A stretch of DNA of 64,000 bases from NCBI GenBank assembly GCA_964204605.1, contig OZ123195.1, forward strand, positions 280,076 to 344,075, written 5' to 3'. The notes under the pieces are model-generated. The model ran no database searches. It was not told the DNA's origin and saw nothing but the letters and a program-made list of their open reading frames with translations. The stretch is from Bacteroidota bacterium. Its GTDB lineage: Bacteria > Bacteroidota > Ignavibacteria > Kapaibacteriales > UBA961. A program made the position numbers and the translations under genes. Positions 1-64,000 of the stretch are shown here, one piece after another (positions within the stretch are counted from its first letter, which is position 1; each line of letters starts with the position of its first letter).

Positions 1-398
1 AAAGAAGTATCTGGTATGCCTGCCATGCTTAATCCATCAAAAGAAACATTTCCCTTATCATATTTATATATTAATAAAAGTTGTTTCTTTACATTTTTAT
101 CAATGCTTAACTGCATAGAAGTATGTGCGGAAGTCCTTGCTTTAAAATCAAACATATCACCTAGTGTTTGCGATACAGAGCTTTCTACGCTAAAATTATA
201 TGTATTTCCAGGATTTGGACAATATATCAAGGGTATAATATCTTCAGATAACAAGGATTCTTTTTTTTCAAGTACTTTTGGGTTAGATTGAGGTGCTTGA
301 GTTTTAAGTAATTTCTTTGATATTTGAGCTGTAGTATATGTACCATTATTAACAACTAATGATAATATGACAACTGAAATGAGAAAATATATATTCAT
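1..398 (-). CDS. 5'-partial CDS (N-terminus at 398, runs off the window start). Hypothetical secreted protein, N-term MNIYFLISVVILSLVVNNGTYTTAQ...
   Basis: Hand translation of the - strand from the ATG at 396-398 gives an uninterrupted reading frame to position 1. The N-terminus looks like a signal peptide. The ORF track omits it because it has no stop inside the window. The + strand ORF 16..291 is antisense to it. Confidence 0.45.
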   Translation of the reverse strand, partial: MNIYFLISVVILSLVVNNGTYTTAQISKKLLKTQAPQSNPKVLEKKESLLSEDIIPLIYCPNPGNTYNFSVESSVSQTLGDMFDFKARTSAHTSMQLSIDKNVKKQLLLIYKYDKGNVSFDGLSMAGIPDTS

Positions 399-587
399 GG
401 GATGCAAAAAAAATAATTTTATATTATTGAATGTATGAGACGTATTATACTTGATTACATTTCTTAATAAAAGAAAGTAGATAAATATTATACAAATTTA
501 CCTCTGTAATTGCAGATATCGAATTAAATTTGCTGATTCTCTTGAAAGAATATACTCTGAAATCAGAAATACAATAGGAATAATGTA

Positions 588-1721
588 ATGTTGCAAAGGC
601 TAAACTTTATTGATATACTAAGGGGATTGGCTTGTATTTGGATGATAGAAACACATGTAGTAAATGCATTCCTACCCGATGGATATAAAGATAATCTCAT
701 ATTTAATCTAATAGATATAAGCAATGGATTTGTTGCTGTTTGTTTTATTTTTTGTGCAGGAGCTGGCTTTAGGCTTGCTTTAGAATCAAAATTTAAAGAG
801 TACATAACAATGAGTGCTCCATTACTTAGTTATGTGAAACGTTTATTATTTATCCTTGCTATTGCATATTGGATTCAAACGCCAGAATTTTCTTTGCAAA
901 AAACACTTCAATCAAGTTCAGAAGAATTTTCAAAATTCTTTATGTGTAATGTATTGCAGCTAATTGTTGCTTCTTCATTACTTTCTCTAGCGCTTCTGAT
1001 AAGTACCAGATCATTTTTCAGATTTAGAATAGCATCATATCTAATACTTATTATTTTCTTTTGGTGTACCCCTTTTATATGGTCAATACCTCAAGATCAA
1101 TTAGGATGGATTCCACTATTTTTGAGAATGTATATTGTTACTCAACCAACCTCTTTATTCCCATTGTTCCCATGGGCTGGATATTATTTTGCGGGAATAA
1201 TAGTAACGGATTTGTTTTTGATTTCACAAGACAAAGATTCAATAATAAAAAAAATGATCATAGCTTCTTTGGGAATAACAGCATTTGCTTTTATCAGTAA
1301 AGAGTATCTATGGCAATATTATCCTAGTACACTTAATTGGTGGTATGTTTCACCCGTTCATGCTTTATTTAGAACTGCTGGAGTAATAATATTATTTTCT
1401 TTATTCTATATGTTTAAAGATTATTGTACGGGTAAGAAATCAGCTTTTATGCAATTACTTGGTAAAGAATCATTGGTAGTATATGTAGGGCAAGGGATGC
1501 TAATTTATGGATCTGTTGCTAGTAAAGGACTTCAGTATTTTCTCCCAATTATCGTAAGTCCATTAGAGGTATTATTGCTTACATCTGGAATTACTGCTTC
1601 TATGGGTGCATATGCAAATATGTGGAATCACTTTAAAAGGCATTCTCCAGAACAAGCTCAATGGGTTCTCTATGCATTCTGTACTTTATTTGTTATAGCT
1701 TTTATTATTATCCCAGTTTAA
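588..1721 (+). CDS. Polytopic membrane protein, DUF1624 / heparan-alpha-glucosaminide N-acetyltransferase-like acyltransferase family
   Basis: N-terminal motif FIDILRGLACIWMIETH is typical of the DUF1624/acyltransferase-3-like membrane family. Hydrophobic segments recur throughout. Confidence 0.45.
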   Translation: MLQRLNFIDILRGLACIWMIETHVVNAFLPDGYKDNLIFNLIDISNGFVAVCFIFCAGAGFRLALESKFKEYITMSAPLLSYVKRLLFILAIAYWIQTPEFSLQKTLQSSSEEFSKFFMCNVLQLIVASSLLSLALLISTRSFFRFRIASYLILIIFFWCTPFIWSIPQDQLGWIPLFLRMYIVTQPTSLFPLFPWAGYYFAGIIVTDLFLISQDKDSIIKKMIIASLGITAFAFISKEYLWQYYPSTLNWWYVSPVHALFRTAGVIILFSLFYMFKDYCTGKKSAFMQLLGKESLVVYVGQGMLIYGSVASKGLQYFLPIIVSPLEVLLLTSGITASMGAYANMWNHFKRHSPEQAQWVLYAFCTLFVIAFIIIPV

Positions 1722-2108
1722 ATGTTTCAAAATAAACAAACCGTGAGAAGAGTAAAATACAGAAAGATTGCAGTATAATGAAAGAAGATGAAGTGAGAAA
1801 AACATGTCTATTGATACATGGAATGCTAAACTTTTGATATGTAAAGAAAATAAAGATAAAAATTTATCATTAGACTATGTACATGAATACATGCTTAATG
1901 AATAATATGCAACATATTGATATATATAGACCTTAGGTGTATTATTAAGCACATTATATTAGATATTGAACAGTAATTATTCTAGGTATTTTAACTATTA
2001 ATATTGAGTAGTTAATAACAAAGATGAAAAACAGTTATTCAAACTAAGAAAAAACACTATTTTTGCGCATTCAATTATCACAGTAATCTAATTTTTTGGA
2101 ATAGTACC

Positions 2109-2798
2109 ATGACAAGTCAAGAATTTCTTGAAAAACTCGATGCTATTATAAATGATCGTCATTTGCTACAGCATCCTTTCTATCAAATGTGGAATACCGG
2201 TGATTTATCACTGCAGATGCTACGTGAATATGCTTTTGAATATTATCAACAAGTACATCATTTCCCAACATATGTAAGTGCAACACATTCAAAGTGTGAT
2301 GATATTGAGATTCGTCAAATGCTTTTAGAAAATCTAATTGAAGAAGAGCATGGGCCGAATAATCATCCAGAATTATGGCGTAGATTTGGTGATGCACTAG
2401 GTATTAGCCGCGAAGAAATGATGTCCCGTAAATATTTGCCGCATACAAAAAAATCTGTAGAAATATTAAAAGACTTAGCATCTAGGAATAATCCAGCAGA
2501 AGGTTTAGCAGCATTATATGCTTATGAATCACAAATTCCTGAAGTATGCACTACAAAAATTGAAGGTTTAAAGAATAAATATAATCTTGATAATGAAGAT
2601 GCATTAGTATTCTTTGAAGTTCACGAGCATGCTGATGAAATCCACAGAGAAGTTACAAGAGAAGCATTAGTTCGTTTATGTACAACTGATGAAAATAAGC
2701 ACATTGCCTTAGATGCCGCAAGAGAGGCTGCAGATGCATTAAATCTATTATTAGATGGTGTATATGAAACCTATTGTGTAGAGCGCATAGCAGCTTAA
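2109..2798 (+). CDS. CADD-family protein (heme-oxygenase-like di-iron oxidase; PqqC/TenA-like fold). Homolog of the Chlamydia CT610 'CADD' self-sacrificing p-aminobenzoate synthase family.
   Basis: Collinear matches to CT610 motifs along the whole length: FYxxWxxGxL, YAxxYYxxxxxFPxYxSAxHSxCDDxExRxxLLxNLxEExG, NHxxLWxxF, GVAALYxYESQIP, KIxGL, YFxxHExAD. Here these read HPFYQMWNTGDLS...YAFEYYQQVHHFPTYVSATHSKCDDIEIRQMLLENLIEEEHG...LAALYAYESQIP...FFEVHEHADEIH. Confidence 0.7.
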   Translation: MTSQEFLEKLDAIINDRHLLQHPFYQMWNTGDLSLQMLREYAFEYYQQVHHFPTYVSATHSKCDDIEIRQMLLENLIEEEHGPNNHPELWRRFGDALGISREEMMSRKYLPHTKKSVEILKDLASRNNPAEGLAALYAYESQIPEVCTTKIEGLKNKYNLDNEDALVFFEVHEHADEIHREVTREALVRLCTTDENKHIALDAAREAADALNLLLDGVYETYCVERIAA

Positions 2799-2807
2799 TG
2801 ATAGAAT

Positions 2808-2844
2808 AGAGAAAGATATCCGCTTTGGGAAAACTCGCAAAGCG
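2808..2844 (+). terminator. Rho-independent terminator after the CADD-family gene
   Basis: Perfect 10-bp stem ATCCGCTTTG / CAAAGCGGAT with a 10-nt loop, followed by TTTTTTT. Confidence 0.6.
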
Positions 2845-2979
2845 GATTTTTTTGTGATTTGGTTATTTGTGGATAACATTTACTGCTAAGAGCTATAATT
2901 GAGCTGAATGGAGTAGCATGGGCGTTGGTGAAGTGTCTTAGCTTTCGTATTTTAAGCATCTATTTACATTAAGTATATT

Positions 2980-3879
2980 ATGTGTCGTTTTGTTGCATAT
3001 ATCGGTACGCCAGTTTTGGCAAACGATCTTTTATATAAGCCTAAATACTCCTTGATTGCAGCTCAGAGCATGAATGCAGGCGAAATGAGTGTTCAGGTTA
3101 ATGGAGATGGTTTTGGTATTGGATGGTATGCACCTGATTTAGACAATGAGCCTTGTGTATTTAGAAGTATTAAACCCGCCTGGAGCGATCAAAATTTACG
3201 TCATTTAGCAAGAAAGATTTATTCTCCTGTCATTTTTGCTCATATTCGAGCAGCTTCCCAAGGGATGTCTGTTGAAGAGTATAATTCACATCCATTTTCA
3301 TATGGAAAATTAACATTCATGCATAATGGTGTTATAGGTGGATTTAAAGAAATTCGCAGAAAGCTTCTAAGAAGATTAAGAGATACAGCTTATGATGCAA
3401 TTTTAGGTTCTACGGATTCTGAGCATTTATTTGGATTATTTCTTAATCATATAGCAGATCCTATGGGTAATGTTACATGTGATGAGATGGTTGAAGCAAT
3501 TCAGAAAGCACTTTTTGATTTAAGTGAATTACTTATTGAATGTAATGTAAAACATCATTCTTATATCAATGTTTGCATAACAAATGGTGTCAGTTTAATT
3601 GCAGTTCGATACACAACAAATCAGAGTGTTCAGCCTGCATCATTATATTATATGTATGGCAAAGAATATCATTGCAGAGCAGAGCATTGTACTATGGAAC
3701 CAGATAATGGAAAGCCATCAGCAATTGTTATTGCATCCGAGCCATTCACATATAAAAGATCTGAATGGATGAAAGTAGAGAGAAATTCATTGTTTATCGT
3801 TGATGAGACAATGAAGCTGAGTTTTAAAAATGTAGACCTTCCAATAGAGCATGCATTATTTGAAAATCAGATATTATAA
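2980..3879 (+). CDS. Stand-alone class II (Ntn-hydrolase) glutamine amidotransferase, EgtC/YafJ-like
   Basis: The Met is followed directly by a catalytic Cys (MCRFVAYIG), as in class II GATases where Cys1 becomes the nucleophile after Met removal. Conserved PFSYGKLTFMHNGVIGGF and HIRAASQG blocks resemble EgtC and YafJ. No fused synthase domain is present. Confidence 0.6.
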   Translation: MCRFVAYIGTPVLANDLLYKPKYSLIAAQSMNAGEMSVQVNGDGFGIGWYAPDLDNEPCVFRSIKPAWSDQNLRHLARKIYSPVIFAHIRAASQGMSVEEYNSHPFSYGKLTFMHNGVIGGFKEIRRKLLRRLRDTAYDAILGSTDSEHLFGLFLNHIADPMGNVTCDEMVEAIQKALFDLSELLIECNVKHHSYINVCITNGVSLIAVRYTTNQSVQPASLYYMYGKEYHCRAEHCTMEPDNGKPSAIVIASEPFTYKRSEWMKVERNSLFIVDETMKLSFKNVDLPIEHALFENQIL

Positions 3880-3930
3880 TGTATTACAATATTATGCTGA
3901 ATTAACTTTTTACAGTAAGCGAATACGCAT

Positions 3931-5895
3931 ATGGTTGAATTGATTTACTTAGTACCACTTTTGCCTTTAATTGGTTTTTTAATTATTGGCTTTTTTGGAA
4001 AAAAACTCAACAATGAAAAACTTGTTGGTGCAATTGCTAGTATTGCTGTTGGCGGTGCTTTTTTGGTTGCACTTGGCGCTTTTTTACAATTAACTGGTGA
4101 ATCTTCCGAAGCAAGAACCGAGCATATTGTCCGATTATTTACTTGGATTCAAGCAGGTTCTTTTCATATTGATATAGCATATCAAGTAGACCAACTATCA
4201 ATACTGTATACCTTGATTATCACTGGTATTGGCACTTTGATACACATTTATTCAATTGGATACATGCATGGAGATAAGAGCTTTCCACGTTTTTTTGCTT
4301 ATCTGAATTTATTTGTATTCATGATGTTAAACCTTGTACTAGCCAATAACTTTGTTCTTACTTTTCTTGGCTGGGAAGGTGTAGGATTATGTTCATATCT
4401 TCTTATTGGATTTTGGTATGACAGAAAATTCGAAGGTTCTCATATAGTTTGGACAGGTGATGCAGCAAAAAAGGCATTTATTGTTAATCGAATTGGTGAT
4501 TTTGGAGTATTGATTGCAATGTGCCTGATCTATATGCGATTTGGTTCTCTGGAATATACAACAGTGAATATGGCTGCAGCCTCTGGAGGAATTGATGCAG
4601 GATTAATTACTGCAATTACTTTGCTTTTATTTCTAGGTTGTACAGGTAAATCTGCGCAAATTCCCCTGGGTATCTGGTTGCCTGATGCGATGGCAGGTCC
4701 AACACCAGTATCTGCTTTGATCCATGCTGCAACTATGGTAACAGCCGGTATATTCCTTATAGCTCGTAACTCAACATTATTTGCTTTATCTGATACAACA
4801 ATGGCAATTATTACAGGTGTTGGTATTACAACAGCCTTAATAGCCGCTACAATTGGTATAGTTCAAAATGATATCAAAAAAGTATTAGCATATTCTACAG
4901 TAAGCCAACTAGGCTTTATGTTTATGGCTTTAGGAGTTGGAGCCTATACAGCTGCTGTGTTTCATGTGATGACTCATGCCTTTTTTAAAGCATTATTATT
5001 CCTAGGATCTGGATCTGTTATACACGGAATGCATGCTGAACAAGACATACAAAAAATGGGTGGATTAAAGAAGTATATGCCTCAGACCTATATCACATTC
5101 TTATTAGGAACCATTGCAATTTCAGGGATTTTCCCATTTTCAGGTTTCTTCTCTAAAGATGAAATTTTATGGAATGCATATGCAAATGGAAGTCCAATAT
5201 TATGGGGTGCCGGTGTTTTAGCTGCATTTTGTACAGCATTTTATATGTTCAGACTATTATATCTAACATTTTACGGAGAGGAAAGATTTGACCATCATCA
5301 TGTTCATCCTCATGAATCTCCGTTGACAATGACATTGCCCTTATGGATTTTAGCTATTCTGTCTGTTTTTGGTGGCTTATTAGGAATACCTAAAGCATTA
5401 TCAGGTGGTGTCGATATCAATATTCTTGAACATTGGTTAGAGCCAATCTTTGCAAATGCCAATAGCATTTTAGCTAGCCATCATAGTGATGCTCATCATC
5501 ATTCATTGGCCTTAGAATGGGGTTTAATGGCAGCATCATTAGCTATCGCTATAATTGGAATACTATATGCAGCATCTTTGTATAAAAAATCTTCAAGTAA
5601 ACCAGCTGAAATGGCAGCAAAGAATAAAGGAATCTATAATATTCTTTGGAATAAATATTTTGTTGATGAGATCTATCACAATGTATTCGTAGCTCCGATG
5701 TATAAGATATCTTTAGATTTTCTTTGGAAGATAGTAGATGTGCAAATAATAGATGGTATCGTAAATGGCAGTGCTAGAGCAATTGCAGTAAGCGCAGAAA
5801 ATCTCAGAAAGATTCAATCTGGTATTGCTCAAAACTATGCTTTAATGATGTTATTTGGCATTGTTGCTATTATTGCTTGGATGGTATTTGCATAA
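3931..5895 (+). CDS. nuoL: NADH-quinone oxidoreductase subunit L (antiporter-like subunit with long C-terminal amphipathic helix region)
   Basis: 654 aa. N-terminus LIYLVPLLPLIGFLIIGFFGKKL and core motifs WLPDAMAGPTPVSALIHAATMVTAGIFL and AYSTVSQLGFMFMALGVGAY are typical of NuoL/ND5. Confidence 0.85.
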   Translation: MVELIYLVPLLPLIGFLIIGFFGKKLNNEKLVGAIASIAVGGAFLVALGAFLQLTGESSEARTEHIVRLFTWIQAGSFHIDIAYQVDQLSILYTLIITGIGTLIHIYSIGYMHGDKSFPRFFAYLNLFVFMMLNLVLANNFVLTFLGWEGVGLCSYLLIGFWYDRKFEGSHIVWTGDAAKKAFIVNRIGDFGVLIAMCLIYMRFGSLEYTTVNMAAASGGIDAGLITAITLLLFLGCTGKSAQIPLGIWLPDAMAGPTPVSALIHAATMVTAGIFLIARNSTLFALSDTTMAIITGVGITTALIAATIGIVQNDIKKVLAYSTVSQLGFMFMALGVGAYTAAVFHVMTHAFFKALLFLGSGSVIHGMHAEQDIQKMGGLKKYMPQTYITFLLGTIAISGIFPFSGFFSKDEILWNAYANGSPILWGAGVLAAFCTAFYMFRLLYLTFYGEERFDHHHVHPHESPLTMTLPLWILAILSVFGGLLGIPKALSGGVDINILEHWLEPIFANANSILASHHSDAHHHSLALEWGLMAASLAIAIIGILYAASLYKKSSSKPAEMAAKNKGIYNILWNKYFVDEIYHNVFVAPMYKISLDFLWKIVDVQIIDGIVNGSARAIAVSAENLRKIQSGIAQNYALMMLFGIVAIIAWMVFA

Positions 5896-5921
5896 GACAT
5901 TTCAACATAAGACATTTAAAT

Positions 5922-6497
5922 ATGAATAATACACATCCGAATAATCAAGATATCGTGCAATCGATGAATGAATCATCATTATCAGTATTAGTATATTCAC
6001 TTACGATAGTAGTGGTATTATTAGTATCATTTATGCTCTACTTTCCACAGGCATTAGCAATTGGATCATTAGATGTTTCTAGTTTGCCAAAGCTTAATGC
6101 ATTCCTGAATGGATCTTGTAGTGTATTATTAATGCTTGGTGTTTATTTTATTAAGAATAAAAAAAGACAAGCACATAAGACAGTAATGCTCAGTGCATTT
6201 ACATTATCAGTGTTGTTCTTATTGTCTTATGTATTATATCATTCACAAGCACCGGCTACGCATTATGGTGGTGAAGGTATAATCAAGATAATATACTTTT
6301 TCATATTGATAACACATATAATATTGGCTGCTTGTATAGTTCCTTTAGCTTTATTTACATTGCTCCGGGCATGGAGAAGCGAGTTTGTAAGGCATAAGGC
6401 AATTGCAAAGTGGACATTTCCCATATGGTTATATGTAACGATAACAGGCGTAATCGTATATCTTATGATTTCGCCATATTATCAAGTTAAGCCTTAA
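5922..6497 (+). CDS. DUF420 family membrane protein (family usually found near heme-copper oxidase/SCO genes)
   Basis: Four predicted TM helices and the C-terminal motif HKAIAKWTFPIWLYVTITGVIVY, which resembles the DUF420 signature. The ORF-track start at 5877 overlaps the nuoL stop. The internal ATG at 5922 (MNNTHPNN) is preferred. Confidence 0.5.
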   Translation: MNNTHPNNQDIVQSMNESSLSVLVYSLTIVVVLLVSFMLYFPQALAIGSLDVSSLPKLNAFLNGSCSVLLMLGVYFIKNKKRQAHKTVMLSAFTLSVLFLLSYVLYHSQAPATHYGGEGIIKIIYFFILITHIILAACIVPLALFTLLRAWRSEFVRHKAIAKWTFPIWLYVTITGVIVYLMISPYYQVKP

Positions 6498-6602
6498 GCA
6501 TAGTAATATGCATATATAATTTAGAGTAAAAGCCGCAAGGCATTTTGATATCATTTGTCAGTTCCTAAGCGTGACACAATGCCACATACCGAATCAGCTG
6601 GA

Positions 6603-8180
6603 ATGTTATTATTAACATTACTATTACCATTATTTGGATTTATAGCCGTGCTATTTATAGATAAAGCACAAGAAAAGGCTATACGTTTTACAACAATGAT
6701 GATATCCTTGCTAACCTTTGGGTTTTCACTTCCCTTATGGTTTTCTTTCAATAGTTCTATTGATGGATTTCAGTTCTACACAAATATTCCTTGGATATCT
6801 TCTACGGATTCAGGGTTTAGAATTGGCATTGATGGGATGTCCTTATTATTAGTATTGCTAACAACATTCATTATGCCAATAGCATTGCTTTCATCCTTTG
6901 AACCAATTAAGAAAAGAGTAAAAGAATATTATGCAATGATGCTTCTTCTAGAATTGGGGATGCTGGGTGTTTTTATATCATTAGATACGATGGTATTTTA
7001 TGTTTTTTGGGAATTAATCTTAATACCCATGTATTTCTTAATCGGAATATGGGGTGGCAAAGATAGAATCTATGCAGCTGTTAAGTTCTTCCTCTATACT
7101 TTAGTTGGCTCATTGTTAATGCTATTAGCTATTGTATGGTTGGGATTATATGCAAAAGGTTTACCGGGTGGGCATTTTACAACAGACTTCTTAGTATTAA
7201 GAGAAATTGCCCCTTCGATCCCAATGGATATCCAAATATGGCTATTCTTGGCATTTGCACTTTCATTTTGTATAAAAGTGCCATTAATGCCATTCCATAC
7301 ATGGTTGCCTGATGCCCATGTGCAAGCACCAACAGCTGGATCTGTTATACTTGCCGGTGTACTTCTTAAGATGGGTACATATGGATTAATACGATTTAAT
7401 GTAGAATTGTTCCCAATGGCCATGCATCAATTTGCCGTCCCAATTGCTTGGTTATCAGTTGCGGGAATTATTTATGGTGCATTAGTAGCTATGGTTCAAA
7501 CTGATATTAAGAAACTTGTTGCATATTCTTCGGTGAGTCATCTAGGTTTTGTGGTTTTGGGTATTGCATCTATGACACCAGAGGGACTTCAAGGAGCAAT
7601 AATACAAATGGTTAATCATGGATTATCCACAGGTATGTTGTTTTTATGTGTTGGTGCATTATATGAAAGACGCCATACCAGAGAAATATCTGAATTTGGT
7701 GGAATAACCAAAGTAATGCCAAAATTTGCTGTCTTTTTTGTCATTGCAATACTTGCCTCAGTTGGATTACCAGGCCTTAATGGTTTTATTGGTGAATTTC
7801 TAACATTATTTGGAGCATTCCAATCTCCATTTTTGAATAATCCATGGTTTAGCATTTTAAGTTCTACAGGAGTAATTTTTTCTGCTGTGTATTTATTGTG
7901 GATGTTCCAAAGAGTAATGTTTGGAACAAATGATAATCCATCCAATCATTCATTGAAAGATTTGCATAGAAGTGAATATTGGCAATTAGTACCAATGGTC
8001 ATATTTATCGTTTGGATTGGTATATATCCATCTACCTTTATGTCCAAATCTGAACTGTATGTTCAAACATTAATTGGTAAAGTTGAAAAAAAGGTATTTG
8101 GAACAACAAAATATCCTTTAATAAAAGCAGCAACATCTGTAGAATCCGGAACTTCGCATGAAGTTCATGGCGGACATTAA
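6603..8180 (+). CDS. nuoM: NADH-quinone oxidoreductase subunit M
   Basis: Antiporter-like subunit motifs WLPDAHVQAPTAGSVILAGVLLKMGTYG and AYSSVSHLGFVVLGI. The track ORF starts at 6555, but the NuoM-like N-terminus MLLLTLLLPLFG begins at 6603. Start is ambiguous (6555, 6579 or 6603). Confidence 0.8.
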   Translation: MLLLTLLLPLFGFIAVLFIDKAQEKAIRFTTMMISLLTFGFSLPLWFSFNSSIDGFQFYTNIPWISSTDSGFRIGIDGMSLLLVLLTTFIMPIALLSSFEPIKKRVKEYYAMMLLLELGMLGVFISLDTMVFYVFWELILIPMYFLIGIWGGKDRIYAAVKFFLYTLVGSLLMLLAIVWLGLYAKGLPGGHFTTDFLVLREIAPSIPMDIQIWLFLAFALSFCIKVPLMPFHTWLPDAHVQAPTAGSVILAGVLLKMGTYGLIRFNVELFPMAMHQFAVPIAWLSVAGIIYGALVAMVQTDIKKLVAYSSVSHLGFVVLGIASMTPEGLQGAIIQMVNHGLSTGMLFLCVGALYERRHTREISEFGGITKVMPKFAVFFVIAILASVGLPGLNGFIGEFLTLFGAFQSPFLNNPWFSILSSTGVIFSAVYLLWMFQRVMFGTNDNPSNHSLKDLHRSEYWQLVPMVIFIVWIGIYPSTFMSKSELYVQTLIGKVEKKVFGTTKYPLIKAATSVESGTSHEVHGGH

Positions 8181-8208
8181 TAATGAATTTCAGTGAAGGA
8201 TACATCTA

Positions 8209-8469
8209 ATGGCTAATCTATTAAGAAAAATCTTCGAAAAACCTTATGACTGGAAAAAAAACGGTCATGATATCACAAATCAATGGAAATCTCTTAAAGT
8301 TGGTGATACTGTTGAATTTGCTATGACGGTTACCGAAGATATAGTATATACAATAGAACATATCTATGCCGATTCAGCAGAAGCTTCTATTAGAGTACAA
8401 TCTAAAGATGGAAGTGCCGCCCAGGCATATCGCGTTGGTTTGGTAATGTTACGACCATGTTCAAAATAA
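8209..8469 (+). CDS. Hypothetical 86-aa soluble protein between nuoM and nuoN
   Basis: Complete ORF with AAGGA 11 nt upstream of the ATG, tightly packed between nuoM (end 8180) and nuoN (start 8507). No recognisable family. Confidence 0.35.
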   Translation: MANLLRKIFEKPYDWKKNGHDITNQWKSLKVGDTVEFAMTVTEDIVYTIEHIYADSAEASIRVQSKDGSAAQAYRVGLVMLRPCSK

Positions 8470-8506
8470 GACCAGAAAACAAAAGAGAATTTAATCAAGG
8501 AATATA

Positions 8507-9943
8507 TTGATGGTACAAGATTTACTTTTTACAGCACCCTTTACCTTTTTATCTGTCATGGCAATTATTGCTATGGTATTGGATGCTTTAATTGTTAACA
8601 GTTCCAGAATTACATTTATTTTTAGTGCTATTACACTTCTTATTAGTGGTATCCTTGGTATATCAACTTTTGGACTACATGGCATTGGATTTAATGGAAT
8701 GGTTACAGGCGGTGGGTTTGCTGCATATTTTGATATTCTTTTTTCTATTGGCGGATTATTAACAATACTTACTTCAAGACAATATTTGCAAAGAGAAAAT
8801 ATAGAGCATGATGAATTTTATTCATTAGTCTTATTTGCAGTTGCTGGAATGATGCTAATTGCACATTCAAATCATTTATTAATCCTATTTATAGGCATTG
8901 AAGTGATGTCGGTTTCATTCTATATCCTTTCAGGATATATGCGCAATAATGCAAAATCTGTAGAATCTTCATTGAAATACTTTCTTTTAGGAGCATTTGC
9001 AACAGGGTTTTTGGTGTATGGAATAGCATTAATTTATGGCTCTACTGGAAGTATGGATTATAATCAAATAGCATTAAATATCAATAATAATGCACTTAAT
9101 TTTCCAGCTTTATTGCCTGTTGGTGTAGCTTTAATAGTTATTGGCCTTAGTTTCAAGGCGGCGGCATTCCCATTCCATCAATGGGCTCCTGATGTATATC
9201 AAGGTGCGCCAACTATTGTTACAGCTTTTATGAGTACAGCAGGTAAAGCAGCTGCTTTTGCTGCATTTATTCCTATTGTTACTGTTTTAATGCCATCAGC
9301 CCCAGTGAAATTACAAATGATCTTTGCTGTGATGTCTGCAGCAACAATGTTGATTGGTAATATCAGTGCATTAGCTCAAACTAATATCAAAAGAATGCTT
9401 GCATTTTCATCTGTTGCACATGCTGGCTATATTATGATGGGCCTTGTGTCTGGATCGCAATATGGTTATAGTGGCATAGTATTCTACTTAACTGCGTATA
9501 TGTTTATGCAAATAGGTTCTTTTATTATAGTTGCGATACTAGAAAGAAATGGCGAAAAATATTTAGAATTATCTGATTATGCTGGACTAAGCAAAAGGCA
9601 TCCAGTATTAGCGGCATTTATGACAATATTTATGTTTTCATTAGCTGGAATACCTCCATTTGCTGGATTCTTTGGCAAATATTTCTTGTTTACTGCTGCA
9701 ATTGATGCTGGATTTTTATGGCTTACATTAGTTGGTGTTTTATCTTCAATAATCTCAGTCTATTTTTATATTGGACTCATCGTCAAAATGTATTTTACAG
9801 AACCTGAAGGCCAAAGAGAAGATAATGAAGTTGGAATGTCTGGTCTATCACTTATCATAACAATTGCTGGAGTAATTGTACTTGGTATTTTACCTTCTGG
9901 CATTTTATCGATTGCCTCCAATTTGTTTAATAGTACACATTAA
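8507..9943 (+). CDS. nuoN: NADH-quinone oxidoreductase subunit N
   Basis: 478 aa. Motifs FHQWAPDVYQGAPTIVTAFMSTAGKAAAF and AFSSVAHAGYIMMGL are typical of NuoN/ND2. Confidence 0.8.
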   Translation: MMVQDLLFTAPFTFLSVMAIIAMVLDALIVNSSRITFIFSAITLLISGILGISTFGLHGIGFNGMVTGGGFAAYFDILFSIGGLLTILTSRQYLQRENIEHDEFYSLVLFAVAGMMLIAHSNHLLILFIGIEVMSVSFYILSGYMRNNAKSVESSLKYFLLGAFATGFLVYGIALIYGSTGSMDYNQIALNINNNALNFPALLPVGVALIVIGLSFKAAAFPFHQWAPDVYQGAPTIVTAFMSTAGKAAAFAAFIPIVTVLMPSAPVKLQMIFAVMSAATMLIGNISALAQTNIKRMLAFSSVAHAGYIMMGLVSGSQYGYSGIVFYLTAYMFMQIGSFIIVAILERNGEKYLELSDYAGLSKRHPVLAAFMTIFMFSLAGIPPFAGFFGKYFLFTAAIDAGFLWLTLVGVLSSIISVYFYIGLIVKMYFTEPEGQREDNEVGMSGLSLIITIAGVIVLGILPSGILSIASNLFNSTH

Positions 9944-9975
9944 TTTATTATCTATATTTTCTCGACCATAATAAT

Positions 9976-11157
9976 ATGATGCATATAGCAGAAAGAATCA
10001 CCAGATTAGGTACCGAAACCGCATTCGAAGTTCTTGTTAAAGCAAGGGCACTTGAAGCAACAGGTAAAAGCATAGTCCACTTAGAAATTGGAGAGCCAGA
10101 TTTTGATACACCTCAAAATATTATAGATGCAGCCAAGAATGCTCTTGATAATGGCTTCACTCATTATGGTCCTTCTGCTGGTTTACCCGAAGCCAGGCAA
10201 GCAATTGCTGATTATATTAAAAGGACAAGAGGGACAGAGTATTCTGCTTCTGAGATAGTTGTTACTCCGGGAGCCAAGCCAATATTATTCTATGGAATAA
10301 TGGCAGTAGTAGATAAAGGGGATGAAGTTATCTATCCTAATCCAGGATTCCCAATTTATGAATCTGTTATAAATTTTTTAGAAGCAGTACCAATTCCACT
10401 TCCATTAAAAGAAGAAAAAGAATTTAGATTCGATTTAGCAGATTTAGAAGCTAGAATAACACCCAAAACAAGAATGGTTATTATTAATACCCCGCAAAAC
10501 CCTACAGGTGGTATTTTAACTCATGATGATTTAAAGAGAATTGCAGAATTAGCTGTGCAACATGATTTTATCGTTTTATCCGATGAAATTTATTCTCAAA
10601 TAACTTACGATGGTTTCGTTCATGAAAGTATAACACAATTCCCTGGAATGAAAGAAAGAACTATACTTCTTGATGGCTTCTCTAAAACATTTGCTATGAC
10701 AGGTTGGAGAATGGGCTATGGAGCATTCCCAGAGCATGTGGCCCAAGTAGTTGCAAAACTTCAAACAAATTGTACAAGTTGTACCGCATCCTTTAATCAA
10801 ATTGCTGGTATTGAAGCATTATCAGAAAGAACGGATCCTATAGCAGCAGATTTTGTATCTGAATTTAAGAGAAGAAGAGATACTATTGTTAATGCTTTAA
10901 ATGCAATGCCGGGAATGAGATGTCATTCACCGAAAGGAGCATTTTATGTATTTCCAAATATAGAAGCTACTGGAATGACCTCCCAAGAATTTGCTGATTT
11001 TTCATTATATGAAGCAGGCGTTGCTTGTTTAAGCGGGACAGCATTTGGTTCTTATGGAGAAGGTTTTGCACGATTCTCTTATGCGAATTCAGTAGAAAAT
11101 ATTGAGGAAGCAATGAGAAGATTATCCGCTGCCTTAGAATCTAGAAGTAAAAAATAG
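9976..11157 (+). CDS. PLP-dependent class I/II aminotransferase (aspartate/aromatic aminotransferase-like)
   Basis: LEIGEPDFDTPQNIIDAA, the GY..S.G....R.AIA block, and the lysine-region motif DGFSKTFAMTGWRMGY (SK..MTGWR). Confidence 0.8.
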   Translation: MMHIAERITRLGTETAFEVLVKARALEATGKSIVHLEIGEPDFDTPQNIIDAAKNALDNGFTHYGPSAGLPEARQAIADYIKRTRGTEYSASEIVVTPGAKPILFYGIMAVVDKGDEVIYPNPGFPIYESVINFLEAVPIPLPLKEEKEFRFDLADLEARITPKTRMVIINTPQNPTGGILTHDDLKRIAELAVQHDFIVLSDEIYSQITYDGFVHESITQFPGMKERTILLDGFSKTFAMTGWRMGYGAFPEHVAQVVAKLQTNCTSCTASFNQIAGIEALSERTDPIAADFVSEFKRRRDTIVNALNAMPGMRCHSPKGAFYVFPNIEATGMTSQEFADFSLYEAGVACLSGTAFGSYGEGFARFSYANSVENIEEAMRRLSAALESRSKK

Positions 11158-11174
11158 TATTAGTGTAAACATAT

Positions 11175-11203
11175 AAAAGGCGTCATGAAAAGACGCCTTT
11201 TTC
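11175..11203 (+). terminator. Rho-independent terminator after the aminotransferase gene
   Basis: Stem GGCGTC / GACGCC with loop ATGAAAA, followed by TTTTT. The ATG inside the loop is the ORF-track start of the next ORF, which argues that start is wrong. Confidence 0.55.
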
Positions 11204-11214
11204 TGTATATATAT

Positions 11215-11850
11215 ATGAATAAACATTCTAAAGAAATATCTTTGATAGATTGTAGAAGTGCTGAAAGAGCAGAGAAAATCAAAAAAGTTGTTAATAAAAG
11301 ACAGCCTACTTTGACGATTGTTCTTGAAAATGTACATGACCCCCATAATGTATCAGCCGTCATACGTTCCTGCGATGCTGTTGGTATTTTAGATATACAT
11401 TTTGTCTATCACAGTGGACAATCTTTCCCTGTATTAGCAGAAAAAAGTTCAGCTTCAGCAAGAAAATGGGTATTCACACATAGGCATGATTCCATAGAAG
11501 ATTGTTTCAAGTTATTGAGACAGCAAGGGAAATCAATTTTTACTACAGCTATGAGCGTGGATTCTATATCATTATTTGAAATGAATCTTACGCAACCTAT
11601 AGCTTTAGTATTTGGTAATGAACATAACGGTGTCTCTGAAACAGCATTGCAATTAGCAGATGGTAACTTTTTAATTCCTCAAGTAGGAATGATTCAAAGT
11701 TTGAATATTTCAGTAGCATGCTCTGTAACAATCTACGAAGCATTTCGCCAAAGAATGATTGCTGGAATGTATAATGAAAATCAGCTAAAAGATACTGAAT
11801 TACAACAGTATGTTAATATGTTTAGTGATAATTCAAGAACTTATAAATAA
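11215..11850 (+). CDS. SpoU/TrmH-family RNA 2'-O-methyltransferase
   Basis: Motifs TIVLENVHDPHNVSAVIRSCDAVGI and LVFGNEHNGVS, plus the SPOUT-knot region IPQVGMIQSLNISVA. Start placed at the ATG at 11215, downstream of the terminator hairpin. Confidence 0.75.
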   Translation: MNKHSKEISLIDCRSAERAEKIKKVVNKRQPTLTIVLENVHDPHNVSAVIRSCDAVGILDIHFVYHSGQSFPVLAEKSSASARKWVFTHRHDSIEDCFKLLRQQGKSIFTTAMSVDSISLFEMNLTQPIALVFGNEHNGVSETALQLADGNFLIPQVGMIQSLNISVACSVTIYEAFRQRMIAGMYNENQLKDTELQQYVNMFSDNSRTYK

Positions 11851-11860
11851 AAGGTAAATT

Positions 11861-12340
11861 ATGGAATATGAAGAGCTTACTTTATCTAATCCTTGGAAGA
11901 GAATAGGAGCATATCTTATAGATAGTTCTCTGGTGAGTATTGTGGTTTTTATCGTTTTGTTCTTGATAGGTAAAGGTGATGATTTAATGCAGATTAGCCA
12001 AACAATTGATATTGCGAATATAGAACAATATCTTAATAGCTTTTCATCACTATTTTCAACAATGTTTATAATTCAAACACTATTAGGGATTTTATATTTC
12101 GGCTTTTATCAAGCGATGTCCAATGGACAGACTTTAGGAAAAAAACTATTACATATTAAAATAGTTATGACAAATGGAGAGGAGTTTACTGCTCTTGTTG
12201 CGATCTTTAGATTTATTATAAATAGTATTCTACTTAATGTATGCGGGCCGCTTGGTTTAATTCCTTTTTTTACTGCAAACAAACAAGGTTTACATGATTT
12301 TATCGTTAAAACTGTTGTTGTTGATGAATCTGAACAGTAA
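11861..12340 (+). CDS. RDD-family membrane protein
   Basis: N-terminal RIGAYLIDSSLV block, a C-terminal GLHD motif, and three hydrophobic helices. Confidence 0.55.
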   Translation: MEYEELTLSNPWKRIGAYLIDSSLVSIVVFIVLFLIGKGDDLMQISQTIDIANIEQYLNSFSSLFSTMFIIQTLLGILYFGFYQAMSNGQTLGKKLLHIKIVMTNGEEFTALVAIFRFIINSILLNVCGPLGLIPFFTANKQGLHDFIVKTVVVDESEQ

Positions 12341-12349
12341 TCAGAATAT

Positions 12350-12757
12350 ATGCTATCTTCTTTTTCGAAACAGATAATACTTTTAGCGATAATTACAATT
12401 GCAGGTATTGTTATAATTACATTTTATCCACCAACTTCATATCAATATATACCTTGTATATTTAATGTTGTAACTGGTTTGCATTGTGCAGGATGTGGTA
12501 CAACCAGAGCAATCTATTCTTTATTGCAAGGGAATATTTTTGAAGCATCTAGAAATAATCTTCTATTATTTATATGGGGTCCCTATTGTATATATATGCT
12601 TTTCAAAAAAATATTGTCTGAATATTTTAATATGTCATATACAGTATGGCAACCAGGCAAAAAGACAGCTCATGTTTTAATAGCCATCCTCATTATATAT
12701 ACAGTCTTAAGAAACCTGCCTTTCGAACAGATACAATCTTTATTATCACCAATTTAA
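12350..12757 (+). CDS. DUF2752-family small membrane protein
   Basis: Motif GLHCAGCGTTRA between TM helices, matching the CPGCGxTRA signature of DUF2752. Confidence 0.5.
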   Translation: MLSSFSKQIILLAIITIAGIVIITFYPPTSYQYIPCIFNVVTGLHCAGCGTTRAIYSLLQGNIFEASRNNLLLFIWGPYCIYMLFKKILSEYFNMSYTVWQPGKKTAHVLIAILIIYTVLRNLPFEQIQSLLSPI

Positions 12758-13233
12758 AACTCTGGCCATGAGCAATTGTCAATCAATATAGAACATAAAT
12801 GTTGTAATACTATCGCATCTTGTTCGGTAAATCTTGCAGGCTTTGAACTATCGATATCGAGTACTCCCAATAATCTTCCTTTATATTCTAAAGGAATAAC
12901 AATTTCGGATCTAGAATCAACATCACATGCAATATGCCCAGGGAATTCATTGACATCATCTACAATTATAGTTTTTCTAGAATAAGCAGCAGTTCCACAA
13001 ACACCTTTTTGCATCGGTATTCTAATACAAGCAGGTTTACCTTGAAATGGGCCCAGAACTAATTCATCACCATCTAGAATATAAAATCCACACCAATTAA
13101 TATCTTTTAAGGCATAAAATAATAATGAAGAAAAATTGGAACAATTTGCAATCCAATTGGTTTCTCCATCTAACAAAGACCTCATCTCTTTTTGTAAAGA
13201 ATCGTTAGAAATGATAGTTGATTGTATATACAT
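12754..13233 (-). CDS. GAF-domain free methionine-(R)-sulfoxide reductase (fRMsr/YebR-like)
   Basis: 159 aa. WCGFYILDGDELVLGPFQGKPACIRIPMQKGVCGTAAYSRKTIIVDDVNEFPGHIACDVDSRSEIVIPL resembles fRMsr, including the Cys residues. Confidence 0.65.
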   Translation of the reverse strand: MYIQSTIISNDSLQKEMRSLLDGETNWIANCSNFSSLLFYALKDINWCGFYILDGDELVLGPFQGKPACIRIPMQKGVCGTAAYSRKTIIVDDVNEFPGHIACDVDSRSEIVIPLEYKGRLLGVLDIDSSKPARFTEQDAIVLQHLCSILIDNCSWPEF

Positions 13234-13490
13234 AATTGAATTTTAATAGGTTTAAAAATGACTTATGAGAAAAATGAAGATAAATTAAGACAAAATTAAT
13301 TGGTAGTCTGACATAAATTTAGCTTTTTTGTAACTGTGCATGTAAAAGAATTAAACTGAAAGCATAAAGAGTATTGATGTGATTTCCATCAAAATAGAAA
13401 TCTCAGTAATTTTTTTCAGCATTAACTGAATGCTCGGCTGACTCTGGGGGGAGGCAGTTTGGGATTATTCATTATCAAAAGGAGGCCCCT

Positions 13491-14258
13491 GTGCAACAAA
13501 CGACAATAGTGCATAGACAAACCCTCTCTATAGTAAAGCCATTATTTATATTGGCAATGATTTCGGCAATCGTATGTTCTTTTTTAATTGATACCATGAA
13601 TGCAGCTTCTAAAAAAGCAATCATTTCGCGCATTGATTCAGTTAATTATATTGGATTTACTGTTAAAGTTCCAAGGCAAACTGGTCCTGGTTCTTGGTAT
13701 GGTAAGCAATTCCACAATCGTAAAACAGCAAGTGGGCAACTATTCGATATGTATGGCTTTACTGCAGCTCATCGTACTTTACCTTTAGGATCGATTGCAA
13801 AAGTAACCAGTGAAAAAACAGGCAAGTCCGTTTTGGTTTGCATAAATGACAGAGGGCCTTATGTATATCATAGAATAATTGATTTATCGTTTCATGCTGC
13901 TGGGCAAATTGGAAATAGATTAGACAAGTTAGCTGTAGAGTATTTTACGCCTTCTCAGATATCAATGCTTGGGCCTTTAACATTTAATACAGCAAAATAC
14001 TTTGGTTTTACATCGAATCATCAACCAATGATTATTCCATTGTATGCATGCACAAACTTAGAAGTATTTAAAGACTTTTCAGATGCAATTAAGCGTCAAC
14101 AAGAAAGACAAAATGTAGAGTCCAAATCAGGTGCTGAATCTGTAATTATGATTGTTCCTGATAATTCAAGTAAAAAATCTAGAATGCCTAAGTATACTTT
14201 CTTAGTAAGTTCTATAACTTCCGAATTAGCATTTGGTGTTTTACCTGCTCATGAATAA
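13491..14258 (+). CDS. RlpA-like double-psi beta-barrel (septal ring lytic transglycosylase RlpA family) protein
   Basis: GSWYGKQFHNRKTASGQLFDMYGFTAAHRTLPLGSIAKVTSEKTGKSVLVCINDRGPY is a DPBB_1 motif. N-terminal membrane anchor. GTG start preceded by a strong RBS, AAAGGAGG, 7 nt upstream. Confidence 0.65.
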   Translation: MQQTTIVHRQTLSIVKPLFILAMISAIVCSFLIDTMNAASKKAIISRIDSVNYIGFTVKVPRQTGPGSWYGKQFHNRKTASGQLFDMYGFTAAHRTLPLGSIAKVTSEKTGKSVLVCINDRGPYVYHRIIDLSFHAAGQIGNRLDKLAVEYFTPSQISMLGPLTFNTAKYFGFTSNHQPMIIPLYACTNLEVFKDFSDAIKRQQERQNVESKSGAESVIMIVPDNSSKKSRMPKYTFLVSSITSELAFGVLPAHE

Positions 14259-14278
14259 GTAAGTGTGCATATAACAAA

Positions 14279-14335
14279 TTATCCCTTGTATGAGATCTCT
14301 TATACAGGGGATTTTATTTTTTATGCGCAAATTCT
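14279..14335 (+). terminator. Rho-independent terminator after the rlpA-like gene
   Basis: Stem CCCTTGTAT / ATACAGGGG with one G-U pair and a GAGATCTCT loop, followed by ATTTTATTTTTT. Confidence 0.5.
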
Positions 14336-14395
14336 TTGCAGGCCAATGTCTATTTCGTATTTTCGAATATCTAATCTTAAGAAGGTAAAAATATT

Positions 14396-15904
14396 ATGAA
14401 ATCTATGCCTAAATATCTAATTATCGCTGGAATTCTTGTATCAATGATATTCCAGAGCTTCCAATGTGCTTCACCAGAATTTACGGGAGCAAAATTGGCA
14501 TATAATCAAAAAGATTATAAAAAAGCTGCTGATGGATATGAAAAAGAAATTACTAAAAACTCATCAAATGTTGAAGCGTGGTATTATTTAGCAGATTGCA
14601 ATATCAAGCTAGCTAATTTTGCTAAAGCTGCTGAATATGCGTTAGAAGCTCAAAAAAGGGCAACAAAACCTGAACAAAAAGCTAAGTCCTCTGAACAAAT
14701 CTTCTATATCTGGGCAGAATCATATAATAAAGGTTCTATGCTTTATAATGGTTTTTTGGCATCAGATAAAAGTTCAGATATCAAACCAATGTTAGAATTC
14801 TTAAATCTGGCTGCTACATTGAAGCCAGAAAATACCGAACCTTTGTTCTTAATGGGTAATGCTTATGAGATAAAGGGCGATACAGTGAATGCAATTAACA
14901 CTTATGAGCGTTGCTTGAATTATATGTTGCTGTATTTTGACATCATGAAAGAACAAAATATTGTTATCGGGATGCCAAGAGAAGAAGCCTTGTCCAAGCT
15001 AGGAAAGCCAATAAGCACAAAAGCAATGATTGATAATGATGGTGATTCATTAATAGTAGATAAGTTGGCAATAAATTCAAAAGATGTGTACTTGTGTTCC
15101 TTTAAGAAATCGGGTGGGAGAGCAATAATTGATGGTTTAAGATCCAATTTACCAGATTCATGGTCAACTCAAGAAAAGGAAAGATATTTTTCAATCAACC
15201 TAAAACCATTGGTCAATCTTGCATATCTCTATTATGGAAATAAAAATTACAATAAGTGTTTGCAGATAATAGAAGCGGCATTATCTGTAAATCCTAGTGA
15301 TGATGAACTTTCTAGTTTAAAAATCCAAGTTTATGAAGATCAAGGAAAAACTGATCAAGTATTGAAATCTTTAGAAGTATCAATTAATAAAAGTCCTAAT
15401 AATAAAATTTATCTAGAACAATATGCAAGATTATTAGCAAGACAAAAGAATTATGATCAAGCTATTACTTATTATGAAAAGGCATTAGGAATAGATCCTA
15501 AATTTGATATAGCTATATTTAATATTGGTGCTTGTTATGTAAATAAAGCTGCTGAAGTTATTGATCAAGAACAGAAAAAAGTGGACGCTAATGCAAAGTA
15601 TAAAACTGATGAGTCTAAATGTTATCCATTCTTAAATAAAGCCGCAGATTATTTCACACAGTACAGATTAAATCCTGTGAATAAAGATAATTTAGGTGTC
15701 ATTCAGCAATTGTCTGATATCTATATTATCACGAGACAAAATGATAAATTTAAGGCTACAGTAACAGAATTAGAAGCATTAGAAGTAGCAAATCTTACAA
15801 ATCCGATGTACTATGAATATATGGGTAAAGTTTATGCTAAACTTGGACAAAAAGATAAAGCAGATAAAGCATTTGGTATGTCTGATATGTTAAGAAAAAA
15901 ATAA
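14396..15904 (+). CDS. TPR-repeat protein with N-terminal signal peptide
   Basis: Signal peptide MKSMPKYLIIAGILVSMIF. Repeated A/Y-rich 34-residue TPR-like units, e.g. AWYYLADCNIKLANFAKAAEYALEA and YDQAITYYEKALGIDPKF. Confidence 0.55.
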   Translation: MKSMPKYLIIAGILVSMIFQSFQCASPEFTGAKLAYNQKDYKKAADGYEKEITKNSSNVEAWYYLADCNIKLANFAKAAEYALEAQKRATKPEQKAKSSEQIFYIWAESYNKGSMLYNGFLASDKSSDIKPMLEFLNLAATLKPENTEPLFLMGNAYEIKGDTVNAINTYERCLNYMLLYFDIMKEQNIVIGMPREEALSKLGKPISTKAMIDNDGDSLIVDKLAINSKDVYLCSFKKSGGRAIIDGLRSNLPDSWSTQEKERYFSINLKPLVNLAYLYYGNKNYNKCLQIIEAALSVNPSDDELSSLKIQVYEDQGKTDQVLKSLEVSINKSPNNKIYLEQYARLLARQKNYDQAITYYEKALGIDPKFDIAIFNIGACYVNKAAEVIDQEQKKVDANAKYKTDESKCYPFLNKAADYFTQYRLNPVNKDNLGVIQQLSDIYIITRQNDKFKATVTELEALEVANLTNPMYYEYMGKVYAKLGQKDKADKAFGMSDMLRKK

Positions 15905-15917
15905 TTATATCATTAAT

Positions 15918-16241
15918 TTGGCAATTTGGAGCTTATTATCCATGGCAGAAAAAGAAGAACAGGCGCAGCATATAAGTATAGAATTAGGTGAGAAAGAAGC
16001 TGAAGGAATCTATTCAAATTTGGCGATAATTCGTCATTCCCCAGCAGAATTTGTTATAGATTTTACTCGAATATTGCCCGATGTACCCAAGGCAAGAGTT
16101 CATGCAAGAATTATTATGACTCCACAACATGCTAAAATGTTATTACATGCATTAACCGACAATTTGCTTCGATTCGAAGAAGATAATGGTGAAATATCTG
16201 TGGATGGTCAATCTCCATTTGACACAAAACATGTTCACTAA
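15918..16241 (+). CDS. DUF3467 domain protein
   Basis: EGIYSNLAIIRHSPAEFVIDFTRILP matches the DUF3467 core. Lies 14 nt downstream of the TPR gene, so probably co-transcribed. Confidence 0.5.
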   Translation: MAIWSLLSMAEKEEQAQHISIELGEKEAEGIYSNLAIIRHSPAEFVIDFTRILPDVPKARVHARIIMTPQHAKMLLHALTDNLLRFEEDNGEISVDGQSPFDTKHVH

Positions 16242-16269
16242 TATATATGTGAAATATATAGATCATATA

Positions 16270-16300
16270 AACCACGCTCTATTAAGGCGTGGTTTTTTAT
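16270..16300 (+). terminator. Rho-independent terminator after the DUF3467 gene
   Basis: Stem AACCACGC / GCGTGGTT followed by TTTTTTATTT. Confidence 0.55.
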
Positions 16301-16313
16301 TTAAGGCAGTATA

Positions 16314-17987
16314 ATGAAACATCCTGGTAAAGTAATTATCAATCTTCATACACATTTACCATATGTATTGCATCATGGCGATTGGCCTCATGGATCTGAT
16401 TGGCTATGTGAAGCTGTGGCGGAATGCTATCTACCACTTCTTACGATGTGTCATGAACTACTTGCCGATGGAATTACACCAAACCTATCTTTTGATATAT
16501 CACCTATTCTTTGCGAACAACTTGAACATCCGGATTTCGCCCCAATATTTATAGAATATTGTAATACTAAGATGGCACTGGCATTAAAAGATGCAGAAAA
16601 ATTTATTGCGATGAAAGCTGACCCACATCAAGTCTATTTAGCTCATTATTGGCATGAATGGTACTTAAGAAGGCAACATGAATTTGAACATTCATATAAT
16701 TATTCTATCATCGCAAGCTTTAAAAAGCTTCAAGATGTGAATGCCATAGAAATTCTTACTTGTGCTGCAACTCATGGATATCTGCCATTGCTAGCTGAAG
16801 ATAAAAGTGTTGCACTTCAAATAAGGGCTGCCAAAGATAATTATGTAAAACATTTTGGTATTTCTCCCAAAGGAACATGGATTCCTGAATGTGCATATCG
16901 GCCTTCTTATGAATGGAAAACATTATTGGAACATGATACATATTCTGTTCCTACAAAAAGAAAAGGAATAGAAGAAATCCTTGGTCAAGAAGATTTGAAT
17001 TACTTTTTCGTAGATCAACAATTATTTACGAATGCTCAGATTGCTGATAAATTTCCAATGCATTCTTTACCAGAAGAATATCATTCATTAAGAACATTTA
17101 GAGTGCAATCTAAAGAAGCCCAAACTGATAATATGCCTATAGCTTTTGCTAGACATCAAAATATTGCCTTAAAAGTTTGGAGTGGGGAAGATGGTTATCC
17201 AGGAGATGGAAATTATTTAGATTTTCATAAAAAACATGAACAATCTGCGATGAGATATTGGAGAGTAACCGATAATAAAACGGATATGCAATATAAAATG
17301 CTTTATAAACCTGATTGGGTTCATGAAAAAGTATCATTGCATGCTTATCATTTTATAAAATCAATAGAATCATTGATTAACAAATATCAGCATGCCACTG
17401 ATAAACAAGCAATATTATGTTTGCCTTTTGATACAGAATTATTTGGACATTGGTGGTTTGAAGGTCCTCGATTCTTAAATGCCATAATAAGGGGTATATA
17501 TCATTCTCCTTATATTTCTTTAGAAAAGTGTTCTACTATCATTAATGAAAATCATCAATCGGACATAGCAACATTGCCAGAAGGTTCATGGGGAGAGCAT
17601 GGTAATCATGATGTATGGATAAATCCACAGACGATGTGGACATGGGAAAAAATATATGATGCTGAGTGTACTTTTTCTCAGTTAATGGATACATATCACA
17701 AAGACAATAGAAGTAAAATTCAAGAACGATTATTATTACAAGCAATGCGTGAATTAATGCTTCTGCAATCATCGGATTGGCAATTTTTAATAACAAATGT
17801 TTCTGCTAAGGATTATGCAGAAATGAGATTTTCAAATCATTATTCTGATTTTAACATATTAGCTAATCTTATTGTTACATATGAAAAATCTAAACGTTTG
17901 CTTGCAGCAGATGCAAAAATGATTCAGCAAATCGAAGTGAGAAATGCGGTATTCCCAGAACTTAGATTGGATATGTGGTCTGATTAA
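16314..17987 (+). CDS. Glycoside hydrolase family 57 1,4-alpha-glucan branching enzyme (GH57 + DUF1957 C-terminal domain)
   Basis: N-terminal LHTHLPYVLHHGDWPHG...WLCEAVAECYLPLL matches the GH57 catalytic-domain start. About 557 aa, consistent with GH57 branching enzymes. Confidence 0.65.
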   Translation: MKHPGKVIINLHTHLPYVLHHGDWPHGSDWLCEAVAECYLPLLTMCHELLADGITPNLSFDISPILCEQLEHPDFAPIFIEYCNTKMALALKDAEKFIAMKADPHQVYLAHYWHEWYLRRQHEFEHSYNYSIIASFKKLQDVNAIEILTCAATHGYLPLLAEDKSVALQIRAAKDNYVKHFGISPKGTWIPECAYRPSYEWKTLLEHDTYSVPTKRKGIEEILGQEDLNYFFVDQQLFTNAQIADKFPMHSLPEEYHSLRTFRVQSKEAQTDNMPIAFARHQNIALKVWSGEDGYPGDGNYLDFHKKHEQSAMRYWRVTDNKTDMQYKMLYKPDWVHEKVSLHAYHFIKSIESLINKYQHATDKQAILCLPFDTELFGHWWFEGPRFLNAIIRGIYHSPYISLEKCSTIINENHQSDIATLPEGSWGEHGNHDVWINPQTMWTWEKIYDAECTFSQLMDTYHKDNRSKIQERLLLQAMRELMLLQSSDWQFLITNVSAKDYAEMRFSNHYSDFNILANLIVTYEKSKRLLAADAKMIQQIEVRNAVFPELRLDMWSD

Positions 17988-19516
17988 GTATTATGCGAAA
18001 ATCTTCTTATACCTGCAGTGTATGTGGCTAATACTTGAATAGATTCTAATTCATCATTATTACATGTTTCTACATTCTTATCAATAATCGTGAAATCTGC
18101 ATCAAACTTATGATGTAATTTTCCTCTCCTATAATCCATTCCACTTGATTCATGCGCCCATTGTGTATAAGATAAGATGGCTTGTTTTCGATGAATAATT
18201 TGTTCACTATGCCAAGCATGATCAGAGAGAAACGGAATTCTATTGCAAAAAGCAGAAATACCACTAAATGGATTTCCAGATTCTATTGGAAAATCCGATC
18301 CACCAGCAGGATGTAAACCTGTATCTATAAGAGTTTTCCAAGGATATGCATAGGAAGTTCTTTCTCCTAATCTACTTTCTGCCATTGATGCATCACTTAT
18401 ACAATGAATTGGTTGAATAGCTGTTTTAATTGAATGAAGGGAAATTCTGTGTATATCATTAGGATGAACAATTTGTGCATGTTCGATTCTAAGAATATCA
18501 TCTTGGGAAGCATAGCCTTTCTGTCTTAAGCGTTCATACACATTAATTACCATTCTATTGGCAGCATCACCAATTGCATGTGTACTTATATTCCATCCAA
18601 ATTCAAGCCCTTTTACTGCTTTTTCGAATAATTGCTCTTCTTGAAGTAAAAAAAGACCTTTCGTTTCTGCATCGGAGTATTGTTCTAATAATGCTGCGCC
18701 TCTGGATCCTAGAGCACCATCAGCAAAGAATTTAAGCCCTACTAGACGCATAAATTCTCCTCCGGCAGGCAAATATCCAAAAGTGCTCCATTCATCGTTT
18801 TGGGCTTTAATATATGATTGTATTCTAATTGGTAATGAACCAGATTCTGCCATTTCTAGATAATAAGGTAATAATGTTGGATGTACATCCATATCATGAA
18901 CTTCTGTCAAACCAAGAGAGCTACAATGATGTATAGCAGCTACAATATCTTTTTTAATTTGCTCGGGAGTTGATTCTGGAATACAATCTGCAACTAAGTT
19001 CATTGCATTATCAATTAAGATTCCAGTAGGGGATGAATCTTCCATAAGAATTGAGCCACCCAGTGGATGTGGAGTATCTATGGTTATCCCTGCTATTTCT
19101 AATGCTTTTGAATTCACCCATGCGGCATGGCCATCGGCTCTACGTAAATATACTGGTTGATCTGGAAAAGCTATATCAAGAATTTCTTTATGTGGAAAAT
19201 GATTATGATCCCACAATTCTTGATTCCATCCATTACCAATTATCCAGCCTTGTGAATTATGTGCATATTGAAGGGCTTGTTGAACACATTCTTGGGCAGA
19301 TATGGCAGAATATAAAGATAATCCTGTTAAAGTATTACCTAATCCATAAAGATGACAATGAGAATCTACTAATCCTGATAAGATCCATGCATGAGGGTAA
19401 AAATGAGTGCCTTGTTCAGAGATAATTTCAACACCATGAGGGTTAGGATATATCGCAGCAATTCGTCCTCTTTCTACCAAAATAGTTGCTTGAATAGCAT
19501 GCATAAGGTTGTACAC
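17984..19516 (-). CDS. Amidohydrolase-3 family metal-dependent hydrolase
   Basis: GLVDSHCHLYGLG metal-binding HxH motif near the N-terminus, plus a C-terminal DFTIID-type motif. 510 aa. Confidence 0.6.
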   Translation of the reverse strand: MYNLMHAIQATILVERGRIAAIYPNPHGVEIISEQGTHFYPHAWILSGLVDSHCHLYGLGNTLTGLSLYSAISAQECVQQALQYAHNSQGWIIGNGWNQELWDHNHFPHKEILDIAFPDQPVYLRRADGHAAWVNSKALEIAGITIDTPHPLGGSILMEDSSPTGILIDNAMNLVADCIPESTPEQIKKDIVAAIHHCSSLGLTEVHDMDVHPTLLPYYLEMAESGSLPIRIQSYIKAQNDEWSTFGYLPAGGEFMRLVGLKFFADGALGSRGAALLEQYSDAETKGLFLLQEEQLFEKAVKGLEFGWNISTHAIGDAANRMVINVYERLRQKGYASQDDILRIEHAQIVHPNDIHRISLHSIKTAIQPIHCISDASMAESRLGERTSYAYPWKTLIDTGLHPAGGSDFPIESGNPFSGISAFCNRIPFLSDHAWHSEQIIHRKQAILSYTQWAHESSGMDYRRGKLHHKFDADFTIIDKNVETCNNDELESIQVLATYTAGIRRFSHNT

Positions 19517-19592
19517 ATAAGAAAAACCGATAATAATGTAAGTAGCAAATGCTGAGAATACATTGATTATCGGTTTATAAATAGATCAGATA

Positions 19593-19943
19593 TTAATTTC
19601 TTCTACGATTAGGATCGATAGTATCAAGGTATGATACTTTGCTAATAAGTTGCTCTTCTGTTTCAACATTATTTGCATCAGGTAAACAACAATCTACAGG
19701 GCACACTGCAGCGCATTGTGGTTCATCATGAAATGTTTTGCATTCTGTGCATTTATCTGGAACGATATAATAATAATCAGCTTGCCAAAAATCACCTTTG
19801 AAATTTCCTGGCGATTGAGATTCTTCATACTTAGTATCACCTAGGCTCCATACTGTACCACCTTCATAAATAGCGGTATTTGGACACTCTGGTTCACATG
19901 CACCACAATTAATGCAATCATCTGCATTTATATAGATAGCCAT
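19593..19943 (-). CDS. 2[4Fe-4S] ferredoxin with extended second cluster motif (Alvin-type)
   Basis: [12 protein letters not shown] (Cx2Cx2Cx3CP) and [18 protein letters not shown] (Cx2Cx8Cx3CP). Confidence 0.7.
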
Positions 19944-19982
19944 AACAATAGTTTCCTTTAATTTTCAGAAAGTAAAAAAGCA

Positions 19983-20339
19983 TTAAAATGGAACATCATC
20001 ATAATCAGATGTAGGAGGAATAGGTTCATTGTAACTGGTACTACCCATTGATTCACCACCTAATTTTTCAATTTTCCATGCATTGATATTTGTAATGTAT
20101 ACTTGACGTCCATCTTTGGTATTTACAAGTTTACCACGCAAATCAAATGCCACTTTAATTGTATCGCCTTTTCTCATTGTATCTAATAGTTCACACTTAT
20201 CTTGAACGGCTTGTAATTTTATATATTCATTATACATGCCGCTACTTGTTTCTACTACAAATTCTCTTTTTTTGAATTTGTCTGTAACTTGTTGAGAATC
20301 AAATACCTCAAACAAAATACCCTGTAATTCATAAGCCAT
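19983..20339 (-). CDS. DUF3127 domain protein
   Basis: 118 aa. ELQGILFEVFDSQQV...FKKREFVVETSS...IKLQAVQDKCELLD...GDTIKVAFDLRGK...WKIEK follows the DUF3127 pattern. Confidence 0.45.
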   Translation of the reverse strand: MAYELQGILFEVFDSQQVTDKFKKREFVVETSSGMYNEYIKLQAVQDKCELLDTMRKGDTIKVAFDLRGKLVNTKDGRQVYITNINAWKIEKLGGESMGSTSYNEPIPPTSDYDDVPF

Positions 20340-20356
20340 AATTAACCTTTGTATAT

Positions 20357-21238
20357 TTATCGTTTATCAATAATGATCAAAAATTTCGATGTCCAAAAAC
20401 GTATAGGATCTGTTATAGACATCGAATTATTTCCTGAATTTTTTTCTAATAATTTGGGATTATGAGAAGAAATAATCTGAAACTTGTCTGGAATAGGTAA
20501 GCTTCTAGTAGAACGAATATCTACACGAATAAAATCCTGTTCATTTAAATTTTTTGATGGAACATATGTTCCACCAATTCCAAGAAAACCAGTTCCTTCT
20601 TCTTCAATAATACCTTTTGTTTCTAAATCATTGGTTTTTTCAATGATATAATAGAAGGTATTCTTTTCATTCTCAATTCTATTTTTTTCTAAAGCTTCAT
20701 TTTCTGCTGTTGATTTATAAGAATCTCTATCATTTTGTAATTGTTGAGTTTCTTGTTTTAATGCAGAAATTTCACTTTCCTTAGATGCAATTTGGTCTTG
20801 CATATCTGTAATCAATTTCTCTAAAGTACCTACTTGATTTGATAATTCTGAATTTTGATTATGAAGGGAATTAAGACGTTTGGTACTTTTTTTTAGATTG
20901 CTTTTTGATTCTTCTAATGATAATGACAGCTGTTTGATTTTAGCAAGGATATCCGCTTTCTGATCACCAGATTCAGTAATTTTAACTTGTTCAAGGGCCG
21001 TGAAAAGTTCTGTAATATATTGGGTAGTATGCAGAAGCTCTGTCATGAGACGGTCTTTTTCTGCTACTAATTCTTTCATCTGAGCAAAATCTTCTAATAA
21101 TTGTTCTTTTGATTTTGCTTTATCTTCTTCCAATGGCTCTGGTTTATCTTTATCAGAACATGAAGTAATGAAAACACTGCAAAAAAAACATAGTATTACA
21201 AGTATACCTGAAACTTTTACTATATGTATTCTCTTCAT
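20357..21238 (-). CDS. Coiled-coil lipoprotein, hypothetical
   Basis: Signal peptide with lipobox (ILCFFCSVFITSC). Long heptad-like E/K/Q/L-rich central segment. Confidence 0.4.
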   Translation of the reverse strand: MKRIHIVKVSGILVILCFFCSVFITSCSDKDKPEPLEEDKAKSKEQLLEDFAQMKELVAEKDRLMTELLHTTQYITELFTALEQVKITESGDQKADILAKIKQLSLSLEESKSNLKKSTKRLNSLHNQNSELSNQVGTLEKLITDMQDQIASKESEISALKQETQQLQNDRDSYKSTAENEALEKNRIENEKNTFYYIIEKTNDLETKGIIEEEGTGFLGIGGTYVPSKNLNEQDFIRVDIRSTRSLPIPDKFQIISSHNPKLLEKNSGNNSMSITDPIRFWTSKFLIIIDKR

Positions 21239-21342
21239 TTTTACTTTTCCAATGGTATAAACATTAAAAAACGGAGTATAAGCATTGTATATATTTGTAC
21301 AAATCTAATGATTTAATATCTATGAATATCCATATGAAATAC

Positions 21343-23889
21343 TCAGCTTTTTTGTATTATCAGTTCTAGGCTACCTAAAACTTCATCTAATTTATGAATA
21401 TCCTTTGCTCCAGCAGTTGCCATATGTGGTTTGCCACCACCACCACCACCTAGTTTCTTTGCAATATCTCCAATAATTCTTCCAGCAGGATATTCTTTTG
21501 TTAAGTCATCTGTAACAATGCATACTAAATTAATTTTATCCTCTATGATTGAAGACAAAACGCCGATCCCAGATTTGCCTAATAAAGTTCTCATATTGTC
21601 ACCTAACATTTTCAATTCATCCATTGATAGCCTATCTGCTTTTACAGGTATTAGTTTGATAGACGTATGAGGTAAAAAGTGTGCTTGTTGAATAAGTTCT
21701 GATAGTTTAGATGATACTTCTTGGACTTTTACGATTGATAATTCTTTCTCTAATGCTTTTAGAGACTCTTGTAATGAATCAATCGTGTGTTTTTCTGTTT
21801 CAATCGCAAGATGGAGATCAGCTATATACTGTACTATTCCAAATGATGTTATTGCTTCGATTCTTCGAATTCCAGATGCAATTGCGGACTCATTCAAAAT
21901 GTGGAAATATCCTATATCAGATGAATTCTGTACATGAGTACCCCCGCAAAACTCAGAAGAAAAGTGATCATCTATTGTTACTACTCTAACTGTATCACCA
22001 TATTTATCACCAAAAAACATCTTTACATGAGGAATTTCTTTTGCTTGATCAATGGGTAATTCTCTAGTCACTACTTCGATTCGCTCGCGAATTTTATCAT
22101 TAACAAGTGCTTGAACTTCTTTTATTTCAGAATGAGATACTTTCTGAATATGCGAAAAATCAAAACGTAGATATTCTGCAGAAACCAAAGAGCCAGATTG
22201 TTGAACATGATTACCTAAAACTCTTCTTAATGCTTCATGCAATAAATGAGTTGCAGAGTGATTCTTTTGAATATCCCATCTTCTATTGAAATCAACAGAT
22301 AGAGTTGCTATAGGTTGATGTGGAGTGAGTATTTCTCTATCTGCAATATGAATAATTGCATTACCTTGCTTTTGGACATTTCTAATTGAATATATTTCTT
22401 GGTCAATTGTTATCGTGCCAAAATCTGATTGTTGTCCACCCATTTCTGCATAAAAAGGAGTAGTTTCTGTTATGATATGATTATCAGCATAATGAATAAT
22501 ATTACTGTGTGATTGCAAAGAAGTCCAGCCATCAAAGATCGTTTTAGAATCTGTAATATTACCTTCTACTTGTTGCAGAATTTGTTTTCTGGCATTTCTA
22601 GACCTTGCTTTTTGTTGGTCCATTAATTCTTTAAATCCTGCTAAATCTAAAGAAAGACCTCTTTCTTTAGCAATTAATTCGGTTAAATCTGCAGGAAAAC
22701 CAAATGAATCATACAGTAAAAAGATATCTGATCCATGAATTAATGTTTCTGAAGCATTTTTCAAGGAAATTTCAATTTCTTCAAATCTGTCTAAACCTCT
22801 GTCTAATGTTTGAAGAAAGCTTTCTTCTTCTGCTTTAATTACTCTTTTAATATGCTCTACATTCTGAGGAACTTCTGGGAATATATCACCCATTGTTTCT
22901 GAAATAATAGACGTTAACTTATAGAGAATAGGTTCTCTAAATCCTAAATTTCTGGCATATCTACAAGCTCTTCTTAAAATGCGCCTTAATACATAGCTAC
23001 GCCCTTCATTACCAGGCATTGCTCCATCAGCAATAGAGAATACTAAGGTTCTTATATGATCAGAGATTACTCTCATAGCAATACCAACTTTACTATCTAA
23101 AGACTTAGAATATTGTTCACCAGACAACTGTTCTATTTTTCTGATGATAGGCATAAAAACATCTGTATCATAATTGGAATCAACATGTTGCATAATGGCA
23201 CATATGCGCTCAAAGCCCATTCCTGTATCAACATGTTTTAACAATAAATCTTCTAAGGAACCATCTGGTTTTCGATTATATTGTATAAAAACAAGATTCC
23301 ATACTTCGATTACTTCTGGCACACCCATATTAACTAATGGCCCACCAGATTTGTCGGGAGTTCTATCAAAATGTATTTCTGTACATGGACCACATGGTCC
23401 TGTTTCTCCCATTTCCCAAAAATTATCTTTTTCATCACATCGATGAATATGTTCAATTGGTAGATATTCTTTCCATAATTCAAATGACTCATCATCTGTT
23501 CTGAACACAGTGGCATGTATTCTGTCTTTAGGTAATTTCCAAATGCTTGTTAATAACTCCCATGCAAAGGCAATTGCTTCTTTTTTATAATAATCTCCAA
23601 AACTCCAATTGCCAAGCATTTCAAACAAAGTATGATGATAAGTATCATAACCAACTTCTTCTAAATCATTGTGCTTGCCAGAAACTCTAATGCATTTTTG
23701 TGTATCAGCACATCTAGTATAATCTCTAGTACCTGTTCCTAGAAAAACATCTTTAAACTGGTTCATACCAGCATTTGTGAATAGAAGTGTTGGGTCGCCA
23801 TGGGGGACAACAGGTGCACTTTGGACAATTTTATGTCCTTTAGAAGCAAAGAAATCTAAAAATGATTGACGTATTTGTCTGGAATTCAT
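21343..23889 (-). CDS. alaS: Alanine--tRNA ligase
   Basis: 848 aa. N-terminal FLDFFASKGHKIVQSAPVVP, the WNLVFIQYNR catalytic-core motif, and the editing-domain HxxxH motif (HSATHLLHEAL). C-terminal GGGGGKPHMATAGAK motif. Confidence 0.9.
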   Translation of the reverse strand: MNSRQIRQSFLDFFASKGHKIVQSAPVVPHGDPTLLFTNAGMNQFKDVFLGTGTRDYTRCADTQKCIRVSGKHNDLEEVGYDTYHHTLFEMLGNWSFGDYYKKEAIAFAWELLTSIWKLPKDRIHATVFRTDDESFELWKEYLPIEHIHRCDEKDNFWEMGETGPCGPCTEIHFDRTPDKSGGPLVNMGVPEVIEVWNLVFIQYNRKPDGSLEDLLLKHVDTGMGFERICAIMQHVDSNYDTDVFMPIIRKIEQLSGEQYSKSLDSKVGIAMRVISDHIRTLVFSIADGAMPGNEGRSYVLRRILRRACRYARNLGFREPILYKLTSIISETMGDIFPEVPQNVEHIKRVIKAEEESFLQTLDRGLDRFEEIEISLKNASETLIHGSDIFLLYDSFGFPADLTELIAKERGLSLDLAGFKELMDQQKARSRNARKQILQQVEGNITDSKTIFDGWTSLQSHSNIIHYADNHIITETTPFYAEMGGQQSDFGTITIDQEIYSIRNVQKQGNAIIHIADREILTPHQPIATLSVDFNRRWDIQKNHSATHLLHEALRRVLGNHVQQSGSLVSAEYLRFDFSHIQKVSHSEIKEVQALVNDKIRERIEVVTRELPIDQAKEIPHVKMFFGDKYGDTVRVVTIDDHFSSEFCGGTHVQNSSDIGYFHILNESAIASGIRRIEAITSFGIVQYIADLHLAIETEKHTIDSLQESLKALEKELSIVKVQEVSSKLSELIQQAHFLPHTSIKLIPVKADRLSMDELKMLGDNMRTLLGKSGIGVLSSIIEDKINLVCIVTDDLTKEYPAGRIIGDIAKKLGGGGGGKPHMATAGAKDIHKLDEVLGSLELIIQKS

Positions 23890-23962
23890 ATGAAGTATTG
23901 ATATTAAGAGTGAATACTGTAAAAATACTGAATTTGCTGGAAAGGTATAGAGCTTGATTGAC

Positions 23963-24997
23963 TTAAATATTTTGCAGTGAAATTGGGGTTTTTATCATCG
24001 TTCTTATTAAAGTAGATTGCAATGCTGGAGCATAAAAATACTCTGAAATGCCATTATTACTTTCAATCTCTATTCCTTGTATAGTAGCTGTACATTGTGA
24101 ATAATAACGCATATAGAATGGTCCGGATTCAATACATTTTTGATGTGAAATTATTGCTGTACATTTTTGATGATGATATGTAGCTTCTACCGAGATTATG
24201 CTTCCTGGATGGAGACCAAACATATTGTATTTTTGTTTTGAGATAGTAATGCGTGTATCATGAATCATTTCTAAAGTTTGTAATGTTCTATCTTCTATAC
24301 ACATACATGTAAATGCAGGAGTGTCTAGATAGCTTGGATAATGATAATACACTAGTGTAAATTGATCATTTAGATGTATTCTTCCCCAATACCAATCTTT
24401 ATATGAATCATATAGCGGAATATGACCATGATTGCAATCATGATAACCCATCGAAGAAATAGGTTCAGTATATATATCTTCGCCATATTCTGATAATGTT
24501 ATTATGCCAGATACTGTGCAGGTTGGCGCAATTAGTCGCCATTCATGGTCTGCATTCTGTTTTGAAATATGAGTATGATTATATATGGATGGAGAAAAAA
24601 GTAGAGATCCAGATATTGCTTTTGCCAGATCTTGTCCATGTGTATCGATTGTTATTGTATAGAGGCCATCTTTGTGGCGAATAAATCCAGAATTATTTAC
24701 ATAAACAGAAATTTCACCTTGATCATTGCTAGTATATTCTAATTGATTGGTATGATGAATGCATCCAGCAATTTTTTTATCATTTTTATAGACAGAAATA
24801 GAAAATCCGCAATAATTATCTGGCAATCCATGAGGTAATGATTCGATATAATAGGGTGACATCGGCATTCCCCTAAAAAAAATGACGGTACAAGCAAAAT
24901 CTTGTTGTTTGACATCAAAATACCACCATTCATAGCCTCCAGAAGAATCTACATGTGATGTATAATCTCCATCTGTTCCAAAGCGTATATTCATCAT
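23963..24997 (-). CDS. Hypothetical protein, possibly CrtC/AttH-like (carotenoid 1,2-hydratase-type lipocalin fold)
   Basis: N-terminal YEWWYFDVKQQD motif is reminiscent of the CrtC/AttH family. Otherwise no firm match. Confidence 0.3.
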   Translation of the reverse strand: MMNIRFGTDGDYTSHVDSSGGYEWWYFDVKQQDFACTVIFFRGMPMSPYYIESLPHGLPDNYCGFSISVYKNDKKIAGCIHHTNQLEYTSNDQGEISVYVNNSGFIRHKDGLYTITIDTHGQDLAKAISGSLLFSPSIYNHTHISKQNADHEWRLIAPTCTVSGIITLSEYGEDIYTEPISSMGYHDCNHGHIPLYDSYKDWYWGRIHLNDQFTLVYYHYPSYLDTPAFTCMCIEDRTLQTLEMIHDTRITISKQKYNMFGLHPGSIISVEATYHHQKCTAIISHQKCIESGPFYMRYYSQCTATIQGIEIESNNGISEYFYAPALQSTLIRTMIKTPISLQNI

Positions 24998-25014
24998 AAA
25001 AGCATATTCATTAA

Positions 25015-26571
25015 TTAAAAAGGATTACCATTATGATCTGTATATAGGGGAAGTATAATTGTAATCATTGTACCTTTTCCAATTGTACTTTCTGCTGTGA
25101 TTATCCCTTGATGAGCTTCAATAATCCATTTTACGATTGATAATCCAAGGCCATTTCCTTGAATATCTTTAGACCTAGCCTGATCAGCCCTGAAGAATCT
25201 GTCAAAAATATGAGGTAAATGCTCTTCAGAAATGCCAACACCGGTATCGCTTAACCGTAAAACAACATCATTACCCTGTTTAACCAATCGAATCAGAATA
25301 TCACCACCAATATTGGTGTATTTTACTGAATTATCCACAATATTTAATAATGCTTGATGAAGCCTTATATCGTCACCTTCCACAAATAAACCAGGCTCTA
25401 TCATTTTTCCAACTGTAATACTTTTTTCTTCGGCTAATATTTCGGCATCTTCGCTAATCTCTTCTAACATCAAGCTTAAATTTACACGTTTTTGTTCTAT
25501 ATGAACTTGTCCGGTTTCAGCCCTAGAAATATCTAATAAAGTTCTTACTACATTAGAAAGTCTTTCTACTTCTTCTAAACAGCTTATTATTAATACCTGA
25601 TATTCTCTAGTAGATTTTTCACTTTTAAGAGCAACTTCTAATTCTCCGGTAAGGATTGCTAAGGGTGTTCTAAGTTCATGAGAAACATCTGCAGTAAACT
25701 GTTTTATTTGATAGAATGACCCTTCTAATCTTGTAATCATTTCATTGAGTGTATGGGTTAGCCTTGCAACTTCATCGTTAGTTTTAGGCTCGGGAAGTCT
25801 ATTACTTAGATTGCTAGCTGTGATTTCTCTTGCTGAAGTAGCTAAATCATCAATAGGTTTTAGAGATACTCTTGCTAGGATAAAACCGCCAATTGTTGAA
25901 ATAAGAAGTACAACTGGAAATCCTATTAAAAGGGAAATAAACAATTCATACAAAGTAGTATCTATTTCTTCTAATGAATATCCAACCGAAATATATGCTT
26001 GTTTCGTTCTGATTCTTAATAATCTAAGATTATGGCTTTTACCTGTAAGAATATGAGTAGATGAGATAATAGGCTCGAAACCATTGGTATTTTGTAAGGG
26101 TACAGTTGCCAAAGAATTTGTATCAAGATTTTCGGAACGCCAAACTATTTGTCCTTTAAGATCTGATATTTGGATATAGAAATTCTTAGGATTAAATAGG
26201 ATATGTTCATACACAGCAGACCAAACGGGGTCTTCGCCTACTCCATTACTATCATTTCTAAATGCTATTGAAGTATCCGAAAGAACTATTTTATCTCTGA
26301 AAAATGCAAAGGAATCAGCTGCAATTTCTTTTTGTTGTTGATAATATTTTTTTCTTCTTGGAGCAGGTTTTAAAGGCTGCATTGTTTCTCTTTGTTTCTT
26401 TTGAATAATATAATCCAAAGAATGAGATACTCTTTCTAATGATGTATCTAAATTTTGATATAAATCGCTAGAAACAGTTATATATGCTGCTATTCCAAAG
26501 GTTAATAAAGTACCTGAAACGATAGCACTATACCAGAACACAAGGCGAAAACGCAAAGAAATATTTTTCAT
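25015..26571 (-). CDS. Sensor histidine kinase (two TM helices, periplasmic sensor, HAMP, HisKA, HATPase_c)
   Basis: H-box FTADVSHELRTPLAIL, and ATP-lid motifs DTGVGISEEHLPHIFDRFFR and GNGLGLSIV. Confidence 0.85.
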   Translation of the reverse strand: MKNISLRFRLVFWYSAIVSGTLLTFGIAAYITVSSDLYQNLDTSLERVSHSLDYIIQKKQRETMQPLKPAPRRKKYYQQQKEIAADSFAFFRDKIVLSDTSIAFRNDSNGVGEDPVWSAVYEHILFNPKNFYIQISDLKGQIVWRSENLDTNSLATVPLQNTNGFEPIISSTHILTGKSHNLRLLRIRTKQAYISVGYSLEEIDTTLYELFISLLIGFPVVLLISTIGGFILARVSLKPIDDLATSAREITASNLSNRLPEPKTNDEVARLTHTLNEMITRLEGSFYQIKQFTADVSHELRTPLAILTGELEVALKSEKSTREYQVLIISCLEEVERLSNVVRTLLDISRAETGQVHIEQKRVNLSLMLEEISEDAEILAEEKSITVGKMIEPGLFVEGDDIRLHQALLNIVDNSVKYTNIGGDILIRLVKQGNDVVLRLSDTGVGISEEHLPHIFDRFFRADQARSKDIQGNGLGLSIVKWIIEAHQGIITAESTIGKGTMITIILPLYTDHNGNPF

Positions 26572-26607
26572 AAATAGGTTTTCTTATGAGAAAGCCAGAT
26601 TGATATA

Positions 26608-26641
26608 ATAAAAAAATGGGTACAGTTTTTATGCTGTACCC
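26608..26641 (-). terminator. Rho-independent terminator (minus strand) after the FG-GAP giant gene
   Basis: Stem GGGTACAG / CTGTACCC. On the minus strand it is followed by ATTTTTTTATT. Confidence 0.5.
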
Positions 26642-26661
26642 AATATACTGTATTCATTACA

Positions 26662-29600
26662 TTATTTAAGGCTAATAACTTCTGTCCATTCTAAATTGCC
26701 AGACTTCAATCTTACATAATATATGCCGGTTGGAAGGCTAGACAGATTAAGTTGATGCTTATATATTCCATTGTCATTTGTAGCAAAAGGTATAGATATC
26801 ATATTCTGTCCTAATACTGATGTAATTGAAAGTATACCTTGTACAGAAGTATAATGCTGTAATGATAAGGTTATAATATCAGAAGCTGGATTTGGATATA
26901 TAACAAATGACTTTTTTGTTGTCCAATCTTGTAAAGACGTTGCTACTCTAAAGCCAAAAGATTGATTTTTGCATGAATTTATGTCTCCAATTTCAACAAC
27001 ATAGTTTCCAGTGCCATTTCTTTGGGTATATGTTAATGTTCTTGATGTAGCTCCTTGTATCAGAACACTGTCTTTGTACCATTGATATGTAATGGCATCA
27101 GTAATACATGTTAAAGTAGAATCATTTATTTTATCTATAATTGGCTGATAGGGGCGTTTATTGACTTTTACTGTAATTGAATCATATATAGTACATTGCA
27201 ATGCATCTTTTATTTCAATTTTGAATAAAGTGGTTGCATTAGGGCGCGCAATTGGAACTTGTTCGATTAAACTGCTCAAGCCACCACTGCTTGGTGTCCA
27301 CTTATATTTGTAAGGTGGTGTGCCACCTTTAATAATAAGCGGTAATTGAATAGAATCACCTTCACAAATTATAAATGAATCTGGCAATTCAGTGCTTAAT
27401 GCTGGATTGACAATTACATTAATCGTATCTTTTACTACGCAAAAACTTCCATCAATTACTGTGCATATATACGTAGTTGTTTTTGCTGGATTTGCTAATG
27501 GCCTTGCAATAGAAACCGAACTTAATCCTGCAACTGGTTCCCATGAATATTGATATGGTGGAAGGCCTCCAGAGACAATATTCCCAATTTCTTTTCCTGA
27601 AGACTCACATAAAACTATATCGGGTGCATAACCAAATTTAGTATTACAAGCCGCACCGGTTCTAAAATCTATTTCACCAGGAGTATTATAATTATTACAG
27701 AACCAACGGCTAAAGTGTTGTGTATTACCTTCGGCTAATTTATATTCAAATCTCATTCTCCATTTATAGGAAGAATTTACGGTAAGTGCGCTAATATTCT
27801 GAACGATATCTTTTAGGCCTTGGATATCTGTCCAAGTTGATGAAGTAACTGTATTTTTATTATTAAATGCTTGATTTAATGGTTTAACTTCTATAATTGG
27901 ACGTATAAATGTTCTTCCAGTGAATGGAAAATATGATGCACCAATATCTACAGAGCTTGAATTCTCGACTCGTAATGATGTAGTAATAGGAGAGTTAGTT
28001 CCTTTTTTATACTGCAATGTGCTACCTTTAGACCCAGTATTTCCATTGCCATAAAATATAGCAACCATGCCATTTTTGGGGTTAAAGCCGGAATCGTATG
28101 ATCTTGTAGAAACAGCTAAATCAGGGTAACCATCGCCATTTATATCTGCAATTGGAGCAATGCATGCGCCAGCGGTTTCTTGTATACCAGATGATTTATA
28201 TGTCCAAACCGGTAAAGCAGATAGACCATTCGAAGATCCAAGATACAGGCGTGATCTATGTGCATTTGCATTTGATGAATATAAGCCCGAGCCTACAACG
28301 ATATCCCCATATCCATCATTATTGATATCACCAATAGACCCAGCAGACTTTCCAAATTCTAATGCTGTGATGTCTCCCTCGGCTGTCCATATTGATTGCT
28401 TCGATGCACCTTTTGCAGACCCTAAAAATAGCTGGATTATTCCTTCATTTGTTTGGCCTTTATCATATAAAGTAGATGCAATTAATACATCTGAAAATCC
28501 ATCATTATTGATATCTCCAGCGGATGCTACATTAGCGCCAAATAATGCTTTATATTGATTCCCAGAGACAATCCATCCTGCAGAATCTGCTATTCCATTA
28601 GGAATGCCATAATGAATATAAACGCGCCCTTGATCATCTTGAGCTGAATTAACATCATATGATGGAGCTCCAATGATAATGTCATTTATGCCATCTCCAT
28701 TGATATCACCTGCCGAAGCAACTGATGCACCAAATTCTGATCCTGTTTGTGGGCCAATTTTAGACCAATAATTATTAGTATTCAAACCGTATTCGCTTCC
28801 AAACATTACATTCGCTTTACCTGCATTTTCTATAGTAGAAGAAAATCCTGGTTCACCTAAAACAATATCTGAATATCCATCTAGATTGATATCACCTGCA
28901 TAGCATAAAGAAAATCCAAATTTCCCACCAGCTTGTGAACCTGAGAACACAGTTTTTGCTTTTAGTTCTAAACCTGTTTTAGAGCCATAATAGACATAAA
29001 TTCTTCCAATATCTTGCTGTGATGAATTTGCATCATCAAAAAAAGGCGCACTAACAATTAAGTCAGCAAATCCATCTCCATTAAGATCTCCATTAGCTGC
29101 TATTGCATATCCAAAACCCGCTCCATTTTGATTTGGCCCAATCAATTCATTCTTTGCCACAATATCTATTCCAGATGCACTACCATAATGAATGGTTACT
29201 CTTCCTTGATCTGCAGATATGCCATCATAAAATGGCGATCCAACTGCAAAATCACCAAATCCATCACCATTAAAATCTGCTCTGCCGGAAACTGTCCATC
29301 CATATTCTTCATTATCTTGTGCTGCTTCTATTACTTGATTAGGGCTTATTGCAAAAAAGATTTGTTTGCCATAAGAAACGGTGATAGCACCTTCTTGTAA
29401 TTGACCATTTTTATAGTATGGTGCACCGGCACATATATCTGATATTCCGTCTCCATTAATATCGCCACATATACCAATTGAAGTCCCAAGTTTGGCTCCA
29501 GCCTGATCACTTTCAGAAAATAATTTGCCAGTGCTTAGTCCTGTTTGAGAACCATAATATGTGAACACAGCACCTTCTTGATTTTGCCCTGATGAAAATC

Positions 29601-32600
29601 CTGGGCATCCAGCAATCATATCTGATATACCATCTGCATTAAAATCTCCATAACCTGATAGAGATGTACCAAGTTTACTTCCATTAGTATTACTTTCGGT
29701 ATACCAAGATGGTATAAGGCTTAAGCCCTGTGTATTGCCATAAAATACATTGATAACACCTTCATTATTTTGTCCATTTGAAAAACTGGGTGCTCCAATT
29801 GCAATATCGGTGAAACCATCCATGTTTACATCGCCAATATTTGCTATTGCATAACCTAAATCACTATTATCATTAGAGATTGAATATCGCCAATTAACAG
29901 TATCAGATGGTTTAGTTTTTCTTCCAAAATAGCAGAAAACTCCACCTTCTGGGGCTATATCAGAATCACTATTATACGATGGAGCGCCAATAAATATATC
30001 ATTGTATGTATCAGCATTTATATCTGCAGAGGCAATAGTAGCACCAAATCTGCATCCAGAATTAGGGCCATAAGAAGTCCATAAAATAGAATCTGGGCCA
30101 ATTGGATTGCCTGAAAAAAGCATCACCATACCAACATTACCATTACTATTTGATGCACCAGGAGCACCAACCAGAATATCAGAAAAACCATCATTATTGA
30201 TATCTCCGGCACTTGCTACGCTTGCGCCAAGATTCGCTGCACTTTGATTTGATTCATATTGCCAAAAAGGAGAAGATGAGCTAATACCTTGGGCACTACC
30301 CAAGAAAATCATCAGTTTCCCTTCGGCATTTTGTCCATTAGAATAACCTGGGGCTCCAACAAGAATATCAGAATACCCATCGCCATTAATATCACCTGCA
30401 CTAGCTACAGATGCACCCATTCTGGCATTCATAGAATTGCTTTCATATATCCATGAAGGGGTAGAGCTAAAACCTGATGCACTACCAAGATAGACTTGTA
30501 TTCGCCCTTCGGATTGCTCACCGTTTTCATAATCAGGAGACCCCGCAATCATATCATCATAACCGTCGCCGTTGATATCGCCTGCAGGGGCTAATGAAGC
30601 ACCTAATTGCGCTAATGGAATATCAGTTTCTAAAACCTTATCTGATGAACTTAAAGAAGAGCTTATTCCATAATAAATGGAAACTTGACCTTCTTCTCTG
30701 AGATCATCATCATAGTATGGAGCTCCAATGCCAAAATCAGACTTTGTATCAAAATTAATATCACCTAGTCCAGAAACTGAAGTACCAAATTGAGCATCTG
30801 CTTGATTGCCTTCTGATGTCCACCCAGCATTTTGGCTAATTGACACTGTATTTCCGAAATAGAGATATGCTTTTCCTTCATCTAATTGTCCATTATCATA
30901 GAGTGGCGCGCCAATAATGAAATCTGCATTGCCATCATTATTTACATCACCAGCACAGGCAACACTTTGGCCATATCGTGCATTGGCTTGATTGCTTTCA
31001 TTTGTCCAAGCCGGATTAGTACTTAAACCATTAGATGTTCCATAAAAACAATATGCTCTACCTTCACTTTGTTCTCCATTTGAATAAAATGGAGCACCAA
31101 TAAGAACATCATTAAAACCGTCGCCATTCAGATCACTACATAAGGTAACAGAAGTTCCACATTCTGCATTAGCTTGATTAGATTCAAATTGCCATGCAGC
31201 ATTTGTGGAAAGTCCATTTGTAGATGAAAAATACACTCTAACGCAACCCTCATTTATATGCCCATTGTCATAAAAGGGGATTCCAATAAGTAAATCTGAT
31301 TTTGAATCTCCATTAATGTCCATACCACCTGAAATAGAAATACCCATTCTTGCATCAATCTGATTACTTTCTACCATCCATGGTGAAGTATTTGCAAGAG
31401 ATCCATTTCCACCAAAATAAACAAAAACAGCTCCTTCATCTAATGATCCATTATCATAATAAGGGGCAGAGATTGCGATGTCTAAAGTATCATCATTATT
31501 GGCTTTTCCTGCAGAACTTATGGCATATCCAAACCGCGCATTTGCTTGATTTGATTCTTTCATTATAGCTGGAGTACTAATGATTCCAGAAGAACTTCCT
31601 AAATATAAGAATGCTGCACCTTCATCTAATTGGCCATTATCATAACGAGGTGCACCAACCATGATATCATCATAACCATCTTTATTGATATCTCCAATTC
31701 CTGCAACAGAAAATCCAAACTCGGAATTAGCTTGTCCTGAAGATAGAACAATTTGAGGTTGTTTTTCTGGTCCATTTACTGATCCTAAAAAAACAAAAAC
31801 TGCTCCTTCATCTGTTTTTGCAATATCATATTTTGGCATACCTGCTGCAAAGTCACCGATATCATCACCATTTATATCGCCTAAAGGAGTTAAAACATAA
31901 CCAAAGAAAGCTTCAAATTGATTACCATCCATACTCCAATCTGGTGTAGCTGATAATGGATCTATCGTTATAGGATATACTGCTTGTTTATCATCAATAT
32001 GCAAAGCAATAGTGTTATTGTGCAAAGAAAATGATGCATCTAGTAATGTATTGTTGGCATCCCATACTTTTAAATCTTTATAGGTGATAACGATTTCAGA
32101 ACTATGTTTATCTATGAAGGCAATACCATCATTATTCATTAATAAAGGCTTTAATTCATCACTTTGTGTTTTAAGCTCAACAGTTAATGTTGAATCTCCC
32201 ATTGGTTGAGAATGCACAATAAAGTTTTGTCTTAAACCTTGTTTTGAATTTATATATTCGATAGTAAAATGTTCATTGCTGATATTCATCAAAGAGTCAT
32301 TGATATTTACATGTGGATTATCAGAGATCTTAAGGCTAATAGCACCTTTATGAATGCTTTGTAATTCTATGGTGTTTTTCCAAGTATTCTTGTCTAAACT
32401 TTGCAATGAAAATGAATAATCACAAAATTCAATTGCTACATGTTGAGTAGGATTCTTAGAAGTATAGGTATAAGAACTGGATTCGATTCCAAATTCAGAA
32501 TGATTGTTTTGGCTACATACAATGGATTTTTTTGATACAGTATCCATCAAATAACAAAAATCTATATCTAAAAAAGTTAAAGCTGAAACAGCGATAATGA

Positions 32601-32697
32601 GAGATAAAAACAATCCCTTATAAACAGTGCCTTTAAAGCCCATTTGTAGAGTCTCCGCATGAAAATGATAAATACTAAGAATAATGCTACTCTTCAA
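26662..32697 (-). CDS. Giant (2011 aa) secreted FG-GAP-repeat protein with SprB-like repeats and a T9SS C-terminal sorting domain
   Basis: Signal peptide. More than 20 tandem FG-GAP units (GDINGDGYDD / GDVNNDGNADFIIGAP). Two G[GT]xPPYxYxW SprB-type repeats near the C-terminus. Terminal FVIYPNPASDIITLSL...GIYYVRLKS...ISLK matches the T9SS type-A sorting domain (TIGR04183-like). Confidence 0.8.
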   Translation of the reverse strand: MKSSIILSIYHFHAETLQMGFKGTVYKGLFLSLIIAVSALTFLDIDFCYLMDTVSKKSIVCSQNNHSEFGIESSSYTYTSKNPTQHVAIEFCDYSFSLQSLDKNTWKNTIELQSIHKGAISLKISDNPHVNINDSLMNISNEHFTIEYINSKQGLRQNFIVHSQPMGDSTLTVELKTQSDELKPLLMNNDGIAFIDKHSSEIVITYKDLKVWDANNTLLDASFSLHNNTIALHIDDKQAVYPITIDPLSATPDWSMDGNQFEAFFGYVLTPLGDINGDDIGDFAAGMPKYDIAKTDEGAVFVFLGSVNGPEKQPQIVLSSGQANSEFGFSVAGIGDINKDGYDDIMVGAPRYDNGQLDEGAAFLYLGSSSGIISTPAIMKESNQANARFGYAISSAGKANNDDTLDIAISAPYYDNGSLDEGAVFVYFGGNGSLANTSPWMVESNQIDARMGISISGGMDINGDSKSDLLIGIPFYDNGHINEGCVRVYFSSTNGLSTNAAWQFESNQANAECGTSVTLCSDLNGDGFNDVLIGAPFYSNGEQSEGRAYCFYGTSNGLSTNPAWTNESNQANARYGQSVACAGDVNNDGNADFIIGAPLYDNGQLDEGKAYLYFGNTVSISQNAGWTSEGNQADAQFGTSVSGLGDINFDTKSDFGIGAPYYDDDLREEGQVSIYYGISSSLSSSDKVLETDIPLAQLGASLAPAGDINGDGYDDMIAGSPDYENGEQSEGRIQVYLGSASGFSSTPSWIYESNSMNARMGASVASAGDINGDGYSDILVGAPGYSNGQNAEGKLMIFLGSAQGISSSSPFWQYESNQSAANLGASVASAGDINNDGFSDILVGAPGASNSNGNVGMVMLFSGNPIGPDSILWTSYGPNSGCRFGATIASADINADTYNDIFIGAPSYNSDSDIAPEGGVFCYFGRKTKPSDTVNWRYSISNDNSDLGYAIANIGDVNMDGFTDIAIGAPSFSNGQNNEGVINVFYGNTQGLSLIPSWYTESNTNGSKLGTSLSGYGDFNADGISDMIAGCPGFSSGQNQEGAVFTYYGSQTGLSTGKLFSESDQAGAKLGTSIGICGDINGDGISDICAGAPYYKNGQLQEGAITVSYGKQIFFAISPNQVIEAAQDNEEYGWTVSGRADFNGDGFGDFAVGSPFYDGISADQGRVTIHYGSASGIDIVAKNELIGPNQNGAGFGYAIAANGDLNGDGFADLIVSAPFFDDANSSQQDIGRIYVYYGSKTGLELKAKTVFSGSQAGGKFGFSLCYAGDINLDGYSDIVLGEPGFSSTIENAGKANVMFGSEYGLNTNNYWSKIGPQTGSEFGASVASAGDINGDGINDIIIGAPSYDVNSAQDDQGRVYIHYGIPNGIADSAGWIVSGNQYKALFGANVASAGDINNDGFSDVLIASTLYDKGQTNEGIIQLFLGSAKGASKQSIWTAEGDITALEFGKSAGSIGDINNDGYGDIVVGSGLYSSNANAHRSRLYLGSSNGLSALPVWTYKSSGIQETAGACIAPIADINGDGYPDLAVSTRSYDSGFNPKNGMVAIFYGNGNTGSKGSTLQYKKGTNSPITTSLRVENSSSVDIGASYFPFTGRTFIRPIIEVKPLNQAFNNKNTVTSSTWTDIQGLKDIVQNISALTVNSSYKWRMRFEYKLAEGNTQHFSRWFCNNYNTPGEIDFRTGAACNTKFGYAPDIVLCESSGKEIGNIVSGGLPPYQYSWEPVAGLSSVSIARPLANPAKTTTYICTVIDGSFCVVKDTINVIVNPALSTELPDSFIICEGDSIQLPLIIKGGTPPYKYKWTPSSGGLSSLIEQVPIARPNATTLFKIEIKDALQCTIYDSITVKVNKRPYQPIIDKINDSTLTCITDAITYQWYKDSVLIQGATSRTLTYTQRNGTGNYVVEIGDINSCKNQSFGFRVATSLQDWTTKKSFVIYPNPASDIITLSLQHYTSVQGILSITSVLGQNMISIPFATNDNGIYKHQLNLSSLPTGIYYVRLKSGNLEWTEVISLK

Positions 32698-32709
32698 TGC
32701 AAAATTACC

Positions 32710-33342
32710 TTATTTCAAGATAATACCTGTCTCTATACTCCAAAATAATAAGTCCATCTCTTCCATTTGAATATGAATCTGTGAACAATAAAGCAACCAT
32801 AATTGTTCGATGTGAACATAATGCTTCGAACTTTTAATAATTGTTCCTTGCTCAATCACATTACATTCTGCTAGATGCTTAAGGATATGTCTATCTAATA
32901 TTGTTGGACCAAATATTCCGATATTTCTCATAAAATGAGCAGATTCTTTTAATCCAAAACCTTTAATACGTGAACATAACATGTCTCGTAAGTCAAATGG
33001 AAAGTCTTTATAAGTATCAATTATTGACTCTATTTCAGAAAAGTGATTTCTAAGTGACTGTAAATTCTTGCTTTTCTGATTATGAAATCGAATATAATGC
33101 TCAGGATTTCCTAAAATTGATACTGTATTACATCCAGTAAGAAAAAAATCTTCTTTTTTTAGAATTGAACACACAATATCAGCATGAATTGCTTTGGATT
33201 GAGGTGTTAAAATGCAATAACATGCTTCATAAAACCATTCGCTTTTTTCAATCTTTTTAAAATCAGATAATCTCTTTTGTATTGCAGATAATCGCTCTGA
33301 ATATAACTGCTTATAATATGCAGGAAATTCCATGTTGTTCAT
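32710..33342 (-). CDS. Ogg2/AGOG-type 8-oxoguanine DNA glycosylase/AP lyase (archaeal-type HhH-GPD N-glycosylase)
   Basis: IKGFGLKESAHFMRNIGIFGPTILDRHIL matches the Ogg2 helix-hairpin-helix plus catalytic Lys/Asp block (GxGxKE(A/S)SHFLRN(V/I)G...ILDRHIL). Confidence 0.65.
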   Translation of the reverse strand: MNNMEFPAYYKQLYSERLSAIQKRLSDFKKIEKSEWFYEACYCILTPQSKAIHADIVCSILKKEDFFLTGCNTVSILGNPEHYIRFHNQKSKNLQSLRNHFSEIESIIDTYKDFPFDLRDMLCSRIKGFGLKESAHFMRNIGIFGPTILDRHILKHLAECNVIEQGTIIKSSKHYVHIEQLWLLYCSQIHIQMEEMDLLFWSIETGIILK

Positions 33343-33457
33343 ATCGATAAAACACTATTAATATTGTGTGTAAGCTATCATTTCTGTTTTGATTCGTAAT
33401 TTGCATGAAACATATTTCATAAGCTAAAGAAACATTACTATTTGGATTATTTTTATT

Positions 33458-36280
33458 ATGTCAACAGCAATTTTTATTGATTCTATGGGTATTGTTTTTA
33501 GGGCTTATCATGCCATGTCTAAAAGTGGCTTTAAAGCTCCAAATGGTGAACCCACAGGTGCTGTATTCGGTTTTATTAATATTATTACTGCTTTATTAGA
33601 AAAAGAAAATCCTACATATATAGCTGCTGTTTTTGATACATCTGCGCCTACTTTTAGGCATGAAAAATATGAATTATACAAGGCCAATCGACAAGAATTC
33701 CCAGAAGAATTAATTCCTCAAATGCCAAGAATCAAAGAATTTTTACAAGCGATTGGCATCCCAATTTTAGAATTGCCTGGATTTGAAGCTGATGATATTA
33801 TTGGAACACTTGCTCATCATGCATCACAAAAAGGTTATGAAGTACGATGTTTAACATCTGACAAAGACTATTTTCAATTGGTAAATGATCATGTCAAAAT
33901 AATGCGTCCAGGAAAAGATAGCAGTGAATATGACATTTATGGCAAGCAAGAAGTAAAAGACAAAATGGGTGTCTATCCACATCAAATAATCGATTTCCTT
34001 GCTTTAATTGGGGATGCTTCGGATAATATTCCAGGTGTAAAAGGTATTGGAGAAAAAACTGCGCAACCGCTTATTGAAGCATATGGATCTGTAGAAGGAA
34101 TCTATGAAAATTTACATGCTATCACCCGAGATACTGTCCGTAATAAATTGGCTGATGGTCGTGATTTGGCATTTTTATCCAAAGAACTAGTAACAATTCA
34201 TACAGAAGTTCCTTTACCTACTCATTTAGAAGACTGCAAACCTATCATGGCCGATGCTGTAAAAGTTGATCAATTATTATCATTGCTCAATTTTAATACA
34301 CTGAGAAGAAAATGGGCAATGAAAACCTCCGGTACTGTAAATGCTCATTCAATTGATAGAATGCAAGAACTAGCTCCAGCACTTTTTGATACCGTTAAGA
34401 ATAGGAAGCATGATTATGTATTGGTAAAAGACACATTTTCTTTACAATTAATGATTCATGAAATTAAGAATGCACCTTCTATTTGTTTCGATTTAGAAAC
34501 TACATCTTTAGATACAATGAATTGTTCTATTGTTGGTTTTGCTTTAAGTTCAAAAGTATCAAAAGCATTTTTTGTGCTTACTAAAGATGAAGACATGAAC
34601 AGTGAAAACAATACTTTTTCTGAATCTTTATTTGATGAACCCAAAGATTCTTATAATTATCAGCATATTCATGATCAAACTTCTTTAACAGCAATAGAAG
34701 TTGCCGAAGCATTAAAACCAATATTAGAAGATCCTTCGAAAAAGAAGATTGCGCAAAACGGCAAATTTGACGCTTTAATTTTAAAAAGATATGGTGTGAA
34801 AGTACATCCTTTGTCTTTCGACCCAATGTTAGCAAGTTATGTCTTGAATCCAGACAATCTTCATGGAATGAATGCTTTATCTAAACAATGGTTGGGTTAT
34901 GAATCAATACCAATAACTGCATTGATTGGAGATAAAAAGAATGGATCTATGAGGGATGTAGAACCATTGAAATTAACCGAATATGCTGCAGAAGACGCTG
35001 ATATTACTCTTGAATTAGCCCATAAACTAGAACAAAAATTAGATGAACAAGGCCTTTTAGATTTTGCTATTAATGTAGAATTCCCTTTAAGTGAAGTATT
35101 AGTAGATATGGAATTCAATGGAATTGCAATTGATACAAAAGGATTAGCAGATATTTCTTTACATATCAAAACAGAAGTACAAATCTTAAAAGAGAAGATT
35201 TATCATGAAGCTGGTATTTCTGATTTTAATATTGATTCTCCTAAACAAGTAGGAGAAATTTTATTTGACAAATTACAGCTACCCAAACCTAAAAAGATAA
35301 AAAATGGGTATAGCACTGATGTAAATGTGTTAACTGAATTATCTGAATCATATCCAATTGCTGGCTATATTCTTGAACACCGTCAATTGCAAAAATTACA
35401 AAATACATATGTTGAATCTCTACCACGAATGGTTAATTCCAGAACAGGAAGAATTCATACAACGTTTAATCAAACAATTGCAGGAACTGGAAGATTATCA
35501 TCAGTAGAGCCCAATCTTCAAAATATACCAATTAGATCTGCCTTAGGACGCTCTATCAGAAAAGCATTTGTACCTGCAAAAGGTAATTCTATGTTGTCTG
35601 CAGATTATTCTCAAGTGGAGTTAAGGGTTATGGCTCATGTATCAGGAGATGAAACCCTTATTCATGCTTTTCAACAGGGATTAGATATTCATTCAGCCAC
35701 CGCTGCAGCACTATTTAATATAGCATTGCATGATGTTCAAAGTGATAAAAGAAGAATTGCTAAAACTGTCAATTTTGGCATTATGTATGGGCAGGGAAGT
35801 TTTGGATTAGCAAGACAACTGGGTATTTCTAGGCATGAATCTAAACAGATTATTGAGCAATATTTTGAACGCTATCCAAAAATAAAAGCATATATGGATC
35901 AAACAATTCTGCATGCAAAAACTAAAGGATATGTTGAAACTTTAATGGGAAGAAGACGATATTTCCCTTTAATAGAAAGCAATAATCATAATATTCGCCA
36001 AGGTGCAGAAAGAGCAGCTATTAATATGCCTATTCAAGGTGCTGCTGCAGATATGATGAAATTAGCAATGATTGCAATTCATAAAGAAATGAAAAAACAA
36101 CATTTTTCCTCTTTAATGATGCTGCAAATTCATGATGAATTACTTTTTGATGTTGTACCTGGCGAAGAAGAAGATTTAAAAAATCTGGTAAAACATATTA
36201 TGGAACATGCTATGTCTTTAGGAAATGTACCAATATTAGTAGAAACAGGTTTTGGATCAAATTGGGAAGAGGCTCATTAA
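33458..36280 (+). CDS. polA: DNA polymerase I (5'-3' exonuclease, 3'-5' exonuclease and polymerase domains)
   Basis: 940 aa. N-terminal FEN/5'-nuclease block GEPTGAVFGF...DNIPGVKGIGEKTA. Polymerase motifs RRxAKxxNFGxxYG (RRIAKTVNFGIMYG) and QIHDELLFDV. Confidence 0.92.
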   Translation: MSTAIFIDSMGIVFRAYHAMSKSGFKAPNGEPTGAVFGFINIITALLEKENPTYIAAVFDTSAPTFRHEKYELYKANRQEFPEELIPQMPRIKEFLQAIGIPILELPGFEADDIIGTLAHHASQKGYEVRCLTSDKDYFQLVNDHVKIMRPGKDSSEYDIYGKQEVKDKMGVYPHQIIDFLALIGDASDNIPGVKGIGEKTAQPLIEAYGSVEGIYENLHAITRDTVRNKLADGRDLAFLSKELVTIHTEVPLPTHLEDCKPIMADAVKVDQLLSLLNFNTLRRKWAMKTSGTVNAHSIDRMQELAPALFDTVKNRKHDYVLVKDTFSLQLMIHEIKNAPSICFDLETTSLDTMNCSIVGFALSSKVSKAFFVLTKDEDMNSENNTFSESLFDEPKDSYNYQHIHDQTSLTAIEVAEALKPILEDPSKKKIAQNGKFDALILKRYGVKVHPLSFDPMLASYVLNPDNLHGMNALSKQWLGYESIPITALIGDKKNGSMRDVEPLKLTEYAAEDADITLELAHKLEQKLDEQGLLDFAINVEFPLSEVLVDMEFNGIAIDTKGLADISLHIKTEVQILKEKIYHEAGISDFNIDSPKQVGEILFDKLQLPKPKKIKNGYSTDVNVLTELSESYPIAGYILEHRQLQKLQNTYVESLPRMVNSRTGRIHTTFNQTIAGTGRLSSVEPNLQNIPIRSALGRSIRKAFVPAKGNSMLSADYSQVELRVMAHVSGDETLIHAFQQGLDIHSATAAALFNIALHDVQSDKRRIAKTVNFGIMYGQGSFGLARQLGISRHESKQIIEQYFERYPKIKAYMDQTILHAKTKGYVETLMGRRRYFPLIESNNHNIRQGAERAAINMPIQGAAADMMKLAMIAIHKEMKKQHFSSLMMLQIHDELLFDVVPGEEEDLKNLVKHIMEHAMSLGNVPILVETGFGSNWEEAH

Positions 36281-37146
36281 AGTCTTATTCCATACCAAAC
36301 TACTGTTGGCAAAATTCTGATACAAGGCATAGGAAGTTTTATCATTTGAAGAGTTGTTTTAACCATGTTAGCAAAATCTGAATCTCCTGGCAATGCCTCT
36401 ACATTTAAGTCTAAAGAAAGCCATAATTCATGATTACCTGCCCCTGCTCTATCTATATTTTTCACGCTATGTCCAATCGCTAAAGCTAGATATGGTGTCC
36501 AAGAAGTTTGTAAATCTTTTGACAATAAAGGATGTACATGTATACTTAGCCAATGATATGTACTTGTATAATCATTTAGTAGAGAATTATATGTATCAGC
36601 AGAATATTCCTTTGAGCGATTGAAACTAAATTTTAATCTGAATATGTCTAAAGAAGGATAATATGTTTGCAAAACAGGTAAACCTGCACCGATTATATTG
36701 CCAATCATATCTCCGCGACTAAAACCTAAATATGGTTCTCCTGTAGAAAATCCATCTTGAATTTCTACAATGGTTTGATGCAATAAAGAAATGCCACTAC
36801 CCAATAATTGAGCTTCTTTTGGCTGCATTCCTACGCATGTATACGATTCTTTGATTATTCTTGAATATCCATAAGCAAATGACATATGGCCTGCCTTATC
36901 AGCATACAATGCATCATCTCTTTCCATTGATAGGCTCATTATTGAAAAAGAGGATGGCCTGCTCCAATAATCTTTCTGTTGCTTTGCAAAAGATGCTGAG
37001 AGAATACCAGCATGTGCTAAGGAAACTCCCCAAAAAGCATAATTACTTGATATGCTAGAATCATTATCGAATACTACTTTTGCTTGAAGCCCAGTAGAAG
37101 AGTTATGAATAATCAGACACAAAATTACTATCAATAAAAAATTCAT
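36277..37146 (-). CDS. Hypothetical secreted/outer-membrane protein
   Basis: Signal peptide MNFLLIVILCLIIHNSSTG. Rich in Gly, aromatic and Ser residues, and ends in aromatic residues. No confident family assignment. Confidence 0.35.
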   Translation of the reverse strand: MNFLLIVILCLIIHNSSTGLQAKVVFDNDSSISSNYAFWGVSLAHAGILSASFAKQQKDYWSRPSSFSIMSLSMERDDALYADKAGHMSFAYGYSRIIKESYTCVGMQPKEAQLLGSGISLLHQTIVEIQDGFSTGEPYLGFSRGDMIGNIIGAGLPVLQTYYPSLDIFRLKFSFNRSKEYSADTYNSLLNDYTSTYHWLSIHVHPLLSKDLQTSWTPYLALAIGHSVKNIDRAGAGNHELWLSLDLNVEALPGDSDFANMVKTTLQMIKLPMPCIRILPTVVWYGIRL

Positions 37147-37246
37147 ACTGTATGCTTATGAAGTCTATATAATGTGTACTTATTGAATGCGTATAAAATA
37201 TCATTAATTTGGGAAAAATGACTGCAAACAATATATGACATAGCCA

Positions 37247-38224
37247 ATGATACATGTACAAAATTTAACAAAGGTATTCAAAAGTCATAAAAAAGAACCT
37301 GGAATTAAGGGGTCTATTACTTCATTATTTAAAAGAACATATACTGAATATATAGCTGCTGATTCAATCTCTTTCGACATTCAAGAAGGAGAATTAGTTG
37401 GTATGTTGGGATCTAATGGAGCGGGCAAAACAACTACTCTAAAAATGCTTTCAGGATTATTGCATCCAACCCGTGGACATGCAGAAGTGATGGGTTATGT
37501 TCCGTGGAAAAGGGATAATGAATTTAGAAGAAATTTCTCTTTGGTTATGGGACAAAGAAGTCAACTTTGGTGGGATTTACCAGCAGCAGATTCTTATTTG
37601 CTTAATAAAGAAATGTATTCTATTGCTAATTTTGATTATGCTAGTCGATTGAAGTATTTATCCGAAACATTAGGAATAGCCGATAAATTAACAGTTCAAG
37701 TAAGAAAATTATCCTTAGGCGAAAGGATGAAATGCGAACTTATCGGAGCGCTGCTCCATTTTCCAAAAGTTGTATATCTGGATGAACCAACTATTGGATT
37801 AGATATAGTAGCACAGCATGCATTAAGAGAATTTATTTCAGATTTTAATAAAAATAATGCCACGACTATTATTCTAACTAGCCATTATATGGATGATATA
37901 AAGGCACTTTGTAAAAGGGTATTACTTATTGATCAGGGTAAGCTAATATATGATGGTGAATTAAGTGGTCTTACTGATTCTTTTTCTGCAACTAAGATAC
38001 TGCACATAACTTTTGAAGAAAATGTTGAGTATCAACAGTTAATGATATTAGGAACAATTATAGAACATAAAGATGATTATGCTACAATACAAGTTGCAAA
38101 AGAAGATTTATCTGCATGCGCTACACATATTTTTACAAATTTTCAGGTTAGAGATATCACAATTGAAGATATTCCTGTTGACGAAATTATTAGGATGATT
38201 TTTTCAGGCAAAACAGGAATCTAA
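37247..38224 (+). CDS. ABC transporter ATP-binding protein (ABC-2/CcmA-like with C-terminal extension). No permease gene adjacent.
   Basis: Walker A GSNGAGKTT, signature LSLGERMK, Walker B VVYLDEPTIGLD. About 100-aa C-terminal extension. Confidence 0.85.
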   Translation: MIHVQNLTKVFKSHKKEPGIKGSITSLFKRTYTEYIAADSISFDIQEGELVGMLGSNGAGKTTTLKMLSGLLHPTRGHAEVMGYVPWKRDNEFRRNFSLVMGQRSQLWWDLPAADSYLLNKEMYSIANFDYASRLKYLSETLGIADKLTVQVRKLSLGERMKCELIGALLHFPKVVYLDEPTIGLDIVAQHALREFISDFNKNNATTIILTSHYMDDIKALCKRVLLIDQGKLIYDGELSGLTDSFSATKILHITFEENVEYQQLMILGTIIEHKDDYATIQVAKEDLSACATHIFTNFQVRDITIEDIPVDEIIRMIFSGKTGI

Positions 38225-38356
38225 TTATATGTGAGTATTATCTGCTCTTGAAAAAATAGGTTGGCTATGGCCTTCTCTTTGGCTATTTTACGCAACAATT
38301 TCTTCTCTGACTTATTTATCTTTTTTTGAAATCATAATATCTATTGGACTATATTT

Positions 38357-40687
38357 ATGCTTCTTAAAACAAGGCTATTTATGAAATATTTTGTATCTAT
38401 ATTATTATGTGTTTTTACTATCAATCTAGCTTTGGGGCAAGGTGCAAACAAAAGGCTTGTATTAATCGAGGAATTTACCAGTGCAACATGCGGTCCATGT
38501 GTAGATGCTGATAAAGTACTTAAAACCGTAGCTAATATTGATAGTGGTATTATAGCACTTAAATATCATTTGAATGTGCCATCACCTGGTGACCCATTTT
38601 ACAAAGCTAATCCGGCCCATAATGATAAGAGAGGGTCTTTATATTCAGTGCCTGCATTACCAGCAGCCAGAGTGAATGGTTATCGAAATGTAGACCCACG
38701 AGATGGAGCTGCAATGATTGCTGCTTCCAAAAATGATCAATCAATTCCTTATCCAATCTCTATGAAAGTTACCAATACTTCTGTTTCTGGTAATGAAATG
38801 AAAGCAATTATCGAGATTGAATCTGATATTGAGATTAATAATTTTATTCTTCATGCTGCAGTGTATGCAGAGGATGTAAAGCTGCCAGATTTACCCAAAA
38901 CATTAGCAAATTCTAATGGACAATCTGAATTTTCTTCTGCATTGTTATTGCTTTTGCCAAATGAAAATGGAACTGTTTGGAATAGCATAGCAAAAGAAAA
39001 GAAAAGTGTAGAACTTATGTATACAAAAGGCACAAGTGAAGTGTGGCAAGGCAATTCACACATTATTGCTTTTCTTCAAAATGCGAGTACTTTAGAAATC
39101 GTTCAAGCTGCAATAAGCTTGCCTAAACAGCCTGGGACAATGGTTTCTACTGGTATTACATATCCTCCAACAATAGCTCCTACTTTTTCTGTGATAGATC
39201 CAGATCAAAGTGTAGAAGTTAAAGCTGTTATTTCTAATTTATCGGCTTCAACTATTAATTATTCTAATCTTCAAATAGTTAAAAGTGCAAGAACGCCAGC
39301 AGATTGGATATTATCTGTTAATGGGGCAAGCCCTAGTTTTACTTTATTGGCCGGCCAGACAAAAGAATTTACTGTAAAATTACAAAGAACTGCAACTACA
39401 GGTATTGGCGAAGCTGTTCTGACTTTTGGCGAAGCTGGAAATAGCAAAACCTATGTTTCTACACCAATTACTATTGTTTCCAAAGAATCTGAAGCTTTCT
39501 TAATCCAAGACAATAATAGCGGTTCTTCGGCACCATTCGAACAGGCAATTTCTAAGGTAGGTGTCAAAAAGTTTATTCCTCTATCAACAAAAGAGTTCAT
39601 ACAAAACTTTACTCGTTTTACATCTTTAAAAAGGGTGTTATGGCATTGTGCTGATAGCGGCAAGATTGATAGGTCTGAGTCAGATTTTATCCTTGGATTG
39701 ATGAATCGTGGTATTTCTTTTTTAATTAGTGGACATCTTCTTACAAATAATATGTTTTTTGATGGTGTTGCTTTATTAGATACAATCGGAGTTTCTTATG
39801 CTGGATTTCAGCTTAAGAATACTGATTTTACCATTACTGGTATGAATGCTGATACTATAAGCGATGGATTTAAAGAGGATTGCATTAAAAGAAATTATGC
39901 CTTATTCCCCATGAAGTTTAATACGAAAACAGCTTTTGGAACTATACCTTTATTACGATATGGAAATGGGCCAGCAGATACATTGGTTGGCGTAAGAACC
40001 CAAAAAATGAGAAATAGAATTGTTTACTTTGGATTTAATCCCTTAGTTATCCAAAATGAAATAAGCAGAAATGCACTTGTCAATAAATCTCTTACCTGGA
40101 TTGAAAATTTTACATATACTCCCCAAGCGAGTGTAAAAGCTAGCGCAACTTCTTTGTCTTTTGGTACTTTAACAACAGTTAATACAAAAACTAGTTCTTT
40201 AAGTGTAAAGAATATTGGGGATGCATCATGCACTATTGAATCAGCAGAGATTAGCGGAAATGATAAATCTGATTTTTCTGTAATATCAAAGAAAATACCT
40301 TTAAATGCTGGTGATTCTACAATTATATCTGTTGATTTTGCTCCTAAAATCGCTGGAGACAAATCTGCTACACTTACTATTACATTTAGTAAAGGGTTGA
40401 ATCCAATAGTAGTTTCTTTGTCCGGTAATTTTATACCTAGTTCTATTCATGAAATGTATGAACAACTAGGAATTAAACTTAGTGTGATTGGAAATTCAAT
40501 TGAAATAGCGAATCAAAATCAACGTATCTATAAAGTTGTACTATCTGATATTCATGGCAATGCAATACACACATTAGATTGTCCTCAGGGCAATTTATTG
40601 ATTAACAATATAGTGAATGGATTTTATGTGGTTTCTATTATGAACTCAGATACTATCTATTCTATACCATTAATTATTACTTATTAA
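38357..40687 (+). CDS. Secreted 776-aa protein with N-terminal thioredoxin-like CGPC motif, Ig-like (ASH/choice-of-anchor-D-like) domain and a T9SS-type C-terminal tail
   Basis: Signal peptide. LVLIEEFTSATCGPCV parallels thioredoxin VLVDFWAEWCGPCK. The segment SLSFGTLTTVNTKTSSLSVKNIGDASCTIESAEISGN...STIISVDFAPKIAGDKSATLTITF resembles ASH / choice-of-anchor-D. The beta-rich C-terminus ...FYVVSIMNSDTIYSIPLIITY looks like a T9SS tail. Confidence 0.5.
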   Translation: MLLKTRLFMKYFVSILLCVFTINLALGQGANKRLVLIEEFTSATCGPCVDADKVLKTVANIDSGIIALKYHLNVPSPGDPFYKANPAHNDKRGSLYSVPALPAARVNGYRNVDPRDGAAMIAASKNDQSIPYPISMKVTNTSVSGNEMKAIIEIESDIEINNFILHAAVYAEDVKLPDLPKTLANSNGQSEFSSALLLLLPNENGTVWNSIAKEKKSVELMYTKGTSEVWQGNSHIIAFLQNASTLEIVQAAISLPKQPGTMVSTGITYPPTIAPTFSVIDPDQSVEVKAVISNLSASTINYSNLQIVKSARTPADWILSVNGASPSFTLLAGQTKEFTVKLQRTATTGIGEAVLTFGEAGNSKTYVSTPITIVSKESEAFLIQDNNSGSSAPFEQAISKVGVKKFIPLSTKEFIQNFTRFTSLKRVLWHCADSGKIDRSESDFILGLMNRGISFLISGHLLTNNMFFDGVALLDTIGVSYAGFQLKNTDFTITGMNADTISDGFKEDCIKRNYALFPMKFNTKTAFGTIPLLRYGNGPADTLVGVRTQKMRNRIVYFGFNPLVIQNEISRNALVNKSLTWIENFTYTPQASVKASATSLSFGTLTTVNTKTSSLSVKNIGDASCTIESAEISGNDKSDFSVISKKIPLNAGDSTIISVDFAPKIAGDKSATLTITFSKGLNPIVVSLSGNFIPSSIHEMYEQLGIKLSVIGNSIEIANQNQRIYKVVLSDIHGNAIHTLDCPQGNLLINNIVNGFYVVSIMNSDTIYSIPLIITY

Positions 40688-40706
40688 ATAGTTCTGGATT
40701 ATACCA

Positions 40707-43013
40707 ATGAAAAAACTGTTCCTGTTTTTCTTTATTTCCGTAATGATAATATCATCTATAATGCATAGCCCTAAAATATATGCTAAAAGAGGGGATACAA
40801 CTTCAGTAAAATTATTTGATAAGTATTTATGGACTTATTATGGTAGCCAGAGTAGATGGGGAGTGTTCCCAAGTGCAGATAAGAAATTTGAACGCATCAT
40901 GATGCATTTTATTCTTACATGTCCCACTGGTGGATGCGGTGAATGGGATTATACAATGAAAGTAATGGCTAGAAATCATACAGGGAAATTAGACTCAAAT
41001 CTTGTAGATGCTCCGTCATTCACAATTGGTGGTGGTGCAAGAGATACCTTGAAAGTTAGTAGCATGCAAACATTTAAGACAAAGTTTAATGCTACAGCTA
41101 AAAAAACTGATACAATCTTAAATTCTCCAATCACAATTTCATTCTATAAAAATAATGCTAGCCCATTTACTGTTTCGGATACACAACAAGTGTATGAAGC
41201 AGAATATTGGAATTATTATTATTCTTCTACAGGCGCAAAATCAGATTCACTATTTGTACAGTCTGATTTACTGTTTACAAAAGGAAATAGAAAAGCATTC
41301 AAGCCTTTCGAAATAGTTCTAGAGACAGAGATAGCTAGATTTATCACTCCTTATGGCAAATGGTTTCCAAAAGATTGGTCATATTCATGGGATTATGATG
41401 TTACAGATTATGCACATATGCTAACAGATTCTACTGAAATACGAGTAATATATGATGGATATTCTCAAGGATCATTATTTACGCTTACTTTTGATATGTT
41501 AGAAGGAATACCAGCAAGAGAAACCTATAAAAGCCAAGTACTGTGGTCTGGAAACCCTACATATGGTGATCCTAATAATCCAATAAGCAATTTTTTAACT
41601 CCTAAAACTATGCCTTCATTAAACAAAGAAGATATGGTTACATTGCGCTTAATGACAACTGGTCATGGATTTGGTGGGACAGAAAATGCAGCCGAATTTT
41701 CTGAAAAGACACATATGATTGCAATCAATGGACAAGATTTGTATGAACAGCATCTATGGCGTCCAGATTGCGGGCAAAATCCTGTTTATCCACAAGCAGG
41801 TACTTGGTATTTCCCAAGGGGTGGCTGGTGCCCAGGCGATGTAGTTCAATATTGGGATTATAATCTAACAGAGCATTTTTCAAAAAGTGATTCTGTACAG
41901 ATTGGCTATAATATGGTAGAATACACAAATGATGATCTTGGAAAAAGAGCTAGCTATATTCTAGAAGGACAAATCCTGTATTCAAAAGCTAATTATATAA
42001 ATAATGCTTCTTTGGAAGAAATTAAAACTCCTAATAATGCATATAAGTATCGGAGAATGAATCCAATTTGTAGGGGACAACAGCCTTTAATAGTTGTTAA
42101 AAACAATGGAAAAGCAGATTTAACTTCACTAGTTATACGTTATAAAGTAGATAATGAAGCTGAAAATGTGTTCAATTGGAAAGGTACTATACCTTATATG
42201 AATACTGCAGAGATTTTATTGCCAGCTTTAGAGTTTCCTAAAGTAGGTGATCATAAGTTTACTGTTGGTGTATATGAACCAAACGGTAAAGCAGATGAAT
42301 CTACTATTGGTGATATGATGACGGTGAATTTTACAAATGGAAAAACTGTCAATAATTCCAAAATTATTCTTACAATCACATTTGATTATGTGCAAGGATA
42401 TAATAATTCTATTCGTTATCAAATAGTAGACAATGAAGGCTATGTAATTAAAGAAAAAGATGGATTTGTAGACAAATCAACAATCAGAGATACCACCACA
42501 TTAGAGGATGGATGTTATAGATTTATCATCTATGAAGAAGGTATTGGAGATGGTTTATTTCCTATTTATTCAGGTTCAACCAGAGGATCTTTTAGTTTAA
42601 AAGATAGTAAGAATACTATGATATACAATACTGCATCTTCTCTTTTTGGTCAACCAGCTGGTGTATATGCTAGTTTTGGTGATAGAGAAATTATAACATT
42701 TCAAGTGAATACAGCTTCAGCTTCTACTGAAGAAGAAATTGTATCTGCTATTGTTCCTGAACTTAGAGTATCGCCAAATCCATTGGTAAATGGCAATGGC
42801 TTCTTAACTGTAAAAGGCCTTCAACATTCTAGTTCTGTTAATGTAAAAATACTATCTCCACTTGGAAGAGAGCTTTATTCACAGATTATCACAGCTGGTG
42901 AAGCGGAGCATTTTCCATTAGATTTGCATGGCTTTGCTTCAGGAAGTTATCAAGTGCAAATATCTCAAGGATCCTTTGTATTAACAGAATCATTGGTCCA
43001 TTTAGCACAATAA
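40707..43013 (+). CDS. PNGase F-like peptide-N4-(N-acetyl-beta-glucosaminyl)asparagine amidase with an about 130-aa insertion and a T9SS C-terminal sorting domain
   Basis: Collinear with Elizabethkingia PNGase F. FDKxxxxxx...CPxxxCxEWD, then RFITPY...DVTD, then the catalytic C-domain TGHGFGGTENAAEFSEKTHMIAINGQ...CGQNPVYPQAGTWYFPRGGWCPGDVV. C-terminus ...VSPNPLVNG...GSYQVQISQGSFVLTESL is T9SS-tail like. Confidence 0.65.
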   Translation: MKKLFLFFFISVMIISSIMHSPKIYAKRGDTTSVKLFDKYLWTYYGSQSRWGVFPSADKKFERIMMHFILTCPTGGCGEWDYTMKVMARNHTGKLDSNLVDAPSFTIGGGARDTLKVSSMQTFKTKFNATAKKTDTILNSPITISFYKNNASPFTVSDTQQVYEAEYWNYYYSSTGAKSDSLFVQSDLLFTKGNRKAFKPFEIVLETEIARFITPYGKWFPKDWSYSWDYDVTDYAHMLTDSTEIRVIYDGYSQGSLFTLTFDMLEGIPARETYKSQVLWSGNPTYGDPNNPISNFLTPKTMPSLNKEDMVTLRLMTTGHGFGGTENAAEFSEKTHMIAINGQDLYEQHLWRPDCGQNPVYPQAGTWYFPRGGWCPGDVVQYWDYNLTEHFSKSDSVQIGYNMVEYTNDDLGKRASYILEGQILYSKANYINNASLEEIKTPNNAYKYRRMNPICRGQQPLIVVKNNGKADLTSLVIRYKVDNEAENVFNWKGTIPYMNTAEILLPALEFPKVGDHKFTVGVYEPNGKADESTIGDMMTVNFTNGKTVNNSKIILTITFDYVQGYNNSIRYQIVDNEGYVIKEKDGFVDKSTIRDTTTLEDGCYRFIIYEEGIGDGLFPIYSGSTRGSFSLKDSKNTMIYNTASSLFGQPAGVYASFGDREIITFQVNTASASTEEEIVSAIVPELRVSPNPLVNGNGFLTVKGLQHSSSVNVKILSPLGRELYSQIITAGEAEHFPLDLHGFASGSYQVQISQGSFVLTESLVHLAQ

Positions 43014-43048
43014 ATAAATAATCATTATTCATCACAATTGGTATTTCA

Positions 43049-44530
43049 ATGAAAATTTCAATATTAAATACTGGGCTTTCTTCTCAAAAAGCAGATGTGG
43101 TTGCGGTATTTAGCTATGAAGATGAAAAACTTCTAGCTTTCGTAAAAAAAGACCTTACGAGTCAATTCCCTTCGGCTTCTGCAACTCTTCAAAGTGAAGA
43201 TTTTAATGGTAAAGCTAAATCTGCGATAACATTATATACTGGTGTTAAATCAATGCCAAGAATCATGCTTATTGGTTTAGGAAAAAAAGATTCATTAACA
43301 ATTGAATCACTTAGAAAAGCTGGTGCAGTAGCTGCAAAAAGAGCAGCAGCTTGTAAAGCAGAAACATTATCAATTCATGCAATGGATTGTGATGGAATTT
43401 CAGCTGCAGATAGTTCGCTTGCATTGATAGAAGGTGCAATGTTAACTAATTATCGTTTTGATAAATATATAACAATTGATAAAGAAAAGAAGAAGCTATC
43501 AACATTCACTTTATTTACTGAGTCTAAAAAAACAGCTGCAGCTGCAAAAGGCATCGTCAATTATGCATCCGCTATGTATGAGGGTGTTACATTGGCTAGA
43601 AATCTTGCAAATGCACCAAATAATGAAATTTATCCTGAAACATTAGCTAAAACTGCTTTGTCTGTGGGTAAATCTGCTGATATTAAAGTTACAATTCTCG
43701 ATAAAAAGAAAATTCAAAGCTTAAAAATGGGTGGTTTATTAGCTGTAAATCAAGGTAGTGTAAGGCCTCCAGTATTTATTGTCATGGAATATAAAGGTGG
43801 TAAATCAACCGATAAGCCATTCGTAATTGTTGGCAAAGGCATTACATTCGATACAGGTGGAATTTCTATAAAACCAGCTGGTGGAATGGGTGATATGAAA
43901 ATGGATATGCATGGTGCTGCAAGTGCAATTGGTGCTATTGTAGCAATTGCAAAAGCGAAACTTCCCATTAATGTAACTACACTGGTGCCTTCTACAGAGA
44001 ATATGCCTAGTGGTTCAGCTTATGTGCCTGGAGATATCATTACATTTATGAATGGTAAAACAGCGGAAATTGATAATACTGATGCCGAAGGAAGACTTAT
44101 TCTTGCAGATGCATTGACATATGCATCTAAATTCAATCCGGTAGCAGTAATTGATTTAGCAACTTTAACTGGTGCTTGTGTTGTTGCTCTTGGTGGAGTG
44201 ACAACTGGTTTAATGGGTACCGATGAATTGTTAAAGTCTAGAATTAAGAAAGCAGCTGAACGTACGAATGAATATGTATGCGAATTACCGCTATATGAAG
44301 AATATGAAGAGTTAATTAAGAGTGATGTTGCAGATGTAAAGAATTCTGGTGGACGTGGCGCTGGAACGATTACAGCAGCCTTGTTCTTAAAACACTTTAT
44401 CGGCGATTATCCTTGGGCCCATTTAGATATAGCAGGAACTGGTATGTCTACTAAAGATACTGATTATATGCCTAAAGGCGGAACAGGTGTCGGAGTTAGA
44501 CTACTTTTAGATATTGCAAAAAATTGGTAA
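43049..44530 (+). CDS. pepA: Leucyl aminopeptidase (M17 family)
   Basis: M17 signature NTDAEGRLILADAL, GKGITFDTGGISIKP, and the metal ligands. Confidence 0.88.
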   Translation: MKISILNTGLSSQKADVVAVFSYEDEKLLAFVKKDLTSQFPSASATLQSEDFNGKAKSAITLYTGVKSMPRIMLIGLGKKDSLTIESLRKAGAVAAKRAAACKAETLSIHAMDCDGISAADSSLALIEGAMLTNYRFDKYITIDKEKKKLSTFTLFTESKKTAAAAKGIVNYASAMYEGVTLARNLANAPNNEIYPETLAKTALSVGKSADIKVTILDKKKIQSLKMGGLLAVNQGSVRPPVFIVMEYKGGKSTDKPFVIVGKGITFDTGGISIKPAGGMGDMKMDMHGAASAIGAIVAIAKAKLPINVTTLVPSTENMPSGSAYVPGDIITFMNGKTAEIDNTDAEGRLILADALTYASKFNPVAVIDLATLTGACVVALGGVTTGLMGTDELLKSRIKKAAERTNEYVCELPLYEEYEELIKSDVADVKNSGGRGAGTITAALFLKHFIGDYPWAHLDIAGTGMSTKDTDYMPKGGTGVGVRLLLDIAKNW

Positions 44531-44562
44531 TGGGTTTGTATCCCGAATTACATTGTAGTAAT

Positions 44563-44596
44563 AAAAAAACCATCCAAGAAATTGGATGGTTTTTTT
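44563..44596. terminator. Bidirectional rho-independent terminator between pepA (+) and the outer-membrane protein gene (-)
   Basis: A-run, then stem CCATCCAA / TTGGATGG with loop GAAA, then T-run (AAAAAAACCATCCAAGAAATTGGATGGTTTTTTT). Confidence 0.6.
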
Positions 44597-44620
44597 ATTA
44601 AGAATATATATTATTAGCGA

Positions 44621-45505
44621 TTATAGAGAGAATCTTAAATCAGCACCAATTTGAAGAGCACTAACTGTCCAATTATCACCGGTATTCACTTTAGTTAATC
44701 CTAAATTATAATATACAGCAGGTACAAACAATAAAGAACCAGCTAGGATTTCATATTGAGCACCAAATTTTAAACCCAAACGGAATGGGCTTTTGTCAAT
44801 AATATCGCCTGAATATAGACGTATTGAAGTTTTTGTATCATCAGCATATTCTGGCTTATAACCATTCTTACCTGCAATAGAATTATCAGATAATTGTAAT
44901 GAACCAGGAAGTGTTGGTGCAACAAATTGAACTGGATTTGATGGATCAAAAGCTAATTCAAATCGTTGTTCTTGTGTGCCACCCATTGGAATACCAAATT
45001 GTGGGCCAGCTGTTAATCCAAGCATTGTACCAGGTAAGTTAAAACGATACATCACTTCCATGTTTAACAGTGAATATTTAACTACTGTAACATGATTAAC
45101 TGAGGATTCTACAACTTGACTAGATGAAGAAGAACCTAATAATTTTGATGGATATTTATCACCATCTACAGAAAAACTTGCAGGCTGATAATCATATACT
45201 ACTCTTGCAATGATTGAAGAATTTGCATTCTTAGGATCGCCTAATAAGTATTCACCGGACAAACCAAAATAATAACCATTATCTGTTCCGGTTTCGAAAG
45301 TAGGACATTGCACATCGCCAACGATAGAAGCAAAGCCACCTGTATGCATAGACTTATTGTAACCAAAAACAGGCCCAACAAGGATAGGAGATTTTTTACC
45401 ACTTGGCTTACGAGGGTCAGCTGCTTGTGAAAAAACATCCGTTGAAAAGAAAAAAGTGAGAGCCACTAGGGCAATAAACAGTCGCTGAAGATGCATGAGG
45501 TTCAC
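44621..45505 (-). CDS. Outer-membrane beta-barrel protein (porin-like), hypothetical
   Basis: Signal peptide, alternating hydrophobic beta-strand pattern, C-terminal ...GADLRFSL. Confidence 0.45.
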   Translation of the reverse strand: MNLMHLQRLFIALVALTFFFSTDVFSQAADPRKPSGKKSPILVGPVFGYNKSMHTGGFASIVGDVQCPTFETGTDNGYYFGLSGEYLLGDPKNANSSIIARVVYDYQPASFSVDGDKYPSKLLGSSSSSQVVESSVNHVTVVKYSLLNMEVMYRFNLPGTMLGLTAGPQFGIPMGGTQEQRFELAFDPSNPVQFVAPTLPGSLQLSDNSIAGKNGYKPEYADDTKTSIRLYSGDIIDKSPFRLGLKFGAQYEILAGSLLFVPAVYYNLGLTKVNTGDNWTVSALQIGADLRFSL

Positions 45506-45777
45506 CTTTTCACCAAATAATAAATATAAATCACTTCATTTCGAAAGTTATAAGGCTATTTCGATTTAATAAAAATACGTTAAATCTTGCTTAATATCTA
45601 AACAATGAACTATTTTTTATCTTTTAGATGTTCAGAAATTTTTTCATCAAAAGATAAAGCCCATATAAATCAAAATAGCTTTAGCTCAAATTTAATAGAA
45701 GTTTTACCATTAGACAAGAATAAAATGCATATCGGGAAAACTTTTCTTTCAACATATCAAATATGATTGTAATGAAA

Positions 45778-48700
45778 TCAATCAAAATTAATTAAAGATT
45801 GTGTGAAAGATTTTCCAAGTGCTTGAAATATAAGAATATAACTTCCGGGCAACAATGATGATTTATCAATTTGTACTTGATGTAACCCTTTGCTTCCTTT
45901 AGCAGAATAATGCATTTTTTCATTACCTAGTATGTCTAATAATTGAATGGAATATTCACATTCTTTTGATAACAGGAAAGAAACAGTAGAATTATAATCT
46001 AATGGATGTGGTCCAACACCTAGTAATCCAAAACCTGAATTTGCTGCTCCTATTATTCTCATATCATAAGCACATACTTTTTCCATCATTATTGGATAAG
46101 AAGTAGTATCAACAGTAAAACAGTCATTACTAGGATTGATTAAACGAATTGTTATCGTTCCTACACTGTCAGTTAAATATGTATCAAAGTCTAATTCAGT
46201 ATGCCAAGTGCCGCTTCCATCTAAAATTAACTCTGTACCTGATTCTATTAATACTGTTGATTGACTTACAGGAATAATGTCAGCAGGTAATTTTATTTCT
46301 CCTGAAATACCATTGAAGTATAAAATTGAAGATTTATTGATACATGTTACAGCTTTCGCTGGATATTCAAGGAGTAATTTGGGCTTAAATTGTACAGATG
46401 AAGTTACGGGGGCATCATAAGATCCAGTGATGCTTAGTTTCATCTGCTCGCCAGGAAAATACGATATAGGCTGAATTGACTTATTAGTAAATGAAATCTT
46501 ATTTTCTATAGATAGTAAAGAAACATTTGTTTTCAGCTGGATTGAATCATTGACAATAGCTGTAAACTGAATGATATCACTTCCAATTTTAGTAAAAGTA
46601 ACATTGAAAAAATAGGTTAAAAATCCATTGTTGGCTGGAATAGTTAATGGGAATTGCTGATTAACTCTTTTAATTACAGAAATACTATCTTTTAATGATT
46701 GAAAATCTATACTTTTTACATAAACATCACGATTGCCTTTATTCATGATGGTTATGCCAATAACTCTTTCTGTGCACACTCTTGTTCTTACTGAACCAGT
46801 ATTGGATATATCTATTTTTATGGTGTCTATTGATACAGCATTACCCCAAATCTCTGCTATACTCATAGTTTTCTTATAAGCTGGCAGGGCATCATGATAG
46901 ATTGCTAGTTTGATGCTATGTTTACCAATTCTTTTTGGATTAAATGTTATGGGAATAGAATATGCTGTCCCATAATTAATTATCTGATTTTTTAAATATG
47001 TTGGGTCGATACTAAAAGAAGAAATATCTCCGCTTACTATTATGATTGAATCGACAGAAAGTGATTCATTACCATATGTTTTAAACAAAACACAATTTGA
47101 ATCTTTAGTTTGACCTTCTACTATTGTGCCTAGATATGTATCATTTACACGTATAAAAGGTTGTGTACCTATTCCATGTAATTCAATCGTTTGTTTCCCT
47201 GTAACAAATCCATTAGTAAACTGTATAGCTCCAAAGCCCGAATAGGCAATAGTATCTAGTGGAGTAAATGTTAAAGAAATTAATATAGAGTCATATGGAT
47301 TTACATTAATAGATGGTACATTATTAGGTAATTCAACGTGAAAAATATTTTGATCAAATCCGGAGCTGTCTATAGTTATAATTGCTTTGTCAGATCCTGT
47401 ATTGTATATAGTTACAATAGCATTATTTACTGTTTGTGTCCTTTTCTTTTTCCAATCGTATATTATCCCTGTTATACGTGGTGTAATTCCTTTACCGAGT
47501 ACAAATGCTTGATTATCTATATTCTGAGTGTTGATTACGGTAACACTTTCCTGATAGTTAACTGTATCTGAAGGATAAAAATGACATGGTAATATCAGTG
47601 AATCATTAGGAGTAAGAGAAAAAGGAAATATAGTAGATGTATCTATTACAAATGTACTGTTAGATTTTTGTGTATAATTCAATTGTAACAGTTGTACAGA
47701 TTTTTTGCCTGTATTTATAATTGTAATATTACCTTTTCTACTACTATCTTTAACACTTACTTTCCCAAAATCATGTCCTTCAATCAACAGAGATTGTTTA
47801 TATATCGATCCCTTAATTGGAATAGTAATCATGGTTTTACATTGTGTCTCTAGATAGAGAAAAGCTGATACATCAGATGTATCAGGATTTGCTTTGAAAC
47901 ATATAGTGATTGTCCTGGTATTACCTGGAGCAATACATTCATCAAAAAGAGGTAATCCTTTTTCTGCAAATGATAATCTGTTGTCTCCCATCATTGAAGC
48001 TTGAAGAAAACATACAGTATCTAATCCAAAATTTTTAATTGTATAATCAATACAAATAGAATCGCCACTTGCTATTTCTTTGAACTGAATGGTATCAGAC
48101 ATAATAAGAGATAAGGCAGAATATGTATGAACATATATCGTTTTATTTCCAGCATTATCTATAGCTTCTAATGTAATTTTTGCATTTCTTTTGGCATCAA
48201 TTGGGTTCGCTGTAAAACTACCTGACATAGAATTATCAAAAATTCGAGAAATATTCCAATTATAATTATATGTGCTATCTTCAATGATATTGATATCATA
48301 TAATCCAGAATAATCGTTAAGTAATACTTCTTCTATTTCACCTTGTAATTTGCCACATTCTTCTTTTATGTTAATTCGTGGAGATAATGTGTCAATCCCT
48401 TTTGACAATGCAAATCCCAAAGGATATCCATAGGCATCATCAGAACCCAGACCATAAAGAGAACAAGCAAAATTACCTTCACTAGAAGATAGTTTGTGAG
48501 TTCCTGGTGAAACAGGTAAAGCTACATAAAATAGGGTAGTACCAGAAATTCTTTGTTGTTTTAATTCAGTAGTTATAGAGCTAATATAATTGTTGTCTAA
48601 CATGATATAATCAACGGCATCTTCGCTACAAATTACATTTATAAAATGCCTGTTAAATTGATTTGGATTTGTAGGAGGATTATACATCACATGGAAAAGT

Positions 48701-49830
48701 GCCTCTTTGACAAATGATTCTAACGAAGGCAAGATAATCATGCATGGGTCATATGTTTGGGAATTTGGGTCTGATGAATAGCTTGTACTCATATATTGAG
48801 CCACGCTGATTGGTTTATCAGCTTGGATTAATAAAGGTTCTCTGATAAAATTGAGTGTAGTAAAATCTCCAGGATTATTTAGCGTATACGAATTAGTACC
48901 ACCAGAGCCTTTCGCTTGCACAGTGGTATTAGATTGTAGGCACATAATTCTGAAAAAGTCTCCATTGCTACCATTTTTAAATGGCATCGTAGGGTATTGC
49001 TTACCCCATATTGATGTAGGTTGGAGCATTTCTATTAAATGATTTTTGCTGTCAAAATCATTTAATCCTATAGGTATTGCTGTTCTTACATGTCCGCCAA
49101 AAACTCCTATTGGCTTATCCGAACGAATAATTGTACCGCTTAAATCTCCTTGTCCTTTAGGAAGTGTATCAGATTTTACTAAGTAGCAATCTCCTTTATT
49201 AAGAAGAATATACGTAGAGATATTTTTTCCAATACCATTCCAAGTAGCAGATTTTGGAGCAAATTCTATTGTAGTTTGATCTTCTGATGCTATAATCATG
49301 AATTCACTTGTTCTGGGAACTTTAGCATCAATTGGATGAGGTGTCATATAGATATCATTCGGCCAAGAATGCACTATATATTCAAGGCCCCATTTATGAA
49401 CAGGTATTGCTGAATATCCATCTGTTGTTAAAGATTGACTACTTAATCCGCTTACTGTGATTGGCTCATCAGAAATTATCTCAACTGCCTGCCTTAATGC
49501 AATTTCAGATCTAATCATTTCTATTGATGGAAAATACAATGGAAATTGTATAACTGAATCTGCAGGAATTTTGATTGTTGTTCTGGCAGTGCCATAAGGA
49601 GAAGCTATAGATACGGTAGCATTTTTATGTGAAGAAATAAATAAGTTAAGTGCTACGCCACCAGGAGCTAAATAGATTTCATTTTGCATAAAACCCAATA
49701 AGAAATACCTTCCTCCCAAACCAGATTGTTTAGATTGTATTTCATTATATCTATCATTACTATGTGCACTAAACACATTGCTAAGCATTACTGCAATCAA
49801 ACAGATAAAGATATGTATAGTGGTCTTCAA
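45778..49830 (-). CDS. Large (1350 aa) secreted multi-Ig-like adhesin-type protein with IgGFc-binding-like N-domain and T9SS C-terminal sorting domain
   Basis: Signal peptide. N-terminal GGRYFLLGFMQNEIYL... resembles the IgGFc-binding N-domain seen on gliding/T9SS proteins. Long beta-rich repeats. C-terminus ...LLPGSYILIFQALGKSFTQSLINFD is T9SS-tail like. Confidence 0.6.
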   Translation of the reverse strand: MKTTIHIFICLIAVMLSNVFSAHSNDRYNEIQSKQSGLGGRYFLLGFMQNEIYLAPGGVALNLFISSHKNATVSIASPYGTARTTIKIPADSVIQFPLYFPSIEMIRSEIALRQAVEIISDEPITVSGLSSQSLTTDGYSAIPVHKWGLEYIVHSWPNDIYMTPHPIDAKVPRTSEFMIIASEDQTTIEFAPKSATWNGIGKNISTYILLNKGDCYLVKSDTLPKGQGDLSGTIIRSDKPIGVFGGHVRTAIPIGLNDFDSKNHLIEMLQPTSIWGKQYPTMPFKNGSNGDFFRIMCLQSNTTVQAKGSGGTNSYTLNNPGDFTTLNFIREPLLIQADKPISVAQYMSTSYSSDPNSQTYDPCMIILPSLESFVKEALFHVMYNPPTNPNQFNRHFINVICSEDAVDYIMLDNNYISSITTELKQQRISGTTLFYVALPVSPGTHKLSSSEGNFACSLYGLGSDDAYGYPLGFALSKGIDTLSPRINIKEECGKLQGEIEEVLLNDYSGLYDINIIEDSTYNYNWNISRIFDNSMSGSFTANPIDAKRNAKITLEAIDNAGNKTIYVHTYSALSLIMSDTIQFKEIASGDSICIDYTIKNFGLDTVCFLQASMMGDNRLSFAEKGLPLFDECIAPGNTRTITICFKANPDTSDVSAFLYLETQCKTMITIPIKGSIYKQSLLIEGHDFGKVSVKDSSRKGNITIINTGKKSVQLLQLNYTQKSNSTFVIDTSTIFPFSLTPNDSLILPCHFYPSDTVNYQESVTVINTQNIDNQAFVLGKGITPRITGIIYDWKKKRTQTVNNAIVTIYNTGSDKAIITIDSSGFDQNIFHVELPNNVPSINVNPYDSILISLTFTPLDTIAYSGFGAIQFTNGFVTGKQTIELHGIGTQPFIRVNDTYLGTIVEGQTKDSNCVLFKTYGNESLSVDSIIIVSGDISSFSIDPTYLKNQIINYGTAYSIPITFNPKRIGKHSIKLAIYHDALPAYKKTMSIAEIWGNAVSIDTIKIDISNTGSVRTRVCTERVIGITIMNKGNRDVYVKSIDFQSLKDSISVIKRVNQQFPLTIPANNGFLTYFFNVTFTKIGSDIIQFTAIVNDSIQLKTNVSLLSIENKISFTNKSIQPISYFPGEQMKLSITGSYDAPVTSSVQFKPKLLLEYPAKAVTCINKSSILYFNGISGEIKLPADIIPVSQSTVLIESGTELILDGSGTWHTELDFDTYLTDSVGTITIRLINPSNDCFTVDTTSYPIMMEKVCAYDMRIIGAANSGFGLLGVGPHPLDYNSTVSFLLSKECEYSIQLLDILGNEKMHYSAKGSKGLHQVQIDKSSLLPGSYILIFQALGKSFTQSLINFD

Positions 49831-50019
49831 TGGGATTTATTGTATAAGTACATTTGACAGTAAGTAATTTTGCGATGAGCCTTGTTAAATACGATAATTT
49901 TTATGAATAAACCAATCAAAATATACCTTAAAATTGGTTGATTACAACAAAAACATCAAGACCTCGTTCATGCAATGCAAAAGAGCTTAATCTATTATAA
50001 CCGCTTCGAAATATTTATT

Positions 50020-50928
50020 ATGGACTTCAAAGATTATTATTCAATCCTAGGATTACAAAAAACTGCTAGTCAGGATGAAATTAAAAAAGCATATAGAAAG
50101 CTTGCTCAGCAGTATCATCCAGATAAAAATCCAGGAGATGCATCTGCAGAAGCAAAGTTTAAAGAAATTAACGAAGCTAATCAAGTATTGAGTGATCCTC
50201 AAAATCGGGCAAAGTATGATAAACTTGGTTCTAGTTGGAATAGCTACAGACAAAATCCCGGTACAAATCCTCAAGATTTTAATTGGCAGGCTTGGCAACA
50301 ACAATCAAGACAAGGCAATGGCTCTCAACAGGATTTTTCATCGATGTTTGGTGGCTCTCAAGGCGGATTTTCTGATTTCTTTGAGTCCATTTTTAATGCT
50401 AATTCTACTAAGAAAAAAACAACTGGCACTGCACCAAAAGCACGCAAAAATATTACAACTGCAGAAGTATCAATTACTTTAGAACAAGCATATAAAGGAT
50501 GCTCGTTGAATGTAAATACTCAAGGAATAAACAGAGAAGTTAAATTAAAGCCAGGTATTAAGCATGGACAAAAACTTAGTATTCCATCAAAACAAGGTTC
50601 TGATCTGCATGTAACAGTTTTTATAAAACAAGATGAACGATTTACAATCAATGATACTAATCTAGAGGCAAATATTTCTGTAGATTTATACACAGCAATT
50701 CTTGGTGGGGAAGTGAATGTTCAAACATTAAAAGGAACAGTGTCAGTAAAAATACCGCCTGAATCTCTGCAAGGAAGTAAATTGCGCCTAAAAAATCTGG
50801 GAATGCCCGTTCATGGTTCAGAAAATTCTTTTGGTGATTTGATTCTATCATTACAAATCATTCTTCCACAACATTTATCTGAACAAGAAAAAGATTTATT
50901 TCGCTCATTAGCCGAATACAAAAAATAA
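50020..50928 (+). CDS. DnaJ-domain co-chaperone lacking the zinc-finger region (CbpA-like)
   Basis: J-domain DYYSILGL...[15 protein letters not shown] with HPD motif, G/F/Q-rich linker, DnaJ C-terminal domains, and no CxxCxGxG repeats. The track ORF starts at 49975, but the J domain begins at the ATG at 50020. Confidence 0.8.
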
Positions 50929-50929
50929 T

Positions 50930-51688
50930 ATGAATATTCTTATTACAAATGATGATGGTATTGACTCTCCTGGTATCGCTGCACTTGCACATGCATTAAA
51001 AAGAATTGGTAATGTGATTGTCATTGCACCGGATAGACAGCAAAGTGCTGTAGGGCATGCCTTAACTGTAAGTGCACCTTTAAGGGCTGTACCATTCCAC
51101 AGAGATGGAGATATGTTTGGTTATGCAGTTAATGGAACCCCTGCTGATTGCGTTAAATTAGGTGTCTCAACTTTACTTGATTATACTCCAGATATCGTTG
51201 TTTCTGGAATTAATCATGGCTCAAATACATCTGTTAATGTAATGTATTCAGGTACAGTTTCAGCAGCAACCGAAGCAATGATGATAGGCATTCCATCTAT
51301 GGCTGTATCCTTAACTTCATTTGATCTAGCTTCAGATATGAGCGTAGCTGCAGATTATGCTGCTTTAATAGCAGAAAAACTTTTACATATGAATGTACCA
51401 AAAGACACTGTCTTAAATGTAAATATTCCAACTTTATCTGCAGATGAAATAAAAGGGATAAAAATTACTAGATTAAGTAATTCTTATTGGAATGATAGTT
51501 ATGATACGAGAAAAGACCCAATGGGAAGAGACTACTATTGGATTGTAGGCACTTTTATTGCCCCTGAAGCCGATGATATCGAAACTGATGATGGTGCAGT
51601 AAGGAATGGATATGTATCAATCACCCCGATACATTATGATTTAACAAATAGAAAATATCTGCAAGAAATGAAACATCTGTTTGGATAA
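50930..51688 (+). CDS. surE: 5'/3'-nucleotidase SurE
   Basis: MNILITNDDGIDSPGI and the GINHGSN motif. Confidence 0.88.
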   Translation: MNILITNDDGIDSPGIAALAHALKRIGNVIVIAPDRQQSAVGHALTVSAPLRAVPFHRDGDMFGYAVNGTPADCVKLGVSTLLDYTPDIVVSGINHGSNTSVNVMYSGTVSAATEAMMIGIPSMAVSLTSFDLASDMSVAADYAALIAEKLLHMNVPKDTVLNVNIPTLSADEIKGIKITRLSNSYWNDSYDTRKDPMGRDYYWIVGTFIAPEADDIETDDGAVRNGYVSITPIHYDLTNRKYLQEMKHLFG

Positions 51689-51732
51689 AAGGCAAGCATA
51701 ACCTACCTTTTATCCAATTTCAGATTATGAAT

Positions 51733-53790
51733 TTATTCAGGTTTAAACTCTGAATCATTGATTTCAGTATTTATTTGATATGAAAAATCTTCCATTGTTA
51801 TAACAACAGGTCCTTGTTCAATAACTACTTTTGTAGGCATTTTAACACCACCAAAATCTTGATATCCAGAATAATACTGATTAACCTCTACTTTACCTTG
51901 TGGGCCAGCATCTTTAGTTCCAGAGATACTCTTTATCAAAAAAGTATTTGCATCAAAATACATGGTTTCCTTTTCGCCAGATGGATCGGTTGATTCTGCA
52001 ATAATAGAATTACCTTCTTGTCCTTTAAGCTCAATCTTATAGCCTAATTCAAGTAATCTAGCAGTTTTCATAATATGTGCATCTAGAATACGGCCTTGCT
52101 TCTTATCATCTGTAATTTCTTTGGATTGTCCATTCATTACAATCCATGCAGAAGTTCCATCTGTAATCATCGTTTGCTTAAACATTTGCATATCAACTGT
52201 AGAAATTTCTTTGCCTGGAGCCTTTTGTTTTCTTGTCATTGTTCCAGACATTTGTTGTCCACCCATATCAAATGCAGCTTTAGCATTAGCTATAACAGAA
52301 GTAATTGTGCTGATCTTATCTATTCCACCAAGTGCTTTCTTATGATTTTCCATTAATTGTTCAGCAGTCAATGAAACTTTTTTGGATTCCTCTTTTTTAA
52401 GCTCTAAATCTGAAGTATATTCATACACTGTTCCAAATTGACGAAGCTTTTCGAGGATATCAGGGCTTCCTACAACTATCACAGATGTTTTACTGATATG
52501 CTTTGCAACAGCATTCATCACTTGATTTGCATTGATTGCAGAGAATCTTTCGGGGAATTCTTTTACTTTGCTAATTGGTTGATTATTATAATCTGAAATC
52601 AATAATAGATTTGCTAAATAATCTGAATTTTCAAAATTCATTTTATGTTGTCCGACAACATATCTTTTTATTAATTCAATTTCTTCTAGTTTACTTGGTT
52701 CTGTTGATAATTTGCGCATTTCATTTTGCATTACAGTAATTGCAGAATCAGTTACCGGATTGCGAACATCAGCACCACATGTAAATCGATTTGCTTCTTT
52801 TGCAGAACTTATCATTGCATATGGTGTATAAGTATAAGAATATGTTTCTCTCAGTGTTTTAAAAAGCCTGCCTGCAAATCCAGCACCCATAATATTTGAT
52901 GCTAAACGTAATGGTTCATAATCTGGATGGCTTTGTGCTACAGCTGCAGAAGTTAAAGCGGTTGCAGATTGTACTGATCCTGGCCTTGCAATAAAATACA
53001 CTCCTTGAGGCATCGGTTTAGCTTTTGGAATTTCAATTGCATTTACATCACCGGATTTCCAATCTGATAATACTTTTTCTAGCATTGACTTGATTTCAGC
53101 AGGTTTTACATCACCAACTACTGCCATTGTTGCATTATTTGGACGGAAATACAGAGAATAAAATTCTTTTATGGCTTCAAGATTGATGGCTTTATACGTT
53201 GCTTCTGTTTTATATCGAGCACTTGGATGATCTTGTCCATAACTTACTTTTCTTGCCAAGGCTTGAAGTAGTGTAGCTGGACGAGCTTTTTCTAATTTAA
53301 CTTCTGATAATTTTTGTGTCTTTACTTTTTCAAATTCATCTTGAGGAAAAAGTGGGTTTTTGATAATATCTGAATAAATGCCTAATACAGTTGGCAAATG
53401 TTTTATGATACATTCGGCATTGATATAGGTTAAATCTCCCATACTAGAGGCAGTTATGCTAGCACCAATTCCGTCAAGATCTTGAGCAATAGTTAATGCA
53501 TCTCTTTTTCCAGCTCCTTTAGTAAACATATCTGAAGTTAGTGATGCAGTTCCAGCAATTTTTTCGGAGATTTCGCCACCTTTTATCTGAAGGCGCATTG
53601 TAACTGTTGGTTGTTCATGATCTTCGATAACATATACTTTTAAACCATTTGATAAATAGATTTCAGAATATGTAGGGAACACAAATGCTTTTGCTGGTAA
53701 TGGGTCGGGTTTAGACCCAAGTTGTATTCCTTGAGCATATATATTTATGCTTGCAAAGAATAATGTACATATAATTGAAAGGGTTTTCAT
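51733..53790 (-). CDS. Secreted M16-family (insulinase/pitrilysin-like) peptidase subunit lacking the HxxEH motif, with C-terminal extension
   Basis: Signal peptide and M16 fold blocks, but no HxxEH zinc motif. Downstream partner of the active M16 gene. 685 aa. Confidence 0.6.
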   Translation of the reverse strand: MKTLSIICTLFFASINIYAQGIQLGSKPDPLPAKAFVFPTYSEIYLSNGLKVYVIEDHEQPTVTMRLQIKGGEISEKIAGTASLTSDMFTKGAGKRDALTIAQDLDGIGASITASSMGDLTYINAECIIKHLPTVLGIYSDIIKNPLFPQDEFEKVKTQKLSEVKLEKARPATLLQALARKVSYGQDHPSARYKTEATYKAINLEAIKEFYSLYFRPNNATMAVVGDVKPAEIKSMLEKVLSDWKSGDVNAIEIPKAKPMPQGVYFIARPGSVQSATALTSAAVAQSHPDYEPLRLASNIMGAGFAGRLFKTLRETYSYTYTPYAMISSAKEANRFTCGADVRNPVTDSAITVMQNEMRKLSTEPSKLEEIELIKRYVVGQHKMNFENSDYLANLLLISDYNNQPISKVKEFPERFSAINANQVMNAVAKHISKTSVIVVGSPDILEKLRQFGTVYEYTSDLELKKEESKKVSLTAEQLMENHKKALGGIDKISTITSVIANAKAAFDMGGQQMSGTMTRKQKAPGKEISTVDMQMFKQTMITDGTSAWIVMNGQSKEITDDKKQGRILDAHIMKTARLLELGYKIELKGQEGNSIIAESTDPSGEKETMYFDANTFLIKSISGTKDAGPQGKVEVNQYYSGYQDFGGVKMPTKVVIEQGPVVITMEDFSYQINTEINDSEFKPE

Positions 53791-53822
53791 AGTTACTATT
53801 GAATTGTTCTAAAATGTAGTGA

Positions 53823-55196
53823 TTACTTAGTTTGCTTTGGCATATATGTCAAAATTGCTCTTTGATTCTGATTAAGATACTTTTGAGCTACACGCTTTAG
53901 ATCATCTTTGGTAATTGACATAAAATCTTTGATCTCGGTGTTTATCATACTTGCTTTACCAAAATACGTATGATACTTGGCTAATGATCTAGCTTTCTCT
54001 AGGGCATTTTTCTTACCTTCGATAAATCGTACCTCGGCAATATTTTTTGCTTTGATAAATTCAGCATCGGTAACACCGTCTTTAATCACTTTTTCCACTT
54101 CTTCATCTACAGCTTTCTTGACATCATCAACTGATTTACCAGGAGCAACTATACCAACTAAATAGATCATTCCTGCATTCTGAAGGCTTTGAAATCCACC
54201 ACTTGCCTGAACTGCTATTTGATCTTTATCTACTAGCCTTTGATATAATCGTGAACTTTCGCCAGCATTTACAATGTCCATCAACATCGATAAAGCATAA
54301 GCATCTTTTTCACCAATTTTAGCGCCTCTATAGCCAATAAAAATACCAGGTAATTGAGCTTTATTATCTTCAACTGTTTCTGTATACAATTTTGCCGGTG
54401 AATCTTTTAAAGCTACATTAGAACGTACTGGTTGATTTCCCTTAGGAAGTTTACCAAAATATTCTTGAACAAATCCTTTTACTTGTTTAGCTTCAATATC
54501 ACCCGAAATAACCAAGGTTGCATTATTTGGCTGATAAAAATTATTATAGAATTGTTTGAATTCATCGATAGTAGCAATATCAATATGTTGAGCCGAGCCA
54601 ATTGGTGTCCAACTATACATTCCGCTTGAAAACAAGTTTTTAAACATGAGTTCAAACCAATTTCCATAAGGGCTATTATCATATCTGCCTTTTCTTTCTT
54701 CTTTTACAACTCCTCTTTGTGTCTCAACTCCTATCGTGTCAACATGAAGAGTTCTCATTCTAGATGCTTCAATCCATAGTGGTAATCGAATCTCATTAGA
54801 TGGAACTTCAAAATGATAGACTGTTTCATCGAATGAGGTATAAGCATTAAGCTCTCCACCTGCGCTTTGAATATATTTATCCAAAGAGGCTCTTTGATAA
54901 GAATCTGTTGCTTCAAACATTAAATGTTCAAAAAAGTGAGCAAATCCAGTTCTGGCTGGATCTTCGTCGCGGGCTCCAACTCTGTAATGTACCACTACAG
55001 CTACATTAGGCGCAGATTGATCTTTATGTAAGATTACATGCAAACCATTTGGTAAATCATATTCTTCAAACTTGATTGGATTTATCTGAGCTTTAGCATT
55101 AAATCCGCTTAAAAGCATTATTGAAATACATAATGCTGATTGTAGAAAAGCAATTGCTTTTATCATACTTTTTATAAAATTGTGAAAAAAATACAT
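53823..55196 (-). CDS. Secreted M16-family zinc peptidase (active subunit)
   Basis: Signal peptide. Inverted zinc motif HFFEHLMFE (HxxEH) and a downstream glutamate region. Confidence 0.75.
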   Translation of the reverse strand: MYFFHNFIKSMIKAIAFLQSALCISIMLLSGFNAKAQINPIKFEEYDLPNGLHVILHKDQSAPNVAVVVHYRVGARDEDPARTGFAHFFEHLMFEATDSYQRASLDKYIQSAGGELNAYTSFDETVYHFEVPSNEIRLPLWIEASRMRTLHVDTIGVETQRGVVKEERKGRYDNSPYGNWFELMFKNLFSSGMYSWTPIGSAQHIDIATIDEFKQFYNNFYQPNNATLVISGDIEAKQVKGFVQEYFGKLPKGNQPVRSNVALKDSPAKLYTETVEDNKAQLPGIFIGYRGAKIGEKDAYALSMLMDIVNAGESSRLYQRLVDKDQIAVQASGGFQSLQNAGMIYLVGIVAPGKSVDDVKKAVDEEVEKVIKDGVTDAEFIKAKNIAEVRFIEGKKNALEKARSLAKYHTYFGKASMINTEIKDFMSITKDDLKRVAQKYLNQNQRAILTYMPKQTK

Positions 55197-55451
55197 TCAA
55201 TTAGACATCTTGCCATAGCCTTTGTATTTATCATACTTTGCGCTATAGATTACTATATTCATAGAACTATCTCTTAGGGTGCCACCAGATGGAGATAAAT
55301 AAAAGTCTTCAATGTGTTCAGTTTTATGTTTTGATGGAATACCAGGAGCTTCGATATAAAAACGTACTTTGTGATAGCCAAGTTCTAATAAAGAATCAGC
55401 AACCTGTTGCATCAAATGATCATGAGAAAAAATAAATAAATCGTCATCCAT
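55197..55451 (-). CDS. Hypothetical 84-aa soluble protein translationally coupled to the M16 peptidase gene
   Basis: Its TGA stop (55197-55199) directly abuts the ATG (55194-55196) of the M16 gene. No signal peptide, no Cys, acidic N-terminus MDDDLFIF. Confidence 0.35.
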   Translation of the reverse strand: MDDDLFIFSHDHLMQQVADSLLELGYHKVRFYIEAPGIPSKHKTEHIEDFYLSPSGGTLRDSSMNIVIYSAKYDKYKGYGKMSN

Positions 55452-55590
55452 AATGTATCATCTTTGTATGAAAATCAATGTGATAGGTATCATTATATGC
55501 TATGTTCTTACAAGTAGATTGATATACTTAATAAAAAAGCAAGCCACATATTTCATGTGAACTTGCTTTAACATATTTCAAAAACATTTT

Positions 55591-56088
55591 TTATTTGTAC
55601 TGACGTAAAAATTCTAATCTATCTTGAAGTTGAGCAATTGGTATTAGTAACTTATCTTTTCCTAAAATAGCTTCTTCTTGACTTGTAAAAACTAATTCAT
55701 AATCTTTACTCATAATGATTGCTTCTTCCGGACACACTTCCTCGCAAAAGCCACAATAGATACATCGTAACATATTGATTTCAAATTTTACTGGATAACG
55801 TTCTTTAACGTTATCTGTTTCTCCAGCCTGAACTTCAATAGCAAGGGCTGGGCAAACCCTAGAACATAAACCACATGCTACACAACGTTCTCCATCTTCT
55901 TCTAATACCAAAACCGGGCGTCCACGATAAGAGCCTGTTGGTATCCACCGCTCTTCAGGGTATTGTCTGGTAAATGTTGGTTCAAACATCTGTTTGAATG
56001 TTAAAGAAAGACCTCTTGCTATTTCAGGAAGATAAATTTTTTCCCAGAATGACATTCTTTCTAATTCGGTGTTCTTCTTTATATTCAT
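55591..56088 (-). CDS. nuoI: NADH-quinone oxidoreductase subunit I (2x[4Fe-4S])
   Basis: [12 protein letters not shown] and [12 protein letters not shown]. NuoI-typical N-terminus with YPEE. Confidence 0.85.
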
Positions 56089-56127
56089 GTATTATTCTCT
56101 AAAAATCTGCTTTGTATACTCTGTTAA

Positions 56128-57189
56128 TTACAATATGCCAAAATATTGAAGAATCGTCATTACGATTCCTGTTAAAAGAATATTCGCTAATGCAAGTGGA
56201 AGCATTACTTTCCATCCTAAATCCATTAATTGATCATAGCGGAAACGTGGTAATGACCAACGTACCCAAATAAAGAAAAAGAGTAATGGAATTAATTTAC
56301 CAAAAAATACTCCAAACTGAATAAGTGCTAATAATGGATTTCCTTGTGATATTCCAGCCTTAGCTAAATTTTCATATAAAAATGGAATATCCCAACCTCC
56401 TAGATAAATAACAGTTACCATACATGATGCTGTAAGCATATTGATATATTCTGCTAAATAGAATAATCCAAACTTCATTCCACTATATTCTGTATGATAT
56501 CCACCAACTAATTCTGGTTCGGCTTCAGGTAAATCAAATGGGGCTCTATTAGTTTCTGCAAATGCAGCTACTAAAAAGATAATAAAACCTATAGGTTGGA
56601 AAAATAAATTCCATTTTCCACCGCTTTGAGACTTAACAATTTCTAATAAATCTAAAGACCCAGATATCATTAATGCACCAATTAAAGCAAGGCCCATTGA
56701 TAATTCATATGAAATCATTTGGGCAGCAGATCTTAATCCACCTAATAGCGAATATTTATTATTAGAAGACCATCCAGCTAATGTTATTCCATATACTCCA
56801 ACAGATGACATAGCCAATAAATAGAGTAGTCCAATACTAATGCCAGGAGCAACTGCCATAAGATTAACTCCATCTACATAATATTCTCCAAATGGTATAA
56901 CTGCATAAGTAGCCATAGAAATACCAATTGAAATTACTGGTGCAATCATATGATATTTTTTGTCTACTAATGCTGGAACAATATCCTCTTTCGTATACAG
57001 TTTAAAAACATCAGCAAATGATTGAAATAATCCTAATGGTCCAACTCTATTAGGGCCAACTCTGCTTTGCATCCAAGCTGAAATCTTACGTTCAAAATAC
57101 ACCAAATAAGCAGCAATTATTAATAGTACATTAACTACTAAAAATAATTTTACTCCCAATATTAGGGCGCCGGCAGGAATCGCATCCAT
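56128..57189 (-). CDS. nuoH: NADH-quinone oxidoreductase subunit H
   Basis: 353 aa polytopic membrane protein. Motifs VGPNRVGPLGLFQSFADVFKL and RAPFDLPEAEPELVGGYHTEYSGMKF. Confidence 0.88.
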   Translation of the reverse strand: MDAIPAGALILGVKLFLVVNVLLIIAAYLVYFERKISAWMQSRVGPNRVGPLGLFQSFADVFKLYTKEDIVPALVDKKYHMIAPVISIGISMATYAVIPFGEYYVDGVNLMAVAPGISIGLLYLLAMSSVGVYGITLAGWSSNNKYSLLGGLRSAAQMISYELSMGLALIGALMISGSLDLLEIVKSQSGGKWNLFFQPIGFIIFLVAAFAETNRAPFDLPEAEPELVGGYHTEYSGMKFGLFYLAEYINMLTASCMVTVIYLGGWDIPFLYENLAKAGISQGNPLLALIQFGVFFGKLIPLLFFFIWVRWSLPRFRYDQLMDLGWKVMLPLALANILLTGIVMTILQYFGIL

Positions 57190-57221
57190 CTATTACCTGT
57201 ATTCAATTAGCTGTTAAATAA

Positions 57222-58985
57222 TTATATCTGTGGTTTTAAAAGATGTGACTCATATACCACTTTTTTGGATTCAGGTTTTTTTGCATTACCTAATAACAAT
57301 CCTTGATATTCTTCTAATAATACATAGGACATACCATGAAACAATGTATATGTTGATACAACTGATTCAAATACATCTTCTGCGGAAGTATAATTCCAAT
57401 GTTGTCCATATTGTAATGCTATTGCTGATAATATGTTCCAAACTGGACGTGAATTCCTTTTTTCACCTTGAGACCAACGGTCATTATATGCACCTAATTT
57501 GTCCCATCGGCTCATCTTTAAGCCCATGAATCGTTCATTCTCTTTGGTTGCAATTGCAGGCTCTATTAATTGAACTCGATGTGCTTCATTAGTAAATGTA
57601 CCATAAACCTCTGCATATGTAGAAGATGGTAATACGATTGATGCAATCTTATTTGTTTCATTATCATTAGATGCTAGAAAAATTATATGCTCAACATTAT
57701 CTAAAACACTCGAAAATGATGGATGAGAAGCAATGTTTTCTCCAATTGTAATGATCACTTTAATAGAATGTTTAGCTATTTTCTGGGCAATGATTTCAGC
57801 CTGTGATTCATGTTGATCGGTAAATAATCCAAGTGCAATAGCTCCATTATGATTAGGAGTTCTATCTGTCATCTTTAACATTTCATCAGAAAACGCTGGG
57901 TCACGATGTTCTAAGAAATCTATATGTGTCGTCTTTACTATTTCTTTAGCAAATCGAATGGTTGCATATATATCTTCATTTGTTCCATAAGCCGAACCAA
58001 TGATCATAATCTGAGAAGAATTATACGCTTGTAGTACTTCATGTACTGCTATAAGTGCAGATTCCCAATCAGTATGTTTCCCCTTGATATGTGGCTCTGA
58101 AATTCTATTGTCATTCACAAAAGAATATTGTTCAAGTCTACCAGCATCACACATCCAATATTCATTTACATGCATATTTGTGCGTGGCTCTATTCTTAAA
58201 ATCTCATTATTACGGACACCAAGTTTAGTATTACATCCACGTGAGCAACCTGGGCAAATAGAATTTGTGAAACTCATTTCCCAAACTCTGGCATTAAATC
58301 GGAAATCCATACTTGTAAGAGCGCCAACAGGGCATATATCAATTACATTCATGGAATATGGACTGTCAAACTCCATCCCAGGAAATGTTTGAATTGTTAC
58401 ATGGTCTCCACGTTGTACAAAAGTTAATGCTGGTTGCTTTGCAATTTCATCGGCAAAACGTATACATCTTGAACAAGATATACAACGCTCTGCATCAAAT
58501 AATACACGCGGCCCAAGCTTTACTCTTTTATCTTTGTGATTTTTTTGTTCTATAAATCTGCTTTTGCCATTAGAATGATTGAAAGCATATTCCTGCAATT
58601 TACATTGGCCAGCTTCATCACAAATAGGACAATCTAAAGGGTGATTTATAAGCAAAAATTCCATAATAGCATGCTGAGCATGTTCAGTTCTTTGTCCTTG
58701 TGTGTCTATAATCATACCATCGGCTACAGGAGTTGCGCAACCTATAGACAATTTAGGACCCCACATAACAATAACATTGCCAGATTCATCAAATTCAGGA
58801 GCACCATCTGCTCCTTTTTTTGGGAATCCAACATTTACCAAACACATACGGCAATTACCAGATACGCTTAAGCCTGGATGCCAACAAAAATGTGGAAGTG
58901 TCTTTTCAATTTCCATTGCAGCTTCAATGATAGTAGAACCTGCTGCAGCTTCAACTCTTTGTCCGTCAATTATTATCTGAGGCAT
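57222..58985 (-). CDS. nuoG: NADH-quinone oxidoreductase subunit G (75-kDa-type Fe-S subunit)
   Basis: N-terminal 2Fe-2S ferredoxin domain (IIIDGQRVEAAAGSTIIEAA...FCWHPGLSVSGNCRMCLV), a His-ligated 4Fe-4S motif (HPLDCPICDEAGQCKLQ), and a CxxCxxC...C cluster. Confidence 0.8.
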   Translation of the reverse strand: MPQIIIDGQRVEAAAGSTIIEAAMEIEKTLPHFCWHPGLSVSGNCRMCLVNVGFPKKGADGAPEFDESGNVIVMWGPKLSIGCATPVADGMIIDTQGQRTEHAQHAIMEFLLINHPLDCPICDEAGQCKLQEYAFNHSNGKSRFIEQKNHKDKRVKLGPRVLFDAERCISCSRCIRFADEIAKQPALTFVQRGDHVTIQTFPGMEFDSPYSMNVIDICPVGALTSMDFRFNARVWEMSFTNSICPGCSRGCNTKLGVRNNEILRIEPRTNMHVNEYWMCDAGRLEQYSFVNDNRISEPHIKGKHTDWESALIAVHEVLQAYNSSQIMIIGSAYGTNEDIYATIRFAKEIVKTTHIDFLEHRDPAFSDEMLKMTDRTPNHNGAIALGLFTDQHESQAEIIAQKIAKHSIKVIITIGENIASHPSFSSVLDNVEHIIFLASNDNETNKIASIVLPSSTYAEVYGTFTNEAHRVQLIEPAIATKENERFMGLKMSRWDKLGAYNDRWSQGEKRNSRPVWNILSAIALQYGQHWNYTSAEDVFESVVSTYTLFHGMSYVLLEEYQGLLLGNAKKPESKKVVYESHLLKPQI

Positions 58986-59446
58986 AGAAATATGCTCCGG
59001 TGAACATTTTCATCTTGAAAAGGATTCGATTTCAATAACTTATTGAAAAAGGTGGAGATAGCAATTATACTCATCAGAAATCATCTAAATTTCTATTACT
59101 TAGCTTCACGGATACGCAAAATACAAACTTTTGAGAATGTGATAAAAGGGAATTATTGAGAAGTGTCAATTCTTTTTTAAAATCTATACAGTTTACTGAT
59201 AGATTTCTTGAAAATATATCTGTTTTTACATCAAAATCTGTTGTCATATTCTAATCGTGTACTCATTGTGCTCAGTATCTGTTTTCTTCATCCAATACAA
59301 TTTCCAATCATAATTACTTCATTATTCAAATAATTCGCTTTTTTTTCGTTGATTTGTGAAAGAATTAGTCTTAAAGTAGGCTATTTGTTGATTATGAACA
59401 CAGTCAATACACTTTTATAAGTACTATATAAATCAATTGGATACAT

Positions 59447-60796
59447 ATGTCTCGCTATCATTCTTATAAGACAATCGAACAATTACCAGACTTAATTGGG
59501 CAAGAAGTTACCTTAAATGGTTGGGTTTCTGATAAAACTGATAAAGGCAAATTATGTTTTATCAAATTGCGTGATGGATCGGGCATTGTTCAATGTGTTG
59601 CATTTAGGCCTTCTATTGGTGATGAGTTATTTGAAAAAGCACATTCTTTAACCCAAGAAAGCTCTGTTTCTATAACGGGTACTGTTCGCTCGGAAAACCG
59701 CGCTCCAAGTGGTGTTGAATTAGATGTTACGAATATCAATATCTGGCAGATATCAAAAGATTATCCTATTTCACCTAAGGAACATGGCACTGAATTCCTC
59801 ATGGAGCATCGTCATCTTTGGTTGCGTAGCACTAGACAACATGCAATTATGCGGATTAGATCTTCTGTTGTTAAAGCAATTAGAGATTTTTTTGATGGTA
59901 ATGGATTTAGATTGATGGATTCGCCTATTTTAACTCCAAGTGCATGCGAGGGTACATCTACATTATTCGAGACTGAATATTTTGATTTGGGTACAGCTTA
60001 TTTATCTCAATCTGGTCAGCTTTATGCAGAAGCAAGTGCGATGGCATTAGGCAAGGTGTATACATTTGGCCCAACATTCCGAGCTGAAAAATCCAAAACA
60101 AGAAGACATCTTACAGAATTTTGGATGGTTGAACCCGAAATGGCCTATTTCGACTTAAATGATGATATGGATGTAGCCGAAGATTTGGTTGAATATATCG
60201 TCCAATATGTCTTGAAAACATGTCCTAAAGAACTAGCCGCAATGGGTAGAGATATATCTAAACTAGAAGCTGTACGCCGCCCTTTTTACAGAATGAGCTA
60301 TACTGAAGCTGTAGATTGGCTAAATAAAAACAATGTAAAATTGAATAAAAAACAAGCTGATGGTTCTGAAATACAGATAGATTTCCCTTGGGGTGATGAT
60401 TTTGGCGCTCCTCAAGAAGAAGCCATTATGCAACAATTTGATAAACCTTGTATTATCCATCGATATCCTACAGAAGTAAAAGCTTTTTACATGAAAAGAG
60501 ATCCGGATAATCAAAAAGTTGCTTTGGCTATGGATATGTTGGCTCCAGAAGGTGCAGGAGAAATTATTGGTGGTAGCCAAAGAGAAGATAATTATGAAGA
60601 ATTATTAGCTAGAATACAACATGAAAATCTTCCTGTAGATGCATTCCAATGGTTTTTGGATCTAAGAAAATATGGATCTGTACCTCATTCAGGTTTTGGC
60701 CTAGGTGTAGAAAGAACAGTAAAATGGATATCTGGTGCCGAGCATATTCGAGAAGTAATACCATTCCCAAGAATGATCTATAGAATTGTTCCTTAA
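59447..60796 (+). CDS. asnS: Asparagine--tRNA ligase
   Basis: 449 aa class IIb synthetase. IYTFGPTFRAEKSKTRRHLTEFWMVEPEMAY, EIIGGSQRE, and YGSVPHSGFGLGVERTVKWI...IPFPR match AsnRS. Too short to be bacterial AspRS. Confidence 0.85.
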   Translation: MSRYHSYKTIEQLPDLIGQEVTLNGWVSDKTDKGKLCFIKLRDGSGIVQCVAFRPSIGDELFEKAHSLTQESSVSITGTVRSENRAPSGVELDVTNINIWQISKDYPISPKEHGTEFLMEHRHLWLRSTRQHAIMRIRSSVVKAIRDFFDGNGFRLMDSPILTPSACEGTSTLFETEYFDLGTAYLSQSGQLYAEASAMALGKVYTFGPTFRAEKSKTRRHLTEFWMVEPEMAYFDLNDDMDVAEDLVEYIVQYVLKTCPKELAAMGRDISKLEAVRRPFYRMSYTEAVDWLNKNNVKLNKKQADGSEIQIDFPWGDDFGAPQEEAIMQQFDKPCIIHRYPTEVKAFYMKRDPDNQKVALAMDMLAPEGAGEIIGGSQREDNYEELLARIQHENLPVDAFQWFLDLRKYGSVPHSGFGLGVERTVKWISGAEHIREVIPFPRMIYRIVP

Positions 60797-60808
60797 TAAA
60801 CTACTTTA

Positions 60809-60836
60809 TAAGGCCGGTTTTACCGGCCTTATTTGT
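60809..60836 (+). terminator. Rho-independent terminator after asnS
   Basis: Stem AAGGCCGGT / ACCGGCCTT with a short loop, followed by ATTTG. Confidence 0.5.
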
Positions 60837-60848
60837 ACCTAATACTTT

Positions 60849-62303
60849 ATGAAATTATATAATACATTATCTAAAACTGTACAGCAGTTTACTCCCATAA
60901 ATCCTGGAGAAGTTCGCATATATTCTTGTGGCCCAACTGTTTACAATTATGCTCATATAGGTAATCATAGAGCTTTTTTGTTTGCAGATTTCTTGCATAG
61001 GGCAATGAGAATTATAGGTGGTTACTCTGTGAAATGGGTGATGAATATTACTGATATAGATGATAAAACTATTCGCGATAGCGCATTGAATAGTCCAGAA
61101 TGGAAAGCAGAATTTGGCAAGCAAACAAATGATCCAAAAGAAAATTTAAAAAAATTAACTTCTTTCTATGCTCAAGAATTTTTGCAAGATATTTCTGTTT
61201 TAGGTATTAAAAAAGAACACTTTTTTGCTATGCCTTATGCTACTGATTATATTCCTCAAATGCTTGATTTAATTGAGAATATATATAAGAATGGATATGC
61301 ATATATTTCTAATGGAAGTGTTTATTTTAATGTTGGACTTTGGGTTTCAAAAGAAAAATATGGAAAATTATTTGCCATTGATTTTGACAATATTATTAGT
61401 GGTTCTAGAATAGATAGTGATGAGTATGCCAAAGAGCAGGCAAGTGATTTTGTGCTATGGAAAGCCAAAAAAGATGATGAACCTTTTTGGGATTTTACTT
61501 TAGATAATCAATATCTTCCCGGTAGGCCTGGTTGGCATATAGAATGCTCGGCTATGGGAAATCATATTTTGGGTCTGCCTTTTGATATTCATACTGGTGC
61601 AGTAGATTTACGATTTCCTCATCATGAAGATGAAATTGCACAAAGCAAAGCTGGATATGGCGTAGATACATCTACATTCTTTTGCCACAATGAATTCTTA
61701 GAAGTAGAAGGCAAGAAAATGAGTAAGTCTTTGGGTAATTTTTATACTCTTAAAGACTTACTTCACAAAGGATTAGATCCATTGGATATACGATTTTCTT
61801 TGCTGAGTACCCATTATGCGTCTGTTCATAATTTTACTTTTTTTGGTATTGAGTCTTCAAAAAAAGCACGATTGAGAATTCAAGAATATATCCATGAATG
61901 CTTTGAATTATCTGGCAATGATTTTCATGAAATAGCTATTATTGATACATTTGAATCCGACTTAAAAGAATCTATTGCCGATGACTTACACACTCCAAAA
62001 GCAATTGAAATTGTATTCACTTTTATGAAATCTTATCCAGCTAATACATTAAGTAATGTGCAAAAAAATAATGTACTTACAATTTTTGATATGCTGAATC
62101 AATTATTTGATGTATGGAAAATATCACCCAAAGAAAAAGTTGAATTAGCAATTCCTGAATATGTTCTTGAAATAGGAAGACAACGCTGGGAAGCGAAAAA
62201 AAATCGTGAATTTCAAAAAGCTGATGAATTAAGAGATGTACTTTTGCAGAATGGATTTACGAGTAAAGATTCTAAAGATGGTTTTGAATTATTGCCTTTA
62301 TGA
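60849..62303 (+). CDS. cysS: Cysteine--tRNA ligase
   Basis: HIGH motif (YAHIGNHR), KMSKS motif (KMSKSLGN), Cys-binding SCGPTVY, and a C-terminal DALR-like domain. Confidence 0.9.
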   Translation: MKLYNTLSKTVQQFTPINPGEVRIYSCGPTVYNYAHIGNHRAFLFADFLHRAMRIIGGYSVKWVMNITDIDDKTIRDSALNSPEWKAEFGKQTNDPKENLKKLTSFYAQEFLQDISVLGIKKEHFFAMPYATDYIPQMLDLIENIYKNGYAYISNGSVYFNVGLWVSKEKYGKLFAIDFDNIISGSRIDSDEYAKEQASDFVLWKAKKDDEPFWDFTLDNQYLPGRPGWHIECSAMGNHILGLPFDIHTGAVDLRFPHHEDEIAQSKAGYGVDTSTFFCHNEFLEVEGKKMSKSLGNFYTLKDLLHKGLDPLDIRFSLLSTHYASVHNFTFFGIESSKKARLRIQEYIHECFELSGNDFHEIAIIDTFESDLKESIADDLHTPKAIEIVFTFMKSYPANTLSNVQKNNVLTIFDMLNQLFDVWKISPKEKVELAIPEYVLEIGRQRWEAKKNREFQKADELRDVLLQNGFTSKDSKDGFELLPL

Positions 62304-62323
62304 TTGAATATGTATAGAGTGAT

Positions 62324-63190
62324 ATGAATACTAATAATGAAATGCTGACACATTCTCCATACACGGTTGGAATTATAGGCTATGGAAAGCTTGGGAGTGT
62401 TGTAGCACATTATTTTAGCAGTGTATCTGAGCTTGCTTGGATCATTATAAAAAATAATGCAACAAAAAATACAAGTAATCTGTCCGCAACCATTTTGGAT
62501 TCAATTCAACAGATAGAAGATATTCCACATATCATCATACTTGCAGTTCCAGATGATGAGATTGAAATATGTAGTCTGCAGCTTTCTAAGCAACTGAAGC
62601 AGAATTCAGAAACATTGATTATACATTGCTCTGGTGCTTTAGGTAAAGACGTATTACAATCGTGTAAAGACAAAGGTGCTCGCATTGCTGCTATTCATCC
62701 ATTCCAAACATTTTTAGGCCCTGTTAATCTACAGGGAATTCCTTGGTCTATAGATGCCGATGAAGAAAATCAATCATTATGTATTAGATTTATTGAAAAA
62801 GTTGAAGGAATTCCGATTGTATTATCACAAAAAATGCTTCGTGATAAAACAGTGTATCATATTGCTGCTGTCATTTCATCTAATTTTCTAGTTGTATTAA
62901 CTCAATTAGCTTCAGATCTCTGCAAGACAGCTGATTTAGATCCTTCAATACTATTACCACTTATCATGAAAACAGCTTTACAAAATGCTTTGCATTCTTT
63001 AGAAAACAATCAGCCTCCAATTGAAGCCCTAACTGGTCCTATAAAAAGAGGAGATACGCAAACAATTAATAAGCATATATCAGTATTAGAGTATAAGTCT
63101 GACATATTGAACATATATACTGCTCTTACTAATTATGCATTACATTCCTTAGAACATCACCAGCATAGTTCAAAAAATCATACAGATTAA
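62324..63190 (+). CDS. Rossmann-fold NAD(P)-binding protein, DUF2520-type (ketopantoate-reductase / F420-oxidoreductase-like N-domain)
   Basis: Dinucleotide-binding motif VGIIGYGKLGSVVA at the N-terminus. Size and layout are consistent with DUF2520-family proteins. Confidence 0.45.
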   Translation: MNTNNEMLTHSPYTVGIIGYGKLGSVVAHYFSSVSELAWIIIKNNATKNTSNLSATILDSIQQIEDIPHIIILAVPDDEIEICSLQLSKQLKQNSETLIIHCSGALGKDVLQSCKDKGARIAAIHPFQTFLGPVNLQGIPWSIDADEENQSLCIRFIEKVEGIPIVLSQKMLRDKTVYHIAAVISSNFLVVLTQLASDLCKTADLDPSILLPLIMKTALQNALHSLENNQPPIEALTGPIKRGDTQTINKHISVLEYKSDILNIYTALTNYALHSLEHHQHSSKNHTD

Positions 63191-63283
63191 CTAAAGGTTG
63201 GCACGAATTCTGACTACTTAAAACATTACTAAACTCATAATGTGAAATAGTAATTTCTTGGTTTTCTAGTTATTTAATAAAAG

Positions 63284-63904
63284 TTGAATATAATGTATAT
63301 ATCAAAAAATCTAAGTGCTTGTTTACTCATATGTTTGATGTTGTTTGGTATTGCCGAAGCCAAAAAAAAGAATAAACGATCTAAGAAACAAAAGACTGAA
63401 GCTAAAAGCAATGTAATATTTGGAATGCAACAAGATTTCTCGATTGCATTCCCGGGTAGCCTTCCTAAACCCAAAATTGATAGTACTGGTATCATGACAA
63501 AGTTTGGAGGGACTCAATTCTATTCATATTCAGCAAATAGTAATAAGGGTTCTGCAATGATTGGACATTTTGATATTTCTTATGATAATATTCGAGGTTC
63601 AAGTATTGAATTGGCAAATAATCCCTCTGCATTTCTAGATACATTGCAAAGTCAACTTGTAAAGAATATGGACGGAACAATTCAAAGAAAAATTAAAGTA
63701 TTAAAAGAAGGATTATATCATAATAGAACGATGTACTTTACTGCAAAAGCTACAAAAGATACTATGATATATATACGTTGTGACCATGTTTATGATCCAC
63801 CAAGAATTTATCAAATTCTATACACAACAACTTCAAAAGGAAAAACTGAACTTCCATTTGTGAATACATTTTTTCAGTCTTTTACAATTTTGAAAAAACA
63901 ATAA
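63284..63904 (+). CDS. Hypothetical secreted protein
   Basis: Signal peptide (LSACLLICLMLFGIAEA) followed by a K-rich region. No family recognised. Confidence 0.4.
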   Translation: MNIMYISKNLSACLLICLMLFGIAEAKKKNKRSKKQKTEAKSNVIFGMQQDFSIAFPGSLPKPKIDSTGIMTKFGGTQFYSYSANSNKGSAMIGHFDISYDNIRGSSIELANNPSAFLDTLQSQLVKNMDGTIQRKIKVLKEGLYHNRTMYFTAKATKDTMIYIRCDHVYDPPRIYQILYTTTSKGKTELPFVNTFFQSFTILKKQ

Positions 63905-63910
63905 AATTAT

Positions 63911-64000
63911 ATGAAATCTGATGCAATCATATATGTAGCTGGGCATACTGGCTTGGTAGGAAGTGCAATCTTGAAATCCCTGCAAAAACAGGGATTTTCT
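63911..64000 (+). CDS. fcl: GDP-L-fucose synthase, 5' fragment (continues beyond the window)
   Basis: [29 protein letters not shown] matches the conserved Fcl N-terminus (IYVAGHRGLVGSAI). Confidence 0.6.

Follow-up and report, generated by a model that had tools for sequence, protein, structure and literature searches.

A CADD-family gene and an EgtC-like amidotransferase gene as probable neighbors by descent in one Ignavibacteria/Kapaibacteria-type clade

Enzymes of the CADD family have been characterized in Chlamydia and Nitrosomonas, where the roles of a tyrosine, a lysine and the metal ligands were proven experimentally (PMC9522330, PMC11965152, PMC4161248): Tyr27 is the sacrificed scaffold and Lys152 the amine donor (PMC9522330, PMC11965152). 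These enzymes require no partner protein, and CT610 or NE1434 alone complements E. coli delta-pabABC (PMC11965152, PMC4161248); in vitro, the known CADDs give a very low yield of <0.1 p-aminobenzoate (pABA) per monomer (PMC11965152). For the ergothioneine (egt) genes that also enter this analysis, Methylobacterium offers a precedent for a dispersed egtC (PMC5790434).

The locus described here lies in a 64-kb window (the whole stretch of DNA that was analyzed, 64,000 nucleotides of contig OZ123195.1), in which a CADD-family gene is followed by a gene for a stand-alone class II amidotransferase-fold protein (GATase) and then by nuoL (Table 1). Both open reading frames stand where an earlier, sequence-only reading of this DNA had placed them. 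That reading also proposed that the two proteins serve a variant pABA route. From a comparison sample of ~180 related loci, with 80 species-representative CADD loci, we instead favor, with a probability of roughly 0.7, two functionally independent genes that became neighbors once in a single Ignavibacteria/Kapaibacteria-type clade (Bacteroidota sensu GTDB): a pABA synthase transcribed on its own and, at the head of nuoLMN, an amidohydrolase of the EgtC type.

Table 1. Features of the locus, numbered from the first letter of the window
Position	Strand	Feature	Basis
2109..2798	+	CADD-family (PabS-type) predicted self-sacrificing di-metal p-aminobenzoate synthase, 229 aa	TIGR04305 score, PDB matches, invariant residues
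2818..2854	+	Intrinsic terminator 3' of the CADD gene: 10-bp G+C-rich stem (ATCCGCTTTG / CAAAGCGGAT), then T-run	Folding energy, conservation
2870..2956	+	Promoter-like region for the GATase-nuoL unit	Consensus scan and conservation; putative promoter function
2980..3879	+	Stand-alone class II (Ntn, Cys2 nucleophile) amidotransferase-fold protein, EgtC/SPO2029 group, 299 aa	Pfam, EgtC model, PDB/Foldseek; first gene of the nuoL unit
3931..5895	+	nuoL (NADH-quinone oxidoreductase subunit L)	NF005141, 763 bits vs cutoff 556; 51 bp 3' of GATase
5877-6497	+	DUF420 membrane protein	Pfam/NCBIfam; same unit
6555-8180	+	nuoM	Pfam/NCBIfam; same unit
8209-8469	+	86-aa ORF	Same unit
8507-9943	+	nuoN	Pfam/NCBIfam; rest of unit is 5877..9943

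Two genes and the region between them

Judged by its family profile, the first gene encodes a predicted CADD-family pABA synthase and not PqqC or TenA. The protein scores 285.4 bits against TIGR04305 ('CADD family putative folate metabolism protein'; curated cutoff 200), compared with 64.2 bits for PqqC (cutoff 240), 42.3 for BesC and 20.4 for TenA. In a phmmer search of the PDB, the closest solved structures are 9pj4 (179 bits) and 8va9 (164 bits), both deposited as 4-aminobenzoate synthase; CT610 (1rcw) scores 166 bits over residues 5-218, and PqqC structures score ~50 bits. A PqqC or TenA identity is ruled out by the profile scores and the PDB ranking, and the likeness to CT610 on which the sequence-only reading had relied holds at 39% identity. 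Y25 (CT610 Tyr27) and K150 (Lys152) are invariant in 86/86 homologs. So are the metal ligands E79, H86, E140, H172, D176 and H179, also in alignment A1; they correspond to CT610 E81, H88, E142, H174, D178 and H181 and form a three-His, three-carboxylate di-metal site. We infer that the protein produces pABA: as a heme-oxygenase-like di-metal oxygenase of the CADD/PabS type, it would cleave the side chain of its own Tyr25 to yield pABA for folate, take the amine from its own Lys150 and require just metal, O2 and a reductant.

In the source genome, the CADD gene appears monocistronic and would be transcribed alone as far as a conserved intrinsic terminator. The hairpin at 2818-2847 with its T-run has a folding energy of -21.7 kcal/mol (z = -5.2), matched by 0/200 shuffles, and the stem and T-run are kept around a variable loop in 6/6 aligned genomes of context A, the terminator-bearing arrangement. 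This agrees with the terminator that had been read between the two genes from the letters alone; our consensus scan, limited to loops of 3-8 nt, missed the hairpin, probably because its loop exceeds that limit. Farther downstream lie a sigma-70-like match, TGGATA-18-TATAAT, at 2870-2899 (consensus scan) and two blocks 5' of the GATase gene, GTTGGTGAAGTGT at 2924-2936 and TTTCGTATTTTAAG at 2943-2956, that are invariant among context-A relatives (alignment A2). Elsewhere in the 64-kb window, no further copies of this conserved upstream block rise above chance, and an Rfam search of 1500-4100 at E<=1 for riboswitches or known RNAs in the spacers gave just two chance-level matches. The 51-bp gap to nuoL holds no terminator-like site, so the direct, terminator-free junction described earlier stands. 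We infer two transcription units: CADD alone, and the GATase gene, with a promoter-like region of its own, at the head of nuoL-DUF420-nuoM-nuoN. The gene order of the nuo unit is repeated in relatives L001, L009, L010, L015 and L051.

The second gene encodes what domain and fold comparisons predict to be a single-domain, Cys-nucleophile class II amidotransferase-fold protein; its earlier description as a single-domain, EgtC-like Ntn protein is thus upheld. It matches PF13230 GATase_4 (60.6 bits, cutoff 23) and PF13522 GATase_6 (38.1 bits). The best NCBIfam model, and the sole one strongly matched, is EgtC (TIGR03442), at 187.6 bits, under the equivalog cutoff of 218.65, with an end-to-end alignment of residues 1-281 to model positions 1-247 of 251; four orthologs tested, including the egt-linked P0109, score 185-189 bits on the same model. 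The protein starts Met-Cys (M1-C2-R3) and carries no fused synthase. The nucleophile and glutamyl-binding residues (C2, R90, N116-G117 and D146) are invariant in the window clade as well as in five canonical EgtCs that adjoin egtB, and ~30 residues are invariant as far as these canonical EgtCs, which are only 30-33% identical to the window protein.

Structural comparison points the same way. A sequence search of the PDB returned 3mdn (SPO2029) at 136 bits (E 1.7e-38) and EgtC at 57 bits, and Foldseek with an AF2 model (pTM 0.81) placed 3mdn (TM 0.83-0.85) and EgtC (TM 0.75-0.78) on top, with GlmS and PurF domains well behind. A true glutamine-dependent amidotransferase would have a fused or dedicated partner synthase; because the window protein has a single domain, nuoL is the only conserved partner found and CADD adjoins it in one clade only, we do not class it as one. 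After removal of the initiator Met, Cys2 would attack a gamma-glutamyl amide bond.

The GATase gene, egt clusters and the nuo unit

Profile searches and tblastn found no egt, pab or fol genes in the 64-kb window, and the earlier statement that egtB and egtD are missing is valid for that window only. In relatives, egtB-egtD-egtA lies upstream of GATase orthologs on the same strand in L093 and L096, as does egtD-egtA in L097 (59-62% identity); in L093, EgtB reaches 416 bits against a cutoff of 360 and EgtD 356 against 291. None of these three egt clusters has another egtC, and their GCS2 gene (EgtA-like, sub-cutoff) suggests the gamma-glutamylcysteine route, for which an EgtC would be required. 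As a dispersed egtC, the neighboring 'class II glutamine amidotransferase' is a candidate to serve egtB-egtD-egtA clusters that have none of their own. The protein's most likely activity, at a little under even odds, would be the ergothioneine-pathway step that releases glutamate from hercynyl-gamma-glutamylcysteine sulfoxide, in which case the remaining egt genes would lie outside the window; alternatively, it might hydrolyze another gamma-glutamyl or glutamine amide.

In the egt-linked relatives, the GATase gene is set apart from egtA by two or three intervening genes that are unrelated: lpd, a DinB-family gene and lipB, plus a WD40 gene on the reverse strand in L096. In L090 and L178, the GATase-nuoL block is present but egt genes were not seen around it; none were seen near the GATase gene in contexts A, B and D or at the RibD-linked loci, and in L099 egtBDA stands without a GATase of this type inside 10 kb. 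Among the matches listed, egtD occurred on no trio-bearing contig (trio meaning CADD-GATase-nuoL). When EgtD matches were compared with GATase and CADD matches, the sole pairing among those listed, P0277-P0104, was egt-linked and not a trio; a metagenome scan with a Kapaibacterium EgtD gave only <=53% identity and, again among the matches listed, none on a trio contig.

These observations are also what one would expect of a generic YafJ-like class II amidotransferase unrelated to ergothioneine, with egt proximity in the three relatives a coincidence of synteny. Such a protein would fit the sub-cutoff EgtC score, an uncharacterized nearest solved relative (SPO2029), the housekeeping lpd and lipB between the GATase and egt genes, the egtBDA of L099 and the contexts where no egt genes were seen. 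We nevertheless consider it improbable, given that EgtC alone among family models is matched strongly and over its full length, that Foldseek ranks SPO2029 and EgtC (E ~1e-13 to 1e-15; EgtC ~1e-13) far above YafJ-like 1te5 (E ~1e-8), and that three separate genomes show the egt(B)DA-...-GATase order and have no other egtC in their egt clusters.

A functional tie to complex I (NuoL/M/N), in assembly, modification or regulation of its membrane arm, would explain why the GATase gene is kept as the nuoLMN leader. Its adjacency to nuoL is the most persistent of all, being found behind five upstream contexts (CADD plus terminator; ClpS|CADD; lpd-lipB with or without egtBDA; and divergent CutA1), with short gaps of 21 bp in L178 and 66 bp in L096 and a 4-bp overlap in context B, where it outlasts the nuoL-nuoM link. 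Against this, we are aware of no biochemical connection of complex I with Ntn amidohydrolases, three RibD-linked orthologs have no nuoL nearby, and no nuo association has been reported for canonical EgtCs or SPO2029. A neutral account is enough, in that breakpoints would be selected against in a gene that sits between a promoter and the essential nuoLMN, and we regard the functional tie as unlikely.

CADD-GATase adjacency across relatives

The sequence-only reading had asked whether the pairing recurs in related genomes. It does, at 15/80 species-representative CADD loci, as well as on further metagenome contigs, in two flanking contexts, and so it is not incidental in the simplest sense; adjacency was counted by tblastn, since simple ORF calls erred in high-GC loci. 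In context B, a sister group of 12 species-level loci, the order is CADD-(6-21 bp)-GATase-(4-bp overlap)-nuoL, and because the three genes are so tightly packed, they are almost certainly co-transcribed. The trio has survived a change of both flanks between contexts A and B.

All 15 paired loci belong to one Ignavibacteria/Kapaibacteria-type clade and are monophyletic in the GATase tree, and we therefore count them as a single juxtaposition event. At the remaining 65/80 CADD loci, most of them with 8 kb of sequence to either side, no GATase was found nearby, including Kapabacteria/Chlorobiota CADDs nested among the paired ones (L013, L016 and L017, 8 kb flank); L016 retains ClpS|CADD without GATase-NuoL. 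Conversely, GATase orthologs without CADD (L089-L097, L178 and L179; 59-66% identity) sit after lpd-lipB (with egtB/egtD/egtA ahead of it in three cases), after RibD or immediately at the head of nuoLMN. Paired and unpaired CADDs differ at no pairing-specific residue, and the GATases differ at two conservative substitutions only. Across other lineages, the 10 CADD neighbors sampled are heterogeneous (WD40, CobW, DUF7676, SIS, FAD oxidase, beta-eliminating lyase or no family), and 0/10 are fol genes.

The single paired clade, the 65/80 CADD loci without GATase, the GATases without CADD, the lack of correlated substitutions, the varied CADD neighbors elsewhere and, in context A, the conserved terminator and promoter-like block between the genes together argue for gene independence. 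As far as genome comparison can indicate, CADD and GATase would be neighbors by descent in one clade, not partners in a new pathway. We count against this preferred explanation the tight context-B trio, the sub-cutoff EgtC score and low identity of the GATase to canonical EgtCs, the unrelated genes between it and egtA, the lack of egt genes in view at L090 and L178, and the lack of egtD on trio-bearing contigs among the matches listed.

If the GATase did work with CADD, glutamine-derived ammonia could spare Lys150 or allow turnover, or a CADD-derived intermediate could lose a gamma-glutamyl group through GATase action; were a self-sacrificing enzyme shown to have a glutaminase partner, the view of CADD-type pABA synthesis would change. 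The low in vitro yield leaves room for such a helper (PMC11965152), the recurrence in two contexts and the tight context-B operon speak for a partnership, and the literature searched contains no paper that names CADD, pABA and 'glutamine amidotransferase' together. This variant route, which the sequence-only reading had proposed, nonetheless seems very unlikely to us: the pairing arose once, is missing from all other CADD lineages sampled and from relatives nested in the paired clade, and at least four further contexts have the GATase but no CADD. Neither protein carries pairing-specific substitutions, the donor Lys150 is kept in every homolog, a conserved terminator parts the genes in the source genome, and the known enzymes complement E. 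coli unaided (PMC4161248, PMC11965152). Also very unlikely is a narrower reading for context B, in which the amidohydrolase was recruited as a pABA-synthase helper whose glutamine ammonia spares the lysine or permits turnover, or in an unrecognized role with the complex I membrane arm. The locus is also a cautionary case, showing how adjacency over 15 species, even in a tight operon, can stem from a single juxtaposition and not from shared function.

Comparison with known systems

The result mostly tidies annotation, placing a CADD-type pABA synthase with intact functional residues in an Ignavibacteria/Kapaibacteria lineage. Close homologs of the window CADD are already so named in public records.

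CADD/CT610 of Chlamydia trachomatis (1rcw, 8va9) and NePabS/NE1434 of Nitrosomonas europaea (presumably the protein in PDB 9pj4) have in common with the window CADD the family model TIGR04305, the six ligands, the Tyr and the Lys, at 39-43% identity over the full length. Like ne1434, the window gene is not clustered with folate genes, whereas Chlamydia CADD sits in a folBKPA-folC2 cluster. Its host belongs to another lineage, represented by an Ignavibacteria/Kapaibacteria-type metagenome-assembled genome, and its di-metal site could prefer either Fe/Fe or Mn/Fe.

For the GATase, the closest solved relative by both sequence and fold is SPO2029 of Ruegeria (Silicibacter) pomeroyi (3mdn), an uncharacterized class II amidotransferase-domain protein that branches outside the window clade. 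Stand-alone amidotransferases of the YafJ type (PA1307, 1te5) likewise have PF13230 and a single domain, although 1te5 is a much weaker structural match than EgtC or SPO2029. EgtC of Mycolicibacterium smegmatis (4zfj/4zfk/4zfl) is the gamma-glutamyl amidohydrolase of the ergothioneine pathway. The window GATase departs from it in its sub-cutoff score, its identity of about 22-33%, its ~50-65 additional residues and its place at the head of a nuoLMN unit, with no egtB or egtD beside it in the window; it resembles EgtC in its single Ntn domain and Met-Cys-Arg start, in a fold match over the full length and in the conserved Arg, Asn-Gly and Asp that bind the glutamyl group.

A single origin for the CADD–amidotransferase pairing

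Both ORFs flagged in the sequence-only reading are present where it placed them (see table): ORF1 encodes a CADD-family protein, a family of self-sacrificing p-aminobenzoate (pABA) synthases, and ORF2 an EgtC-like class II amidotransferase (GATase). Scanning with a CADD alignment at one genome per species, we retrieved 80 loci, with 8-kb flanks where contigs allowed. By tblastn, CADD, GATase and NuoL follow in order in 15 of these, counting L022, whose contig stops inside GATase with NuoL out of view. The pairing thus recurs in related genomes, but within one clade only, every CADD concerned being at least 70% identical to that of the window. No GATase was found by tblastn in the remaining 65 loci, among them cyanobacteria, Acidobacteriota, Latescibacterota, Marinimicrobia, Myxococcales, archaea and, with full flanks, Kapabacteria/Chlorobiota loci L013, L016, L017, L024, L025 and L045. 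The nearest public match to the window is a Bacteroidota MAG (L009, Deming_bin.385; CADD 99%, GATase and NuoL 98% protein identity), followed by relatives labelled Ignavibacteria, Kapaibacteria or Chlorobiota. Taxon names given to MAGs are unreliable: several of the loci with all three genes have implausible ones (for example, Hyphomicrobiales or Chloroflexota).

The three genes occur in two contexts. Context A, that of the window, reads HGSNAT ... CADD, GATase, NuoL, DUF420, NuoM, NuoN, with a structured CADD–GATase spacer of 180–237 bp and 39–71 bp before nuoL. Context B, found in a sister group, reads ClpS, CADD, GATase, NuoL, SRAP, AhpC, and NuoM and NuoN do not follow; CADD and GATase lie 6–21 bp apart (32 bp in L022), and the GATase stop lies within a 4-bp overlap with the start of nuoL. 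This spacing is that of a tight operon, and it speaks for a real coupling of CADD and GATase, which we nonetheless consider improbable given the history of the two genes. In simple distance trees (neighbor-joining for GATase), the context A and B GATases form one derived clade, sister to a RibD-linked group, with egt/lpd-linked sequences, then 3mdn, then canonical EgtCs as successive outer groups. This topology implies that the GATase–nuoL adjacency is ancestral and that the CADD adjacency arose once. The modules also split again, as indicated by L016, which keeps ClpS and CADD and lacks GATase–NuoL, and by unpaired CADDs (L012, L013, L016 and L017) nested among paired ones in the CADD tree. 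We found no residues specific to GATase-linked CADDs, and the only fixed differences between CADD-linked and CADD-free GATases are two conservative ones (V to I at 64 and L to M at 278). GATase orthologs also occur without CADD. The earlier proposal that the two proteins form a variant pABA pathway is left unsupported, and the evidence is in keeping with two independent genes whose juxtaposition happened a single time in this lineage. CADD would then act as a monocistronic pABA synthase, and GATase as an EgtC-type amidohydrolase leading the nuoLMN unit. No pab, fol or egt genes were found within the 64-kb window, and among the best 120 and the best 80 hits of two EgtD searches none lay on a contig carrying CADD, GATase and NuoL together.

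Features of the window discussed in the text
Feature	Position	Strand	Description
5' region of CADD gene	1722–2108		AT-rich intergenic, 387 bp
CADD gene (ORF1)	2109–2798	+	229 aa
Hairpin before a T-run	2818–2847		terminator, −21.7 kcal/mol, z −5.2
Sigma-70-like match	2870–2899
Conserved block	2924–2956		second block in context-A alignment
GATase gene (ORF2)	2980–3879	+	299 aa
nuoL	3931–5895	+
nuoL-DUF420-nuoM-(86 aa)-nuoN	3931–9943	+	one window end
DUF420 gene	5877–6497		membrane protein
Small ORF	8209–8469		86 aa, no family
Surface/secreted protein (predicted)	26662–32697	−	2011 aa, FG-GAP repeats, type IX secretion sorting tail
Surface/secreted protein (predicted)	45778–49830	−	1350 aa, IgGFc_binding domain
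nuoG, nuoH, nuoI	55591–58985	−

A probable self-sufficient CADD enzyme

ORF1 belongs to CADD rather than PqqC or TenA, as first read, scoring 285.4 bits against TIGR04305 (cutoff 200) versus 64 bits for PqqC (cutoff 240) and 20 for TenA. Its best solved relatives, 9pj4 (179 bits) and 8va9 (164 bits), are both deposited as 4-aminobenzoate synthase; 1rcw, the Chlamydia trachomatis protein CT610, gives 166 bits and PqqC structures about 50. Y25 (CT610 Tyr27), K150 (Lys152) and the six ligands E79, H86, E140, H172, D176 and H179 are invariant when ORF1 is aligned with CT610, its Nitrosomonas counterpart and a diverse set of six homologs, and likewise in 86 of 86 homologs collected. In CADD enzymes, the tyrosine is the sacrificial carbon scaffold, the lysine the sacrificial amine donor and the ligands the di-metal site, and the Chlamydia and Nitrosomonas enzymes each substitute for PabABC in E. 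coli alone (PMC9522330, PMC11965152, PMC4161248). In other lineages CADD lies among varied neighbors, consistent with an enzyme that works without a partner.

Cyanobacterial CADDs (Okeania, Microcoleus, Dapis and Tychonema; L028–L049, L052, L053 and L055) share 64–68% identity with the window CADD, as near to it as some Kapaibacteria CADDs are, a closeness in sequence that suggests horizontal transfer between phyla. In Microcoleus, the gene lies downstream of a CobW-type GTPase gene and a WD40 gene. The region 5' of the window's CADD gene is unusually long; Rfam searches of it and of the spacers around CADD and GATase returned no match.

Transcription signals and the nuoL unit

Both ORFs lie within a 33% G+C stretch. 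The terminator read between them is borne out, its stem and T-run being kept and its loop variable in six of six context-A genomes aligned, and none was found in the 51 bp between GATase and nuoL, again as anticipated. The sigma-70-like match and the conserved block may constitute a promoter region for the GATase–nuoL unit, in which nuoL, the DUF420 gene, nuoM, the 86-aa ORF and nuoN follow GATase. The DUF420 gene, which overlaps the nuoL end, and the 86-aa ORF are both conserved in context-A relatives.

GATase stands directly 5' of nuoL behind five different upstream contexts (window 2980–5895; L004–L008, L090, L093, L096, L097 and L178), and in the context-B clade this adjacency outlasts that of nuoL and nuoM. 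We know of no functional link between an EgtC-like gene and nuoL; a simple neutral explanation is that the gene sits between a promoter and essential genes. Complex I genes are otherwise scattered: nuoG, nuoH and nuoI lie ~50 kb from nuoLMN on the opposite strand, and nuoJ and nuoK adjoin neither group. The window also encodes two very large proteins predicted to be secreted or on the cell surface.

GATase as a candidate dispersed EgtC

ORF2 is, as proposed, a stand-alone class II amidotransferase-fold protein (Pfam GATase_4 and GATase_6). Its only strong NCBIfam match is EgtC (TIGR03442), aligned end to end at 187.6 bits, under the curated cutoff of 218.65; four orthologs, one of them egt-linked, score 185–189 bits. 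By sequence, the nearest solved relative is the uncharacterized SPO2029 (3mdn, 136 bits), and the match to mycobacterial EgtC, at 57 bits, covers the 120 N-terminal residues. An AlphaFold2 model (pLDDT 76, pTM 0.81) matches 3mdn (TM 0.83–0.85) and full-length EgtC (TM 0.75–0.78, E ~1e-13) far ahead of GlmS/PurF glutaminase domains and YafJ-like 1te5 (E ~1e-8).

CADD-free orthologs (59–66% identity) occupy several other settings. L093 reads egtB-egtD-egtA-lpd-dinB-lipB-GATase-(Uma2)-nuoL-nuoM-nuoN; its EgtB (416 bits, cutoff 360) and EgtD (356 bits, cutoff 291) exceed curated cutoffs, and the intervening genes encode dihydrolipoyl dehydrogenase, a DinB-family protein (no NCBIfam match) and LipB. 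L096 differs from this block in lacking the DinB gene and in carrying an inserted WD40 gene on the reverse strand. In L097, from a MAG labelled Ca. Kapaibacterium, the order is egtD-egtA-lpd-dinB-GATase-nuoL; in L090 it is lpd-dinB-lipB-GATase-nuoLMN, and the part of that locus in view contains no egt genes. In L178, GATase directly heads nuoLMN, with a divergent CutA1 gene upstream; in L089, L092 and L179, it follows RibD, with no nuoL nearby.

Canonical egtC genes of other phyla adjoin egtB and egtD, and their proteins are just 30–33% identical to ORF2. Many egtB-egtD-egtA clusters have no egtC within or near them. Their hosts must either remove the glutamate with an enzyme encoded at another site or dispense with this step. 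The pattern is common in metagenome loci (L099, L106, L112, L118, L144 and L167). Together with the egt-linked orthologs and the EgtC model scores, these clusters make a dispersed EgtC a reasonable, if unproven, assignment for ORF2, one with a precedent in Methylobacterium, where egtC is encoded apart from egtBD (PMC5790434).

Follow-up and report, generated by a model that had tools for sequence, protein, structure and literature searches.

A PNGase F homologue with a T9SS C-terminal domain and its chromosomal neighbors in a Kapaibacteriaceae genome

We analyzed the interval 37247-44530 of a 64-kb window, the window being the whole stretch of DNA under study, from a lineage placed in Bacteroidota. 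The + strand carries all four open reading frames of the interval, which are separated by intergenic gaps of 132, 19, and 35 bp and encode an ABC ATPase, a protein with a thioredoxin motif, a PNGase F-like protein, and a leucyl aminopeptidase. The genes and the domains of the two multidomain proteins are summarized in Table 1. The 19- and 35-bp gaps permit co-transcription of the last three genes, and promoter and terminator scans of the interval performed no better than on shuffled sequence.

Table 1. Genes of the interval (window coordinates) and domains of the two multidomain proteins (residue numbers)
Feature	Position	Strand	Length or remark
ABC ATPase gene	37247-38224	+	325 aa
Thioredoxin-motif protein gene	38357-40687	+	776 aa
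Omp28/HBP35-like thioredoxin-fold domain with C45-G-P-C48	aa ~33-130 of 776-aa protein
Beta-sandwich	aa 134-253 of 776-aa protein
Ig-like domain	aa 265-375 of 776-aa protein
Alpha/beta domain	aa 380-583 of 776-aa protein
Choice-of-anchor-D Ig domain	aa 586-692 of 776-aa protein		NF012200, 53 bits vs cutoff 45
Probable T9SS-type C-terminal domain	aa 706-776 of 776-aa protein		homologue alignment, model
PNGase F-like protein gene	40707-43013	+	768 aa
Signal peptide	aa 1-26 of 768-aa protein
N-terminal jelly roll	aa 27-92 + 208-300 of 768-aa protein
Beta-rich insertion	aa ~93-207 of 768-aa protein		interrupts N-terminal jelly roll
C-terminal jelly roll	aa ~300-430 of 768-aa protein
Two Ig/CARDB-like beta-domains	aa ~431-670 of 768-aa protein
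T9SS type-A CTD	aa ~685-768 of 768-aa protein		TIGR04183, structure matches
Leucyl aminopeptidase gene	43049-44530	+	493 aa

The 768-aa protein is homologous to PNGase F, as the initial annotation had proposed. Pfam and PDB matches, structure, and a comparison of the family profile with PNGase F (1.2e-42) cover both jelly-roll domains, and the double jelly-roll fold was found. Among the domain models, N-glycanase_C (PF09113) matched residues 308-404 well above its cutoff (E 1.1e-18; 67.9 bits against 25), whereas N-glycanase_N (PF09112) stayed sub-threshold (E 0.028); the N-domain does align to PNGase F by profile (5.7e-5) and by structure. The predicted insertion is also real, with a spacing of 128 aa between the WD and RxITPY motifs against 18 aa in PNGase F. 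Compared with PNGase F, the protein adds ~110 aa of beta-rich sequence between the strands after D60 and ~340 C-terminal residues made up of the Ig/CARDB-like domains and the T9SS CTD, which PNGase F itself lacks, and the C204-C208 disulfide of PNGase F is absent. The T9SS tail was likewise correctly recognized: it scored 25.0 bits against the Por_Secre_tail model (TIGR04183; cutoff 23), and the C-terminus matches solved T9SS CTDs by structure. An exact-sequence look-up of the protein itself returned no record.

The motifs quoted in the initial annotation are distributed over the N-domain (C72-P-x3-C77-G-E-W-D81; R211-F-I-T-P-Y216; D231-V-T-D234) and the C-domain (G319-H-G-F-G-G; A329-E330-F331; C355-G-Q-N-P...G365-T-W-Y-F-P-R371-G-G-W374-C-P-G). 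D81 and E330 align with D60 and E206, the essential residues of PNGase F (10.1101/2025.07.17.665090; PMC12753239). Like R371, W374, C355, and C375, they are conserved in no fewer than 253 of the 256 representatives of the family; the Asp60 equivalent is present in 138/138 relatives with an aligned N-terminus and the Glu206 equivalent in 254/254, and Y216 is strictly invariant in the family alignment, like R371 and W374. The catalytic Asp and Glu expected by the initial annotation are therefore conserved, but its third residue is not, since Tyr82 replaces Arg61. Because hmmalign left the N-terminal halves of relatives without the insertion unaligned, the WD[YR] motif was counted by regular expression; by this count, 206 of the 212 relatives that bear the motif have Tyr at the Arg61 position. 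Zebrafish Ngly2, whose activity has been shown by experiment, has His there (PMC12753239).

Other residues also depart from type-I PNGase F of Elizabethkingia meningoseptica (PDB 1PNG/1PNF/1PGS). The chitobiose-binding residues Arg61, Trp120, Trp191, and Trp207 are replaced by Y82, Y252, H320, and F331, and Asp250 occupies the position of Glu118, which in A1 of the family varies (D 21, S 8, E 2, G 1, Y 1). Asp at this position is a signature of group-1 Bacteroides PNGases, which act like PNGase F (PMC9522356). The active enzymes BF0811 ("TGHG...DEF"; PMC9522356) and Ngly2 ("WDH," "TGHG," and "GEF"; PMC12753239) share the His, Phe, and non-Arg departures. The changed chitobiose residues thus separate the 768-aa protein from the type-I enzyme and not from the superfamily. 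Both BF0811 (PDB 3KS7) and Ngly2 (PDB 9LWG) are much more distant from our protein, with E-values of 5e-5 to 5e-4 in a single-sequence search; the group-1 enzyme BF0811 lacks a CTD and contains a small insert of another kind, and the acid PNGase Ngly2 is a lysosomal enzyme, active under acid conditions, with Tx-like and PA domains.

Based on these features, we infer the following sequence of events. After Sec export and removal of the signal peptide, the protein would fold in the periplasm and form the disulfides C72-C77 and C355-C375, and its C-terminal domain would be recognized by the T9SS, leading to surface attachment or release. D81 and E330 would then hydrolyze the amide bond between GlcNAc and Asn, releasing N-glycans from extracellular glycoproteins or glycopeptides and turning Asn into Asp. 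Because Asp250 lies at the Glu118 position, a type-I-like specificity is predicted, in which core alpha-1,3-fucose would not be tolerated. The 110-aa insertion and the Ig/CARDB-like domains may be accessory substrate-binding or spacer modules.

An alternative, which we regard as unlikely, is that the protein has the PNGase fold without N-glycan amidase activity, acting instead on another glycoconjugate or amide, such as bacterial or archaeal N-glycans or the cell's own surface glycoproteins, or serving as a carbohydrate-binding adhesin. The replacement of Arg61 by Tyr throughout the subfamily is consistent with this, as are the large insertion directly after the catalytic Asp (a site that in 28 cluster representatives holds a LamG-containing insertion of ~530 aa), the position of the gene alone among housekeeping genes and outside polysaccharide-utilization loci, and the PNGase F-sensitive N-glycans borne by the CTDs of T9SS cargo in Cytophaga hutchinsonii (PMC11611037). 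However, the invariance of both catalytic carboxylates, R371, W374, and Y216 points to an amidase chemistry that has been conserved and to a site of the chitobiose type, proven PNGases have the same H, F, and non-Arg substitutions (PMC9522356; PMC12753239), and the nearest structural neighbors are all PNGases. The Cytophaga glycans are also the candidate substrate for a more specific reading, in which the ~750-aa "WDY" subfamily would be a cell-surface editor of bacterial GlcNAc-Asn-linked glycoproteins, not a forager of eukaryotic N-glycans, with the insertion as its substrate-recognition module; we consider this a long shot.

The initial annotation held PNGase F-type enzymes to be rare outside Elizabethkingia and Flavobacteriia, which the distribution of the family contradicts. 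Relatives are encoded in more than 590 species genomes, form 1,410 clusters at 50% identity, and span Kapaibacteria, Flavobacteriales, Chitinophagales, Bacteroidales, and Saprospiraceae; the NCBI name "peptide-N-glycosidase F-related protein" has already been assigned to them. The insertion-bearing, T9SS-secreted WDY subfamily is conserved in hundreds of Bacteroidota species, its gene standing alone with housekeeping genes around it. The 768-aa protein is an ordinary addition to this known subfamily, and its catalysis is predicted from sequence. A nutritional trait particular to the lineage, also suggested earlier, finds no backing in the genomic context, as no glycoside hydrolases, SusC/D, or peptidases accompany the PNGase-like gene and the family is widespread. 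If active, the protein would add one more secreted N-glycan amidase, in an environmental Bacteroidota lineage, and its main use would be as a candidate in the search for glyco-analytical enzymes within the large WDY/insertion subfamily. Because the family is widespread and already named and the neighbors are coincidental, no unusual lineage-specific trait, new secretion arrangement, or new gene cluster is indicated.

The 776-aa protein has a signal peptide, with M9 at 38381 as its likely true start. The earlier reading of its CGPC motif as part of a thioredoxin-type fold is supported by the AlphaFold model (pLDDT 79.8), which shows a beta-alpha-beta-alpha-beta-beta-alpha topology (E35-41, H47-58, E65-71, H80-95, E103-106, E110-112, H117-128) with the CxxC pair starting helix 47-58, and by a Foldseek match of the model to HBP35 (5y1a; E 7e-12, TM 0.58). 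In the family, the motif IEEFTSATCxPC is invariant, with CxPC in 21/21 homologues. The sequence profiles did not reach the same verdict: matches to DUF1223 (1.2e-4; 22.7 bits, cutoff 30.7), Omp28 (0.022; 15 bits, cutoff 34.9), and an Omp28-related selenoprotein (3.6e-5) were weak, scores against NF033782 (19, cutoff 150) and NF045500 (23, cutoff 200) were low, and membership in the curated thioredoxin-like, Omp28, and DUF1223 families fell below cutoff throughout. Profile comparisons gave 0.0022 against 2axo, likewise a weak hit, and 0.035 against thioredoxin 1fo5. The protein's own sequence gave only E 0.039 for the T9SS tail; three homologues (P0137, P0144, and P0151) have PF18962 and align through this tail, and the model ends in a beta-sandwich at residues 706-774.

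HBP35 of Porphyromonas gingivalis (PMC2907840; PDB 5Y1A) is a published precedent for a thioredoxin-motif protein that is secreted and has a T9SS tail. It shares the signal peptide and the N-terminal thioredoxin-type domain, with its CxxC pair at C48/C51 instead of C45/C48, and has a T9SS C-terminal domain like the one that the 776-aa protein probably carries. Significant sequence similarity between the two was not detected, and the 776-aa protein has over twice the length of HBP35, adding Ig-like, alpha/beta, and choice-of-anchor-D domains. We propose that it is T9SS cargo with an Omp28/HBP35-type thioredoxin fold and a conserved CxPC pair; the thioredoxin domain most likely serves at the cell surface as a module for thiol-disulfide redox reactions or for binding, carried on Ig-like spacers.

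The two outer genes encode cytoplasmic proteins. The ABC ATPase matches ABC_tran (PF00005; 3.3e-23) and, as stated in the initial annotation, has no adjacent permease gene: none was found anywhere in the window, 37 kb upstream and 26 kb downstream, where the multi-TM open reading frames are all assigned to other functions (acyltransferase, NuoL/M/N/H, DUF420, and RDD). The suggestion that it resembles GldA fails, and that identity was rejected on the NCBIfam cutoff (TIGR03522; 160.4 bits against 402.6); the score against the drrA profile was also below cutoff (191.7 against 312). Orthologues with 52-67% identity occur in Kapaibacteria, Ignavibacteria, Chlorobi, and Calditrichota. The Calditrichota one (52%) lies directly upstream of an ABC2_membrane_6 (PF06182) permease gene, not GldF, whereas the gene is solitary, with other neighbors, in another Kapaibacterium contig and a Chloroherpetonaceae contig. 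It is the cytoplasmic ATP-binding subunit of an ABC-2-type transporter, solitary here, and shares with DrrA/YbhF-like COG4586-type ATPases a Walker/ABC signature domain followed by a C-terminal extension. It differs from ABC-2 ATPases that pair with ABC2_membrane_6 permeases in having no permease nearby; the partner genes presumably lie elsewhere in the genome. The 493-aa protein is a leucyl aminopeptidase, as originally named, and more precisely a cytosolic, PepA-type M17 enzyme with a housekeeping role: it exceeds the NF002083 cutoff (546.4 bits against 468), contains both Pfam domains (PF00883, 4.6e-124; PF02789, 5.6e-20), and showed no signal peptide. A functional tie between this cytoplasmic enzyme and its secreted neighbors is unsupported.

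To examine linkage, all nine neighboring proteins were searched with tblastn against 85 PNGase-related loci. The ABC ATPase, thioredoxin protein, and aminopeptidase genes adjoin the PNGase gene only among relatives that form a clade of ≥57% identity, and there the region from PolA to DnaJ is fully collinear. Within 10 kb of the PNGase gene at the ~75 more distant loci, there was no thioredoxin protein and no ABC ATPase, and an M17 peptidase in three incidental cases. Conversely, the PNGase gene was absent from five independent contexts of thioredoxin-protein homologues and from the inspected contexts of ABC orthologues elsewhere. We also clustered 1,095 neighboring open reading frames from 80 PNGase loci (guilt-by-association); the neighbors that recur have housekeeping functions (IspG, PurT, and OmpA-like genes, for instance) and reflect lineage synteny, and no glycan-utilization genes appeared. 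A functional operon or island was rejected, as conserved linkage does not extend outside the collinear clade.

The same data weigh on the idea that the four genes form a deglycosylation-proteolysis module, in which the thioredoxin protein would reduce or unfold disulfide-rich glycoproteins at the surface, the PNGase would strip their N-glycans, the aminopeptidase would trim the peptides, and the ABC ATPase would energize uptake. PNGase F-type enzymes are most effective on denatured or reduced substrates, which suits such a scheme, as do the shared strand and short gaps, the retention of the four-gene order in five related species-level genomes, and one distant thioredoxin-protein homologue that adjoins a GH38 alpha-mannosidase. 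Zebrafish Ngly2, in which a Tx-like domain is fused to the PNGase domain, offers a further parallel (PMC12753239), but that Tx-like domain has a dimerization role. With the linkage confined to genomes where the whole 20-kb region is collinear, a response-regulator gene sitting between the PNGase and aminopeptidase genes in one relative, and two of the four proteins cytoplasmic and without signal peptides, we find the module quite improbable.

We therefore favor, at a probability of roughly two in three, the view that this is an ordinary part of a Kapaibacteriaceae chromosome, inherited vertically, with four functionally independent genes, one of them for a PNGase F-superfamily amidase secreted by the T9SS. 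The horizontally acquired cargo island implied by the initial annotation is almost certainly not what lies here: only the adjacency of two T9SS cargo genes speaks for it, and against it stand a GC content of 0.33-0.34 across the interval that equals that of the flanks, a skew matching the rest of the window, housekeeping flanks (PolA, Ogg, DnaJ, and SurE) whose order is kept in relatives, no tRNA in the interval or at its borders, no integrase or transposase around the segment, and nothing relevant in Rfam and tandem-repeat scans of the 64 kb. The adjacency itself is unremarkable because at least four T9SS-type cargo genes are dispersed over the window. No T9SS machinery genes were recognized within these 64 kb, and other CTD proteins are present, among them an FG-GAP protein (4.4e-11).

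All four same-strand ORFs described in the initial annotation were found where it had placed them, with intergenic gaps of 132, 19, and 35 bp, and every sequence motif it quoted is present in the translations. Its observation is accurate, but the story surrounding it is unsupported: we see no island, no rarity, no motility-type orphan ATPase, and no coordinated unit. The features are collected in the table below.

Features in the window. ORF lengths, domain matches, and coordinates; scores are given with their cutoffs where these apply.
Feature	Position	Strand	Details
FG-GAP-repeat protein	26662-32697	-	2011 aa; Por_Secre_tail PF18962 4.4e-11
ABC ATPase	37247-38224	+	325 aa; ABC_tran match
Trx protein	38357-40687	+	776 aa; choice-of-anchor-D Ig domain, weak N-terminal DUF1223 and Omp28 similarity
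PNGase F-like protein	40707-43013	+	768 aa; N-glycanase_C, T9SS type-A sorting domain
Insertion site after catalytic Asp	40983-41327		aa 93-207 of the PNGase F-like protein; ~125 aa in 117 cluster representatives
M17 leucyl aminopeptidase	43049-44530	+	493 aa; full-length, NF002083 546 bits vs cutoff 468
294-aa protein	44621-45505	-	signal peptide; 71-74% identical in related clade
IgGFc_binding secreted protein	45778-49830	-	1350 aa; IgGFc_binding 2e-53, choice-of-anchor-D Ig domains, CTD-like tail

The proposed homology to PNGase F is correct. The domain scan returned N-glycanase_C with 67.9 bits (cutoff 25; E 1.1e-18). Searched on its own against PDB sequences, the protein matched PNGase F at 3e-18, with both aa 28-92 and aa 208-424 aligning. 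With a 33-member family profile, the PNGase F match rises to 1.2e-42, and the N-domain piece matches at 5.7e-5. The T9SS tail is likewise borne out by a TIGR04183 score of 25.0 (cutoff 23) and by matches to solved T9SS C-terminal sorting domains (CTDs). Between these ends, aa 431-670 resemble a CARDB/FN3-like sandwich, with no Pfam family found for this segment.

HMMER alignments allowed us to equate PNGase F residues with those of the window protein: D60 = D81, R61 = Y82, Y85 = Y216, E118 = D250, W120 = Y252, W191 = H320, E206 = E330, W207 = F331, R248 = R371, and W251 = W374. Of the Asp, Glu, and Arg residues whose conservation the initial annotation had left to be checked, D60, E206, and R248 are conserved and R61 is not. 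D60 and E206 are essential to PNGase F catalysis (10.1101/2025.07.17.665090; PMC12753239). E330, R371, W374, H320, and F331 are essentially invariant across 256 relatives, and D81 is kept in all 138 relatives with an aligned N-terminus. The PNGase F disulfides C51-C56 and C231-C252 are retained, whereas C204-C208 is lost.

The departures from PNGase F do not argue against activity. The His and Phe that stand in place of W191 and W207 are shared by two active enzymes, BF0811 and the zebrafish acid PNGase Ngly2 (alignments; PMC9522356; PMC12753239). Ngly2 has a His after its catalytic Asp, and mutating its Asp or Glu abolishes all activity (PMC12753239). The type-I-like Bacteroides group 1 typically carries Asp where PNGase F has Glu118 (PMC9522356), although this position is variable within the family. 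Most likely, the 768-aa protein is a predicted surface-exposed or released N-glycan amidase belonging to a large Bacteroidota subfamily. We put the probability of genuine PNGase activity at about 0.65, with most of the remainder going to an altered substrate.

The claimed insertion is real: 128 residues separate the WD motif from RxITPY, vs 18 in PNGase F. In the predicted model, the strands 83-103 and 194-213, both long, flank a small beta-rich module. In 28 representatives of ~1140-aa proteins, the same site holds ~530 residues including LamG (PF13385). The loop after the catalytic Asp is a hot spot for insertions across PNGase homologues (P0070, P0080-P0084, and others); variable insertions that follow F strands in the jelly rolls of the PNGase F family were noted earlier (PMC8812541).

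Such proteins are not rare outside Elizabethkingia and Flavobacteriia, as had been supposed. Scanning a single genome for each species gave more than 590 loci among the matches listed, which include Kapaibacteria, Ignavibacteria-like bins, Flavobacteriales, Chitinophagales, Bacteroidales, Saprospiraceae, and others. Among 1.84 billion cluster representatives, 1,410 PNGase-like clusters matched at E<=1e-3, and 432 of them passed the stricter limit of E<=1e-30. The commonest architecture is a full-length orthologue of 740-770 aa with insertion and CTD, and close homologues already bear the NCBI label "peptide-N-glycosidase F-related protein."

The idea of a T9SS cargo island finds no footing in the window. 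Base composition is flat throughout, scans found no tRNAs, Rfam matches, or notable repeats, and the flanking genes are housekeeping (Ogg, PolA, DnaJ, SurE, M16 peptidases, complex I, and tRNA synthetases). We compared nine window proteins with 85 related loci by tblastn. The ABC/Trx-protein/PNGase/aminopeptidase order is confined to the clade with a PNGase identity of 57% or more, where PolA to DnaJ is collinear throughout; in one relative, a response-regulator gene intervenes before the aminopeptidase. None of ~75 more distant loci had the Trx protein or ABC ATPase near the PNGase gene, and the PNGase gene was absent from the examined contexts of distant Trx-protein homologues and ABC orthologues. 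Clustering 1,095 neighbouring ORFs of PNGase homologues revealed only lineage-specific housekeeping synteny (IspG, PurT, OmpA-like, and similar), with no glycoside hydrolases or SusC/D among them. The short gaps allow co-transcription at this locus, and consensus promoter and terminator scans scored no better than shuffled sequence. A coordinated unit with the aminopeptidase is not supported.

Over 22.3 kb, the window DNA shares 95.2% identity with a contig of "Bacteroidota bacterium Deming_bin.385"; its identity to "Candidatus Kapaibacterium sp. MYJ.27" is 91%. Current taxonomy puts Kapaibacterium within the phylum Bacteroidota, so T9SS-type cargo is to be expected here. At least two further such proteins are encoded in the window, the FG-GAP and IgGFc_binding proteins; with at least three to four cargo genes in 64 kb, the adjacency of two is unremarkable.

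The ABC ATPase is solitary, as claimed, with no unexplained multi-TM ORF in the 64 kb. A GldA identity was rejected, the score of 160 bits falling short of the 402.6-bit cutoff. Its orthologue group is tightly conserved, 52-67% identical across several FCB phyla. The orthologue is also solitary among unrelated neighbours in another Kapaibacterium and a Chloroherpetonaceae contig, and in a Calditrichota genome an ABC2_membrane_6 (PF06182) permease directly follows it, which also speaks against a motility-type orphan. The window gene is most simply read as encoding the unlinked ATPase subunit of an ABC-2 transporter of the ordinary kind.

In the Trx protein, CGPC is one instance of a family-invariant IEEFTSATCxPC motif. 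The homologues make up a small family (31 matches, some carrying PF11551 and PF18962). The suggested thioredoxin-like fold is upheld by the predicted structure; sequence links to curated families (DUF1223, Omp28, and an Omp28-related selenoprotein family) are all sub-threshold. The predicted model (pLDDT 79.8) has canonical thioredoxin topology with both cysteines placed where helix 1 begins, followed by a beta-sandwich, an Ig-like domain, an alpha/beta domain, a choice-of-anchor-D domain, and a terminal sandwich. Given what selenoproteins generally do, a putative redox role is at least consistent with the weak selenoprotein-family match. Foldseek matched P. gingivalis HBP35 (E 7e-12, TM 0.58). 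This T9SS cargo carries a CxxC thioredoxin motif (C48/C51), reduces insulin in vitro, and loses that activity when both cysteines are mutated (PMC2907840). Secreted thioredoxin-fold T9SS cargo is thus an already known kind.

In Ngly2 (PDB 9LWG), a thioredoxin-like domain is fused to the PNGase F-type domain (PMC12753239); here (38357-43013) a separate Trx gene lies 19 bp upstream of the PNGase gene. The likeness is probably a coincidence, because the adjacency is not kept outside the close clade.

Several minor features were also observed. The Trx protein probably starts at its second Met (M9, 38381), where homologues begin, and a promoter-like TTGAAA-18-TATATT lies upstream of its ORF at 38326-38355. 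One distant Trx-protein homologue (locus L092, 4887-10445) follows a TlpA-like thiol-disulfide oxidoreductase, DUF6029, and an Omp28 gene, a context that fits a redox/Omp28 module; another (L090, 5467-10427) follows a GH38 alpha-mannosidase. The 294-aa protein matched no Pfam or NCBIfam model; in sequence pattern it resembles an outer-membrane beta-barrel. Complex I genes form two distant groups on opposite strands, 3931-9943 (+) and 55591-58985 (-), with a DUF420 gene between NuoL/M/N-like genes and the NuoG/H/I-like genes ~46 kb distant. IgGFc_binding proteins recur near examined homologues in other Kapaibacteria contigs (L001, L004, L086, and L089), which suggests a lineage-expanded surface-protein family.
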